Source of the DNA: an uncultured Clostridia bacterium | GTDB lineage: Bacteria; Bacillota; Clostridia; TANB77; CAG-508 | Length of the DNA: 33,916 nt | Direction of reading: 5' to 3' | NCBI GenBank assembly: GCA_904419095.1 | Contig: CAJFQT010000002.1 | Location: forward strand, 1 to 33,916 | Shown: positions 1 to 33,916 of the stretch, piece after piece | Layout of the letters: each line of letters starts with the position of its first letter | Position numbering within the stretch: the first letter of the stretch is position 1 | The notes under the pieces: model-generated | The model's input: the letters and a program-made list of their open reading frames with translations, nothing else | Databases searched by the model: none | What the model was told of the DNA's origin: nothing | Translations under genes and position numbers: made by a program

Positions 1-909
1 ATGAATATGAGAATCAATTTTGCAGGAATAGAAATGAAAAATCCTGTAACTGTAGCAGCAGGGACATTTGGCTATGGGAGAGAATTTGCAAATTTTTTTG
101 ACCTGGGAAAACTAGGAGCAATAATAACAGAAGGAACATCTTTAGGACCTAAAAGTGGAAATAAACCACCTAGAGTTTGTGAGGTATCAAGTGGGATAGT
201 ATCTAACATCGGTCTTCAAAATCCGGGAGTAGAATATTTTGCAAATAATGAATTAGCATTTTTACGAAAATTTGATACTAAAATAATAGTAAATGCTTGT
301 GCAAATTCAATTGAAGAATTTGAAGAATTGTGTAAAATTTTAAATACTTTAGATATAGATGGAGTGGAAATAAATACAGCTTGTCCAAATATGAATGATG
401 AAAATAGAGCATTTGGAAGTACATATGATGGTATAAAAATCTTAACAAAAACAGTAAGAAAAGTACTTCAAAAACCATTGATTATAAAATTAACACCAAA
501 TGTTACAAATATAGGAGAGATAGCAAAAGGTGTAGAAGAAGCGGGGGCTGATGCTATTTCCTTAATAGGAACAATTTCAGCAATGAAGATAGATATATAT
601 AAAAGGAGGTCTATGATAAGTACAAATATTGGAGGACTATCAGGCCCCGCAATAAAACCGATTGCATTAAGAATGGTTTATGAAGTAAAGAAAAAGGTGA
701 AAATTCCTATAATGGGTTTAGGTGGTATAATATCAGGAGAAGATGCAATAGAATTTATGTTGGCTGGAGCAACAGCTATATCAATAGGTGCTGGGAATTT
801 GATAGATCCATATACAAGTATGAAAACAATAGAAGGAATAGAAGAATATATGAGAAAATGTAATATAGAAAATATTTCTGATATTATAGGAAAGATAGAA
901 ATGAATTAA
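1..909 (+). CDS. pyrD: Dihydroorotate dehydrogenase, class 1B catalytic subunit
   Basis: 302-aa ORF with canonical class-1 DHOD motifs (KNPVTVAAGTFGYG, SNIGLQNPG, GVEINTACPN, GGLSGPAIKPIALRMV, GLGGI-SGEDAIEF). Confidence 0.9.
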   Translation: MNMRINFAGIEMKNPVTVAAGTFGYGREFANFFDLGKLGAIITEGTSLGPKSGNKPPRVCEVSSGIVSNIGLQNPGVEYFANNELAFLRKFDTKIIVNACANSIEEFEELCKILNTLDIDGVEINTACPNMNDENRAFGSTYDGIKILTKTVRKVLQKPLIIKLTPNVTNIGEIAKGVEEAGADAISLIGTISAMKIDIYKRRSMISTNIGGLSGPAIKPIALRMVYEVKKKVKIPIMGLGGIISGEDAIEFMLAGATAISIGAGNLIDPYTSMKTIEGIEEYMRKCNIENISDIIGKIEMN

Positions 910-1116
910 TACTAATTGAAATAGAAATAAGCCTCTTGAAAGGTTGATATATAAATATTTTGTGTCAAAGATTTACAGGCAGACTAAAAATTCTTTGAAA
1001 AGATATTTGTATATTAATCTTTTAAACTATTCTATAAGATTTAATTTGAAAAATAGTAGAAAAATTAAAAGCTTTAAATAAGGCTAAAGAATAAGCATCA
1101 AACAATATTTATGAGC

Positions 1117-1140
1117 CGAGGGAATTTCCCTCGACTTTTT
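1117..1140 (+). terminator. Candidate Rho-independent terminator (cgaggg-aattt-ccctcg followed by ttttt)
   Basis: 6-bp GC-rich stem, 5-nt loop and T-run, read directly from the sequence. It lies ~200 nt after the pyrD stop, so assigning it to pyrD is uncertain. Confidence 0.45.
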
Positions 1141-1366
1141 ATGGAGTGCAAAAATTTCTTTTGTTATAGAAAAAGTGAATTGAATTTATAAAATTAAATT
1201 TTGTTTGAGCAATTAAGCTTATGCAGATAATTGTAAGAATAATACATACAACCAAAAAAATCATAAAAGTGCATATTTACAAATATTATTTATTATGATA
1301 ATATTGACAACAGAAGAATATAATTATATTTTTCTATTTAATAAATACCTAAAGAGGGTGAATAAA

Positions 1367-2200
1367 ATGATAAAATTTACAAAAATGCAAGGGCTAGGGA
1401 ATGATTATGTTTATATTGATGCAATCCATCAAAATATAGAAAACGAATCAACCCTAGCTCAATTTGTTAGTAACAGAAACTTTGGTATAGGATCAGATGG
1501 TTTGATACTTATATGTAAAAGTAATGTCGCAGACTTTAAAATGAGGATGTTTAACTCAGATGGAACAGAAGCAGAAATGTGTGGTAATGGTATCAGATGT
1601 GTCGGAAAATTCGTATATGATAAAGGATTGACAAACAAGACACAAATTACAGTAGAAACATTAGCAGGCATAAAGAAATTGAACTTAAATACAAAGGAAG
1701 GAAAAGTAGAAACTGTAAAAGTAGATATGGGTATTCCAATATTAAAACCAGAAGAGATACCAGTAATATCTAAAGAAAATCCAGTAAGAAACTTAAAAAT
1801 CGAAGCAGAAGGAAAAGAATTTAAATTTACATGTGTTTCAATGGGAAATCCACATGCAATTACAATTGTAGAGAATACAGAAAAGTTTGATGTACAAAAA
1901 TATGGAAAAATTATAGAAATAGACAAAAGTTTTCTTAGAAGAATAAATGTAGAATTTGTTCAAATAATTGATAAAAACAATATAAAAATGAGAGTTTGGG
2001 AAAGAGGAGCAGGAGAAACACTAGCCTGTGGAACAGGTGCCTGTGCCAGTGTAGTATCATGTGTATTAAATGACTATACAGAAAGAAATGTAGTTGTACA
2101 GCTTTTAGGTGGAAATCTAGAAATAGAATGGAGTGAAAAAGACAACCACGTGTATATGACAGGTCCAGCAGTAACTGTTTTTGAAGGAGAATTAATATAA
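1367..2200 (+). CDS. dapF: Diaminopimelate epimerase
   Basis: [16 protein letters not shown]-terminus and both catalytic-Cys motifs ([34 protein letters not shown]). Start set at ATG 1367, preceded by an AGAGGG RBS, rather than the ORF-track start at 1295. Confidence 0.9.
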
Positions 2201-2240
2201 GTATTAAAATGAATGAAAGAAAGATAAGTTTGAGAAGGGA

Positions 2241-3492
2241 ATGAGAGATAATATGAGTTATATAAATGAAAACTTTTTAGAATTACAAGATAGTTACTTA
2301 TTTTCTACAATAGCAAAAAAAGTAGCTGAATACACAGAAAATAATCCAGAGAAAGAAGTCATAAAATTAGGGATAGGAGATGTAACAAAACCAATAGTAC
2401 CAGCTTGTATTGAAGCAATGCATAAAGCAGTTGATGAGATTGCAACAATAGAAGGATTTAAAGGATATGGACCAGAGCAAGGATATGAATTTTTAAGAAA
2501 AGCAATTGCAATAAATGATTATAAGTTAAGAAAAATAGAAATAGAAGAAGACGAAATATTTGTATCAGATGGAGCAAAGTGTGACTCTCGGAAATATAGT
2601 AGACATTTTTGCAAAAGAAAACAAAGTAGCAATAACAGATCCAGTATATCCAGTATACTTAGATACAAATGTAATGTCAGGAAGAAGCGGTAAATATAAT
2701 GAAGAAACAGGAAAATATGAAAACATTATATATTTACCAGTAACAGTAGAAAATAACTTTAAACCAGAATTACCAAAAGAAAAAGTAGATATAATATATT
2801 TATGTTTTCCAAACAATCCAACAGGAACAGTTTTAACAAAGCAGGAATTAAAAGAATGGATTGATTATGCAAAAGAAAATAAAGCAATAATCCTATATGA
2901 TTCAGCATATGAAGCATTCATAGAAGAAGAAAACATTCCACACAGCATATATGAAATAGAAGGAGCAAAAGAAGTAGCAATAGAATTCAAAAGTTTTTCA
3001 AAAACAGCAGGATTTACTGGAGTAAGATGTGCATACACAGTAGTACCAAAACAAGTAAAAGGATATACAAAAAAAGGAGAAGAAATAAGTCTAAACAAGC
3101 TATGGAACAGAAGAACAACAACAAAATTCAATGGAGTATCATACATAGTACAAAGAGCAGCAGAAGCAACATATTCAGAAGAAGGAAAAAAACAAATAGA
3201 AGAAAATATAAAATATTACAAAGAAAATGCCAAAATAATAAAGCAAGGACTAGAAAAAGCAGGATTCAAAGTATATGGAGCGATAAACTCACCATACATA
3301 TGGCTAAAAGTACCAGAAGGAATATCATCATGGGAATTTTTTGACAAACTACTTAAAGAAGTAAACATTGTAGGAACACCAGGAAGTGGATTTGGTCCAA
3401 GTGGAGAAGGATATTTTAGACTAACAGCATTTGCAACAAGAGAAAATACAATAAAAGCAATGCAAAGAATAGAAAACTGGAAAAGGGATTAA
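2241..3492 (+). pseudogene. dapL: LL-diaminopimelate aminotransferase (DapL-type), interrupted by a 1-nt insertion near 2587-2589
   Basis: Two overlapping ORFs (2241-2693 and 2560-3492) together form one class-I aminotransferase. Frame 1 reads ...[10 protein letters not shown] and frame 2 continues [29 protein letters not shown]. Removing one base of 'tctcgga' restores the conserved DGAKCD-GNI junction. The true start may be ATG 2253 (MSYINENFLEL). This may be an assembly indel rather than a real pseudogene. Confidence 0.8.
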
Positions 3493-3540
3493 GGGACGGT
3501 CCTCAAAATCCCTCCTAGAAGGGATTTTGGGGACGGACCT
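3481..3540. repeat. Left copy of a composite GC-rich inverted repeat: aaaaGGGATTaa-GGGACGGTCC-tc-AAAATCCCTCCTAGAAGGGATTTT-g-GGGACGGACC
   Basis: Read directly. It overlaps the last codons and stop of dapL. It contains a 24-nt near-palindrome flanked by two direct 10-mers. Its reverse complement matches 4180-4240. Confidence 0.85.
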
Positions 3541-3629
3541 TAAAAAAATTGAAAAAACAAGAAAAAATTTTAAATATATTTGATTAGTAGATGATGATGA
3601 TTAATTAAAAAATTAAAAAAGTTTGTAGT

Positions 3630-3760
3630 AGAAAATATAGCTATTGTATTATAAATGATATCTATAAGAAAGACAGAAAAATATAATTTATTTTATTATG
3701 AATAACTTATAGATGTCATTTGTTATTTTCAGAAATAAGCTATATTTTCTTTTTTTATTT
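3630..3760 (+). other. Long imperfect hairpin followed by a T-run (possible dapL terminator or small structured RNA)
   Basis: A perfect 13-bp inverted repeat agaaaatatagct (3630-3642) / agctatattttct (3738-3750) encloses a nested 16-bp inverted repeat (3653-3668 / 3706-3721) with one G-U-type mismatch. It is followed by ttttttattttt. Confidence 0.3.
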
Positions 3761-3896
3761 TTGGAAAACTTGATGTTTACTTAAATTTAATAATATTTTT
3801 CAAAAAAAGTATAAATTATTATGTAATAATACAAAATAAGAAGGAATAATTTTTTAATAAGTTAATAATATAATAAATTATTTTTAAGAAAAATAG

Positions 3897-4163
3897 TGTA
3901 CAAAAAGTAATGAATTAGATTATTAAAAGTTTTTGTACTAAAAGTAATAGAGAAAATTGTTAAAAGTTTATCACACTAAAAGCAATAAATTAGATTTATT
4001 AAAATGTTATTGCAGTAAAAGAGATAAAATAAAGTGTCAAAATTATTTCAATAAAAATAATAAATTAGAACATTAGAAAATTATAGCAATAAAAAATTGA
4101 TAGGTTATTGTATTTAAAAAATATTGTAATAAAAGATTAATAAATAACATTATTGAAAAAATT
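3897..4163. repeat. About 7 degenerate tandem units of 35-40 bp in the AT-rich leader
   Basis: Units start near 3897, 3934, 3971, 4010, 4049, 4084 and 4124. Each begins ~NNNNa(c/g)TAAAAG(t/c)AAT and ends ~TTAAAA(g)TT(t/a). Alignment was by eye and identity is partial. Confidence 0.5.
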
Positions 4164-4179
4164 TAAAAAAAATTTTCAA

Positions 4180-4240
4180 GGACCGTCCCCAAAATCCCTC
4201 CTAGAAGGGATTTTAAGGACCGTCCCTAAATCCCTGTTTT
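4180..4240. repeat. Right copy of the composite inverted repeat: GGACCGTCCC-c-AAAATCCCTCCTAGAAGGGATTTT-aa-GGACCGTCCC-tAAATCCCtgtttt
   Basis: Its reverse complement matches 3481-3540 with a few mismatches. It lies immediately upstream of the RBS (GAAGGAGG, 4241-4248) and ATG 4254 of the first polysaccharide gene. Confidence 0.85.
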
Positions 4241-4253
4241 GAAGGAGGCTTTT

Positions 4254-5453
4254 ATGAGGAATATAAAATTTTCTCCGCCTGATATAACAAATAAAGAAAT
4301 TAGAGAAGTAGTAAAGACTTTGAAGTCTGGATGGATTACTACTGGGCCTAAGACAAAGCTTTTTGAAAAAAGAATAGCGGATTTTTGTGGAACTGATATG
4401 GCTGTGTGTTTTAATTCTTGTACTGCTGGTCTTGAACTTATTTTGAGAGTTTTGGGTATAGGTAGTGGTGATGAGGTTATTGTTCCAGCATATACGTATA
4501 CTGCTTCTGCTAGTGTGATTGCTCATGTTGGGGCTGATATTGTTTTTGTTGATAATGATAAGGATAGTTTTTTTATTGATTATGAAGAATTGGAGAGTAA
4601 GATTTCTGAGAGGACTAAAGCTATAATTTTGGTTGATTTGGCTGGCGTACCAGCAGATTATTCTAAAACTTATGAAATTATAAATAGGAATTTGGATAAG
4701 TTTAGGGCTGAAAATGAAGTTCAAGAGGAATTTGGAAGAATTGTTTTGATTTCTGATTCTGCACATTCTTTTGGGGCTGAGTATTATGGAAATAGGGCGG
4801 GAAGTTTAGCTGATTTTACTAGCTTTTCTTTTCATGCTGTTAAAAACTTAACGACTGCAGAGGGGGGAGCTGTTACTTGGAAGAGTTTTGATGGTATTGA
4901 TAGTGATTTTTTGTATAAGTTGTTTTTGTTGTATTCATTACATGGACAAAATAAGGATGCTCTTCAAAAAACTAAGTTGGGGGCTTGGGAGTATGATATT
5001 CAATTTCCTGCATACAAATATAATATGACAGATATAATGGCTTCAATAGGTATTGCACAATTAAATAGGTATGATAAGTTGCTTAAGAAACGAAGGAGTT
5101 TGATTAATTTATATAATGAAAATTTAAAGGATTGTAATGTACAAATTTTGAATCACTATACAGAGAATTTGAATTCTAGTGGACATTTGTATTTGCTTAG
5201 ATTGTTGGGAAAAGGTGAAGAGGATAGGAATGAATTTATAAGAAAAATGGCTGATTTTGGTGTTCCACTTAATGTGCATTATAAGCCTTTACCTATGATG
5301 ACTGCTTATAAAAGGTTGGGATTTAGAATTGAGAATTTTCCAAATAGTTTTGATGTTTATAAGAATGAGGTTACTTTACCATTACATACGTTATTAAGCA
5401 AAAAGGACATAAATTATATTAGTAAAACTTTTAAAAGGATATTGGAGAATTGA
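4254..5453 (+). CDS. DegT/DnrJ/EryC1/StrS-family PLP-dependent sugar aminotransferase (EpsN/PglE-like)
   Basis: Motifs: FSPPDIT..EI..V...L.SGWITTGPK N-terminus, VPAYTYTASA, SDSAHSFGA, and SFHAVKN carrying the PLP lysine. Start moved to ATG 4254, behind the GAAGGAGG RBS. Confidence 0.85.
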   Translation: MRNIKFSPPDITNKEIREVVKTLKSGWITTGPKTKLFEKRIADFCGTDMAVCFNSCTAGLELILRVLGIGSGDEVIVPAYTYTASASVIAHVGADIVFVDNDKDSFFIDYEELESKISERTKAIILVDLAGVPADYSKTYEIINRNLDKFRAENEVQEEFGRIVLISDSAHSFGAEYYGNRAGSLADFTSFSFHAVKNLTTAEGGAVTWKSFDGIDSDFLYKLFLLYSLHGQNKDALQKTKLGAWEYDIQFPAYKYNMTDIMASIGIAQLNRYDKLLKKRRSLINLYNENLKDCNVQILNHYTENLNSSGHLYLLRLLGKGEEDRNEFIRKMADFGVPLNVHYKPLPMMTAYKRLGFRIENFPNSFDVYKNEVTLPLHTLLSKKDINYISKTFKRILEN

Positions 5454-5460
5454 TAGAGAT

Positions 5461-6048
5461 ATGTATAAATACTTTATAAAAAGATTATTGGATGTTATTT
5501 TGGCAATAGCATTGTTACCTTTATTGCTGGTAATCACGGTTTTGGTTGCTCCTTTTATATTTTTAGAGGATAAGGGTTCGGTGTTTTATATTTCTGATAG
5601 ACTGGGAAAAAAGGGAAGGGTTTTTAAGATGTATAAGTTTAGAACTATGAAGGAGAATTCTCGTGATATTAGAAATGCTGATGGTTCAACTTATAATGGT
5701 GAGTACGATTCTAGGGTTACAAAGGTCGGAAGATTTTTGAGAAGAACTAGTATTGATGAGTTGCCTCAGATTTTGAATGTGCTTAGGGGAGAAATGTCTT
5801 TTATTGGGCCAAGACCTGATTTGCCAGAGCATATATTACTGTATACAAAGGAGGAGAAGAGAAAGTTGAAGGTTAGACCTGGTATTACGGGGTATAATCA
5901 GGCTTATTTTAGGAATTCTATTAGGTGGAAGGATAAGATTAGAAATGATTTGTATTATATTGATAATATTTCTTTGTGGATGGATTTGAGGATTTTTTTG
6001 AGGACTTTTGTTTCGGTGTTTAGGAAGGATTTGATTTATTCGAAATGA
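5461..6048 (+). CDS. Small monotopic phosphoglycosyl transferase (bacterial sugar transferase family, PglC/EpsL-like), likely the priming enzyme
   Basis: 195 aa with an N-terminal re-entrant helix (KRLLDVILAIALLPLLLV), then FKMYKFRTM, DELPQILNVLRGEMSFIGPRP and PGITGYNQ motifs. Confidence 0.85.
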   Translation: MYKYFIKRLLDVILAIALLPLLLVITVLVAPFIFLEDKGSVFYISDRLGKKGRVFKMYKFRTMKENSRDIRNADGSTYNGEYDSRVTKVGRFLRRTSIDELPQILNVLRGEMSFIGPRPDLPEHILLYTKEEKRKLKVRPGITGYNQAYFRNSIRWKDKIRNDLYYIDNISLWMDLRIFLRTFVSVFRKDLIYSK

Positions 6049-6055
6049 TATGGCC

Positions 6056-6268
6056 GCCCAAGTGCTTGATATTATTATAATTTTAAATTTATTCCTACTC
6101 ATTTCATTCAGAAAGAAATTGTAGGGCTCTCTCATGAGCCTCTTTCACTCAGGCCCTTTCATTCTTCAAGTCCGTGAACATTCCTCATTCGATAGCCCAA
6201 CAATTTCTATTCTTCATTCCAATCGAACGGAATAAATTTAAAATTATAATAATATCAAGCACTTGGGC
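6056..6268. repeat. 213-bp palindromic intergenic element A: perfect 40-bp inverted arms (6056-6095 / 6229-6268) around a 133-bp partly self-complementary core
   Basis: The arm gcccaagtgcttgatattattataattttaaatttattcc and its exact reverse complement were verified base by base. Confidence 0.9.
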
Positions 6269-6343
6269 TACTCTACAATAAATTATTTTTTGCTATTTTG
6301 GAAGAGCATGGGAAAGGGGACGTAAGATTTAAATATTAATGAT

Positions 6344-7105
6344 ATGAATTTTAATAATGATAGATTTTCTTTGAAATTTTTAGAGTGGGATACGGGGTTT
6401 TTTGGTGTTAATTCTGCAAAACTTGTTCTAAAAAATGAAATTTTTAATAAGGATATAGAGAGTATAGAAAATCAAATTTCTTTGAATGGATATGAGTTTG
6501 TTACTGTTGTGAATGTGAATAATAATGCTCATAATAATAGATTAATTTATAGGCTGGGTGATGTTTTTTTGGCTGATGTTAATGTTCAGTTTGAGAAATG
6601 TATAAATGTGATGGAGTTGGAGTGCGGTGAGAACTTTGGGGTTAATGAAGATGAGGGTAAGGTAGTTGTTAGTAATAATGTTAGTTTTAATGGGGATATA
6701 TTGGGTATTTCACAGGATGAGTTTAAGTATTCAAGATTTTTTGTGGATAGGAATTTGATTAATTCGAATAATGTTTATTTGGAGTGGACTAGGAATTCTT
6801 TTGGGAGAGAGGATAAATTTTTTGCTTGTTATGAAGAAGAGAATAGAGTAGATGGGTTTGTGATATTTTCTTTTGGAGATAAAATGGATACCTTGATAAT
6901 TGAGTTGATTGCTGTAAGAAGTGAAGTGCAGGGAAATGGGATAGGAAGTTCTTTATTGAGTGGTATTGAGGTGTACGCAAGTAGAAATTTGGTTCATTCT
7001 ATTAGGGTAGGGACACAGCTTGATAATATAAGGGCACAAAATTTTTACGTAAAAAATGGTTTTAAACATATTTATAATAATTCGATTTATCATTTATGGA
7101 GATAG
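6344..7105 (+). CDS. WecD/RffC-like GNAT N-acetyltransferase (4-amino-4,6-dideoxy-sugar acetyltransferase type)
   Basis: LEWDTGFFGVNSAKL N-terminus and IRVGTQLDNIRAQNFYVKNGF....SIYHLWR C-terminus parallel E. coli WecD as recalled (LTWENAFFGVNSA ... LRVATQMGNTAALKRY...STAYWLYR). GNAT acetyl-CoA motif VQGNGIGSSLL. No strong RBS. Confidence 0.7.
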   Translation: MNFNNDRFSLKFLEWDTGFFGVNSAKLVLKNEIFNKDIESIENQISLNGYEFVTVVNVNNNAHNNRLIYRLGDVFLADVNVQFEKCINVMELECGENFGVNEDEGKVVVSNNVSFNGDILGISQDEFKYSRFFVDRNLINSNNVYLEWTRNSFGREDKFFACYEEENRVDGFVIFSFGDKMDTLIIELIAVRSEVQGNGIGSSLLSGIEVYASRNLVHSIRVGTQLDNIRAQNFYVKNGFKHIYNNSIYHLWR

Positions 7106-7117
7106 AAAGGGTGTAAT

Positions 7118-8347
7118 ATGAATATTTTATATATAGCTTCTATATTTCCAACACCACAAGAAGGAGAGAATTTGTATACTAATTTGGCGAGTGAACTTGT
7201 GGAGAGTGGTCATAAGGTTACCGTTATTGTTTCTGAAGAGAAGAGGAAGATTGATGATACTAAAGTTTTTAGGGAGAGAAATTATAATGTTATTCGCGTT
7301 AGAACAGGAAATCTATATGAAATTGGAAGTGTGGAGAAGGCAATTTCTTTCGTAACTTTGCAGTCTAAGATGAAGAATGCAATTAATAAATATTTGTCAG
7401 ATGAGAAGTTTGATATGATAGTTTTTATGTCTCCACCTGTGACTATGTATAGTGTAGTGAATTTTGCAATGAAGAAGTATAATTGTTTTTCATATTTGAT
7501 GCAAAAAGATATTTTTCCACAAAATGCGGTAGATTTGAAAATAATGACAAAATGTAATCCTGCATATTGGTATTTTAGACATAAGGAGAAGGAACTTTAT
7601 AAAATTTCAACAGTTATAGGATGTATGTCGGAGAAGAATAAAGAATATTTGTTAAAGCATAATAAGTATTTAGATTGTGCAAAGCTTCAAATTTTTCCTA
7701 ATACTACAAAATTAAATAGAGAAGAAGAGTATATAGATGATGCCATGCAAATTAAGAGGAGATATGGTATACCGGAAAATAGAGTGATAATAACTTATGG
7801 GGGGAATTTTGGAAAGCCACAGGGAATTGATTTTTTAATACAGATTTTAGGTGTTTATAAAGATAATAAAAATGTTGAGTTTCTTTTAGTTGGCAAGGGA
7901 ACAGAGAAAGAAAAGTTATATAGATATATAAAAGAAAAGAATATTGAAAATGTAAAACTTATAAATTTTTTGAATAGTGAAGAGTTTTCTAAAATTTTAA
8001 AAATTTCAGATATTGGTTTAGTGCTTTTGGATTATAGGTTTACAATTCCTAATATTCCATCAAAGACTTTAACATATTTTAAGAATAGGGTCCCTATAAT
8101 GGCTGCAACAGATAATAATACGGATTTTAAACAAATGTTAGAAGATAGTGGGGCTGGATTATGGTGTGAATCTAATGATGTTTATAGTTTTAAAGAAAAG
8201 TTGGATTTTTTGATTGCTAATAAAAAAGTGAGAAAAGAAATGGGGGAGAATGGCAGATTGTTTTTAGAAAAAAATTTGACAACTGAAGTGTCTGTGAAAA
8301 TTTTAGAAGATACTTTTAGGAACTTAAAAAATGTTAATAAGTGTTAA
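7118..8347 (+). CDS. GT4-family glycosyltransferase (WbuB/CapL-like; possible FucNAc transferase)
   Basis: 409 aa with GT-B architecture, a C-terminal E-x7-E-like region (SKTLTYF..RVPIMAA) and adjacency to capE/F/G. Acceptor/donor specificity is inferred only. Confidence 0.65.
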   Translation: MNILYIASIFPTPQEGENLYTNLASELVESGHKVTVIVSEEKRKIDDTKVFRERNYNVIRVRTGNLYEIGSVEKAISFVTLQSKMKNAINKYLSDEKFDMIVFMSPPVTMYSVVNFAMKKYNCFSYLMQKDIFPQNAVDLKIMTKCNPAYWYFRHKEKELYKISTVIGCMSEKNKEYLLKHNKYLDCAKLQIFPNTTKLNREEEYIDDAMQIKRRYGIPENRVIITYGGNFGKPQGIDFLIQILGVYKDNKNVEFLLVGKGTEKEKLYRYIKEKNIENVKLINFLNSEEFSKILKISDIGLVLLDYRFTIPNIPSKTLTYFKNRVPIMAATDNNTDFKQMLEDSGAGLWCESNDVYSFKEKLDFLIANKKVRKEMGENGRLFLEKNLTTEVSVKILEDTFRNLKNVNKC

Positions 8348-8386
8348 TAAATGATTAGTTTATTAATATAGATTGGAGATGGTAGA

Positions 8387-9421
8387 ATGTTTAAAGATAA
8401 AGTGCTTATGATTACTGGTGGAACTGGTTCTTTTGGTCATGCTGTACTTGATAGATTTTTGAATACAGATATTAAAGAAATAAGAATTTTTTCAAGAGAT
8501 GAGAAGAAACAGGATGATATGAGGAAAGAGTATGATAATGATAAGATAAAGTTTTATATTGGAGATGTGAGAGATAAAGCAAGTATAAAGAATGCAATTT
8601 ATGGAGTAGATTATATTTTTCATGCTGCTGCTTTAAAGCAAGTGCCTTGCTGTGAGTTTTTTCCTTTGGAAGCAGTAAAGACAAATATTATTGGAACTGA
8701 TAATGTTCTTACATCTGCTATTGAGGCTGGTGTTAGTAAGGTGATATGCCTTTCTACAGATAAAGCTGCATATCCTGTTAATGCAATGGGAAGTTCAAAA
8801 GTGATGATGGAAAAGGTTATTGTTGCTAGGTCTAGAAATGTTGATCCTGAAAAAACGACAATTTGTGCTACTAGATATGGAAATGTGATGTGTTCTAGAG
8901 GGTCTGTAATACCTCTTTTTATCGAACAGATTAAAGAAAAAAAGCCACTTACTATTACAAATCCTAATATGACTAGATTTATTATGAGTTTGGATGAGGC
9001 TATTGATTTGGTTATGTTTGCTTTTGAAAATGCTAAGTCTGGGGACATAATGGTTCAGAAGGCTCCTGCTTGTACTATTGGAGTTCTTGCACAGGCTGTT
9101 AAAGAAATTTTTCATGCTGAAAACGACGCAGTGAAAATAATTGGCATAAGGCATGGGGAAAAAATGTATGAGACTTTACTTACTAATGAGGAGTGTGTGC
9201 ATGCTATTGATATGGGGAATTTTTATAGAGTGCCTTGCGATAAGAGGGATTTGAATTATAATAAGTATTATTACAATTCGGATGAGATTTATAGTGGCTT
9301 GACTGAGTTTAATTCTAATAATACGGAGTTGTTGACAGTTGAGGAGGTTAAGAGTAAATTGCTTGGTTTAGAGTACATAAAAAATGAATTGAATAGTTTG
9401 GGAATAAATTCTTTTGTATAG
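8387..9421 (+). CDS. capE: UDP-N-acetylglucosamine 4,6-dehydratase/5-epimerase (CapE/FnlA)
   Basis: Near-colinear with the S. aureus CapE sequence as recalled: ITGGTGSFG, IRIFSRDEKKQDDMRK, FHAAALKQVP.CEFFP.EAVKTNIIGT.NVL, CLSTDKAAYP.NAMG.SK.MMEK, TRYGNVM.SRGSVIPLF, IMVQKAP. Confidence 0.92.
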   Translation: MFKDKVLMITGGTGSFGHAVLDRFLNTDIKEIRIFSRDEKKQDDMRKEYDNDKIKFYIGDVRDKASIKNAIYGVDYIFHAAALKQVPCCEFFPLEAVKTNIIGTDNVLTSAIEAGVSKVICLSTDKAAYPVNAMGSSKVMMEKVIVARSRNVDPEKTTICATRYGNVMCSRGSVIPLFIEQIKEKKPLTITNPNMTRFIMSLDEAIDLVMFAFENAKSGDIMVQKAPACTIGVLAQAVKEIFHAENDAVKIIGIRHGEKMYETLLTNEECVHAIDMGNFYRVPCDKRDLNYNKYYYNSDEIYSGLTEFNSNNTELLTVEEVKSKLLGLEYIKNELNSLGINSFV

Positions 9422-9451
9422 AAGTATAGATGGAAATAGGAGGTTTAAATT

Positions 9452-10636
9452 TTGAAAATATTGGTTACAGGTTCAAATGGATTTGTTGGTAAAAATTTGG
9501 TTGAGAAATTGAAAAATAGGGGATATAATCAAATATTGGAATTTACAAAAGAGAATAGTATTGAGGAGCTTGAGAGATATACTAGAGAGTGCAATTTTGT
9601 GTTTCATTTGGCTGGGGTAAATAGAGCTATGAGTGAGAGTGATTTTCAAGATGGAAATGTCGAGTTGACAAAGAAACTGGTTGAGTTTTTAGAAAAAAAT
9701 AATAATAATTCTCCAATTTTGTTTACTTCATCAGTTCAGTCGAAGTTAGATAATTTTTATGGAAAGAGTAAAAGGCAATGTGAGAAGATTTTTTTACAAC
9801 ATGCAAGTAGAACTAATGCTATTGTATACATATATAGACTAACAAATGTTTTTGGAAAATGGTGTAAGCCGAATTATAATAGTGTTGTTGCGACTTTTTG
9901 TTATAATATTGCGAATGATTTGCCAATTAAAGTAGAGAATAAAAACAGAAAGTTAGAGCTTGTGTATATTGATGATGTATTAGAAGATTTTATATCTAAA
10001 CTTGAAAATAATCTTGTGGTTTGTAAAACAAAAAAAAGAGAAATAGAATTGAAATCAGCACATTTTTTTAAGATAGAGAAAAGTTATTTTATAACTGTAA
10101 AAAGATTAGCTGATACAATATGCAATTTTGAAGAGCAGAGAAAAAAGTTAGTAATACCAGATTTGAGTGAAGAGTTTATTAGGAAATTGTATAGTACTTA
10201 TTTAAGTTATGTTCCAGCAAGCAAGTTGAAGAAAAAATTAAAAAGTAATGTAGATGAAAGAGGAAGTTTTTCAGAAGTTTTAAAGTCAAAAGAGGCTGGG
10301 CAAATTTCAATTAATATTGCAAAACCAAATGTAGTTAAAGGTAACCATTGGCACCATACAAAGATGGAAAAGTTTTTGGTTGTTTCAGGAAAAGGTGTTG
10401 TAAGGTTAAAGAATTTGAATTCAAATGATTTAATGGAGTTTTTTGTTAATGGGGATAATTTTGAGGTGATTGATATTCCTGTTGGATATGTTCATAATAT
10501 AGAAAATTTAGGAGATTCTGATATGATTACATTGATGTGGGCAAATGAAATATTTAACCCAGAAAAAGCAGATACATATGGAGGTGTTATAAGTGGAAAA
10601 GTTAAAATTGATGACAATAGTAGGAACGAGACCTGA
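9452..10636 (+). CDS. capF: CapF/FnlB-type bifunctional reductase/epimerase (SDR domain plus C-terminal cupin)
   Basis: TTG start behind an AGGAGG RBS. ILVTGSNGFVGKNL Rossmann motif and a C-terminal cupin-like DERGSF....G....N......KGNHWH. Sits between capE and capG. Confidence 0.8.
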   Translation: MKILVTGSNGFVGKNLVEKLKNRGYNQILEFTKENSIEELERYTRECNFVFHLAGVNRAMSESDFQDGNVELTKKLVEFLEKNNNNSPILFTSSVQSKLDNFYGKSKRQCEKIFLQHASRTNAIVYIYRLTNVFGKWCKPNYNSVVATFCYNIANDLPIKVENKNRKLELVYIDDVLEDFISKLENNLVVCKTKKREIELKSAHFFKIEKSYFITVKRLADTICNFEEQRKKLVIPDLSEEFIRKLYSTYLSYVPASKLKKKLKSNVDERGSFSEVLKSKEAGQISINIAKPNVVKGNHWHHTKMEKFLVVSGKGVVRLKNLNSNDLMEFFVNGDNFEVIDIPVGYVHNIENLGDSDMITLMWANEIFNPEKADTYGGVISGKVKIDDNSRNET

Positions 10637-11720
10637 GATTATAAGATTGTCTGAAGTGATTAAACTTGCTGATAGAAGTTTTAATCATATTTTGGTACAT
10701 ACTGGTCAAAACTGGGATTATAATTTAAATCAAATCTTTTTTGAAGAGTTGGGCATAAGGAAACCAGATTATTTTTTAAAGTGTGCAGGGGATAATTTGG
10801 GTGTGACTATTGGAAATATTATTGCAAATACATATGAAGTGATGCAAAATGAAAAGCCAGATGCAGTTTTAATTTTAGGTGATACTAATTCGAGTTTATC
10901 TGCAATATCAGCTAAGAGATTGAAAATACCGATATTTCATATGGAGGCTGGTAATAGATGTTGGGATTGGAATGTGTCTGAAATGATAAATAGAAAAATT
11001 GTGGATCATATATCAGACGTAAATTTGCCATATACAGAGCATGCAAGGAGATATCTTTTGTCAGAAGGTATAGATGGTAAAACAATATTTGTAACAGGTT
11101 CACCAATGAGGGAAGTTTTAGAAAAGAATAAAGAAAAAATAGAAAATTCTAATGTTTTAGAAGATTTAAATCTAAAAAGGGATAGATATATATTAGTTTC
11201 GGCACATCGAGAAGAAAATATAGATAATGAAAAAAATTTTTTTATGTTGATGAATACAATTAATAATATAGCGGAAAAATATAGTATGGAAGTTATTTAT
11301 TCTGTGCATCCTAGGAGTAAAAAGTTTATTGAGAAAAGAAATTTTAAATTTCATCCATTAGTGAGAACTTTAAAACCTTTTGGATTTTTTGAGTATAATA
11401 ATTTACAAAAAAGTTCGTATTGTGTTTTATCTGATAGTGGCACACTTTCAGAAGAGAGTTCTATTTTGGGCTTTTCGGCAGTACTGCTTAGGACATCGAC
11501 AGAAAGACCAGAGGTTATAGATAAAGGAAGTATTGTGATTGGTGGTATTGAAGAAAAAACAGTAAAACAGTCTATTGAGCTTGCAATCTCTTTAAAGAGA
11601 GAGATAGAAGTGAATAAATTAGCCATTGATTATATGGATAATAATGTTTCTGAAAAAGTTGTTAGAGTTATACAAGGGTATACACAAATAATTAATAAAT
11701 GTGTGTGGATGAAGGGATAA
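10593..11720 (+). CDS. capG: UDP-N-acetylglucosamine 2-epimerase, non-hydrolysing (CapG/FnlC)
   Basis: KLMTIVGTRPEIIRL, LVHTGQNWDY, ILGDTNS, H.EAGNRC and SDSGT..EES motifs. GTG 10593 is preceded by GGAGG and overlaps capF by 44 nt. ATG 10611 is an alternative start. Confidence 0.9.
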   Translation: MEKLKLMTIVGTRPEIIRLSEVIKLADRSFNHILVHTGQNWDYNLNQIFFEELGIRKPDYFLKCAGDNLGVTIGNIIANTYEVMQNEKPDAVLILGDTNSSLSAISAKRLKIPIFHMEAGNRCWDWNVSEMINRKIVDHISDVNLPYTEHARRYLLSEGIDGKTIFVTGSPMREVLEKNKEKIENSNVLEDLNLKRDRYILVSAHREENIDNEKNFFMLMNTINNIAEKYSMEVIYSVHPRSKKFIEKRNFKFHPLVRTLKPFGFFEYNNLQKSSYCVLSDSGTLSEESSILGFSAVLLRTSTERPEVIDKGSIVIGGIEEKTVKQSIELAISLKREIEVNKLAIDYMDNNVSEKVVRVIQGYTQIINKCVWMKG

Positions 11721-11721
11721 A

Positions 11722-12861
11722 ATGAAGAAAAAAGCAAAGGTTTTGATAATGTATTCAGGTTATCTTCCTGCTAAAACATATGGAGGACCTGTTAATTCGA
11801 TTAGTAATATAGTTCAGGCATTGGGTGAATGGTTTGATTTTTATGTGATTGCTTCAAATCATGAGCTTAAAAGTATTAAGAGATTAAGTGGTATTAGATA
11901 TGGTTGGAATAGGATAGGATATGCTAATGTTAAATATTTATCAGATGAAGAATTAAATGTGAAAAATATTTTGTGTCAAATAAAAGAAGTTTCTCCTGAT
12001 GTGATTTATTTGAATAGTGTTTTTTTGTATAAATTTGTTATTGCAAGTTTGAAGTATCTGAAAAATCATAAAGTAAAGTTGGTGATTGCTCCACGAGGAG
12101 AGGTGTGTACAAATGCTTTGAAGATTAAAAGAGTAAAAAAAGAGTTGTATTTGAATTTGTTGAAAAATATTAGTTTAAAGGATGAGATATATTGGCATTC
12201 TACTTCTGATGAGGAGACTAAAGGTCTTATTAAGAAATTGAATATTTCGCCAGTGAAGATACAGAAATGTGAGGTTTTGCCAGAGAAGGTTATTCCTGAA
12301 ATTAGTTATAAAGTTAAAGAAAAAAGTAAATTAAAATGCGTTTTTATTTCAAGAATTTGTGAGAAAAAGAATTTGATTTCTGCTATAAGATATGTGAGAA
12401 GGGCAAATATTGGAGTTACATTAGATATATATGGGTTTAAAGAAAACTTGAAATATTGGCAGATGTGTAGTAAGGCGATTGGTGATTCAAGAAGAATTAA
12501 ATATTGTGGTGAATTGGAGTCAAAAGATGTAATAAATACATTTAATAAATATGATTTGTTTTTATTTCCAACTATGAGCGAGAATTATGGACATGTTATT
12601 GAGGAGTCTTTGATTGCTGGTTGTCCTGCTTTGATTAGTGATCAAACTCCGTGGATGGATATTATGGATAAAAATGCAGGGTTTATTGTTAGGTTGGGAA
12701 ATGATAAAGAGTTTATTGGTGTTTTGAATCGTTTGTGTGAATTGGGTAATGATGATTATTGTATGCTAAGAAAAAATTGTAGACAATATGTTGCTGAAAA
12801 AAATGAGTATTATAGTGTAGTGGAAAAGTATAAGCGTTTATTTGGTGTATTGAATTTTTAA
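11722..12861 (+). CDS. GT4-family glycosyltransferase
   Basis: 379 aa with GT-B features, including the C-terminal EN(Y)GHVI.ESL..GCP.L.S motif. The RBS GAAGGGA overlaps the capG stop. Confidence 0.75.
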   Translation: MKKKAKVLIMYSGYLPAKTYGGPVNSISNIVQALGEWFDFYVIASNHELKSIKRLSGIRYGWNRIGYANVKYLSDEELNVKNILCQIKEVSPDVIYLNSVFLYKFVIASLKYLKNHKVKLVIAPRGEVCTNALKIKRVKKELYLNLLKNISLKDEIYWHSTSDEETKGLIKKLNISPVKIQKCEVLPEKVIPEISYKVKEKSKLKCVFISRICEKKNLISAIRYVRRANIGVTLDIYGFKENLKYWQMCSKAIGDSRRIKYCGELESKDVINTFNKYDLFLFPTMSENYGHVIEESLIAGCPALISDQTPWMDIMDKNAGFIVRLGNDKEFIGVLNRLCELGNDDYCMLRKNCRQYVAEKNEYYSVVEKYKRLFGVLNF

Positions 12862-12942
12862 AATGAAAATTGGGGATAGAGGAATTTTGATGCTGAGAAA
12901 GTATTTAAAAATTGAATAGTTATGTTTTTGTGATTTAGCATA

Positions 12943-13040
12943 GAGATGGGCCGTCCGAAAGGTTGGTAATGATGTGTTTTAAAATTTTTCCTACTCACTG
13001 CATTCAGAAAGAAGTTGTAGGGCTCTCTCATGAGCCTCTT
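12943..13040. repeat. Truncated copy (left half only) of palindromic element A
   Basis: 12943-13040 aligns with 6047-6145. A 53-bp core ttcctactca.t.cattcagaaagaa.ttgtagggctctctcatgagcctctt differs at 3 positions. No right arm is present. Confidence 0.85.
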
Positions 13041-13057
13041 GAGTTGGTGGTGGTTTT

Positions 13058-14260
13058 GTGAATATTTTGTATTTTGGTAATTTTTGTGATTTGGGTTTGA
13101 TGAAAAGAGATGAGAAGAGAAGTAAACATACCTATAAAATGGCACAGTATAATTATGAAAAGGCTTTTTGTGATGAAATGTGTAAAGTGAATTCTTTAAA
13201 AATAGTGTCACTTTATCAACAAGAATGTTTTCCTAAAAATAAGCTTATTTTTGTGCGAAAAAGTCGTAAATATTTAAATAAAAAAATACAATATATATGG
13301 TATATTAATTTACCTTTTATAAAGGAATTGATATATTTTATTAGTGCTTGTTTTATAATTCTTTTTTGGAATTTTGGATGTAAGAATGAGCAGAAAAAAT
13401 GTATTTTTGCTAATTTACATTATGCACCTGTGTCTTTGGCGATTGTATTTATGGGAAAGATTTTGGGTGTGAAAAAAGTGATTGCTTTTACTGATTTATC
13501 TTTATATACATATTCAGATGAAAAGATAGGAAAAATGCCTTTATATAAGAAGGTTTTAATTAAGCCTTATGTGAGAGTGGTTAATAAATTACAGAAGAGT
13601 TATGATTTGTATATTTTGTTCTCTGAGCCGATGAAAGATGTTGTGAATAAAGCAGGTAAACCATATTTGGTTATGGAGGGAATTTATAATCCTGATGGAA
13701 TTGTTTTTGAAAAACAGGAAAAATGTAATGCTATTTTATATGCTGGTAAATTAAATAGAGAAGTGGGGGTTCAAAAAATTTTAGATGTTTTTAATATGAT
13801 TGATGATGATAGTTTGGAATTGTGGTTTTTAGGAAATGGAGATATGAAGGATGAAATTCTGGAAGCTTCTAAAATTAATAAGAATATAAAATATTTGGGA
13901 TTTAGAGACAGAAAAGAAGTTTTTAGATTTTTGCAGAAAGCTAAATTGTTAATTAATTTAAGAAATCCTGATGATGAATATACAAAGTATTCTTTTCCTT
14001 CTAAGACTTTTGAGTATATGGTTTCTGGTACACCAATGATTTCTACTGATTTAGAGGGGATTCCTGATGAGTATAAGAAATATATGTTTATGGTTGATTA
14101 TAGTGATGAGAAAATAGTTGATAAGATTTATGAGATTTTAAATTTAGATGATACTTTTTTAGAAGAGTTTGGAAAAAAAGCTAGGGAATTTGTGTTGAAT
14201 GAGAAGACCCCATGTGTACAAGTGAAAAGGGTGAGTAGATTTTTAAAATCTTATGTTTAA
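13058..14260 (+). CDS. Glycosyltransferase (GT4-like)
   Basis: 400 aa, GTG start (MNILYFGNF...). The C-terminal half has GT-B signatures (YAGKL, LGNG, SKTFEYMVSGTPMIST). Confidence 0.65.
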   Translation: MNILYFGNFCDLGLMKRDEKRSKHTYKMAQYNYEKAFCDEMCKVNSLKIVSLYQQECFPKNKLIFVRKSRKYLNKKIQYIWYINLPFIKELIYFISACFIILFWNFGCKNEQKKCIFANLHYAPVSLAIVFMGKILGVKKVIAFTDLSLYTYSDEKIGKMPLYKKVLIKPYVRVVNKLQKSYDLYILFSEPMKDVVNKAGKPYLVMEGIYNPDGIVFEKQEKCNAILYAGKLNREVGVQKILDVFNMIDDDSLELWFLGNGDMKDEILEASKINKNIKYLGFRDRKEVFRFLQKAKLLINLRNPDDEYTKYSFPSKTFEYMVSGTPMISTDLEGIPDEYKKYMFMVDYSDEKIVDKIYEILNLDDTFLEEFGKKAREFVLNEKTPCVQVKRVSRFLKSYV

Positions 14261-14333
14261 TTAGAATATAAAACAAGTAAACTGGAAATAATTCAAAATA
14301 AGAAACTGTAAATATGGATTGAGGAGAAATTGA

Positions 14334-15671
14334 ATGTCTTTTTTTATATTAGTACTGATTATTGTGGGAATAATAATATTTCAAAAAGTAGATATAGATA
14401 GAAATATTAAGAAGATTTCATTGGCGTATTTGCTTATGACAGGAGTTATTCTTTTCATTTCTTCCTTAAATCCATTGAAGTTGTATAATGTTTCAAATTA
14501 TACATATTTATTGGTTATTGTAAGTATTATTGCATTTATAGTGCCATTTTTTTTAATTTCTAAGAAGATTATTAAAGAGAAACCAACCTATAATATAATG
14601 AATGAAAATATTAGTGTAACACTTAATAAGCTTTTAAAATCAAAAATATTTATATCAATAGTTATTCTTAATTTAATATTAGTAACAATTTATAAAATAA
14701 AATATGATTTCATAATTCAAGACTTACCTAAGCAAGAAATAAGAATGGCAAGATTTAATTCTCTATTTTCTAACACAATGGAAGCATTATTTTTTAATTA
14801 TATTATTACAGGTCTAGTAAATATATTGTCAATTATTTTTTCCATTTCTTTAGTGCATAAGAAATTCAAAAATCTTGTATTTATTTTAATTGGTTTAAAT
14901 ATAATTATATATTCTTTAATTGGATATGGTAGAATGATATATTTTAACATTTTTTTGTATATTGTTATAAATATGTTATTAAAAAGAGATATAAGAAGCT
15001 ATATTAATAAAAAATTTTTAGTTAAGTTAGTATCGGTTTGTTTGGTTGTTTTTGCAATTTTTACATCTATGGTTTATATGAGAATTGGAAAAAAGAGTTC
15101 ATCAGTTGGCGAAAATATAGTTTTATCTGTAAAAAATCAATTTGAACAAGTTGTGGTATATCTAGTAGGGGAATATAGACTATTAGATTATTTTATAGAA
15201 AATGGTTTTGAAGATTTTAAATCTTATACACTAGGAAGAGCAACTTTGGCAGGAGCAGAGGAAATTTTGTTATATCCAATAAAAGCTTTTGGTATAGATG
15301 TAAAATCTTTTAATAATATTGTATCTCAATATACTCAAAAATCTATTCTTATAGGTGAGAATAATTCATATTTTAATGCATATTATACTTGTATAATGAA
15401 TTATTATTTGGACTTTGGAATATTAGGGGTTATTATTTTTCCTATATTGCACAGTGCATTAATAGTTTTGGCTTTAAAAAATTATTATTTACAAAAAAAT
15501 GTTTATTCATTGATGTTATTTAGCTTTGTTTTGTTAAACTTATTTTTTGGAGTAATAAGATGGAATTATCAATCAGGGACAACTGTTTTTGTACTTGCTA
15601 TTTTGATAGTTTTAAATATGCTAAATAAACCAAAATTATCTGAGGAAAAAACTTTAAATGAAGATTTTTAA
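14334..15671 (+). CDS. Polytopic membrane protein, Wzy-type repeat-unit polymerase candidate
   Basis: 445 aa with about 10-12 hydrophobic helices, no soluble-enzyme motifs, a good GAGGAG RBS and a position inside a Wzx/Wzy-type locus. Confidence 0.55.
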   Translation: MSFFILVLIIVGIIIFQKVDIDRNIKKISLAYLLMTGVILFISSLNPLKLYNVSNYTYLLVIVSIIAFIVPFFLISKKIIKEKPTYNIMNENISVTLNKLLKSKIFISIVILNLILVTIYKIKYDFIIQDLPKQEIRMARFNSLFSNTMEALFFNYIITGLVNILSIIFSISLVHKKFKNLVFILIGLNIIIYSLIGYGRMIYFNIFLYIVINMLLKRDIRSYINKKFLVKLVSVCLVVFAIFTSMVYMRIGKKSSSVGENIVLSVKNQFEQVVVYLVGEYRLLDYFIENGFEDFKSYTLGRATLAGAEEILLYPIKAFGIDVKSFNNIVSQYTQKSILIGENNSYFNAYYTCIMNYYLDFGILGVIIFPILHSALIVLALKNYYLQKNVYSLMLFSFVLLNLFFGVIRWNYQSGTTVFVLAILIVLNMLNKPKLSEEKTLNEDF

Positions 15672-15680
15672 ATTTTATGT

Positions 15681-16973
15681 ATGATATTTAAGTTAAGGTA
15701 TCAAGAGAAAGGGAAGATAGTGAAAGTTTTATGGATTGTTAATAAAGTATTTCCATATCCTGCAAGAAGGCTTGGGATGAAGGAAAATGTTTTTGGTGGA
15801 TGGCTTGAAGGTTTAGCTAATAAATTAAAAGATATTTCGGGAGTAATTTTAGCTATTGCAACTGTGTATAATGGTAATAAAATTGCTTTTTTTGAAGATA
15901 ATAATATTAAATATTATCTAATTCCAGGTTTTCCTGCAATAAAATATAATAAGAAATTAGAACAATATTGGAAATATGTAAAAACTCAATTTAATCCAGA
16001 TATTGTTCATATACATGGTTCAGAATATTCTCATGGTTTAGCTTTTGTAAATATTTTCACAGAAATTAAAACTGTAGTATCAATACAAGGCCTGATATCT
16101 AAATGTGAAGAAGTCTATTATGCGAATATGGACTTTTCAGATATTTTAAAAAATATTACATTTAGGGATTTTATAAAATGTGATAATTTAATTAATCAGA
16201 AGCATAAGTTTAAGATAAGAGGAAAAAATGAAATAGAATTATTAAAGAAAGTAAAATTTGTAATAGGAAGAACTAATTGGGATTATGCAAATGTTAAAGC
16301 TATTAATCCTGATGTGAAATATTATAAGGGCAACGAAACTTTAAGGAATAGTTTCTATAATAAAAAATGGGATATAAATAAAATAGAGAGAAATTCAATT
16401 TTTTGTAGTCAAGCTGGGTATCCGATAAAAGGATTTCATTTTCTTATACAAGTAATCTACTTGTTAAAAAAAGTAAAACCAGATATAAGGCTATATGTTG
16501 CAGGACAAAATCTTTTTGATGCTTCAATAAAGTCAAAAATAAAAAGAAGCGGATATACAAATTATGTATTAAAACTGATAAAAAAATATAATGTAGAAGA
16601 GCAAATAATATTTTTAGGCTTGCTAACTGAAAATCAGATGGTAGATAGGCTACTTAAAACAAATGTATTTGTTTTACCTTCTGTAATAGAAAATAGTTCT
16701 AATTCTTTATGTGAGGCAATGTTACTTGGAATGCCTTGTGTTGCAAGTAATTCTGGTGGAACAATGGACTTGTTAGAAAATAGAAAAGAAGGATTTTTAT
16801 ATCCATATACAGAGCCAGCCTTATGTGCAGAATATATTTTGAATTTTTTAAACGATGATAATATGGCTGTTAAAATGGGGAAAGGTGCTAGAAATAGAGC
16901 TTTAATTAGACATAATTCAGAAAAAAATGTAAAGGAAATTTTAGATATATATAAAGACATACTAAACTTTTAA
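15681..16973 (+). CDS. GT4-family glycosyltransferase
   Basis: VLWIVNKVFPYPA N-terminus, plus LPS..E..SNSLCEAMLLGMPCVASN.GG (the E-x7-E region). The true start may be GTG 15720, behind AGGGAAG. Confidence 0.75.
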   Translation: MIFKLRYQEKGKIVKVLWIVNKVFPYPARRLGMKENVFGGWLEGLANKLKDISGVILAIATVYNGNKIAFFEDNNIKYYLIPGFPAIKYNKKLEQYWKYVKTQFNPDIVHIHGSEYSHGLAFVNIFTEIKTVVSIQGLISKCEEVYYANMDFSDILKNITFRDFIKCDNLINQKHKFKIRGKNEIELLKKVKFVIGRTNWDYANVKAINPDVKYYKGNETLRNSFYNKKWDINKIERNSIFCSQAGYPIKGFHFLIQVIYLLKKVKPDIRLYVAGQNLFDASIKSKIKRSGYTNYVLKLIKKYNVEEQIIFLGLLTENQMVDRLLKTNVFVLPSVIENSSNSLCEAMLLGMPCVASNSGGTMDLLENRKEGFLYPYTEPALCAEYILNFLNDDNMAVKMGKGARNRALIRHNSEKNVKEILDIYKDILNF

Positions 16974-17147
16974 TCTTTTTAACTTTTTTAAGTAAGTTTA
17001 AAGTTTAAAATTTAAAATTTAAATTTTAACATTTTTGTATATAAAAAAATCTACAATTTTAAATTTTCAAATATTAAAATAGCTATAATTTTAAACTTTA
17101 AAAATATTTAAAATCCTCAAAATCTCAAACAAAGAGGGGTGTGAATT

Positions 17148-18098
17148 TTGAAGAAAATTATTTTATATAATCCTGCTATTTCATCATTAAATAAAGGAGA
17201 TGAAATCATTGCAGAAGCTTGCAAAGAAAATATTTATAGTTTCTTTCCAGATAGTATGTATGTAGAAATATCTACGCATTTACCAATAAACAATAAATAT
17301 TTAGAAAGAATTAAAAAAGTTAATTATTCTTTTGTTTTAGGAAGTAATTTATTAATGTCAAAAATGGATGCAAGATTTAGGCAATGGGATATAAAAATGT
17401 GGAATGTAGATTATATGAAACCAGTAATTTTGATGGGAGTAGGATGGAATAGATATTCAGAGAAAGCAACATATTATACAAAAACTTTATATAAAAAACT
17501 ATTCTCAAAAGAATATATACACAGTGTAAGAGATGAATACACAAAGTTAAAATTAAATGAAATAGGTATAAACAATGTAATTAACACAGGATGTCCTACA
17601 TTTTGGGACTTTGACAAAAATTTGTGCAGACAAATCCCAAAAAATAAAAATGAAAAAGTTATTTTCACATTAACAGATTATAGAAGAGACTATAAAAAAG
17701 ATAAACAATTTATAGAAACCTTAAAGAAGAACTATAAAGAAATATACTTTTGGCCCCAAGGAATAGACGATTATGAATACTTAAAAGAACTAGAAAAATC
17801 TAACATAATACAGACAATTCCCCCAGCGCTCAGTGAATTTGATAAAATTTTAGAGAAAAAAATAGACTATATTGGCACTAGACTACACGGAGGAATAAGA
17901 GCATTAAAATATAGATGTAGGACAATTATCTTAGCAGTAGACAATAGAGCAATAGAAATAAATAAAAACTATAACATACCAATACTAAAAAGAGAAGAAA
18001 TCGATAAACTAGAAGAAGAACTAAATAATGAATTAATTACAGATATAAAAACGCCTATTACAAATATAGAAAAATGGAAAAATCAATTCAAGGTATAG
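17148..18098 (+). CDS. Polysaccharide pyruvyl transferase family protein
   Basis: TTG start after an AGAGGGG RBS. N-terminal ILYNPAISSLNKGDEII and central GTRLHGGI resemble the CsaB/WcaK pyruvyl transferase family. Confidence 0.65.
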   Translation: MKKIILYNPAISSLNKGDEIIAEACKENIYSFFPDSMYVEISTHLPINNKYLERIKKVNYSFVLGSNLLMSKMDARFRQWDIKMWNVDYMKPVILMGVGWNRYSEKATYYTKTLYKKLFSKEYIHSVRDEYTKLKLNEIGINNVINTGCPTFWDFDKNLCRQIPKNKNEKVIFTLTDYRRDYKKDKQFIETLKKNYKEIYFWPQGIDDYEYLKELEKSNIIQTIPPALSEFDKILEKKIDYIGTRLHGGIRALKYRCRTIILAVDNRAIEINKNYNIPILKREEIDKLEEELNNELITDIKTPITNIEKWKNQFKV

Positions 18099-18110
18099 GT
18101 ATAAATTATC

Positions 18111-18430
18111 CAATTTGTGGTTTGAAAATAGAAGGCTGATTGGTGTTTGGGTTGTTTTAGGTAGAGTATAAATTGGGTACGTTGCCCGCTCCTGGAGGTA
18201 TGTATATAAAATATTTATTCCACTCCTCGGCTTGTTACATTGCCTACGCCTTCTAAGCCTAAAATAAACGAGCCTCTCGTTACATTCTTCACGCTTCCTC
18301 ATTTATTTTAGTCTAAGAAGGCGTACGACAATTCCACGGCACACTCGTCGTTACATAAATATTTTATATACATACCTCCTAACGCTGACTGAGCTACTGT
18401 TTTTGCCTTCTATTTTCAAGTTACAAATTG
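18111..18430. repeat. ~320-bp nested palindromic element C, related to element A
   Basis: Outer 26-bp inverted repeat 18111-18136 / 18405-18430 (3 mismatches). Perfect 25-bp inverted repeat 18194-18218 / 18355-18379. Inner 24-bp inverted repeat 18245-18268 / 18302-18325 (2 mismatches). The core shares gagcctct...cattcttca...ttcctcatt with element A. Confidence 0.85.
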
Positions 18431-19401
18431 AAAAGAAGCTTTTAATAATTACGAGGAAGGAGAATGAGATATTGTTGGAAAAATATAAAGTAAAATCTCC
18501 AGTTGCAATATTACTTTTTAACAGAGTCGAAAACACCAAAAAACTTTTTAACATTATAAAAAAAGTAAAACCAGAAAAACTATTTCTCATCGCAGATGGT
18601 CCAAGAAAAGAAAATAAAGAAGACACTATTAAATGCGAAGAAACAAGAAAAATCTTTGACAACATTGATTGGAACTGCAAAGTTTATAAAAAGTTTTCTG
18701 ACAAAAATTTAGGCTGTGCAAAAAATGGATATACAGGATTTAGTTGGGTATTTGAAAATGTAGAGGAAGCTATTTTTTTAGAAGATGACTGTATACCAGA
18801 CATAAGCTTTTTCAAATTCTGTGACGAATTACTAGAAAAATATCGAAATGATAGCAGAATAATGCTAATTAGTGGAACAAATCAATTAGGAAATTGGAAA
18901 AAAACAGATTATAGCTATCACTTTTCAAGATTTGGTGGAATTTGGGGTTGGGCTTCTTGGAGGAGAGCTTGGAAATATTATGATTTTGATATGAGACTCT
19001 GGAATGATAAAGAAGTTAGAAAAAATTTAAGAAAGCAATTGAACTTTTTTCAATATATTTCACGTAGGGATATTTATAATCAAATATATAATAAAACAGC
19101 CAAGTTTAGTTCTTGGGCTTATCAATGGGGATTTGCTAGAATTGTACAATCAGGGCTTGCTATTTCACCTTGTGTAAATTTAATAACCAATATTGGGTCT
19201 GGAAATGACGCTACAAATAACAAGAAAAAATCTTCTGTTTCAAACTTAAAATCATTCGAAATGAAATTTCCACTCAAACATCCTCAATTTGTTTTGCCAG
19301 ATGTGGAATATGACAAGAAAATTTATAACAAAATTCAAGGGTCTAATTATAGAATTTTAAAAAATTATTTATCTTATAGAGTTAAAAGAGTTTTGAAGTA
19401 A
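18403..19401 (+). CDS. GT-A-fold glycosyltransferase-like protein (HlpA-like family)
   Basis: VAILLFNR......LF..I.K.KP.KLF...DGPR and an EDD (DxD-like) motif. The real start is probably TTG 18472, after the GGAAGGAG RBS, because 18403-18430 lies inside element C. Confidence 0.55.
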   Translation: MPSIFKLQIEKKLLIITRKENEILLEKYKVKSPVAILLFNRVENTKKLFNIIKKVKPEKLFLIADGPRKENKEDTIKCEETRKIFDNIDWNCKVYKKFSDKNLGCAKNGYTGFSWVFENVEEAIFLEDDCIPDISFFKFCDELLEKYRNDSRIMLISGTNQLGNWKKTDYSYHFSRFGGIWGWASWRRAWKYYDFDMRLWNDKEVRKNLRKQLNFFQYISRRDIYNQIYNKTAKFSSWAYQWGFARIVQSGLAISPCVNLITNIGSGNDATNNKKKSSVSNLKSFEMKFPLKHPQFVLPDVEYDKKIYNKIQGSNYRILKNYLSYRVKRVLK

Positions 19402-19509
19402 AGGATTTCTCAGAACGAAGTTTATTTTAATTGTATCAGGGAAATTGATTGGTATTGAATTAATATTAAAATATAAAAGTTAAAATCAGCTTTGTAGAAA
19501 AGGGGAAAG

Positions 19510-20859
19510 ATGGAAAAAAATATTACCTTAAAAAATATTTTTGGAAATAGTATGTGGCAAATTGGAGAAAAGATTATAACAATGATTTTCTCTGTTTTTG
19601 TTACTTCTATTGTTGCCAGATATTTAGGAACAGAAGACTATGGTTTTGTAAATTATATTATTTCAATTGTGATGCTTTTTACAACTTTTTCTACTTTAGG
19701 AATGGAAAAAATCACCATTAAAGATATTATTGAAAGAGAAGAATCAGAAGAAAGAATTTTAGGTACAAGTTTTTATATTAGATTAATTGGTGGAATAGTA
19801 TTAATATTTATATCACAAATAACAATTTATATATTAGATGAGAAAAATATGTTGGCGCAGCTTTTGGGATTGATAATGGGATTATGCATGATTTTTAGAG
19901 CATATGAAGTTATAGAATATTATTTACAGTCTCAAATGAAACTAAAAACTATTTCAATAATAAGATTTTGTTCAACATTTTTTGTAGCGATTTTAAGAAT
20001 ATTAGTTGTTATTTTTGATTGGGGAATAGTAGGATTTACTGCAACATATTTATTTGATGCAATAATTGTAGCGGTGCTTTTAAAAATATGGTACAAGAAA
20101 AGAAAAAAACTTAAATTTAAGTTTAGTTTAGAATATGCTAAAAGAATTTTATCAAAATGTTGGTATGTGGCAATTAGTGGATTGATGGTTACATTATATA
20201 TGAGAATTGACCAAGTTATGCTTGGTTCAATGCTTGATAATAAAACTGAAAATGGTATATATTCAGCAGCTGTTAGAATTGCTGAAATCTGGTATTTTGT
20301 TCCAACTGCTATTATTTCAGCTTTTCAACCAGCAATTGTTATGAAAAAAAAGTATAGTGAAGAGCAGTATGAAAAATCTATGCAAAGATTATATGATATA
20401 GTGGCAATTGTTGGAATAGCTTTTGGAATTTTGATTACGCTTTTTGGAGATATTGCAGTTCAAATATTATATGGTGAGGAATATAAAGGTGCAACATCAA
20501 TATTAAAAATTAGTGTATGGGCAGGTTTATTTGCTACTTTAGGGACTGCTAGGTCTGTATGGCTTGTGAATGAGAATTTGCAAAAATATAGTTTGATTTA
20601 TACATCTATTGGTTGTGTTACAAATATAGTATTAAATTATTTCTTGATTCCTAAAATTGGTGCAAGGGGAGCAGCAATTGCTACACTAATTGCTCAGTTT
20701 GTAACAAATGTATTGGCATTAGTACCGTTTAAAAAGACAAGAAAATCTTCTACTATGATTTTGAAATCTATATTTTTAAATCAAACTGTGAAAGATGTTT
20801 TTAAAACTTTTAGAATTAGAATAAATAATTTATTTTTTAGAGAACAAGGGAGGGGTTAG
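19510..20859 (+). CDS. wzx: Wzx-type polysaccharide flippase (MOP superfamily)
   Basis: 449 aa with about 12-14 TM helices and the typical N-terminus (NIFGNSMWQIGEKIITMIFSVFVTSIVARYLG..DYG). Confidence 0.8.
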   Translation: MEKNITLKNIFGNSMWQIGEKIITMIFSVFVTSIVARYLGTEDYGFVNYIISIVMLFTTFSTLGMEKITIKDIIEREESEERILGTSFYIRLIGGIVLIFISQITIYILDEKNMLAQLLGLIMGLCMIFRAYEVIEYYLQSQMKLKTISIIRFCSTFFVAILRILVVIFDWGIVGFTATYLFDAIIVAVLLKIWYKKRKKLKFKFSLEYAKRILSKCWYVAISGLMVTLYMRIDQVMLGSMLDNKTENGIYSAAVRIAEIWYFVPTAIISAFQPAIVMKKKYSEEQYEKSMQRLYDIVAIVGIAFGILITLFGDIAVQILYGEEYKGATSILKISVWAGLFATLGTARSVWLVNENLQKYSLIYTSIGCVTNIVLNYFLIPKIGARGAAIATLIAQFVTNVLALVPFKKTRKSSTMILKSIFLNQTVKDVFKTFRIRINNLFFREQGRG

Positions 20860-20968
20860 TAATCCTTCTAATTGAATATACACAACATCAGTAAGGAATG
20901 AAGATATTGTGATACAGAGTAAAGTTAATTTTTTTGAATATAAATGGTGTTTTTGAATAAAATGCAGT

Positions 20969-22114
20969 ATGGAAATATTAATCTCAATGTCAAGTTTAAA
21001 GTTATTTGGAAATTATCAAGAAGTATTAGTGATTTTATTTTTTATACTGTTTTTTTATATGTTATATAGATTTAAAAGAATAGTATTTAATGTAAATCTA
21101 CTAGTTCTTATCGGATTTTCATTAACATATTATTTAATTTCGCTTAAATATTCACAAGATGTAAGTCAAATATCAATTTACTGTATTTTGGCTTACTATA
21201 TAGGTTTAATGCTTGTTGCAGTAAATAAAAATAAGGATAAATGTATAATAAAATATACATATGCTATTGCAATTGGTTTTTTTATTCACGCAATGCTAAA
21301 TTATTTAGTAAATGTAAACTCAGATAGTAGAAATACAATAGACTTTTGGACACATGGGGTAAAGTCAGCAAGTTTGCAAGCTATAATGCTTACAATGATT
21401 ATGGGTACTAGTTTTTTTTCTTTAATTTGTTTGAAAGAAAAATGGAAAAAAATAATTTTTCTTATTTGTATTTTGTTTGCAATATTGTATGACTTAATTC
21501 TATCTACAAGAACACTGTTAATTGTTGGGGGGATTTCTATTGCTATATCATTTATAATGTTTGTAATTTTGAATTATAAAAATAATAGGCAAGAAATAAA
21601 TAGATGTCTTAAAACGATTTTCTTTTTGATGTTATTTGTTTTTATTTTTTATTCTATAAATTTTCTAGGAATAAAAAATGTAGTTAATGAATCTAATTTT
21701 TCTGCTAGAATGAGAAAAATAGATACAACAGAAGTTGATAAAGACAGAGTAGAAACTCAAATTTTATCAATTGGCAGTCTATTTGAATATCCAATGGGAG
21801 GAAATAATGAAGAAATTGGAAATTTAAAATATGCTCATAATATGTGGTTTGATGTTGCAAAACAAGCAGGAATTATTCCATTTGCATTGCTAGTTTCTTT
21901 TTTTGTTATTAACTTGAGAAATTTGTTTAATTTGATAAAAAATCCAAAAGTGAGTTGTGAGCTTAAGATTTTTTTAGTTGGAATTTATGTGGCTGTGTTA
22001 CTTAATTTTTTTGTTGAACCTATTATGCAAGGAGAACCTTTATTTTTTATAATGTTTTGTATGGTCATGGGAATGGTTGATGAAAGGCGAATTTTTGATA
22101 TCCATAAAGTTTAA
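20969..22114 (+). CDS. O-antigen ligase / Wzy_C-like polytopic membrane protein
   Basis: 381 aa, multi-TM, with an external loop containing YAHNMWFDVAKQAGIIPF (the H-N...G-I motif typical of the O-antigen ligase/polymerase domain). The start codon is uncertain because there is no clear RBS. Confidence 0.6.
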   Translation: MEILISMSSLKLFGNYQEVLVILFFILFFYMLYRFKRIVFNVNLLVLIGFSLTYYLISLKYSQDVSQISIYCILAYYIGLMLVAVNKNKDKCIIKYTYAIAIGFFIHAMLNYLVNVNSDSRNTIDFWTHGVKSASLQAIMLTMIMGTSFFSLICLKEKWKKIIFLICILFAILYDLILSTRTLLIVGGISIAISFIMFVILNYKNNRQEINRCLKTIFFLMLFVFIFYSINFLGIKNVVNESNFSARMRKIDTTEVDKDRVETQILSIGSLFEYPMGGNNEEIGNLKYAHNMWFDVAKQAGIIPFALLVSFFVINLRNLFNLIKNPKVSCELKIFLVGIYVAVLLNFFVEPIMQGEPLFFIMFCMVMGMVDERRIFDIHKV

Positions 22115-22122
22115 AAATAATC

Positions 22123-22151
22123 TTGATTTTTATGTAAATCTATGATAAAAT
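22123..22151 (+). promoter_or_regulatory. Candidate sigma-A promoter for pyrF (TTGATT - 17 nt - TGaTAAAAT)
   Basis: -35 TTGATT at 22123-22128, a 17-nt spacer ending in TG, and -10 TAAAAT at 22146-22151. This is an AT-rich context, so a chance match is possible. Confidence 0.35.
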
Positions 22152-22205
22152 TTTTATTGTAGCTATTTAAATATTTCCACATTAAAAATTTTAGGAGGAA
22201 AAAGT

Positions 22206-23132
22206 ATGAACATGAATGCTATGGAAAGATTAAACAAGGCAATTGCTGAAACAAACTGCCGGATAGTGGCTGGATTAGATCCAACCGTGGAAATTCTTCC
22301 AGCTTATATGCAAGGAAAGATTGTGGCTTCCAGTGATAAAGCATGGGAAGAAGCAAAAGTGATTGAAGAGTTTTGTAGGGATTATATTTGGACAATTTCA
22401 GATATTGTTCCGGCAATTAAAATCAATTCAGCTTTCTTCGAAAAGGAGCATTTACAGCCGGTTTTCAGAAGTGTTGCCAGATATGCAAAAAGTTTAAACC
22501 TTTATGTCATTGGTGACCTAAAGAGAGCTGATATTGGTTCAACTTCAAAGGCATATGCAGAAGCATGGCTTGGAGAAGACCAGCCATTTGATGCTATTAC
22601 TATCAATCCTTATTTTGGAACTGATGGTGTGAAGCCTTTGATAGAAATGGCAGCTGAGAATGAAAAGGGAGTCTTTGTTTTGGTTAAGACTTCTAATGAT
22701 TCTTCGGCGGAAATACAGGATCAGGTGATATTCGGGAGCAGAAACCCTGTGTATCATGAAGTAGCACATTTGGTGAATATGTGGGGAGCTTCTGTTTCTG
22801 ATGGATATTATTACAATCCTGTTGGAGCCGTGGTTGGAGCAACTCATCCTAAGGATGCAGAGCTCTTAAGAGCTTATATGCCAAACACTATGTTCTTAGT
22901 TCCTGGTTATGGGGCTCAGGGGGCAACAGCAAAAGATGTTGCTGTTAACTTTGATCAAAATGGATTAGGAGCTATAGTGAATTCATCACGAGGACTTATG
23001 TGTGCCTATAAAAAAGACAAATATAAAGAATTTGTAGGTGAATTTGGCAAAGGATGGGAAGAAGCAACTAAGGCGGCTTGCCTTGATGCAAAGGAAGACA
23101 TCAATAATGCTGTCAATCCTGAAATTAAATAG
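22206..23132 (+). CDS. pyrF: Orotidine 5'-phosphate decarboxylase, long (type 2) form
   Basis: 308 aa with VAGLDP, IKINSAFFE, IGDLKRADIGST and VPGYGAQG motifs, and a strong AGGAGG RBS. Confidence 0.85.
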   Translation: MNMNAMERLNKAIAETNCRIVAGLDPTVEILPAYMQGKIVASSDKAWEEAKVIEEFCRDYIWTISDIVPAIKINSAFFEKEHLQPVFRSVARYAKSLNLYVIGDLKRADIGSTSKAYAEAWLGEDQPFDAITINPYFGTDGVKPLIEMAAENEKGVFVLVKTSNDSSAEIQDQVIFGSRNPVYHEVAHLVNMWGASVSDGYYYNPVGAVVGATHPKDAELLRAYMPNTMFLVPGYGAQGATAKDVAVNFDQNGLGAIVNSSRGLMCAYKKDKYKEFVGEFGKGWEEATKAACLDAKEDINNAVNPEIK

Positions 23133-23146
23133 TAAATAGCGGTTTA

Positions 23147-23177
23147 AGGCGGAGTAATAAATTACTCTGCCTTTTTC
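23147..23177 (+). terminator. Rho-independent terminator after pyrF
   Basis: aggcggagta / tactctgcct form a 10-bp stem (one G-U), followed by ttttt. Confidence 0.7.
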
Positions 23178-23369
23178 TGTTATAATTTAGTCTGGCATAA
23201 AAGTAAGACGTTAAAAAATTAAGTCTAAATGGTAATCTTTTTCTAAAGTTAACTTAGAAAAAATCATCAAAAACCTATACAAAATTGAAATTTAGTTATA
23301 TAATATACAAAAAATTAAAAGTAAAATTTTGCTTTTAAAACATATTAAAAATTGAAAGGATGATTCTAA

Positions 23370-24899
23370 ATGGAATTAAAAAGAATGCTAGTAGGCTTAG
23401 AAGGTCTAAAAGTAAAAGGAGATTTAAATCTAGAGATAAGTGGAGTTGAAAAAAATTCAAAAGAGGTTAAGGAAGGATATTTGTTTGTTGCAATTAAAGG
23501 GTTTTCAGTAGATGGGCATCAATATGTGAAATCAGCTATTGAAAATGGAGCAACAGCAGTAATGATAGAAGAAGGATGTGATTTTAAATCATTAGAAATA
23601 CCAGATAATATAACAGTTATAATGGCAAAAGATACTAGAGAAGGATTAGCAATAGTATCTGCAAATTTCTATGATAATCCATCAACAAAATTTAAATTAA
23701 TTGGTGTAACAGGAACAAAAGGAAAAACAACAACAACTTTTATGATTAAAGAAATATTACAAAAAGCAGGAAAAAAAGTAGGACTAATTGGGACAATTGC
23801 AACATATATTGGTGATAAGAAGATAAAAGATAGTGACAGAACAACACCAGAAAGTTTAGAATTGCAAAAGATGTTCAAACAAATGGCTGATGAAGGTGTA
23901 GAGGCTGTTGTAATGGAAGTTTCTTCACAAAGTTTAAAATTACATAGAGTTGACGGATGTAATTTTGATATAGTATTATTTACTAATTTTTCAGAGGATC
24001 ATATTAGTCCAAATGAACATCCAGATATGCAAGATTATTTACAATCAAAATTAAAATTATTCAAAATGTGTAAAACAGGTTTTACAAATGCAGATGACTT
24101 ACAAGGAGCAAAAATACCAAGTTTATTTCCAGATAGTGAAATTATAACTTATGGAATAGATAATTTTGCAAAAGTTACAGCAAGAGATGTAACAATTACA
24201 AATTCATATGTGGATTTTAGAGTTAAGATAGATGGAAAGAATGAAAGAATAAGAGTAAAAATACCAGGTAGATTTAGTGTATATAATTCACTTTCTGCAA
24301 TATGTGTTGCTCAAAAATTTGGAGTACCAGCAGAAGTTATAAAAGAAGCACTATTAGAAGTTAGAGTTCCAGGAAGATCTGAAATGGTAGATAATAAACT
24401 AGAAATTCCTGTTATGATTGATTATGCACATTCACCAGAAAGCTTAGAAAATATTTTGAAAGCTGTAAAAAGTTACACAAGAGGAATGGTAATTTGTGTA
24501 TTTGGTTGTGGTGGAGATAGAGATCCAGGAAAAAGACCAATAATGGGAGAAATTTCAGGTAAAATAGCAGATTATACAATTATAACATCAGATAATCCAA
24601 GAACAGAAGATCCACAAAAAATAGTAGATCAGATTGAAGAAGGGATAAAAAAGACAAAAGGAAAATATGAAGTTATAGTTGATAGAACAGAAGCAATAAA
24701 AACAGCTTTAAAAAAGGCTAATTATAAGGACATAGTAGTTTTAGCTGGAAAAGGTCATGAACCATATCAAGAAATAAATGGAATAAAACATCCTTATGAT
24801 GAAAGAGTTATTGTAAGAGAGCTTGCTTCAGAAATAGAAGAAGAAAAAGCAAAAAAAGAAAACAAAAAATCAAATAGAAATAGTAAAACTAATAAATAA
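23370..24899 (+). CDS. murE: UDP-N-acetylmuramoyl-L-alanyl-D-glutamate--2,6-diaminopimelate ligase
   Basis: GVTGTKGKTTT P-loop, EVSSQ, DYAHSP and the DNPR motif (ITSDNPRTEDP) typical of meso-DAP-adding MurE. It has a lysine-rich C-terminal tail. Confidence 0.9.
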   Translation: MELKRMLVGLEGLKVKGDLNLEISGVEKNSKEVKEGYLFVAIKGFSVDGHQYVKSAIENGATAVMIEEGCDFKSLEIPDNITVIMAKDTREGLAIVSANFYDNPSTKFKLIGVTGTKGKTTTTFMIKEILQKAGKKVGLIGTIATYIGDKKIKDSDRTTPESLELQKMFKQMADEGVEAVVMEVSSQSLKLHRVDGCNFDIVLFTNFSEDHISPNEHPDMQDYLQSKLKLFKMCKTGFTNADDLQGAKIPSLFPDSEIITYGIDNFAKVTARDVTITNSYVDFRVKIDGKNERIRVKIPGRFSVYNSLSAICVAQKFGVPAEVIKEALLEVRVPGRSEMVDNKLEIPVMIDYAHSPESLENILKAVKSYTRGMVICVFGCGGDRDPGKRPIMGEISGKIADYTIITSDNPRTEDPQKIVDQIEEGIKKTKGKYEVIVDRTEAIKTALKKANYKDIVVLAGKGHEPYQEINGIKHPYDERVIVRELASEIEEEKAKKENKKSNRNSKTNK

Positions 24900-25057
24900 G
24901 AAATTATTTGAATCATATAATTAATAATAGAAGTACTAAAAGAAAGAAATTGTTATATTAATAAGAATTTAAAATATGCTTATTACTTATAACACATTTC
25001 TTGATTTATAGGGAGAAAATCCTTATATAATAACTAAAGAAATAAAAGCAGAAAGGT

Positions 25058-26047
25058 TTGAGAAAATTGAGTTTTGAAATAACGATATTACTAATCACAT
25101 TTATAATATCTATTATATTAGCGACTATAATAATTCCAATGCTTAAAAAATTAAAAGTTGGGCAGATAGAAAGAGATGATGGTCCTGCATCTCATTTAAA
25201 AAAACAAGGGACACCTACAATGGGAGGAATAATAATAATAATAGCAATGATAATTTCTGTTATAGGTGCATATATATATTTATTAATAACAGGAAGGGTA
25301 GATATTGCTAAAAATTTAATTCCATTGCTATTATTAACAATAGGTTTTGGTGCAATAGGATTTATTGATGACTATAAAAAATTAGTATTGAAAAATACAG
25401 AAGGTTTAAAACCAAGTTATAAAATGTTAGGATTATTAATAATATCAGTTGCATATGTTTTATTTTTAACACAGGGTCTAGAAATTGGAACAGAAACATA
25501 TATTCCAATATTAAAAACATATATAACTTTGCCAAATTATATTTATGTACCAGCAGCAATAATTGTAATCTTAGCAACAACAAATGCTATTAATTTAACA
25601 GACGGAATAGATGGATTATCATCAAGTGTTTCTTCAATAATAATTACAGCTTTAACGGTAATAGGAATGAATATTGGAGTACCAGAAGTTTCCATATTTG
25701 GAAGCATTGTAATAGGAGCAACAATTGGATTTTTAATGTTTAACTTACACCCAGCAAAAGTTTTTATGGGAGATACAGGTTCATTACTATTAGGAGGAGT
25801 TGTATCAGGTTTGGCACTATATTTGAAAATGCCATTATTATTACTTGTGATTGCATTAATTCCAGTATTAGAAACATTGTCTGTAATAATACAAGTAGCA
25901 TATTTTAAGAAAACTGGAAAGAGATTTTTCAAAATGGCACCATTGCATCATCATTTTGAATTGTCGGGATGGAAAGAAAGTAAAGTAGTAATAGTATTTA
26001 GTTTGGTGACACTATTATTGTGTATATTAGGATTACAATTGATATAG
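25058..26047 (+). CDS. mraY: Phospho-N-acetylmuramoyl-pentapeptide transferase
   Basis: HL.K.GTPTMGG, GFIDDY.K, NAINLTDGIDGL, MGDTGSLLLGG and APLHHHFE motifs. The start is ambiguous (TTG 25058 or TTG 25067). Confidence 0.9.
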   Translation: MRKLSFEITILLITFIISIILATIIIPMLKKLKVGQIERDDGPASHLKKQGTPTMGGIIIIIAMIISVIGAYIYLLITGRVDIAKNLIPLLLLTIGFGAIGFIDDYKKLVLKNTEGLKPSYKMLGLLIISVAYVLFLTQGLEIGTETYIPILKTYITLPNYIYVPAAIIVILATTNAINLTDGIDGLSSSVSSIIITALTVIGMNIGVPEVSIFGSIVIGATIGFLMFNLHPAKVFMGDTGSLLLGGVVSGLALYLKMPLLLLVIALIPVLETLSVIIQVAYFKKTGKRFFKMAPLHHHFELSGWKESKVVIVFSLVTLLLCILGLQLI

Positions 26048-26138
26048 AATTATAATAAAAAAATAAAAAACTTAATAAAAATAAAAAAGAAAATATAGAT
26101 CAGAAGAACTACAAAAGAACAAACAAGGAGGTTTCTTA

Positions 26139-27276
26139 ATGGCAAAGAAGAAAAAAGGCAAGTTTTCAAGATTCTTAAATAATCCAATGGATTTTACTTT
26201 GCTTATAACTATAATTCTTCTGCTTGGAGTAGGACTTGTAATGTTATTGTCAGCAAGTTCTCCTTCAGCTTTAGCAGATACTGGTGATAGTTATAGATAT
26301 TTTAAGAGGCAATTATTATTTGCAATACTTGGATTAATAGCAATGTTTGCGATTTCAAAAATAGATTACAGATTTTATCAAAAATTTTACAAACAGGCAT
26401 GGTGGATTTCTTTAATATTATTGGCTGCAGTACTATTAATAGGAAGAGAAGTAAATGGTGCTAAAAGGTGGATTTATTTTACAGATACTTTATCAGTTCA
26501 ACCTTCGGAAATTGTAAAGTTTTTAATGATAGTATTTTATGCAGGAATATTAGTAAAAAACAGAGATGAGTTGCCAAAAGTCGGAAAAGGATTTGTAAAA
26601 CATTTTGCAATGATAGTTCCAATAATAGGATTGTTACTATTACAACCTCACTTTAGTGCATCAATAGTAATCTTAGGAATAATATCTATAATGATGATTG
26701 TAGCAGGATGTAAGTTTAAACATTTTTTGGGAGCAGGAAGTTTTTTAATTCCATTCATAATAATATTAGTAATAATTGAACCTTATCGTCTTCAAAGGGT
26801 ATTGACTTTCTTAGATCCATGGCAAGATGCTACAGGAGATGGATGGCAAGTAATACAGAGTTTATATGCTATAGGCTCAGGAGGACTATTTGGAGCAGGA
26901 TTGGGAGAAAGTAAACAAAAATACTTGTACATACCAGAACCACATAATGACTTTATTTTTTCAATAATAGGAGAAGAATTAGGATTTATAGGTTGTGCAA
27001 TAATCATAATATTATTTGCAATATTTATATGGAGAGGAATTTTAATTGCGATGAAATCACCAGATATGTTTGGGAGTTTGATGGCAGTAGGAATAACATC
27101 TTTGATTGCAATACAAGTAATAATAAACATTGCAGTTGTAACATCATCAATGCCTGCAACAGGTATGCCATTACCATTCTTTAGTTACCGGTGGAACCGC
27201 ATTATTTATATTATTGTGCGAAATGGGAGTACTACTCAATATTTCAAGAGCAAGTGCTAAAGCAACAGGAAAATAA
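26139..27276 (+). pseudogene. ftsW: SEDS-family peptidoglycan glycosyltransferase (FtsW/SpoVE/RodA type) with a 1-nt insertion near 27189
   Basis: The annotated frame ends ...PLPFFSYRWNRIIYIIVRNGSTTQYFKSKC. Skipping the c at 27189 gives the conserved ...PLPFFSYGGTALFILLCEMGVLLNISRASAKATGK with a stop at 27274-27276. This may be an assembly indel. Confidence 0.8.
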
Positions 27277-27367
27277 GATAAAGTGAAAGTTAGGAATACA
27301 CCAAATTGTTCTAAGTTTCAGGAGCATTGGAGTGTTCCTAACGTTTATAAAGAAAGGAAAGAAATTA

Positions 27368-28495
27368 ATGAAAGTAGTTATAGCAGCAGCAGGAACAGCT
27401 GGTCATATAAACCCAGGAATTGCAATTGCAAATAAAATCAAAGAAGAAGAAAAAGGTTCAGACATAACATTTATTGGTACTACGAGAGGTCTAGAAAATG
27501 ATTTAGTACCTCGAGCTGGATATAAATTAAGAACAATTGATGCATATGGGTTAAGTAAGAAAATTTCTATTGAAAATTTAAAAAAAATGTATAAGACCTT
27601 TAAAGGTCTAGGTGAGGCAAAGGCAATAATAAAAGAATTGAATCCAGATATAGTTATAGGTACTGGTGGATATATTTGTGGTGCGACTATTTCAGCTGCA
27701 CATAGTTTACAAATTCCAACAATCTTACATGAAAGCAATAGTTTTCCAGGAAAAGCGGTAAGAATGCTTGCTAAAAAAACAGATACAATATTAATTTCAT
27801 TTGAAGAGGCTAGAGAAAGAATACCAAAGTGTAAAAATATTGTTTTTACAGGAACGCCTGTTAAAATAAAAAAGAAAAATTTTAGCAAAGAAGAAGTTTT
27901 TAAAATAAAAGAAGATTTAGGAATAAAAAATGAAAAGCCTATTGTATTAATATTTGGCGGAAGTCAAGGTGCTAGAAGAATAAATGAGGCAGTTTTAGGA
28001 ATAATAAAAAATAAATTAAATAAAGATTATCAAATTGTATGGGCAACCGGTCCAAAACAATATGACATAGTCAAAGAAAAACTAGAAGATAGCAATATTA
28101 GTATAAAATATATTGAAAATACAAAAATCTTATCATACATATATAATATGGAAGAGGTAATGAATATAGCTGATTTGATAGTTTCTAGAAGTGGAGCAAT
28201 GACAATAACAGAGATTGCAAATTTAGCTAAACCATCTATTTTAATACCACTTCCAAATGTTAGTAATGATCATCAAATGTATAATGCAAAAGTTTTAGCA
28301 GACAAAAAAGCGGCTGTTATATTTAAAGATGAAGATTTAAATACAGTTGATTTAAATAGCAAAATAAATGAAATTGTTTTAGATAAAAATAAAAGATTGC
28401 AAATGGGAAAAAATGCTTTTACAGTTTCAACAAATAATGTAGAGGATAAAATATGGCATGAAATTCAAAAACTTGTGAAAGGTGAAAGTAAATAG
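27368..28495 (+). CDS. murG: UDP-N-acetylglucosamine--N-acetylmuramyl-(pentapeptide) pyrophosphoryl-undecaprenol GlcNAc transferase
   Basis: MKVVIAAAGTAGHINPG N-terminus, GTGGY, FGGSQGA, SRSGAMT..E and HQ..NA motifs. Start set at ATG 27368 rather than GTG 27332. Confidence 0.9.
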   Translation: MKVVIAAAGTAGHINPGIAIANKIKEEEKGSDITFIGTTRGLENDLVPRAGYKLRTIDAYGLSKKISIENLKKMYKTFKGLGEAKAIIKELNPDIVIGTGGYICGATISAAHSLQIPTILHESNSFPGKAVRMLAKKTDTILISFEEARERIPKCKNIVFTGTPVKIKKKNFSKEEVFKIKEDLGIKNEKPIVLIFGGSQGARRINEAVLGIIKNKLNKDYQIVWATGPKQYDIVKEKLEDSNISIKYIENTKILSYIYNMEEVMNIADLIVSRSGAMTITEIANLAKPSILIPLPNVSNDHQMYNAKVLADKKAAVIFKDEDLNTVDLNSKINEIVLDKNKRLQMGKNAFTVSTNNVEDKIWHEIQKLVKGESK

Positions 28496-28563
28496 AATAA
28501 TATATTGTTAATAAATATGAAAAGAAATTAAAATATTAAAGTATATAGATAGAAGGGAAGCAG

Positions 28564-29919
28564 ATGTTCAAAAAAATAAGGGTAAAGATAATTTTAGGTA
28601 TTATAGTTTTTGCAATTATTTTAATTGCTACTATGAATATAGTTAATATACAGTTAGTTAAAAATAGTGATATAAATCAAGAAATAATTGCAAATATATG
28701 TAATAATATAAAAATTGTAACTATAGTTTCAATAGTAATATTATTAGTTGCAATATTAGTGCTCATAAAAATTTTATCAAAATATGTAATTTATCCGGTG
28801 GACAAGTTAATAAAAAGTGGAGAAAAAATAAATAATTCTAATAAAGAAGATATGATAGATATGATGACATCTGAATTAGAGAACAAGTTAAGTGAAGTAT
28901 CTTCACAAAAAAATCAAATAGAAACAATTTTACTTCATATGACAGATGGAATTATAGCTTTTAATAGACAAGGTGAAATTATTTTAATAAATCCAGCAGC
29001 AAAGCAGTTATTAAGTATCGGACCAGAAGATAATACGTTTGACGATATATTCCAAAAATTCAAATTAGATATTAATATGGAAAAAATTATATATTTAGAA
29101 AACTGGACTTCAACAGAACAAAGAATAGAAGTAGAAGATAAGTTTGTAAATGTTTATTTTGCACCTTTTAAAGATGAATTAGATAGGCCAGATGGAGTAA
29201 TTGCAGTTGTGCAAGATATTACAGAACATGTAAAATTAGATAATATGCAAAAAGAATTTGTGGCAGATGTATCACATGAATTAAAAACACCAATTACTTC
29301 AATAATGGGATATGCTGATACTTTGTTAGAAGGAGATTATGACAAAGAAACTCAAGAAAAATTTTTGAATGTAATTGCATCAGAGTCTAGAAGAATGGCT
29401 AGATTAGTAACAGATTTATTAACTTTATCTAGATATGATAATAATAAGAATAAAACTAAAAAGGTTCAATTTGATTTGGGTGATTTGGTTAAAAAATGTC
29501 AAGAAAAATTAGCAATTGAGATAAAGAAGAAAAATCATGATGTAAAATGTTTTGTAACAGCAGATGTGCCTCTTGTATATGCAGATAAGGATGACATTGA
29601 AAGAGTTATTTTAAATATTTTAACTAATAGTATTAAATATACTAAAGAAAATGGAGAAATTAAAATATATGTTGGATTTGTATATAATGATGCATATATA
29701 AAGATTTTTGATAATGGAATAGGAATTCCAGAAGAAGATTTATCTAGAATTTTTGAAAGATTTTATAGAGTGGATAAGGCTCGTACAAGAGAAATGGGAG
29801 GAACAGGTCTTGGGCTTTCAATTGCTAAAGAAATTTTAGATAAAAATGGTGGAAGCATTGATATAAAAAGTGTTGTGGGAAAAGGAACAGAGGTTGTTGT
29901 TAAGATTCCTACGAAGTAG
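28564..29919 (+). CDS. Membrane sensor histidine kinase (TM - PAS - HisKA - HATPase_c), with no adjacent response regulator
   Basis: Two N-terminal TM helices, a PAS-like segment (ILLHMTDGIIAFNRQGEIILINPAA), the H-box FVADVSHELKTPITSI, the N-box ILTNSIKYT, and G-boxes DNGIGIP and GGTGLGLSIAKEI. Confidence 0.85.
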   Translation: MFKKIRVKIILGIIVFAIILIATMNIVNIQLVKNSDINQEIIANICNNIKIVTIVSIVILLVAILVLIKILSKYVIYPVDKLIKSGEKINNSNKEDMIDMMTSELENKLSEVSSQKNQIETILLHMTDGIIAFNRQGEIILINPAAKQLLSIGPEDNTFDDIFQKFKLDINMEKIIYLENWTSTEQRIEVEDKFVNVYFAPFKDELDRPDGVIAVVQDITEHVKLDNMQKEFVADVSHELKTPITSIMGYADTLLEGDYDKETQEKFLNVIASESRRMARLVTDLLTLSRYDNNKNKTKKVQFDLGDLVKKCQEKLAIEIKKKNHDVKCFVTADVPLVYADKDDIERVILNILTNSIKYTKENGEIKIYVGFVYNDAYIKIFDNGIGIPEEDLSRIFERFYRVDKARTREMGGTGLGLSIAKEILDKNGGSIDIKSVVGKGTEVVVKIPTK

Positions 29920-29967
29920 TGATAATGAGTTTTAATGGAGAATAAAAAGGTAGAATAATTATATAAT

Positions 29968-30029
29968 AAAACTAGTCAAGTATCTTTGAATTTTGTGTTT
30001 CAATTTAAGATTTTTGACTAGTTTTTTTA
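29968..30029 (+). terminator. Terminator-like long hairpin after the histidine kinase
   Basis: aaaactagtcaa ... ttgactagtttt followed by a T-run, with an inner ttgaa/ttcaa sub-stem. Confidence 0.55.
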
Positions 30030-30395
30030 TTTATTGAATTAATTTGATTTATAAATTTAATAAGTACAAAATAAATATAGCATTTTATTAGAAAATTTTC
30101 AATATGCAAAAATAAAAAAAAATTAAAATTAAGATATTTTTTGGTTTTTTTAAATCTTTATTTTTTCTTTAATTTTAGCTTTTGTTGGGTTCATCGATAT
30201 TTTTGTTAATCAAATTAATTTACAAAAAATATAGCATAAATCATTTAATCGTTGGGTAAATTAAACTTAGATAAAAACATACTTAATAAATTAGAATTTT
30301 ATAAATAATCAATAATATTATAGTCTATTTACTGCAACATCTATTTTTTATAAATTTAAATTTTTATTTTACAAAAATTAAGGAGGAATATTTCA

Positions 30396-32150
30396 ATGTA
30401 TTATCAAAAGAAAAATTTTAAAGAAACAAAAGGTATAACATTAATAGCATTAGTACTAACAATAATTATTTTATTAATACTAGCAGGAGTAACAATCTCA
30501 GCGCTTAGTGGAGATAATGGAATATTGAATAATGCGACCAAAGCGAAGGAAGAAACAGAAAAAGCTAGTAGAGAGGAAAATGCAATATTACAAGGTTTAT
30601 TAGATGAAATGGATAATATAAATCCATCAACAGATGGATTTAATGAGGCAAAAAATGTAAATAGTCCAAAATTAAGTCAAGGAATGATACCAATAAAATA
30701 TAATGGCAGTAATTGGGTAGTTTGTGCAGAAGATGACGATGATTGGTATAGTTATGATAATAATAAAAAGTGGGCAAATGTAATGTTAAGTGACGGAAAA
30801 TATAAAGAAGGACAAGTACAAGTGGGACAAGTTGTGGAAGAAAATGAATTAGGAAGTATGTATGTGTGGATACCAAGATATGCATATAAAATAAATGGAA
30901 CAAATAGTATAGATGTTACATTCTTAGCAGGTAACACAAATAGAGATGGAGCAGGTACAGAATATGCAAAAGAATCAGCGGAAGTAGATACAACTACAAC
31001 TAAAATTGTTCATCCAGGATTTACATTAGGAAATAGAGAATTAAGAGGAATATGGGTTGCTAAGTTTGAAGCAAGTGGAACTGATAGCAATGGAAATGCA
31101 GTAGGAAATGCAAGTGCAGATTCTGGTTCACAGAAATATGCACCGGTATCAGGTGTAACAATAGCAAAAAGCTTACCAAATAAAATAAGTTGGAGACATA
31201 TAACTATAGGAGAGAGCGAATATCAAAGTATGCTAATTGCAGGAGATAATAAAGATAAATATGGATTAAATGGGGCAAGTAGTCATCTAATAAAAAACAA
31301 TGAATGGGGAGCAGTAGCATACTTGTGTTATAGTAGTTATGGAACTGTGCCAAAAACTAATAGTTGTGGAACATTAGTTCAAGATAGTCATTGGTATGAT
31401 TTATATACAGGGCAAGGACCAAAAACATCAACAAATGAAGGTTGGTATTCATATGAAGAAGGACATGGATATAATACAACAATAGGAATGTTATCAAGTA
31501 CAACTGGAAACATAACTGGAGTATATGATATGGCGGGAGGAGCTTACGAAAGAGTAGCAGGATATTTAGATAACGGAAATGGAAATTTAAATACTTATGG
31601 AAAAAGTACAAGTAATAGTAGTATAAAATATTTTGAAAGTGGAACTTTAAAATCAGAATATAAAGATTTGTGGAATAGTTATGAAGTAAGTGAAGAAGAA
31701 AAGACAAATAAAATACAAATAGAAGGAGAAGGAACACTAACCCAAAGTCAATTGTGGAATTGGAATAAAAATGATTTAAAATATCAAGAAGCAAGAAAAA
31801 GATTAACACAGGCAATTTATGAAAATATGGCAGTTCATAAAGGAATAGGCATTAATGAAGTATCAACAGGCTTTTCATTTTATGCACCATATAAACCAGC
31901 AGAAACGGCAAAAAATCAGGCTCCATGGGGGTGGTTTAAAAATCCAGAAACAGCAGCAAAAAATAATCCAAGTCAAGAGTATGGAAAAGCATGGAGTAAT
32001 GATAATATGCTAATAGGACATGCTTCGGTGCCGTTCGTTGTGCGTGGTGGTGGTTGCAGTGATGGTAGTGGTGCTGGTGTGCTGTATGCGGGGATTACTG
32101 GTGGTTACGCTAGCAACAACAGCGGGTTCCGCGCTGTGTTGGTCGTGTAG
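30396..32150 (+). CDS. DGR variable (target) protein: prepilin-like N-terminal anchor, large extracellular region, C-terminal lectin/FGE-like variable domain
   Basis: AGGAGG RBS. N-terminus KGITLIALVLTIIILLILAGV resembles a class III (prepilin-type) signal/anchor. The C-terminal ~43 aa (HASVPFVVRGGGCSDGSGAGVLYAGITGGYASNNSGFRAVLVV) are encoded by the VR and end in the GFR-type motif common in C-type-lectin-fold DGR targets. Confidence 0.85.
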   Translation: MYYQKKNFKETKGITLIALVLTIIILLILAGVTISALSGDNGILNNATKAKEETEKASREENAILQGLLDEMDNINPSTDGFNEAKNVNSPKLSQGMIPIKYNGSNWVVCAEDDDDWYSYDNNKKWANVMLSDGKYKEGQVQVGQVVEENELGSMYVWIPRYAYKINGTNSIDVTFLAGNTNRDGAGTEYAKESAEVDTTTTKIVHPGFTLGNRELRGIWVAKFEASGTDSNGNAVGNASADSGSQKYAPVSGVTIAKSLPNKISWRHITIGESEYQSMLIAGDNKDKYGLNGASSHLIKNNEWGAVAYLCYSSYGTVPKTNSCGTLVQDSHWYDLYTGQGPKTSTNEGWYSYEEGHGYNTTIGMLSSTTGNITGVYDMAGGAYERVAGYLDNGNGNLNTYGKSTSNSSIKYFESGTLKSEYKDLWNSYEVSEEEKTNKIQIEGEGTLTQSQLWNWNKNDLKYQEARKRLTQAIYENMAVHKGIGINEVSTGFSFYAPYKPAETAKNQAPWGWFKNPETAAKNNPSQEYGKAWSNDNMLIGHASVPFVVRGGGCSDGSGAGVLYAGITGGYASNNSGFRAVLVV

Positions 32151-32155
32151 CACTT
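32017..32155 (+). repeat. DGR variable repeat (VR), the 3' end of the target gene
   Basis: Aligns to 32234-32372 at a constant offset of 217 nt. Over 32020-32155, 123 of 136 positions are identical and 12 of the 13 mismatches lie opposite TR adenines. It is clearly more GC-rich than the AT-rich surrounding sequence (by eye). Confidence 0.92.
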
Positions 32156-32233
32156 TGAAGTGACCTAGAGCCTAAATACCTTTTTTCGGCACAAATTATT
32201 ATATAGGTATGAAATAAAATACGGGATTAAACT

Positions 32234-32372
32234 GAAATGCTTCGATGCCGTTCGTTGTGCGTGGTGGTAATTGCAATAATGGTAGTGGTGCTGGTGTGCT
32301 GTATGCGAATATTACTAATGGTAACGCTAACAACAACAACGGGTTCCGCGCTGTGTTGGTCGTGTAGCACTT
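32234..32372 (+). repeat. DGR template repeat (TR)
   Basis: A non-coding copy of the VR in the same orientation. In the VR frame it carries 11 AAY (Asn) codons, 9 of which are altered in the VR. A 32-bp identical 3' segment (gggttccgcgctgtgttggtcgtgtagcactt) is consistent with an IMH-like region. Confidence 0.9.
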
Positions 32373-32561
32373 CGATACACAAAGATTATTTTAGTAATCT
32401 ATCCCAGGTAATATTTGTTTAAGGACAAAATTGAGAGTAGTATACTTTAAAGTTAAGACATCAGGATTTGTATCAAAGAAGTTTAATTCCATTGACATGC
32501 ATATGTCATAAACACATAAATAGTAAATTTGTTCTAGTAAGAAATGAAAGTCCAGATTTAT

Positions 32562-32627
32562 AAAAAAATAATTTGCTATAATTCAGATAAGAATAACTTT
32601 GTTTGAATTGTTGCAAATTATTTTTTT
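32562..32627. terminator. Bidirectional terminator-like hairpin between the TR region and the 3' end of the RT gene
   Basis: aaaaaaataatttgc (32562-32576) / gcaaattattttttt (32613-32627). The A-run and T-run flanks allow termination on both strands. Confidence 0.55.
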
Positions 32628-32656
32628 AATAAAATTTTTAAAATAATTTAAATAAT

Positions 32657-33775
32657 TTATAATAAAGAATCTCTTTTAAAATTTTCAATAGATTCAAAAA
32701 ATTTTTTATATTCTTCTTGATAATAACTTTTATTTACTAAAAAATCACATTTGTTTAATATTTTTTGTTGAAGATTATATGAATTACAATGAGATGAATG
32801 TCCAAGCCAAGAATTTAGGCGAGGTAATACTTTTTGAAAATTTAAATTTCCATTTTTGTATAAATTATTCCAGTTTTTAATTTTTCTCTTAATTTTTTTC
32901 TTGCTAGAAGTTCTAAGGAGTCTATGCGTTGAAAAAATTCTATACCCACAAAAATTCACACCCATTTTTGATGGATAATATCTGGATTTATCATTTAAAG
33001 TTAAATGGAGATGTTGAGCAAGGAATTCCTCAATAATTTGTTTATATCTTTTACAATCTAATTTATTTTCTAGTAAAATTATAAAGTCATCCATATATCG
33101 TACATAGTATTTTAAATGTAAAGTTCTTTTTATATATTGATCTAGTTCATTTAAATAAATGTTTGCAAAAAATTGGCTAGTATAATTACCAATAGGAATA
33201 CCAATAGTAGAATTGGAATCAGAACAGCTGAAGATTAATAATTTTGTAAAATCCAATAATTTTTTATCAGATATATATTTTTTCATTATAGAAAATAGAA
33301 TGTTTTTATCTATATTATAAAAAAATTTTTTTATATCACATTTTAAAATCCAATAATCAGGATATGATCTTTGAAAAATTCTCATTTGTTTTTGAATATA
33401 ATCCACAGCTTTGTGAGTTCCTTTATCTGTTAAACAGGCATAAGAAGAAAAAATAAATTTAGGAACTATATAGGGTTTTATAAATTCTTCTATATACCAT
33501 TGATGTACTATTCTGTCTTTGTATGGTAATGCTTGAATAATACGTTCTTTAGGTTCATAAATGATAAAAGAACGATATTTTCCTACCTTATATGTATTAT
33601 TTTTAATATTATTTAAAAGGTTTATAAGATTATTTTCTAAATTAAGTTCAAAATTTATGACTTCATATTTAAATGTTTTGTTTTTTTTTGCTCTGTAATG
33701 TGCAGCAAGAATTTTATCAAAAGTTAAGGAATTATCAAAAGCATTTTTTATCGTTTTAGGCATGATGAAATCCAA
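32657..33775 (-). CDS. DGR-type reverse transcriptase
   Basis: RT motifs: YEPKERIIQALPYKDRIVHQ (motifs 1-2), CDIKKFFYNID (motif 3), IGIPIGNYTSQFFANIYLNELD (motif 4, with the DGR-typical [I/L]G...SQ signature), and YVRYMDDFIIL (motif 5, YMDD). The likely true start is ATG 33763 (MPKTIKNAF), downstream of the AGGAGG RBS. There is no maturase/endonuclease or intron RNA domain. Confidence 0.9.
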   Translation of the reverse strand: MDFIMPKTIKNAFDNSLTFDKILAAHYRAKKNKTFKYEVINFELNLENNLINLLNNIKNNTYKVGKYRSFIIYEPKERIIQALPYKDRIVHQWYIEEFIKPYIVPKFIFSSYACLTDKGTHKAVDYIQKQMRIFQRSYPDYWILKCDIKKFFYNIDKNILFSIMKKYISDKKLLDFTKLLIFSCSDSNSTIGIPIGNYTSQFFANIYLNELDQYIKRTLHLKYYVRYMDDFIILLENKLDCKRYKQIIEEFLAQHLHLTLNDKSRYYPSKMGVNFCGYRIFSTHRLLRTSSKKKIKRKIKNWNNLYKNGNLNFQKVLPRLNSWLGHSSHCNSYNLQQKILNKCDFLVNKSYYQEEYKKFFESIENFKRDSLL

Positions 33776-33916
33776 CCTCCTAACATATTACAGATGTCAG
33801 TTATTAATCTGCACCAATATTCGTAATTTTGAGTAGAAATGTAATGGTATTTATGAGAAAGCCTAATTTGAATTTTTAGCAGATTTAGATTTATATCAAA
33901 TTCATTTAAAAATTTT

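Follow-up and report, generated by a model that had tools for sequence, protein, structure and literature searches.

Inverted repeats upstream of a polysaccharide locus in an uncultured gut Clostridia bacterium are very probably copies of a dispersed REP/TIR-type hairpin repeat

The window, by which we mean the whole stretch of 33,916 nucleotides that was analysed, lies on contig CAJFQT010000002.1 (C2) of an uncultured Clostridia bacterium (genome G000). In the part considered here, a dapL-type gene is followed by an ultra-AT-rich intergenic region and a polysaccharide locus, and the intergenic region is bordered by two oppositely oriented copies of a repeat that we designate family A. The features are as follows, with the evidence for each in parentheses.

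2560..3492, + strand: 3' part of a dapL-type gene, LL-diaminopimelate aminotransferase (ORF, C-termini of relatives)
3484..3540, + strand: family-A doublet of probable REP/TIR type, running outer-to-inner (OI) on + (sequence, family listing, overlap with the dapL stop, RNA fold)
3541..4178, no strand: ultra-AT-rich unique intergenic DNA between the copies, outside the repeat family (blastn; colinear in 8 assemblies)
3630..3762, + strand: AT-rich nested hairpin with a T-run after it (fold -35.8 kcal/mol; inverted repeats I3 and I16)
3897..4094, no strand: degenerate 37-38-bp tandem repeats, about 5 units with 69-70% matches (Tandem Repeats Finder)
4179..4235, - strand: family-A doublet of probable REP/TIR type in the opposite orientation (sequence, family listing, RNA fold)
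4254..5453, + strand: first gene of the polysaccharide locus, a DegT/DnrJ/EryC1-type aminotransferase (ORF, Pfam matches)

When metagenomes were scanned with the DegT-type protein, none of the relatives recovered exceeded 62% identity.

A repeat search identified inverted-repeat arms of 66 nt each at 3481-3546 and 4173-4238, 89% complementary and 626 nt apart; the ~60-bp inverted repeats that a first-pass annotation had described upstream of the polysaccharide locus are real. Each arm is also palindromic internally (inverted repeats I2 and I5), and an identical 24-nt core, AAAATCCCTCCTAGAAGGGATTTT, is common to both. The element limits read from the sequence, 3484-3540 (+) and 4179-4235 (-), give 57 nt for each copy, and the arms, compared by eye on the aligned copies in inverted register, match perfectly over at most 17 nt in a row. 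The overlap of the left repeat with the last codons of dapL was confirmed. The final two codons of the gene and its stop come from AGGGATT-TAA in the left copy, with the TAA at 3490-3492 inside the copy. The C-terminus ends in NWKRD here and in SWNK, NWKVN or NWDFQ in relatives, whose stops do not carry the repeat. Judging from these sequences, the native C-terminus and stop codon of dapL appear to be replaced by the outer end of the left repeat. Such repeats matter for annotation, as they rewrite the last codons and stops of housekeeping genes such as dapL. The outer end of the right copy reads AAATCCCT on the + strand, and a gap of 6 nt separates the copy from the RBS AAGGAGG (4242-4248), with the ATG of the first polysaccharide gene at 4254. 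Both copies have CCTAGA as their loop when read on the + strand, in accordance with the earlier remark that it keeps one orientation. This is not special, since loops vary among family-A copies (CCTAGA, TCTAGG, TCTAGA and CCTAGG).

Comparison of the interior (3547-4172) by blastn with the genome and the comparison loci gave only weak, low-complexity matches, and no relative of it was found elsewhere. A decayed transposase and a shared cassette were considered as origins of the interior and set aside, as sequence comparison detected no similarity to either. Promoter-like sites in a consensus scan were no commoner in the interior than in shuffled sequence, and a consensus terminator scan made no call at the 3630-3762 hairpin; both scans are uninformative in DNA as AT-rich as this. 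Its predicted fold and T-run make this hairpin a candidate terminator of the dapL transcript. An Rfam search gave sub-threshold chance matches only (miRNA models and traJ_5).

The first-pass annotation had proposed a search of the genome for further copies of the repeat. With the pattern GGGACGGTCCNNAAAATCCCT this yielded 41 matches, while the reversed control yielded none. The repeat is dispersed and not specific to the locus, and the similarity of the window arms is far above chance level. Family A amounts to about 40 occurrences in this 1.55-Mb genome, with the 57-nt consensus AGGGATTTAGGGACGGTCCTTAAAATCCCTyCTAGrAGGGATTTTGGGGACGGACCT. Among 38 copies of the hairpin core, 21 are OI, 10 are in the reverse orientation (IO) and 7 are full palindromes, and monomers occur besides. 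At least 99 matching stretches are spread across many related uncultured gut Clostridia MAGs, and the exact repeat is found in only 2 of 25 genomes of the same genus.

Each copy is a doublet. In the first unit, a stem AGGGATTT/AAAATCCCT encloses the conserved box GGGACGGTCC; a CTAG loop lies at the centre, and the second unit, AGGGATTTT-GGGGACGGACC, is half-open. A long hairpin with G-T/G-U pairs is predicted for the doublet on its outer-to-inner strand. RNA folding of the left copy gave a hairpin of 15 bp or more with G-U pairs (-33.3 kcal/mol, z -5.4). For the right copy, the - strand (-41.2 kcal/mol) folds more strongly than the mRNA-sense + strand, on which 4160-4262 gave -29.1 kcal/mol, -24.1 kcal/mol of this from the element's own hairpin. 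These folds also bear out, at the level of predicted structure, the earlier suggestion that alternative pairing registers are open to the GGGATTTT/AAAATCCC segments. The 5' GT[AG]G foot of canonical GTAG REPs is absent, and the outer end of the consensus is (A/T)AGGGATTTAGGGACGG. The box holds CGTC on one strand, and membership in the CGTC-tagged REPs was considered and rejected. In published CGTC REPs an 8-9-bp stem follows right after the tag, with a 4-5-nt loop and a CCA tail, and this architecture is missing in family A.

As at dapL, the outer end of family-A copies mostly overlaps the stop of the preceding gene. It lies within -6 to +14 nt of a co-directional stop for 25 of 40 ends in this genome and 37 of 73 in other MAGs, the same interval capturing 3.6% of random non-coding positions. 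The right window copy is among the minority found just 5' of an RBS. Each of the IO copies that face a gene start (C2, C5, C18, C25 and C117) has an OI partner, or the remnant of one, at the upstream stop, which hints that copies in pairs are perhaps not fully independent events. The partner remnant at C117 may be a chance match. The dapL orthologues of relatives are without the repeat; in 12 relatives they have other downstream neighbours, and no clean empty site for the window locus was found among them. Sites occupied in other MAGs are empty in this genome, a patchiness in keeping with a mobile repeat. No target-site duplication or direct repeats flank the full palindromic copies, and a count of solo AGGGATT as an excision footprint gave no signal (124 occurrences versus about 136 expected from composition). 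As neither a target-site duplication nor a clean strain-level empty site marks the borders, we infer the exact ends of the element and the mechanism of its insertion.

In two related MAGs (L072 and L062), exact family-A copies flank a gene encoding a Y1_Tnp protein of 258-259 aa in the order OI-leader-RAYT-gene2-IO, the copies facing outward as they do in the window pair, and a diverged version of this arrangement is present in G006. The orthologous locus of this genome, on contig C82, has lost the catalytic domain through an internal deletion of 593 bp, and no intact cognate transposase of family A was found in this 83%-complete assembly. The transposase gene is caught here as a deletion remnant while about 40 repeats persist. 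The GGGGAC core recurs in two sister families of this genome, B (GGGGACACGCC box) and C (GGGGACAGGTM box), which have about 26 copies each and each flank one intact RAYT-like gene (C26:1239-2009 and C62:2658-3485). For its three repeat families the genome has two intact Y1_Tnp genes and one remnant, one gene per family. The two intact proteins and that of G006 matched Pfam Y1_Tnp above the cut-off and NCBIfam REP_Tyr_transpos with E values of 1e-13 to 1e-17 (50-62 bits versus a cut-off of 80). A single-sequence search of the PDB gave no match; only a search with a profile of six RAYT-like proteins, two of family A included, found TnpA-REP (4ER8) as the top match (E 0.0014), with ISDra2 TnpA at E 0.3, which places the proteins nearer to TnpA-REP than to IS200 TnpA. 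The HUH (H61-x-H63) and Y121-I-x-x-N-P motifs are invariant in the aligned proteins, which are about 240-265 aa long and have a C-terminal HTH (weak matches to HTH_23, HTH_24 and HTH_19).

The closest known systems are TIRtrons and REPtrons (Di Nocera 2013, PMC3733652). As in TIRtrons with their TIRYTs, a RAYT-like Y1 gene lies between long inverted repeats that are not GTAG REPs, these repeats also lie dispersed in moderate numbers, whether singly, as dimers or in clusters, and several families coexist in a genome with one transposase each. The TIR motif is given in the TIRtron survey as GGGGWSAS (Di Nocera, De Gregorio & Rocco 2013, PMC3733652). Agreement with this motif is 8 of 8 positions for families B (GGGGACAC) and C (GGGGACAG) and 7 of 8 for family A (GGGGACGG / AGGGACGG). 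Unlike in TIRtrons, the host is an uncultured gut Clostridia bacterium with a 1.5-Mb genome of 27% GC (Firmicutes/Clostridia are not mentioned in the survey text, PMC3733652), the family-A repeat is built as a doublet whose second unit is half-open, the outer end of the repeat falls on stops with unusual regularity, and the cognate gene is deleted here. The REP/BIME-REPIN elements and their RAYTs (E. coli TnpA-REP, PDB 4ER8; Nunvar 2010; Bertels & Rainey 2011, PMC3116915; Ton-Hoang 2012) are likewise short, imperfect extragenic palindromes located mostly 3' of genes. They also form inverted doublets with a patchy distribution among relatives, and the Y1 HUH transposase of each family is encoded by a single-copy gene that its repeats flank. 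According to the TIRtron survey, a REP terminus can provide the gene before it with its TAG stop (PMC3733652). Family A differs in lacking the GT[AG]G foot and in having its conserved box in the loop or one arm instead of at the foot, and the proteins here are longer and score below the NCBIfam RAYT cut-off. As long TnpA-REP-like proteins with a C-terminal HTH_23/Bac_DnaA_C-like extension, the proteins here resemble in their features TnpA-Y1 subclass 2.1 (PMC6006769) and RAYT Group 1 (PMC5581495). Group 1 has been reported in Clostridia too (Bertels et al. 2017, PMC5581495). Whereas no REP-like sequences were found adjoining subclass 2.1 genes (Quentin et al. 2018, PMC6006769), the genes here are flanked by dispersed repeats. 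Our results add REP/TIR-type repeats and tyrosine transposases in low-GC uncultured gut Clostridia, which are absent from the REP surveys compared.

Taking these results into account, we consider it very probable that the window arms are copies of a dispersed REP/TIR-type hairpin repeat of a RAYT/TIRYT system and not the borders of an invertible cassette. E. coli TnpA-REP and the IS200/IS605 transposases recognise hairpins, and cut or join them, as single-stranded DNA. The family-A hairpins may be recognised, cut or joined in the same form by a Y1 HUH enzyme, the tyrosine transposase of the system to which family A would belong in this uncultured gut Clostridia lineage. The two arms would then be independent, oppositely oriented copies of the 57-nt REP-like/TIR-type repeat. 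The left would have landed on the dapL stop and would now supply it, the right would sit in the 5' leader of the polysaccharide operon, and the 626 bp between them would be a pre-existing, or at least unrelated, AT-rich intergenic region. Because the family-A transposase gene of this genome is a deletion remnant, the repeat copies, cross-mobilisation by a sister RAYT aside, are probably fossils. If gene expression were affected at all, this would be a side effect of the stable RNA hairpins predicted for the 3' end of dapL and the operon 5' UTR. MITEs are characterised by terminal inverted repeats, a target-site duplication and an origin from DDE-type insertion sequences. The earlier suggestion of a MITE-like insertion came close in that these are mobile repeats of REP/TIR type, but the likeness goes no further, with a Y1 HUH and not a DDE enzyme and no direct repeats flanking the full palindromes.

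The first-pass annotation had favoured a candidate module, invertible or regulatory, that would serve the polysaccharide locus. In a phase-variable promoter of this kind, a site-specific recombinase would flip the 626-bp segment and switch the operon ON or OFF. As in the Mpi-controlled PS promoters of Bacteroides fragilis, inverted repeats, here of ~60 nt, enclose a few hundred bp directly 5' of a polysaccharide operon, and serine and tyrosine recombinases are encoded elsewhere in the genome, including a 222-aa resolvase-type frame on C10. We nevertheless regard phase variation of this kind as highly improbable. The arms belong to a genome-wide REP/MITE-like family that lies mostly at stop codons and not at promoters, which largely removes the ground for such a module, and other pairs bracket unrelated DNA, whole genes included. 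The earlier statement that the window contains no recombinase gene extends to the whole of C2, which encodes neither a serine nor a tyrosine recombinase, whether adjacent or dedicated. The region is colinear in 8 of 8 independent metagenome assemblies at 99-100% identity with both arms intact, and the inverted orientation appears in none of the 8, where assemblies show majority states only. The composite hairpins of ~57-66 nt also differ from the short recombinase sites of capsule invertons, the interior is not enriched in promoter-like sites, and the 17-nt perfect match makes the arms poor substrates for homologous inversion. This removes a false lead, as there is no evidence for a phase-variable promoter at the polysaccharide locus. 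Because the long inverted repeats that arise in this way mimic invertons, families of this sort should be masked before gut MAGs are run through inverton-finding pipelines.

The pair and its interior might instead have been inserted whole, as a decayed TIRtron or a long non-autonomous TIR-spacer-TIR unit. True TIRtrons show exactly this OI...IO geometry and have an ultra-AT-rich leader of 300-470 bp, other MAGs contain tight OI-IO dimers in which the spacer is 64-75 nt long, and the regular OI partnering of IO copies and the fact that dapL does not adjoin the polysaccharide locus in relatives would fit a single event. We consider this unlikely, as the interior resembles neither RAYT genes, nor RAYT leaders, nor the interior of any other pair, and the interiors of the five pairs in G000 are mutually unrelated. 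In the one comparable case, the interior of a pair in another MAG (L002) shows a weak alignment to the intergenic DNA native to the genome in which the site is empty (C72), and this low-complexity alignment suggests insertion at both borders and not of a cassette. An exapted RNA element, which is compatible with the dispersed-repeat explanation, seems to us a minor possibility. In a read-through transcript the arms might pair over ~60 bp, looping out the leader and creating an RNase III-type processing site; alternatively, local hairpins might act as a 3' stabiliser or terminator of dapL and as a stabiliser or translation modulator in the operon 5' UTR. The arm-arm duplex is predicted at -96 kcal/mol versus -57 kcal/mol for both local hairpins, and the arms pair with each other in the minimum-free-energy structure of 793 nt. 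The hairpin at gene 3' ends is more stable on the sense strand because of its G-U pairs, positioning at stops and RBSs is precise, and REPs are reported in the TIRtron survey to act as RNA elements (PMC3733652). On the other hand, local hairpins form first during transcription, the hairpin and T-run at 3630-3762 may end dapL transcripts before the right arm, and the same placement can result where intergenic regions are compact and insertions at other positions are removed by purifying selection.

Beyond such survivorship, it is rather doubtful that placement on stops and near RBSs reflects a choice of gene boundaries as targets by the Clostridial RAYT/TIRYT enzymes, or exaptation of paired doublets as RNA 'brackets'. 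If brackets were involved, long-range arm-arm duplexes or local hairpins would process and stabilise the flanking mRNAs and insulate dapL from the polysaccharide operon. As a corollary, the large RAYT group 1 / subclass 2.1, reported to lack REPs, would have in the GGGGAC-box hairpins the DNA partner that has long been missing.

A repeat search of the window confirmed the layout that the first-pass annotation had read from the sequence alone: two inverted arms of 66 nt (3481-3546 and 4173-4238), 89% complementary and 626 nt apart, bracket an interior with a G+C content of about 15-20%. Each arm is in itself a near-palindrome, and a 24-nt core is identical between the two. The stop codon of the dapL-type ORF at 3492 lies inside the left arm. 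On the other side, AAGGAGG begins 6 nt past the end of the right arm, and the ATG of the next gene is located at 4254. As described below, these arms are two REP doublets of the RAYT/TIRYT type, repeats associated with Y1 HUH transposases, on either side of an ordinary, unique AT-rich intergenic region.

The genome search for further copies proposed in the first-pass annotation was carried out on the whole assembly (G000; 1.55 Mb, 27% G+C, 190 contigs), in which the window is contig C2. The 24-nt core had 17 exact occurrences; when two or fewer mismatches were allowed, the number of distinct positions was 37. GGGACGGTCC occurred 47 times. When every hairpin core was listed with its flanks, a single family (family A, 57 nt) emerged, with the consensus (a/t)AGGGATTTAGGGACGGTCCTTAAAATCCCTyCTAGrAGGGATTTTGGGGACGGACCT. 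We designated AGGGATTT as the outer (O) end and GGGGACGGACC as the inner (I) end. In this notation the genome harbours 21 copies of the OI type, 10 of the IO type and 7 that are fully palindromic (OO), along with single units; of the two arms in the window, the left is OI and the right IO. Searching the genome with the pattern GGGACGGTCCNNAAAATCCCT gave 41 matches, as opposed to 0 for the reversed control; window regions 6056-6268, 12943-13040 and 18111-18430 gave no match in the pattern searches. Many gut MAGs labelled 'uncultured Clostridia / Clostridium sp.', obtained from chicken, human and other sources, carry the pattern, which was matched in no fewer than 99 stretches. Of 25 genomes of the same genus that were searched, however, only two contain it, G000 being one of them. 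The distribution is thus patchy. Rfam holds no family for this repeat.

We then considered where the copies lie. The G000 copies overlap or adjoin, with their outer end, the stop codon that closes a long ORF running in the same direction. This stop is the T+AG of (T)AGGGATTT or the TAG/TAA within AGGGATT-TAG-GGACGG, or else it lies directly upstream. Genes were approximated by ORFs of 80 aa or longer, which makes the counts lower bounds; a stop was present within -6 to +14 nt of the outer end in at least 25 of 40 ends in G000 and at least 37 of 73 in other MAGs; the value for random non-coding positions was 3.6%. In the window, dapL takes its two C-terminal residues and its stop from the element (..NWKRD*, compared with ..SWNK*, ..NWKVN* and ..NWDFQ* in relatives, whose dapL genes have no repeat at the stop and different genes downstream). 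Copies that face a gene start are a minority (C2 4194, C18 10456, C25 1298, C5 25851 and C117 3937). All five have a stop-side partner at the upstream gene, either an OI copy or, at C117, a TAGGGATTAA remnant, and the pair in the window is therefore one of five brackets in the genome. The five interiors are unrelated to one another, and whole minus-strand genes lie within two of them. In 25 of 31 copies the G-rich strand is the one that reads outer to inner, a bias confounded with gene orientation; the exceptions are the start-facing partner copies and the C82 locus.

Two individual sites were also noted. At C117:3810-3990, the last bases of the upstream gene are TAGGGATTAA, which corresponds to the first 10 nt of an outer end; the rest of the element is absent. 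A start-facing IO copy adjoining AAGGAGG follows about 100 nt further on. The short match may represent a truncated partner or what an excision left behind, or it may have arisen by chance. Judging from blast coordinates, C100:3780-3921 in G000 and L029:2274 in another MAG are apparently the same intergenic site, occupied by a unit of a second family (B) in one and a family-A doublet in the other, which suggests that one gene boundary may be reused by different repeat families.

Concerning a possible transposase, G000 has two genes of the Y1_Tnp type (PF01797), about 240-265 aa in length, both bracketed on either side by their own dispersed repeat in inverted orientation.

RAYT-like genes of G000 and their sister repeat families
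C62:2658-3485, intact RAYT-like gene, flanked by family C (AATGGTCAATC-GGGGACAGGTCCC-GATTGACCATT)
C26:1239-2009, intact RAYT-like gene, flanked by family B (GGAACATT-GGGGACACGCC-AAATCGTTCC)
Family B, GGAACRTT-GGGGACACGCC-AAAWCGTTCC, about 26 copies
Family C, ATGGTCAATTG-GGGACAGGTM-...TTGACCAT, about 26 copies

Families A, B and C are built alike, with a GGGGAC box enclosed by a variable stem. A tblastn search of loci carrying the family-A pattern identified homologues of the G000 proteins in two other MAGs, L072 (Chicken_20_mag_41) and L062 (E12__bin165). In both, exact family-A copies form the flanks: an OI copy stands first, followed by an ultra-AT-rich leader of 300-470 bp, the RAYT-like gene, one further gene and finally an IO copy. 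A diverged version of this locus is found in another genome, G006. The orthologous locus in G000 (C82:1075-2495) has the same flanks and second gene. Compared with L062, 593 bp are missing, and of the transposase gene only the start codon and the HTH part at the C-terminus are left. With this internal deletion, the family-A transposase is a pseudogene in the G000 assembly; about 40 cognate repeats persist there despite it. The two intact G000 proteins and the G006 protein matched NCBIfam REP_Tyr_transpos over the full length (E 1e-13 to 1e-17, below the curated cut-off) and Pfam Y1_Tnp above the cut-off, with a weak C-terminal HTH match in Pfam. HUH and Y-I-x-x-N-P were conserved in all six aligned proteins, including both family-A ones, and the best PDB match of the six-protein profile was E. 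coli TnpA-REP (4ER8).

The family-A system matches the description of TIRtrons, in which RAYT-like (TIRYT) genes lie between long TIRs (Di Nocera et al. 2013, PMC3733652). Some TIRtron TIRs have GGGGWSAS in common and make up families of moderate abundance, dispersed as dimers or clusters, and REP termini often provide the TAG stop of flanking ORFs (PMC3733652). The text of that study makes no mention of Firmicutes or Clostridia. RAYT Group 1 occurs in Clostridia too (Bertels et al. 2017, PMC5581495). Subclass 2.1 TnpA-REP proteins carry C-terminal HTH extensions, and no REP-like sequences were found beside their genes (Quentin et al. 2018, PMC6006769). A canonical GTAG REP was rejected as the identity of the system.

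The first-pass annotation had raised the possibility of an invertible module controlling the polysaccharide locus. We compared contigs encoding exactly the DegT-type protein, the first product of that locus (66 index blocks, 24 contigs examined, 8 loci from different ENA assemblies). The 901-nt stretch 3400-4300 was colinear in all eight with 99.0-100% identity; both arms were present in each, and inversion or deletion of the interior was seen in none. The assemblies differed by a small number of SNPs, by an indel of a GAT unit at 3590-3592 and by a single SNP in a loop, at 4205. Serine and tyrosine recombinases are encoded elsewhere in the genome, and none on C2, in agreement with the absence of a recombinase gene noted earlier for the window. 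We found no relatives of the interior elsewhere, and promoter-like matches within it were not enriched over shuffles. Taking into account the dispersed arms, the unique interior, the single orientation in eight assemblies, the lack of promoter enrichment and the lack of a recombinase on C2, we consider it highly improbable that the arms form an inverton.

Returning to the REP doublets, the outer-to-inner strand is predicted to fold as RNA into a hairpin of at least 15 bp with two G-U pairs (-33 to -41 kcal/mol, z about -5) and, by extension, may do so as ssDNA; the fold predicted for the opposite strand is weaker. In a hypothetical read-through transcript, arm-arm pairing is predicted at -96 kcal/mol, compared with -57 for two local hairpins.

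Features of the interior
3630-3762, large AT-rich nested hairpin with a T-run after it, located past the left repeat and ahead of the tandem array, predicted fold -35.8 kcal/mol
3897-4094 (to about 4163), about five degenerate tandem units of 37-38 bp in the AT-rich leader

The predicted hairpin, missed by a consensus terminator scan, may terminate dapL transcription. The dapL-type gene (2241-3492) was called as two frames of 150 aa and 272 aa. Six of the eight independent assemblies show the same split calls, and at the remaining two the locus is cut off within the gene. The split is thus not an error peculiar to this MAG; it reflects either a true frameshift or pseudogene, or a programmed event. 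The tandem units are kept in all eight assemblies, and nothing related to them occurs elsewhere in the genome. The GAT run gatgatgatgat (3582-3595) varies by one unit among the eight assemblies, a strain-level copy-number polymorphism.

Follow-up and report, generated by a model that had tools for sequence, protein, structure and literature searches.

The window, i.e., the whole stretch of 33,916 nucleotides analysed here (contig CAJFQT010000002.1 of an uncultured Clostridia bacterium), carries a genuine diversity-generating retroelement (DGR) of an ordinary and known kind. We are highly confident that the locus is a chromosomal DGR of the MSL-avd-RT type ('Architecture D' of Wu et al. 2018; PMC5758913) from an uncultured, low-GC gut bacterium, the host being annotated as 'Clostridia bacterium' or 'Bacilli bacterium' in metagenome-assembled genomes. 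A first-pass annotation of the DNA had proposed a DGR with a variable repeat (VR), a template repeat (TR), an IMH-like block and a DGR-clade reverse transcriptase (RT), and this core claim was confirmed by the adenine-specific repeat, the RT match and the comparison of strains. Its description of the element as complete held for VR, TR and RT; for the accessory genes it did not, as only the last 55 codons of avd lie in the window and the MutS-like gene lies beyond it.

The repeat pair and its reverse transcriptase

Repeat search and direct comparison both recovered the gapless alignment at a 217-nt offset that had been noted earlier, an ungapped direct repeat of 142 nt (32017-32158 and 32234-32375) with 89% identity. 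VR (32017-32155, plus strand) consists of a mutable span (32019-32122) followed by an IMH-like invariant block (32123-32155) that contains the TAG stop codon of the target gene (32148-32150). TR (32234-32372, plus strand) has the same orientation as VR, opposite to the RT gene, and ends in an IMH*-like block (32340-32372). Within the 139-nt repeat, 13 of 14 mismatches fall at TR adenines, i.e., 13 of the 30 adenines of the TR core were changed vs 1 of 109 other positions (Fisher p = 2.3e-9), and the corresponding VR letter is G in 11 cases, C in one and T in one. All 12 adenine-templated mismatches listed by the first-pass annotation are real, as is the edge mismatch at 32019/32236 that it had given as possible, also with A in TR; the list overlooked the sole non-adenine mismatch inside the repeat (G32093 in VR, T32310 in TR). 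The 3' block was rightly described as identical and GC-rich, with a length of 33 nt rather than 32, and G and C make up 61% of the block and 79% of its first 14 nt, vs 28% of the window. The first difference past this block (T32156/C32373) is fixed in all strains and marks its 3' boundary. Every variable adenine occupies codon position 1 or 2 of the target frame, and TR contains ten AAY (Asn) codons, in line with the AAY design recognised earlier. A search for a GC-rich hairpin after VR gave only a 4-bp candidate, no better than in shuffled sequence; such a hairpin was present in only 34% of the DGRs surveyed by Wu et al. 2018 (PMC5758913).

The RT gene (32657..33763, minus strand) encodes a protein of 368 aa with a Pfam RVT_1 domain. 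Its end had been placed at 33775, an upstream in-frame TTG; the most likely start is the ATG at 33763, which is preceded by a GGAGG Shine-Dalgarno sequence, and RT homologues are annotated at 368 aa. The signature motifs reported before were found, IGNYTSQ at residue 191 and YMDD at residue 223. Against PDB sequences, the RT matched that of Bordetella phage (bRT, 8ub7) with E = 5.7e-50 over residues 7-335, vs E = 4e-14 or weaker for group II intron, retron, Cas and Drt RTs.

These results bear on the possibility that the repeats are an ordinary duplication or gene-conversion pair lying beside an RT from an unrelated retroelement (group II intron, retron or defence RT). In NCBIfam the RT matches no models other than those for group II introns, Drt3a and retrons, as that explanation would have it, but all these matches are far under their cutoffs (118 vs 300, 70 vs 200 and 59 vs 235 bits), and the RT class expected by the first-pass annotation is the one found; among PDB matches, the DGR RT of Bordetella phage leads all others by 36 orders of magnitude. 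Moreover, the avd gene overlaps the RT start, and an RNA-family search returned no intron or retron RNA family. We consider a duplication with an unrelated RT refuted by the RT match, the adenine specificity of the mismatches and the invariance of TR beside a variable VR across strains, and give it practically no weight.

Turnover of VR in related strains and the state of avd

Across seven same-strain assemblies, TR and the flanks are identical whereas VR occurs as five haplotypes, which vary at 23 TR-adenine positions and only two others (p = 5e-18). Among the encoded proteins, five cluster members have the same residues 1-540, and 11 VR codons account for all their differences. Two genomes of a sister species (L001 and L006) likewise have identical TRs, and their VRs differ at ten sites, all of them TR adenines. 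Between the TRs of the window and L001, 9 of 11 non-adenine differences are mirrored in each one's own VR, and a G-to-A change in the sister-species TR creates a new variable site. Information thus runs one way, from TR to VR, and the related strains show that the DGR has been active in nature. The first-pass annotation had expected related genomes to have VR polymorphism confined to adenine-templated positions and an invariant TR, and this is the pattern observed.

Strain diversity in VR might instead have come from recombination with paralogous target genes elsewhere, not from retrohoming, and several target paralogues do occur in some related genomes (the same megabase contigs recur). Such recombination would not respect TR adenines, however, and the haplotypes differ almost only there, with variable sites interspersed among invariant non-adenine positions over 100 nt on backgrounds that are identical elsewhere. 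The window itself was found to contain no second VR-like copy, and we regard this source of diversity as very unlikely, leaving TR-templated retrohoming as the preferred reading.

The 3' end of avd (33748..33915, minus strand) comprises the last 55 codons and the stop, and overlaps the RT start by 16 nt. Its translation matches the C-terminus of a bAvd-family protein in L001 and L087, and in syntenic contigs bAvd and MutS_I genes are located directly upstream of the RT; the remainder of avd and the MutS-like gene fall outside the window. Sister haplotypes carry a full bAvd of 121 aa. Over 10-13.5 kb, VR included, three contigs (L093, L094 and L095) match the window with 100% identity, and two of them have a frameshifting deletion in avd ~25 nt past the window edge, of 19 nt in L093 and a different 20 nt in L094, with products of 59 and 56 aa vs 121 aa in L087, L089 and L090. 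The state of avd at this site, which is beyond the window, was thus read from window-identical contigs, not from the window sequence.

Avd is present in about 74% of DGRs and is essential in the Bordetella system. Because avd is frameshifted just outside the window in the window's lineage, the element is probably frozen there, and judging from these contigs the DGR of this lineage is probably non-functional now. We lean, without great confidence, towards a recent inactivation in this very genome, so that its VR would be frozen because Avd is truncated and its VR/TR pattern would record past activity only. Consistent with this, window-identical contigs carry two different frameshifting deletions, the VR haplotype of the window is present in at least three samples, and its VR has a non-adenine change (T to G at 32093) of the kind that ordinary mutation would give. 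On the other hand, the deletion site is outside this exact sequence, contig L095 ends at the site, so the population may be mixed, and Avd dependence was demonstrated only for other DGRs. An avd-intact VR haplotype is also common to different samples (L087 = L088), and a constant VR is therefore not specific to avd loss.

A structured RNA around the template repeat

TR is predicted to sit within a structured RNA of ~350 nt (~32223-32575, plus strand) that is convergent with the RT gene. The 5' clamp strand GGGAUUAAACU (32223..32233, plus strand), directly upstream of TR, is predicted to pair with the 3' clamp strand AGUUUAAUUCC (32480-32490, plus strand), and the P1 5' strand CUUCGAUACA (32370-32379, plus strand) with UGUAUCAAAG (32469-32478). 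The structured 3' domain (32370..32562, plus strand), an analogue of the Bordetella 'Sp' region, also includes, on the same strand, hairpin a (32382-32400), hairpin b (32411-32432, with a conserved UUYAAGGA loop), hairpin c (32493-32508) and helix d (about 32521-32561). The structure covaries. In an alignment of the 3' domain from 18 loci, 88% of the cells of 39 pairs are paired vs 39-50% when the pairing is slid, with compensatory changes in 31 pairs, and the observed values were reached by none of 500 shuffles. All 11 pairs of the clamp helix form in 24 of 31 loci, compensatory variants are numerous, and both sides changed in 8 of the 11 pairs; 97% of the helix cells are paired vs 60% or less for slid partners, a percentage somewhat inflated since the upstream partner was taken as the best complement within 70 nt.

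Positions 32445-32562 align end to end with the Rfam RT-14 model (RF02921) at 38.8 bits (E = 7e-4), below the gathering score of 48.1. Six related loci, at the same position relative to TR, pass this score (49.9-57.5 bits), and the window copy is therefore a diverged homologue; by this comparison we identify the predicted 3' domain as the RT-14 motif. RT-14 is one of the RT-1 to RT-19 motifs of Weinberg et al. 2017 (PMC5737381), in which it had no assigned function and RT-10 alone was tied to a DGR. Since the RT-14 model includes neither TR nor its 5' flank, it shows as single-stranded two blocks which, according to the covariation, form long-range helices clamping TR.

The RT module is inverted relative to TR, so the TR RNA and the RT mRNA must be transcribed independently of each other. 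A promoter scan gave no convincing promoter for the TR RNA. A long AT-rich hairpin (I1, 32561..32628; 30-nt arms, 87% complementary), recovered as an inverted repeat and in a predicted fold, separates the TR-RNA unit from the convergent RT gene; it is a candidate bidirectional terminator that a simple terminator scan did not detect.

In the mechanism we propose, transcription of the plus strand would yield the RNA containing TR, the two covarying long-range helices would clamp TR, and the 11 nt just 5' of TR would pair with the conserved downstream block, analogous to the Bordetella 'cPRT Stop' duplex. The RT and Avd would cis-prime on this RNA, while mismatch repair might be modulated by the MutS-like protein, and TR would be copied into cDNA with misincorporation at adenines. 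The cDNA would then replace the mutable span of VR upstream of the invariant IMH-like block, recoding ~15 codons, AAY for the most part, that lie in the ligand-binding face at the C-terminus of the FGE/C-type-lectin-like target of 584 aa. The target protein would be exposed outside the cell, and about 4e14 protein variants would be possible. The cis-priming, the roles of the helices, the Avd dependence and the localisation and function of the protein are carried over by analogy from the Bordetella phage system, for which the cryo-EM structure of bRT-Avd-RNA (PDB 8ub7; Handa et al., bioRxiv 10.1101/2023.10.23.563531) showed that two long-range duplexes set the start and stop of cDNA synthesis.

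The element has much in common with the DGR of Bordetella phage BPP-1 (mtd-avd-TR-brt), i.e., an RT homologous over the full length (E = 6e-50) with the I-G...SQ template-contacting motif and YMDD, an Avd gene, a VR at the 3' end of the target, adenines in AAY codons and a GC-rich IMH-like block, and, in the predicted RNA, a flanking duplex with the TR 3' end (template:primer analogue), a duplex of the upstream and downstream flanks (cPRT Stop analogue) and stem-loops just 3' of TR. It differs in being chromosomal rather than phage-borne, in the RT-avd module lying on the strand opposite TR and VR, in an extra MutS-like accessory gene, in the lack of a GC-rich cruciform after VR, in an RNA of Rfam RT-14 rather than RT-10, and in a target with a pilin-like signal rather than a tail fibre. 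Precedents exist in the literature both for MSL genes in DGRs and for TR and RT on different strands. As in the MSL DGRs of Wu et al. 2018 and those of Legionella and Bacteroides (Bfr, Bth and Bun; bioRxiv 10.1101/2024.11.15.621889), a small MutS_I-domain gene is next to avd and RT in a cellular, gut-found element likely to diversify a surface or adhesive protein, whereas the host here belongs to low-GC Clostridia/Bacilli metagenome-assembled genomes. In Bacteroides the DGRs act on type V pilus tip proteins and in Legionella on a lipoprotein; the target here is a protein with a type IV-pilin-like N-terminus.

The target protein and the invertible segment upstream

The target gene (30396..32150, plus strand) encodes a protein of 584 aa whose N-terminus carries a hydrophobic, pilin-like signal (residues ~12-38); it further has a helix, a beta-rich region and a C-terminal half ending in VR (residues 541-584), in agreement with the earlier claim that the DGR acts on the target C-terminus. 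As a single sequence it had no match in Pfam, NCBIfam or PDB sequences. The profile of its family matched TaqVP (5vf4), a DGR variable protein, at a marginal E = 0.029, and three of eight distant relatives pass the Pfam FGE-sulfatase cutoff over the homologous stretch; AF2 models of the target were poor (pLDDT 53 and 51), giving no confident 3D model. Like FGE-type DGR variable proteins (TaqVP, TvpA and Mtd), the target has a C-terminal VR, here ending in ...GFRxVLVV, and the shared motifs HLxxNxEWxAVA and GIxDMxGxxWExVAG align with TaqVP; large inserts are present. We infer from this marginal and transitive similarity that the C-terminal half may be of the FGE-type C-type-lectin-like fold.

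The first-pass annotation had called the target surface-anchored, and the pilin-like N-terminus stands, whereas a pilin signature does not. The N-terminus is below the Pfam N_methyl cutoff (13.1 vs 21.2 bits), and the prepilin-like site G|ITLIAL has Ala in place of Glu at +5, invariant across the family. The target thus fails the signature of a type IV pilin or pseudopilin, and its anchoring is presumptive. GFTLIELL is present in more distant DGR targets of the same RT family.

Upstream of the target gene is a DNA-inversion switch (30034..30225), in which an invertible segment of 158 bp (30050-30207) is bounded by a left inverted repeat TTGAATTAATTTGATT (30034-30049) and a right inverted repeat AATCAAATTAATTTACAA (30208-30225); their 13-nt core occurs exactly twice in the window. 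The segment is oppositely oriented in L087, L089, L091 and L092, which are otherwise window-identical outside VR, and also in L001 and L006. The best sigma-70-like promoter match in the switch (30074..30102, minus strand; TTGAAA-17 nt-TGcTATATT) is a consensus match only, with 10 of 12 positions and an extended -10 TG. This candidate promoter points away from the target in the window and towards it when inverted, suggesting an ON/OFF assignment of the two orientations. The arrangement resembles gut invertons, in which genomes identical elsewhere carry a short intergenic segment, bounded by inverted repeats, in either orientation, with a promoter-like site upstream of a surface-protein gene. 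No recombinase or invertase was detected among the window ORFs or neighbouring genes, and no inverton preceding a DGR target was described in the literature searched.

Neither a dedicated TR promoter nor a terminator in between is evident, so transcription started at the switch might also read through and control how much TR RNA is made. A layered control, in which inversion turns the system on or off, read-through gates the TR RNA and avd deletions lock VR, is an idea we hold only tentatively and consider rather unlikely. If true, read-through gating would couple target expression to diversification, and recurrent avd frameshift deletions would 'lock in' a VR haplotype in some lineages; a description of recurrent natural Avd loss was not found in the literature searched.

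In prokaryotes, no natural system of targeted protein hypermutation other than DGRs is known, and DGR density is highest in the human gut. The locus leaves the general picture of DGRs unchanged. It offers a clean natural example, with five VR haplotypes on an identical strain background with an identical TR, from a poorly known, uncultured gut lineage with small genomes. The orphan Rfam RT-14 motif is assignable to a large DGR clade as a TR-flanking RNA, and covariation backs two long-range duplexes that are conserved even with the RT gene on the opposite strand. The invertible segment in front of a DGR target gene is of specialist interest, and the two avd frameshifts, which arose independently in one lineage, hint at a way in which hosts might shut diversification down.

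Adenine-templated variation in the target gene

An ungapped direct repeat of 142 nt (89% identical, 217-nt offset) was detected by repeat search and direct comparison between 32017-32158 and 32234-32375, and contains the variable repeat (VR, 32017-32155) and template repeat (TR, 32234-32372) of a diversity-generating retroelement (DGR). Within their 139-nt core, the VR differs from the TR at 13 of 30 TR adenines versus 1 of 109 other bases (Fisher p=2.3e-9), with G replacing the adenine 11 times and C and T once each. The twelve mismatches listed in the first-pass annotation, and a thirteenth it had considered a possible edge mismatch, are all real and have A in the TR, but the list missed the single non-adenine mismatch (VR G32093, TR T32310). 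When read in the frame of the 584-aa target ORF (30396-32150, plus strand), the TR has ten AAY codons, and every variable adenine falls in codon position 1 or 2, as had been claimed. The repeats end in an identical, IMH-like 3' block that is GC-rich as described (79% GC in the first 14 nt vs 28% in the window), but 33 nt long rather than 32. An exact search with a 30-nt IMH block found no match in species-representative genomes and viral contigs; judged by this block, the element is strain- or species-specific. Its relatives were located by protein identity look-ups.

The 90%-identity cluster of the target contains 17 sequences, five of which, including that of the window, have the same residues 1-540, with all differences between them confined to about 11 VR codons. 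The TR is identical in seven assemblies of the window strain, which together carry five VR haplotypes; in four of the seven (L087-L090), identity extends to the 1,758 nt that follow the VR. The samples behind L087-L095 are ERZ27234786, ERZ1478606, ERZ1478581, ERZ1643259, ERZ24773481, ERZ28614603, ERZ28573999, ERZ4883053 and ERZ27234795. Of the VR sites that are variable or unlike the TR, 23 are at TR adenines and 2 at other bases (p=5e-18). The refutation proposed in the first-pass annotation, a lack of VR polymorphism at adenine-templated sites in related genomes, was not borne out, in favour of a DGR. In two samples of a sister species (RT 91% identical), the TRs are identical, and each of the 10 sites at which the VRs differ is adenine-templated. 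Of the 11 non-adenine differences between the TRs of the two species, nine recur in the VR of the respective species, and an adenine gained by the sister TR coincides with a variable site in the sister VRs. This pattern is as would be expected for one-way, adenine-mutagenic transfer from TR to VR, with a theoretical repertoire of ~1e15 DNA and 4e14 protein sequences.

The substitution spectrum is dominated by A-to-G in four of the five same-strain haplotypes (11 of 13-15 changed adenines), and A-to-T is predominant in L090 and the sister species, despite the L090 reverse transcriptase (RT) being identical. Only four positions differ between the window VR and those of L091 and L092, which are therefore not independent retrohoming products.

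The minus-strand ORF (32657-33763) encodes an RVT_1 protein (Pfam) with IGNYTSQ and YMDD motifs. Among solved structures, the best match is the DGR RT of Bordetella phage (8ub7, E=5.7e-50, residues 7-335), as compared with 4e-14 or worse for group II intron, retron, Cas-linked and Drt RTs, and none of the NCBIfam group II intron, retron or Drt models came near its cutoff. The NCBIfam cutoffs and the best match to 8ub7 rule out a group II intron, retron or defence RT, and bear out the earlier call of a DGR-type enzyme. Translation probably starts at the ATG at 33763, 3' of a GGAGG, for a product of 368 aa, the length called in all homologues. With RT, VR and TR taken together, the refutation tests set by the first-pass annotation were answered in favour of a DGR, and we conclude that the element is real and works like the Bordetella paradigm as far as sequence can show.

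A structured RNA bracketing the TR

Approximately 200 nt 3' of the TR are conserved, in convergent and colinear layouts alike. A hand-built structure of 39 pairs, evaluated on a MAFFT alignment of 18 loci, was 88% paired vs 39-50% with the partners slid, and compensatory changes were found in 31 of the pairs; none of 500 shuffles reached the observed values. The structure includes two long-range helices. In P1, CUUCGAUACA (32370-32379), which straddles the TR 3' boundary, pairs with UGUAUCAAAG (32469-32478), and in the clamp, GGGAUUAAACU (32223-32233), directly 5' of the TR, pairs with AGUUUAAUUCC (32480-32490). With the upstream partner defined as the best complement within 70 nt, a choice that somewhat raises the paired fraction, the clamp is paired 11/11 in 24 of 31 loci, shows compensatory changes in 8 of 11 pairs, and has 97% of cells paired vs 60% or less when slid. 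The template:primer and 'cPRT Stop' duplexes of the Bordetella bRT-Avd-RNA cryo-EM structure are the counterparts of the P1 and clamp helices, and that study predicted such elements in 207 other DGRs (bioRxiv 10.1101/2023.10.23.563531).

No Rfam family matched the window at gathering thresholds, and a permissive Rfam search revealed a full-length, sub-threshold match to RT-14 at 32445-32562 (38.8 vs 48.1 bits). The RT-1 to RT-19 families were defined as orphan RNAs near RT genes by Weinberg et al. (PMC5737381), who tied only RT-10 to a DGR. Six related loci passed the RT-14 threshold at the same place, and RT-14 can thus be assigned as the TR-flanking RNA of the DGR clade represented in the window. 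In the structure proposed here, the two conserved blocks of RT-14 described as 'single-stranded' correspond to the 3' strands of the two TR-bracketing helices.

A long AT-rich hairpin (32561-32628) lies between the convergent units. Promoter matches in the AT-rich region were no more numerous than in shuffled sequence, and no convincing TR promoter was found there. No significant hairpin follows the VR; a Bordetella-like cruciform at this position was ruled out, as there is only a 4-bp stem that is no better than shuffled sequence.

The target protein and an invertible segment upstream of its gene

The target sequence on its own had no match in Pfam, NCBIfam or PDB, and a family profile gave one weak match to the protein body, TaqVP (5vf4, E=0.029), with the motifs HLxxNxEWxAVA and GIxDMxGxxWExVAG paired in the alignment. 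TaqVP is the DGR variable protein of Thermus and has an FGE-type C-type-lectin fold. AlphaFold2 failed over the CLec/VR region both for the full-length target (pLDDT 53) and for residues 200-584 modelled from 120 sequences (pLDDT 51), and the proposed fold is therefore based on sequence evidence. An exhaustive HMMER search retrieved 30,404 clusters (50% identity) related to the target, many sharing only positions ~85-410. This unnamed domain is sometimes repeated, with up to 14 copies in the giant proteins P0258, P0268 and P0277 (3,700-4,500 aa). Three of eight such relatives passed Pfam FGE-sulfatase over the homologous stretch, and these also carry surface-protein repeats. No Pfam model covers the domain, which is apparently a surface-protein module of very wide distribution.

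The N-terminus of the target (KG/ITLIALV...) is prepilin-signal-like, although position +5 is invariably Ala and the Pfam score falls short of the cutoff. The canonical signal, KGFTLIELL, starts the targets of three distant DGRs of the same RT family (L035, L040 and L047, colinear loci from 'Bacilli' metagenome-assembled genomes). The GITLIAL form of the window family, with Ala at +5, is suggestive of an origin from pilin-like targets and a loss of the Glu required for filament assembly. According to a recent survey, pilin-type domains that contain a VR are scarce. On this basis, it is reasonable to regard the target as probably surface-exposed.

An invertible segment of 158 bp (30050-30207), flanked by 16-18-nt inverted repeats (30034-30225 in whole), is located between the histidine kinase terminator and the target gene, and its inversion accounts for all non-VR differences between the window and L087, L089, L091 and L092. 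One orientation is shared by the window, L090 and the three contigs identical to the window (L093-L095), and the opposite was found in L087, L089, L091, L092 and the sister-species loci L001 and L006. In the window orientation, the best consensus promoter match of the segment faces away from the target, and inversion makes it face the target; the segment is probably a phase-variation switch. No invertase gene was found near it, and our literature search found no report of an invertible promoter ahead of a DGR target. The hairpin with 27-nt arms and a T-run directly after the histidine kinase gene (29960-30033) is a likely terminator that would shield the target gene from transcription entering from upstream, in keeping with a need of the target for the promoter in the invertible segment.

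A different inverted repeat (at least 16 nt, spanning ~150 nt) is located ~40-210 nt upstream of the target in L020 (Clostridium sp. 27_14) and may be an analogous switch with another repeat sequence. It was the sole clear candidate upstream of related targets at an exact 11-mer threshold; most other loci had none, and the switch is therefore not a general feature of the family.

Genomic setting and probable recurrent loss of avd

The cassette has pyrD, dapF, an exopolysaccharide cluster, pyrF, mur genes, mraY, ftsW, murG and a histidine kinase gene as neighbours, and a signal peptidase gene and holB on its far side. These are housekeeping surroundings, and the DGR is cellular, not phage-borne. 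The exopolysaccharide/capsule biosynthesis cluster is large (~4200-21000), lies between the pyrimidine and cell-wall genes, and encodes a DegT aminotransferase, a sugar transferase, a GNAT protein, several GT1/GT4 glycosyltransferases, epimerases, a pyruvyl transferase and a flippase, thus a second locus relevant to surface variation is close by. A class I/II aminotransferase gene at 2241-3492 is seemingly split into overlapping ORFs (2241-2693 and 2560-3492), with the Pfam match only in the second and covering the C-terminal two-thirds of the model; this may reflect a frameshift, a pseudogene or a sequencing error.

The 80 related loci are from uncultured gut 'Clostridia' and 'Bacilli' metagenome-assembled genomes, with Saccharibacteria at the far end, and a home-made finder detected TR/VR pairs in 53 of them. 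The closest relatives have the convergent layout of the window, and the distant ones are colinear, in the order VR, TR, MutS-like (MSL) gene, avd, RT. In syntenic contigs, a MutS_I-domain gene (142 aa), the accessory gene avd (121 aa) and RT, in that order, form a module convergent with the target-VR-TR unit. The MSL gene and the placement of TR and RT on different strands were both described by Wu et al. 2018 (PMC5758913), and MSL is also found in Bacteroides DGRs (bioRxiv 10.1101/2024.11.15.621889). Among known DGRs, the element falls into the MSL-avd class whose RT is encoded on the opposite strand.

The element had been called complete, which is true only in part. The 168 nt at the right end of the window (33748-33915, minus strand) encode just the C-terminal 55 residues of a bAvd-family protein, in a gene that overlaps the RT start by 16 nt. 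Three contigs (L093, L094 and L095) match the window at 100% over 10-13.5 kb. In two of them avd is frameshifted, by a 19-nt deletion in L093 (~13546) and a different 20-nt deletion in L094 (~10133), cutting Avd to 59 or 56 aa. The deletion site is ~25 nt past the right edge of the window (equivalent to ~33941), and the L095 contig ends at it. In the sister haplotypes, avd is intact. Judging from the deletions, the DGR of the window lineage is probably disabled, through at least two independent inactivation events, and the copy in the window genome is probably frozen. The two deletions and the end of L095 suggest either recurrent DGR inactivation or a deletion hotspot. The interest of this DGR lies in the evidence from natural populations, the functional assignment and extension of RT-14, the probable inversion switch, and the apparently recurrent loss of avd.

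Follow-up and report, generated by a model that had tools for sequence, protein, structure and literature searches.

The target ORF of the window, which is the whole 33,916-nt stretch of DNA analysed here, encodes the variable protein of a chromosomal DGR, and this protein consists of a pilin-like N-terminal module followed by a large body with a predicted lectin fold. The source is an uncultured gut Clostridia bacterium with a G+C content of about 28%. The best explanation, to which we assign a probability of about 0.6, is a DGR-diversified modular pilin-like protein that is displayed on a pilus and is phase-variable through an inverton located upstream of its gene (Table 1). For most DGR targets in cellular genomes, the localisation is unknown. 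The protein described here offers a concrete and testable display route for such a target.

Table 1. Features of the target locus, in window coordinates.
Feature	Position	Strand	Basis or remark
Left inverted repeat of inverton, AATTAATTTGATT	30037..30049	.	perfect 13-bp inverted repeat with 30208-30220; within 26-nt imperfect arms (I6)
Invertible 158-bp segment upstream of target gene	30050..30207	.	both orientations across 9 contigs
Promoter-like site in invertible segment, TTGAAA-17-TATATT with TG	30074..30102	-	consensus scan 10/12, extended -10
Right inverted repeat of inverton, AATCAAATTAATT	30208..30220	.	perfect 13-bp match to left repeat
DGR variable-protein gene (modular pilin-like protein)	30396..32150	+	ORF listing; >6,217 homologues
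Basic leader, aa 1-13, MYYQKKNFKETKG, ending at putative -1 Gly	30396..30434	+	net charge +3
Pilin-type alpha1 helix (predicted), aa 14-73: alpha1-N is hydrophobic and has Ala at +5; second half amphipathic	30435..30614	+	model, profile matches
CLec/FGE-fold body (predicted), aa 76-584	30621..32147	+	AlphaFold2 pLDDT 96.1, pTM 0.95; Foldseek TaqVP E 2.1e-9; viral SUMF-like protein E 2.8e-11
VR, covering the codons of the last 43 residues and the stop codon and ending a few bases after it	32017..32158	+	repeat comparison; sister strains differ here alone within the protein
TR, 11 AAY codons	32234..32375	+ (VR strand)	repeat comparison
Long AT-rich hairpin, between TR and RT stop codon	32561..32628	.	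inverted repeat I1; main stem in RNA fold of 32140-32660, z-score -3.1
DGR reverse transcriptase (RT), convergent with target and TR	32657..33775	-	RVT_1 E 4e-16
avd gene, 3' part	33748..33916	-	disrupted in window strain by 19-20-nt deletion ~23 nt past window end

In the ORF listing, the target protein has 584 residues and ends in ...GFRAVLVV; a strong Shine-Dalgarno sequence (AAGGAGG) is located 8 nt upstream of its ATG. The VR is 142 nt long, and the TR lies 217 nt downstream. The two repeats share 89% identity. Of the 15 positions at which they differ, 13 are adenines in the TR; with an A content of 22% in the TR, our binomial estimate of the probability of such a bias by chance is ~2e-7. 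Up to 17 codons, including 11 AAY codons, are recoded by mutagenic retrohoming from this template, which gives ~10^16 theoretical variants. The YMDD and SQ motifs are readable in the translation of the RT, whose convergent arrangement recurs in L007, L013, L022, L025, L028, and L030. Adenine-specific VR/TR pairs are present in seven related loci (L007, L013, L025, L028, L030, L049, and L084), and remote VRs were found within single MAGs, where 14 of 14 mismatches between the TR of L030 and L011, and 16 of 19 between the TR of L013 and L014, are at adenines. Genes for bAvd and MutS_I are located on the contig just past the window end. The avd deletion in the window strain is frameshifting; Avd is shortened to 59 or 56 residues in L001 and L002 and is an intact 121-residue protein in L166, L167, L168, and L171. 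The hairpin between the TR and the RT gene is likely to be a bidirectional terminator. Diversification between otherwise identical strains is limited to the VR: P0506, P0507, and P0514 show no differences over 541 residues outside the VR and 10–11 differences inside it, and four cluster members that are identical outside the VR differ at 2–11 VR residues. The features by which a DGR variable protein is recognised are present, namely a C-terminal adenine-specific VR/TR pair, an adjacent RT and accessory gene, a CLec fold, and VR-limited diversity.

The first-pass annotation had proposed a CLec/FGE-like fold for the C-terminal part of the protein, and an AlphaFold model of residues 76–584 (pLDDT 96.1) together with a Foldseek search bears this out. 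Among PDB entries, the body ranks TaqVP (5vf4) best with an E value of 2.1e-9, followed by TvpA, FGE, PvdO, and EgtB. Because this high-confidence model matches TaqVP, TvpA, and FGE-type folds, the body is, as modelled, a CLec/FGE fold. At the sequence level, the family profile likewise matches TaqVP with an E value of 1.3e-4, and the match takes in the C-terminal RGG..AG..GFRPV segment. Residues 76–584 align to TaqVP as a single unit; there is no globular pilin head, and alpha1 runs straight into the lectin fold. The remaining ~540 residues had likewise been described as rich in Gly, Asn, Ser, Tyr, and Trp, and their composition agrees (G 11.1%, N 9.4%, S 8.9%, Y 6.1%, and W 2.8% over 540 residues). 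Pfam and NCBIfam scans of the target protein returned no significant match, and FGE-sulfatase (PF03781) gave none at E ≤ 1 in the Pfam scan. Homologues score 15.7–19.6 bits on PF03781, below the 23.3 cut-off, and two of them carry a precomputed PF03781 match. The FGE-sulfatase kinship of the body is visible in the modelled structure, not in the sequence. An earlier AlphaFold run covered the full-length protein, used 46 close homologues, and had a pLDDT of 51.6; its Foldseek matches were meaningless and were discarded.

The homologue family of the target protein comprises more than 6,000 clusters at 90% identity, which is a lower bound. A variable binding domain on a pilin-like stalk or membrane anchor had been called an unusual architecture at first pass; this holds for the literature but not for nature, given the size of the family. 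Many paralogues occur per genome, more than is typical for minor pilins, and two of those on complete genomes (P0032 and P0013) have housekeeping neighbours only.

A structure search of a viral library placed phage SUMF-like and tail collar fibre proteins at the top, as would befit a prophage receptor-binding protein, the classic DGR target, with an incidental N-terminal likeness to pilins. The genomic context of the locus led us to reject a phage origin. Housekeeping genes flank the locus on both sides (mur, ftsW, murG, and a histidine kinase gene on one side; genes for DNA polymerase III delta', PSP1, and ferredoxin on the other) with no phage genes, the locus is syntenic in nine contigs, and members of the family share a conserved N-terminal membrane segment. 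A prophage protein is therefore extremely improbable. The genes identified by Pfam among the 21 large ORFs of the window belong only to pyrimidine, DAP, polysaccharide, Mur, FtsW, MurG, and histidine kinase functions. As had been stated from the letters alone, no pilus assembly genes are present in the window: Pfam scans of these ORFs and tblastn with lineage-specific T4P proteins were both empty, and the pilus machinery is also absent from the whole 51-kb contig to which the window belongs.

The N-terminus had been read as a class III-like signal that lacks Glu at +5. The ORF translation begins exactly as quoted there, and the description stands: a leader MYYQKKNFKETKG with a charge of +3 ends at Gly13, the hydrophobicity of residues 14–37 is high (19-residue Kyte-Doolittle mean reaching 3.2), and the +5 position is Ala18 and not Glu. 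The profile check suggested for it failed: the target scores 9.7 bits on Pfam N_methyl (PF07963), below the cut-off of 21.2, and matches none of the NCBIfam pilin models, including TIGR02532. The first full-length model placed helices at 12–38 and 43–73, with low confidence. Glu5 is normally needed for pilin assembly, and textbooks treat it as essential. The module motif was found in 331 of 384 family members, with Ile at +1, and its resemblance to pilins is not a matter of chance. Among the 331 motif-bearing members, the −1 position is Gly in 279 and Ala in 49, and the +5 position is Ala in 275 and Glu in four. The family profile matches the N-termini of type IV pilins, including Geopilin (E 4.8e-5), Thermus PilA, MshA, and PilE1. 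When the N-terminal 74 residues served as the query of a homology search, the matches were chiefly short fragments and said little on architectures; the surroundings of one such small protein, P0191, consist only of fragmented genes and PDDEXK_2 nucleases and contain no pilus genes. A full-text literature search with the peptide ITLIALV returned no paper.

Three further observations tie the N-terminus to type IV pilins. Distant body homologues in Bacilli MAGs carry a canonical GFTLIELL (GFTLIE) motif and score 22.7–28 bits on N_methyl, above the cut-off. The same ~50-residue module heads LRR (LRR_5), ConA-lectin (Laminin_G_3), and DUF285 domains on neighbouring genes, and it also heads small pilins (121–198 residues) in complete T4P operons of related gut bacteria. 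These features support an N-terminus that is more than an ordinary Sec anchor. Together with the modelled fold, they uphold both halves of the first-pass reading, and neither of the outcomes named there as a refutation was observed. If it were an ordinary Sec signal peptide cut by signal peptidase I, the lectin would be released or held at the wall; indeed, ISALS/GDNG in the target protein can be read as an AxS site, and a signal peptidase I gene is located ~3 kb downstream on the contig. However, this putative site is not conserved, the family consensus being SIAMLTGDNG. Moreover, the ~24-residue hydrophobic stretch is long for a Sec h-region, and the Pfam scan found no wall-anchoring motif or domain in the target. 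We regard a Sec signal peptide as very improbable.

The operon evidence comes from related MAGs and 80 gut-metagenome loci, not from the window organism's own genome. In L009, L015, and the 80 metagenome loci, small pilins of the type GITLIALV...GDNGIL are located between PilM/N-like genes and the gene for a PilD-like protein whose N-terminal part matches the prepilin-peptidase domain A24_N_bact (E 1e-28 to 1e-31). The operon in L094 continues with PilB (T2SSE, E 9e-101), PilT, and PilC. The Walker A motif of the lineage's PilB reads APTGEGKT. The operon small pilins pass the N_methyl threshold despite Ala5 (21.6–25.9 bits), and the stretch from Gly13 to +39 of the target is 47–78% identical to those of 72 operon small pilins (median 67.5%). 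Glu5 occurs in none of the 159 pilin-like N-termini of the 80 T4P loci, presumed major pilins included. The PilD-like protein shows no match to the Pfam Peptidase_A24 catalytic domain and no GxGD motif; its candidate second Asp is only 83% conserved, and no solved structure proved to be related to it. Linkage between target-family genes and T4P operons is not the rule: body homologues were found in 0 of 80 T4P loci and T4P genes in 2 of 78 target loci.

These properties bear on a different reading, in which the N-terminus is an uncleaved signal anchor of pilin ancestry and the lectin is held on the membrane or through the wall, with no polymerisation into a pilus. The Ala in place of Glu5, the missing catalytic signatures of the PilD-like protein, the scattering of target-family genes among housekeeping genes, the number of paralogues per genome, the lack of conserved linkage to T4P operons, and the absence of a globular pilin domain all fit such an anchor. 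Yet the −1 Gly/Ala and the ~40 residues that follow are conserved far beyond what a plain anchor would lead one to expect, the same sequence heads operon-encoded small pilins, and some relatives of the body have fully canonical prepilin signals. In addition, a complete PilB/PilT/PilC set is kept in a lineage in which every pilin is without Glu5. We consider the uncleaved anchor unlikely, although it deserves to be weighed seriously, and prefer a pilus-displayed protein, in which residues 1–73 would constitute a lineage-specific form of the class III signal together with the alpha1 helix.

Upstream of the target gene, the invertible segment was compared across nine contigs whose aligned flanks are otherwise the same. 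It has the orientation seen in the window in L001, L002, L003, and L171, and is flipped in L166, L168, L169, and L170. The promoter-like site faces away from the target gene in the window form and would face toward it in the flipped form. We infer that this site acts as a promoter, and the segment appears to switch the target gene on and off. Since the switch faces away from the gene and avd is frameshifted, the allele of the window strain is probably silent and its VR frozen. No recombinase was found among the Pfam-scanned large ORFs of the window or in the Pfam labels already assigned to the genes of L001, and the exact inverted-repeat sequence occurs at no other compared locus. Our literature search found no paper that links an inverton with a DGR target.

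In the preferred pilus-display reading, the N-terminal module would insert the protein N-in, C-out, and processing at Gly13 would be carried out by the PilD-like enzyme of the lineage. The alpha1 helix could then let the protein join a pilus, with the tip as the likeliest site by analogy with other modular pilins; there, the hypervariable ligand-binding face might be presented for adhesion. Expression would be phase-variable through the 158-bp invertible promoter segment, as possibly would the supply of TR RNA. A broader proposal, which we offer tentatively and hold to be somewhat doubtful, is that a small-genome gut Clostridia lineage has T4P without any Glu5 pilin and uses the Ala5 alpha1 as a general carrier for CLec, LRR, ConA-lectin, and DUF285 adhesins. 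A subset of the CLec members would be displayed on pili under DGR hypermutation and an on/off invertible promoter, perhaps gating the co-transcribed TR and mutagenesis.

If the pilus-display reading is true, type IV pili would, like type V pili, serve as scaffolds for adhesins diversified by a retroelement, here in uncultured monoderm gut commensals. The data also suggest that T4P systems without Glu5 extend through a whole lineage, which bears on pilin membrane extraction and packing. Natural controls exist on one backbone, including the inverton in both orientations, intact and deleted avd, and several VR alleles. With such controls, existing metagenomes allow a direct look at how expression state, TR transcription, and mutagenesis are connected.

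Among known systems, the MSL-type DGR cassettes (architecture D, Wu et al. 2018, PMC5758913) likewise combine Avd and a small MutS domain I protein with the RT, and the same survey notes that cassette components, even TR and RT, can be on different strands. One survey makes mention of VR-bearing proteins with GspG-type pilin domains. As a retroelement, the element at the target locus belongs to a known kind, with no essential difference from MSL-type cassettes.

TvpA is a lipoprotein, and we know of no pilin-like N-terminus on TaqVP or TvpA. The target has in common with TaqVP (PDB 5VF4) and TvpA (PDB 2Y3C) the fold, the position of the VR at the C-terminal end of the CLec fold, and the ...GFRxV finish, but sequence identity is ~14%, there are large insertions, and the TM-scores are 0.34 and 0.44. 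TaqVP is described as prophage-encoded, unlike the chromosomal target locus. Known gut-bacterial invertons (PMC11892184, PMC11602134) similarly consist of a short segment with inverted repeats and a promoter-like site before a surface-protein gene, with both orientations in natural populations; here, the segment is upstream of a DGR target and TR, and no invertase gene was found nearby. For type IV pili, our literature search found no description of a pilin-like N-terminus joined to a lectin-fold domain that a DGR diversifies and an invertible promoter appears to switch.

The closest parallel in architecture is provided by the modular pilins of Streptococcus sanguinis, PilB (vWA) and PilC (ConA-like lectin) (PMC8179133, PMC9934059), which are likewise from a monoderm host, with a pilin-type signal and alpha1 carrying a bulky C-terminal binding module and a proposed location at the pilus tip. 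Some relatives of the target protein combine N_methyl, Laminin_G_3, and FGE-like domains (L079), akin to these pilins. The target differs in that its module, an FGE-type CLec fold, is diversified by a DGR and its pilin part is alpha1 only; whereas a modular type IV pilin consists of alpha1, a beta-sheet head, and a separate module (Raynaud et al. 2021), the target has alpha1 and the CLec module, with no globular head found. Furthermore, S. sanguinis PilC has the canonical Glu5 (PMC9934059) where the target has Ala, and assembly of the target into pili is a prediction. Absence of Glu5 is tolerated in a filament-capping subunit, as in the GspK/K subunit of the HIJK complex and in PilA of S. sanguinis (PMC9934059). 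In tip minor pilins, however, one subunit per system is without Glu5, in contrast to 0 of 159 N-termini with Glu5 in the 80 T4P loci considered here.

The tip adhesins of Bacteroides type V pili (bioRxiv 10.1101/2024.11.15.621889) are likewise found in gut commensals, with a chromosomal or ICE-borne DGR, a CLec variable head on a pilus-subunit scaffold, and a presumed role in adhesion; the paper mentions no inverton. The pilus systems are of wholly different kinds: Bacteroides type V pilins are lipoprotein precursors that assemble by strand exchange in a diderm host, whereas the target has a class III signal resembling that of type IV pilins, and its host is a monoderm.

The DGR target is preceded by a strong Shine-Dalgarno sequence, and its translation contains both the N-terminus and the ...GFRAVLVV end quoted in the first-pass annotation. 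Its leader, MYYQKKNFKETKG, has a net charge of +3 and ends in Gly13, residues 14–37 are strongly hydrophobic, and Ala occupies position +5 (the fifth residue after the putative cleavage-site Gly). The short basic leader, Gly and hydrophobic helix described earlier are therefore present, the canonical Glu is indeed missing, and the remainder is, as stated, rich in Gly, Asn, Ser, Tyr and Trp.

Features of the target locus
Feature	Position	Strand	Remark
Inverted repeats, perfect, 13 bp	30037–30049 and 30208–30220		flank the invertible segment
Invertible segment, 158 bp	30050–30207		upstream of target; both orientations among 9 contigs
Target ORF	30396–32150	+	584 aa
VR	32017–32158	+	repeat pair with A-specific mismatches
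TR	32234–32375	+	repeat pair with A-specific mismatches
Long AT-rich hairpin	32561–32628		between TR and RT stop codon
RT gene	32657–33775	−, convergent to target	RVT_1, E 4e-16
avd, 3' part	33748–33916, continuing past window end	−	frameshifting deletion ~23 nt beyond window end (L001 ~13544)

The 142 nt at the 3' end of the target, including the stop codon, recur 217 nt downstream with 89% identity. Since 13 of the 15 mismatches fall at adenines of the downstream copy, the upstream copy is the variable repeat (VR) and the downstream one the template repeat (TR), which bears out the proposed C-terminal VR. The translated TR, NASMPFVVRGGNCNNGSGAGVLYANITNGNANNNNGFRAVLVV, has 11 AAY codons, and 17 recodable codons allow ~10^16 theoretical variants. 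Of the two mismatches that are not at TR adenines, one lies at 32093, where TR codon 566 (AAT) corresponds to GGG in the VR (third-position T to G); the other, at 32156, falls beyond the stop codon, in the region where VR and TR start to diverge. Beyond the window, its contig (L001) continues on the RT strand with bAvd and a gene for a small MutS domain I protein. This MSL accessory gene is kept beside avd in the DGR lineage (L001 13718–14146; 16505–16912 in L084, a complete 1.35-Mb genome that also has an IS21 element inserted between TR and RT). The MutS domain I accessory is known as architecture D (Wu et al. 2018, PMC5758913), the same work describes DGR components split between strands, and the window DGR is a known MSL-type cassette. 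A separate observation concerns positions 2241–3492, beside dapF, where a class I/II aminotransferase is split into two overlapping ORFs (2241–2693 and 2560–3492) that align with the N- and C-terminal portions of its Pfam model, likely a frameshift or pseudogene.

The order target-VR, TR, convergent RT was seen again in related loci, seven of which have A-specific mismatches. In two MAGs, the TR matches the VR of an unlinked paralogue: the mismatches between L030 and L011 (10532–10654) are at adenines in 14 of 14 cases, and those between L013 and L014 (1374–1503) in 16 of 19. A single DGR can thus act on several targets, and it appears that several pilin-like targets are diversified in trans. 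No terminator-like site was found between the target stop codon and the TR, and the TR is plausibly co-transcribed with the target.

The target has recently been diversified in natural populations. Among the 17 members of its 90% cluster, three proteins (P0506, P0507 and P0514) match it at all 541 non-VR residues and differ from it at 10–11 of the 43 VR residues, while P0509 has two differing VR residues; the differences between members map to adenine-containing TR codons. The avd deletion amounts to 19 nt in L001 and 20 nt in L002, cutting Avd to 59 or 56 aa; sister strains that carry different VR alleles keep Avd intact at 121 aa, as seen in L166, L167, L168 and L171. The Bordetella phage system needs Avd for retrohoming, so the unaltered occurrence of the window's VR allele on four contigs fits a frozen allele in this strain. 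In about one-tenth of family members (L018, L025, L028, P0447, P0458, P0461, P0476, P0485, P0486 and P0499), R[FI]PPS..C.. replaces the GFRPVLVV terminus. This end seems to come from the same DNA read out of frame after a VR indel, and could reflect null alleles produced by the DGR or heterogeneous VRs that were mis-assembled.

The target also lies downstream of an invertible element (inverton). Base-by-base alignment of L001 with its sister contig L166 over 4.8 kb around the target and DGR (L001 9500–14300) revealed only three clusters of differences, namely the VR, the 19-nt avd deletion and an inverted segment upstream of the target; identity over the full 20 kb is 99.5%. One orientation is found in the window, L001, L002, L003 and L171, and the opposite one in L166, L168, L169 and L170. 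These contigs are otherwise near-identical around the segment, and its orientation is independent of VR allele and avd state. Inside it, a promoter-like TTGAAA-17-TATATT with an extended −10 points away from the target gene in the window and would point toward it when flipped. No invertase gene was seen nearby.

A first model of the full-length protein, from an alignment of 46 close homologues, was of poor quality (pLDDT 51.6), and its structure matches are meaningless. When distant clades were added (125 sequences), residues 76–584 were modelled with a pLDDT of 96.1 and a pTM of 0.95. The top Foldseek match in the PDB is the Thermus aquaticus DGR variable protein TaqVP (E 2.1e-9, probability 1.0; 5VF4, an identity confirmed in the TaqVP paper), followed by Treponema TvpA, formylglycine-generating enzymes (FGE), PvdO, EgtB, SenA and PorK, all FGE-type C-type lectin (CLec) folds. 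In a viral structure library, the highest-ranking matches comprise a SUMF-like phage protein (E 2.8e-11) as well as numerous tail collar fibre proteins. Large insertions keep the TM-scores modest (0.34 and 0.44). TaqVP is also matched at the sequence level by a profile built from 40 diverse members (E 1.3e-4), in three segments, including HPAF.., HLMKN.EWGAVA, GIYDM.GG.WE and the C-terminal RGG..AG..GFRPV. The modelled body of the DGR target thus has a CLec fold, in agreement with the fold first suggested, and residues 76–584 align as one unit, with no separate globular pilin head found. Up to 15 stretches matching the body domain (residues ~85–400) occur in giant proteins of 3,700–4,500 aa (P0245, P0254 and P0263); the domain is a surface module widely reused in Bacillota.

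The prepilin-like nature of the N-terminus is supported by comparison with relatives, although direct tests failed. The target scores 9.7 bits against Pfam N_methyl, below the 21.2 cut-off, and matches no NCBIfam pilin model; with Glu5 also absent, its sequence does not belong to the type IV pilin family by formal definition. The main rival to pilus display, that the module is now only a membrane anchor, is in our judgment about half as likely, and the module is conserved far beyond what a plain anchor would show. The family exceeds 6,217 clusters at 90% identity, and its profile matches 29,700 representative clusters at 50% identity with E ≤ 0.001 and 1,116 with E ≤ 1e-30. Among 331 motif-bearing members, 279 have Gly and 49 have Ala at position −1, 305 have Ile at +1, and 275 have Ala against 4 with Glu at +5. 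A diverse family profile matches α1-N, the N-terminal part of α1, in type IV pilins of solved structure, among them Geopilin (E 4.8e-5), Thermus PilA, MshA and PilE1. Distant body homologues in Bacilli MAGs (31–39% identity over residues ~80–410 or further) begin with a canonical KKGFTLIELLAVIVIL and exceed the N_methyl threshold (22.7–28 bits); one also has a Laminin_G_3 module, like S. sanguinis PilC. Genes next to family members carry this module in front of LRR_5, ConA-like lectin and DUF285 domains; it acts as a general carrier.

Type IV pilus (T4P) operons were found in relatives. Two related Clostridia MAGs (L009 and L015; 27–28% G+C) have a pilus operon 4–7 kb downstream of a target homologue. 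It includes a PilM/N-like gene, genes for two membrane proteins, and two or three pilins of 145–168 aa in tandem, which share the target-type KG[IV]TL[IV]ALV...GDNGIL module and reach 25–26 bits on N_methyl despite Ala5. A protein with a prepilin-peptidase N-terminal domain (E 1e-28 to 1e-31), more pilin-like genes and PilB follow. A metagenome scan with this PilD-like protein yielded 80 loci of the same synteny; one (L094) has the full set of PilM/N-like, pilin, PilD-like, two minor pilin-like genes, PilB (T2SSE, E 9e-101), PilT and PilC. From Gly13 to +39, the target shares 47–78% identity (median 67.5%) with 72 small T4P-operon pilins, and by this comparison its N-terminal module is common to the lineage's pilins. 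None of the 159 pilin-like N-termini in the 80 loci has Glu5, and this putative lineage of pili lacking Glu5 is the biggest surprise among the side results. The PilD-like homologues (L009 20299–21138, L015 19759–20574, L094 10022–10837 and 55 other loci) have a strong A24 N-terminal domain, and neither the Pfam Peptidase_A24 catalytic domain nor a GxGD motif was found in them. D134 is invariant in 58 unique sequences, and a candidate second Asp is 83% conserved, being Ser in one subclade; prepilin processing may therefore depart from the usual route. Genes of the target family mostly lie apart from T4P operons: a body homologue occurs in 0 of 80 T4P loci, and T4P genes in 2 of 78 target loci, only L009 and L015. 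In complete 1.3–1.6 Mb genomes, target paralogues lie amid housekeeping genes. Upstream of the DGR target in L084, a cluster (1–8409) with a weak T2SSE-type ATPase match and several small proteins beginning MENASKALIIAG.. is possibly another filament system.

Display of the target on a pilus is our preferred reading, with a probability of roughly 0.6. The protein would be inserted N-in, C-out and cleaved after Gly13, and α1 would let it join a type IV pilus whose pilins lack Glu5, with the tip, the site proposed in modular pilins (PMC8179133, PMC9934059), as the likeliest position. The variable face would mediate adhesion, and the inverton would provide ON/OFF control, possibly reaching the TR RNA.

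No description of a pilin-like module combined with a DGR CLec target and an inverton was found in the literature, nor any work linking DGR targets to prepilin signals or to invertons, and a full-text search found the module motif (ITLIALV) in no paper. Each ingredient is already known: modular type IV pilins, DGR CLec variable proteins, MSL-type cassettes and invertons. One survey mentions a pilin domain of GspG type in a few rare proteins that bear a VR, and DGR-diversified type V pilus tips are known in Bacteroides (bioRxiv 10.1101/2024.11.15.621889).
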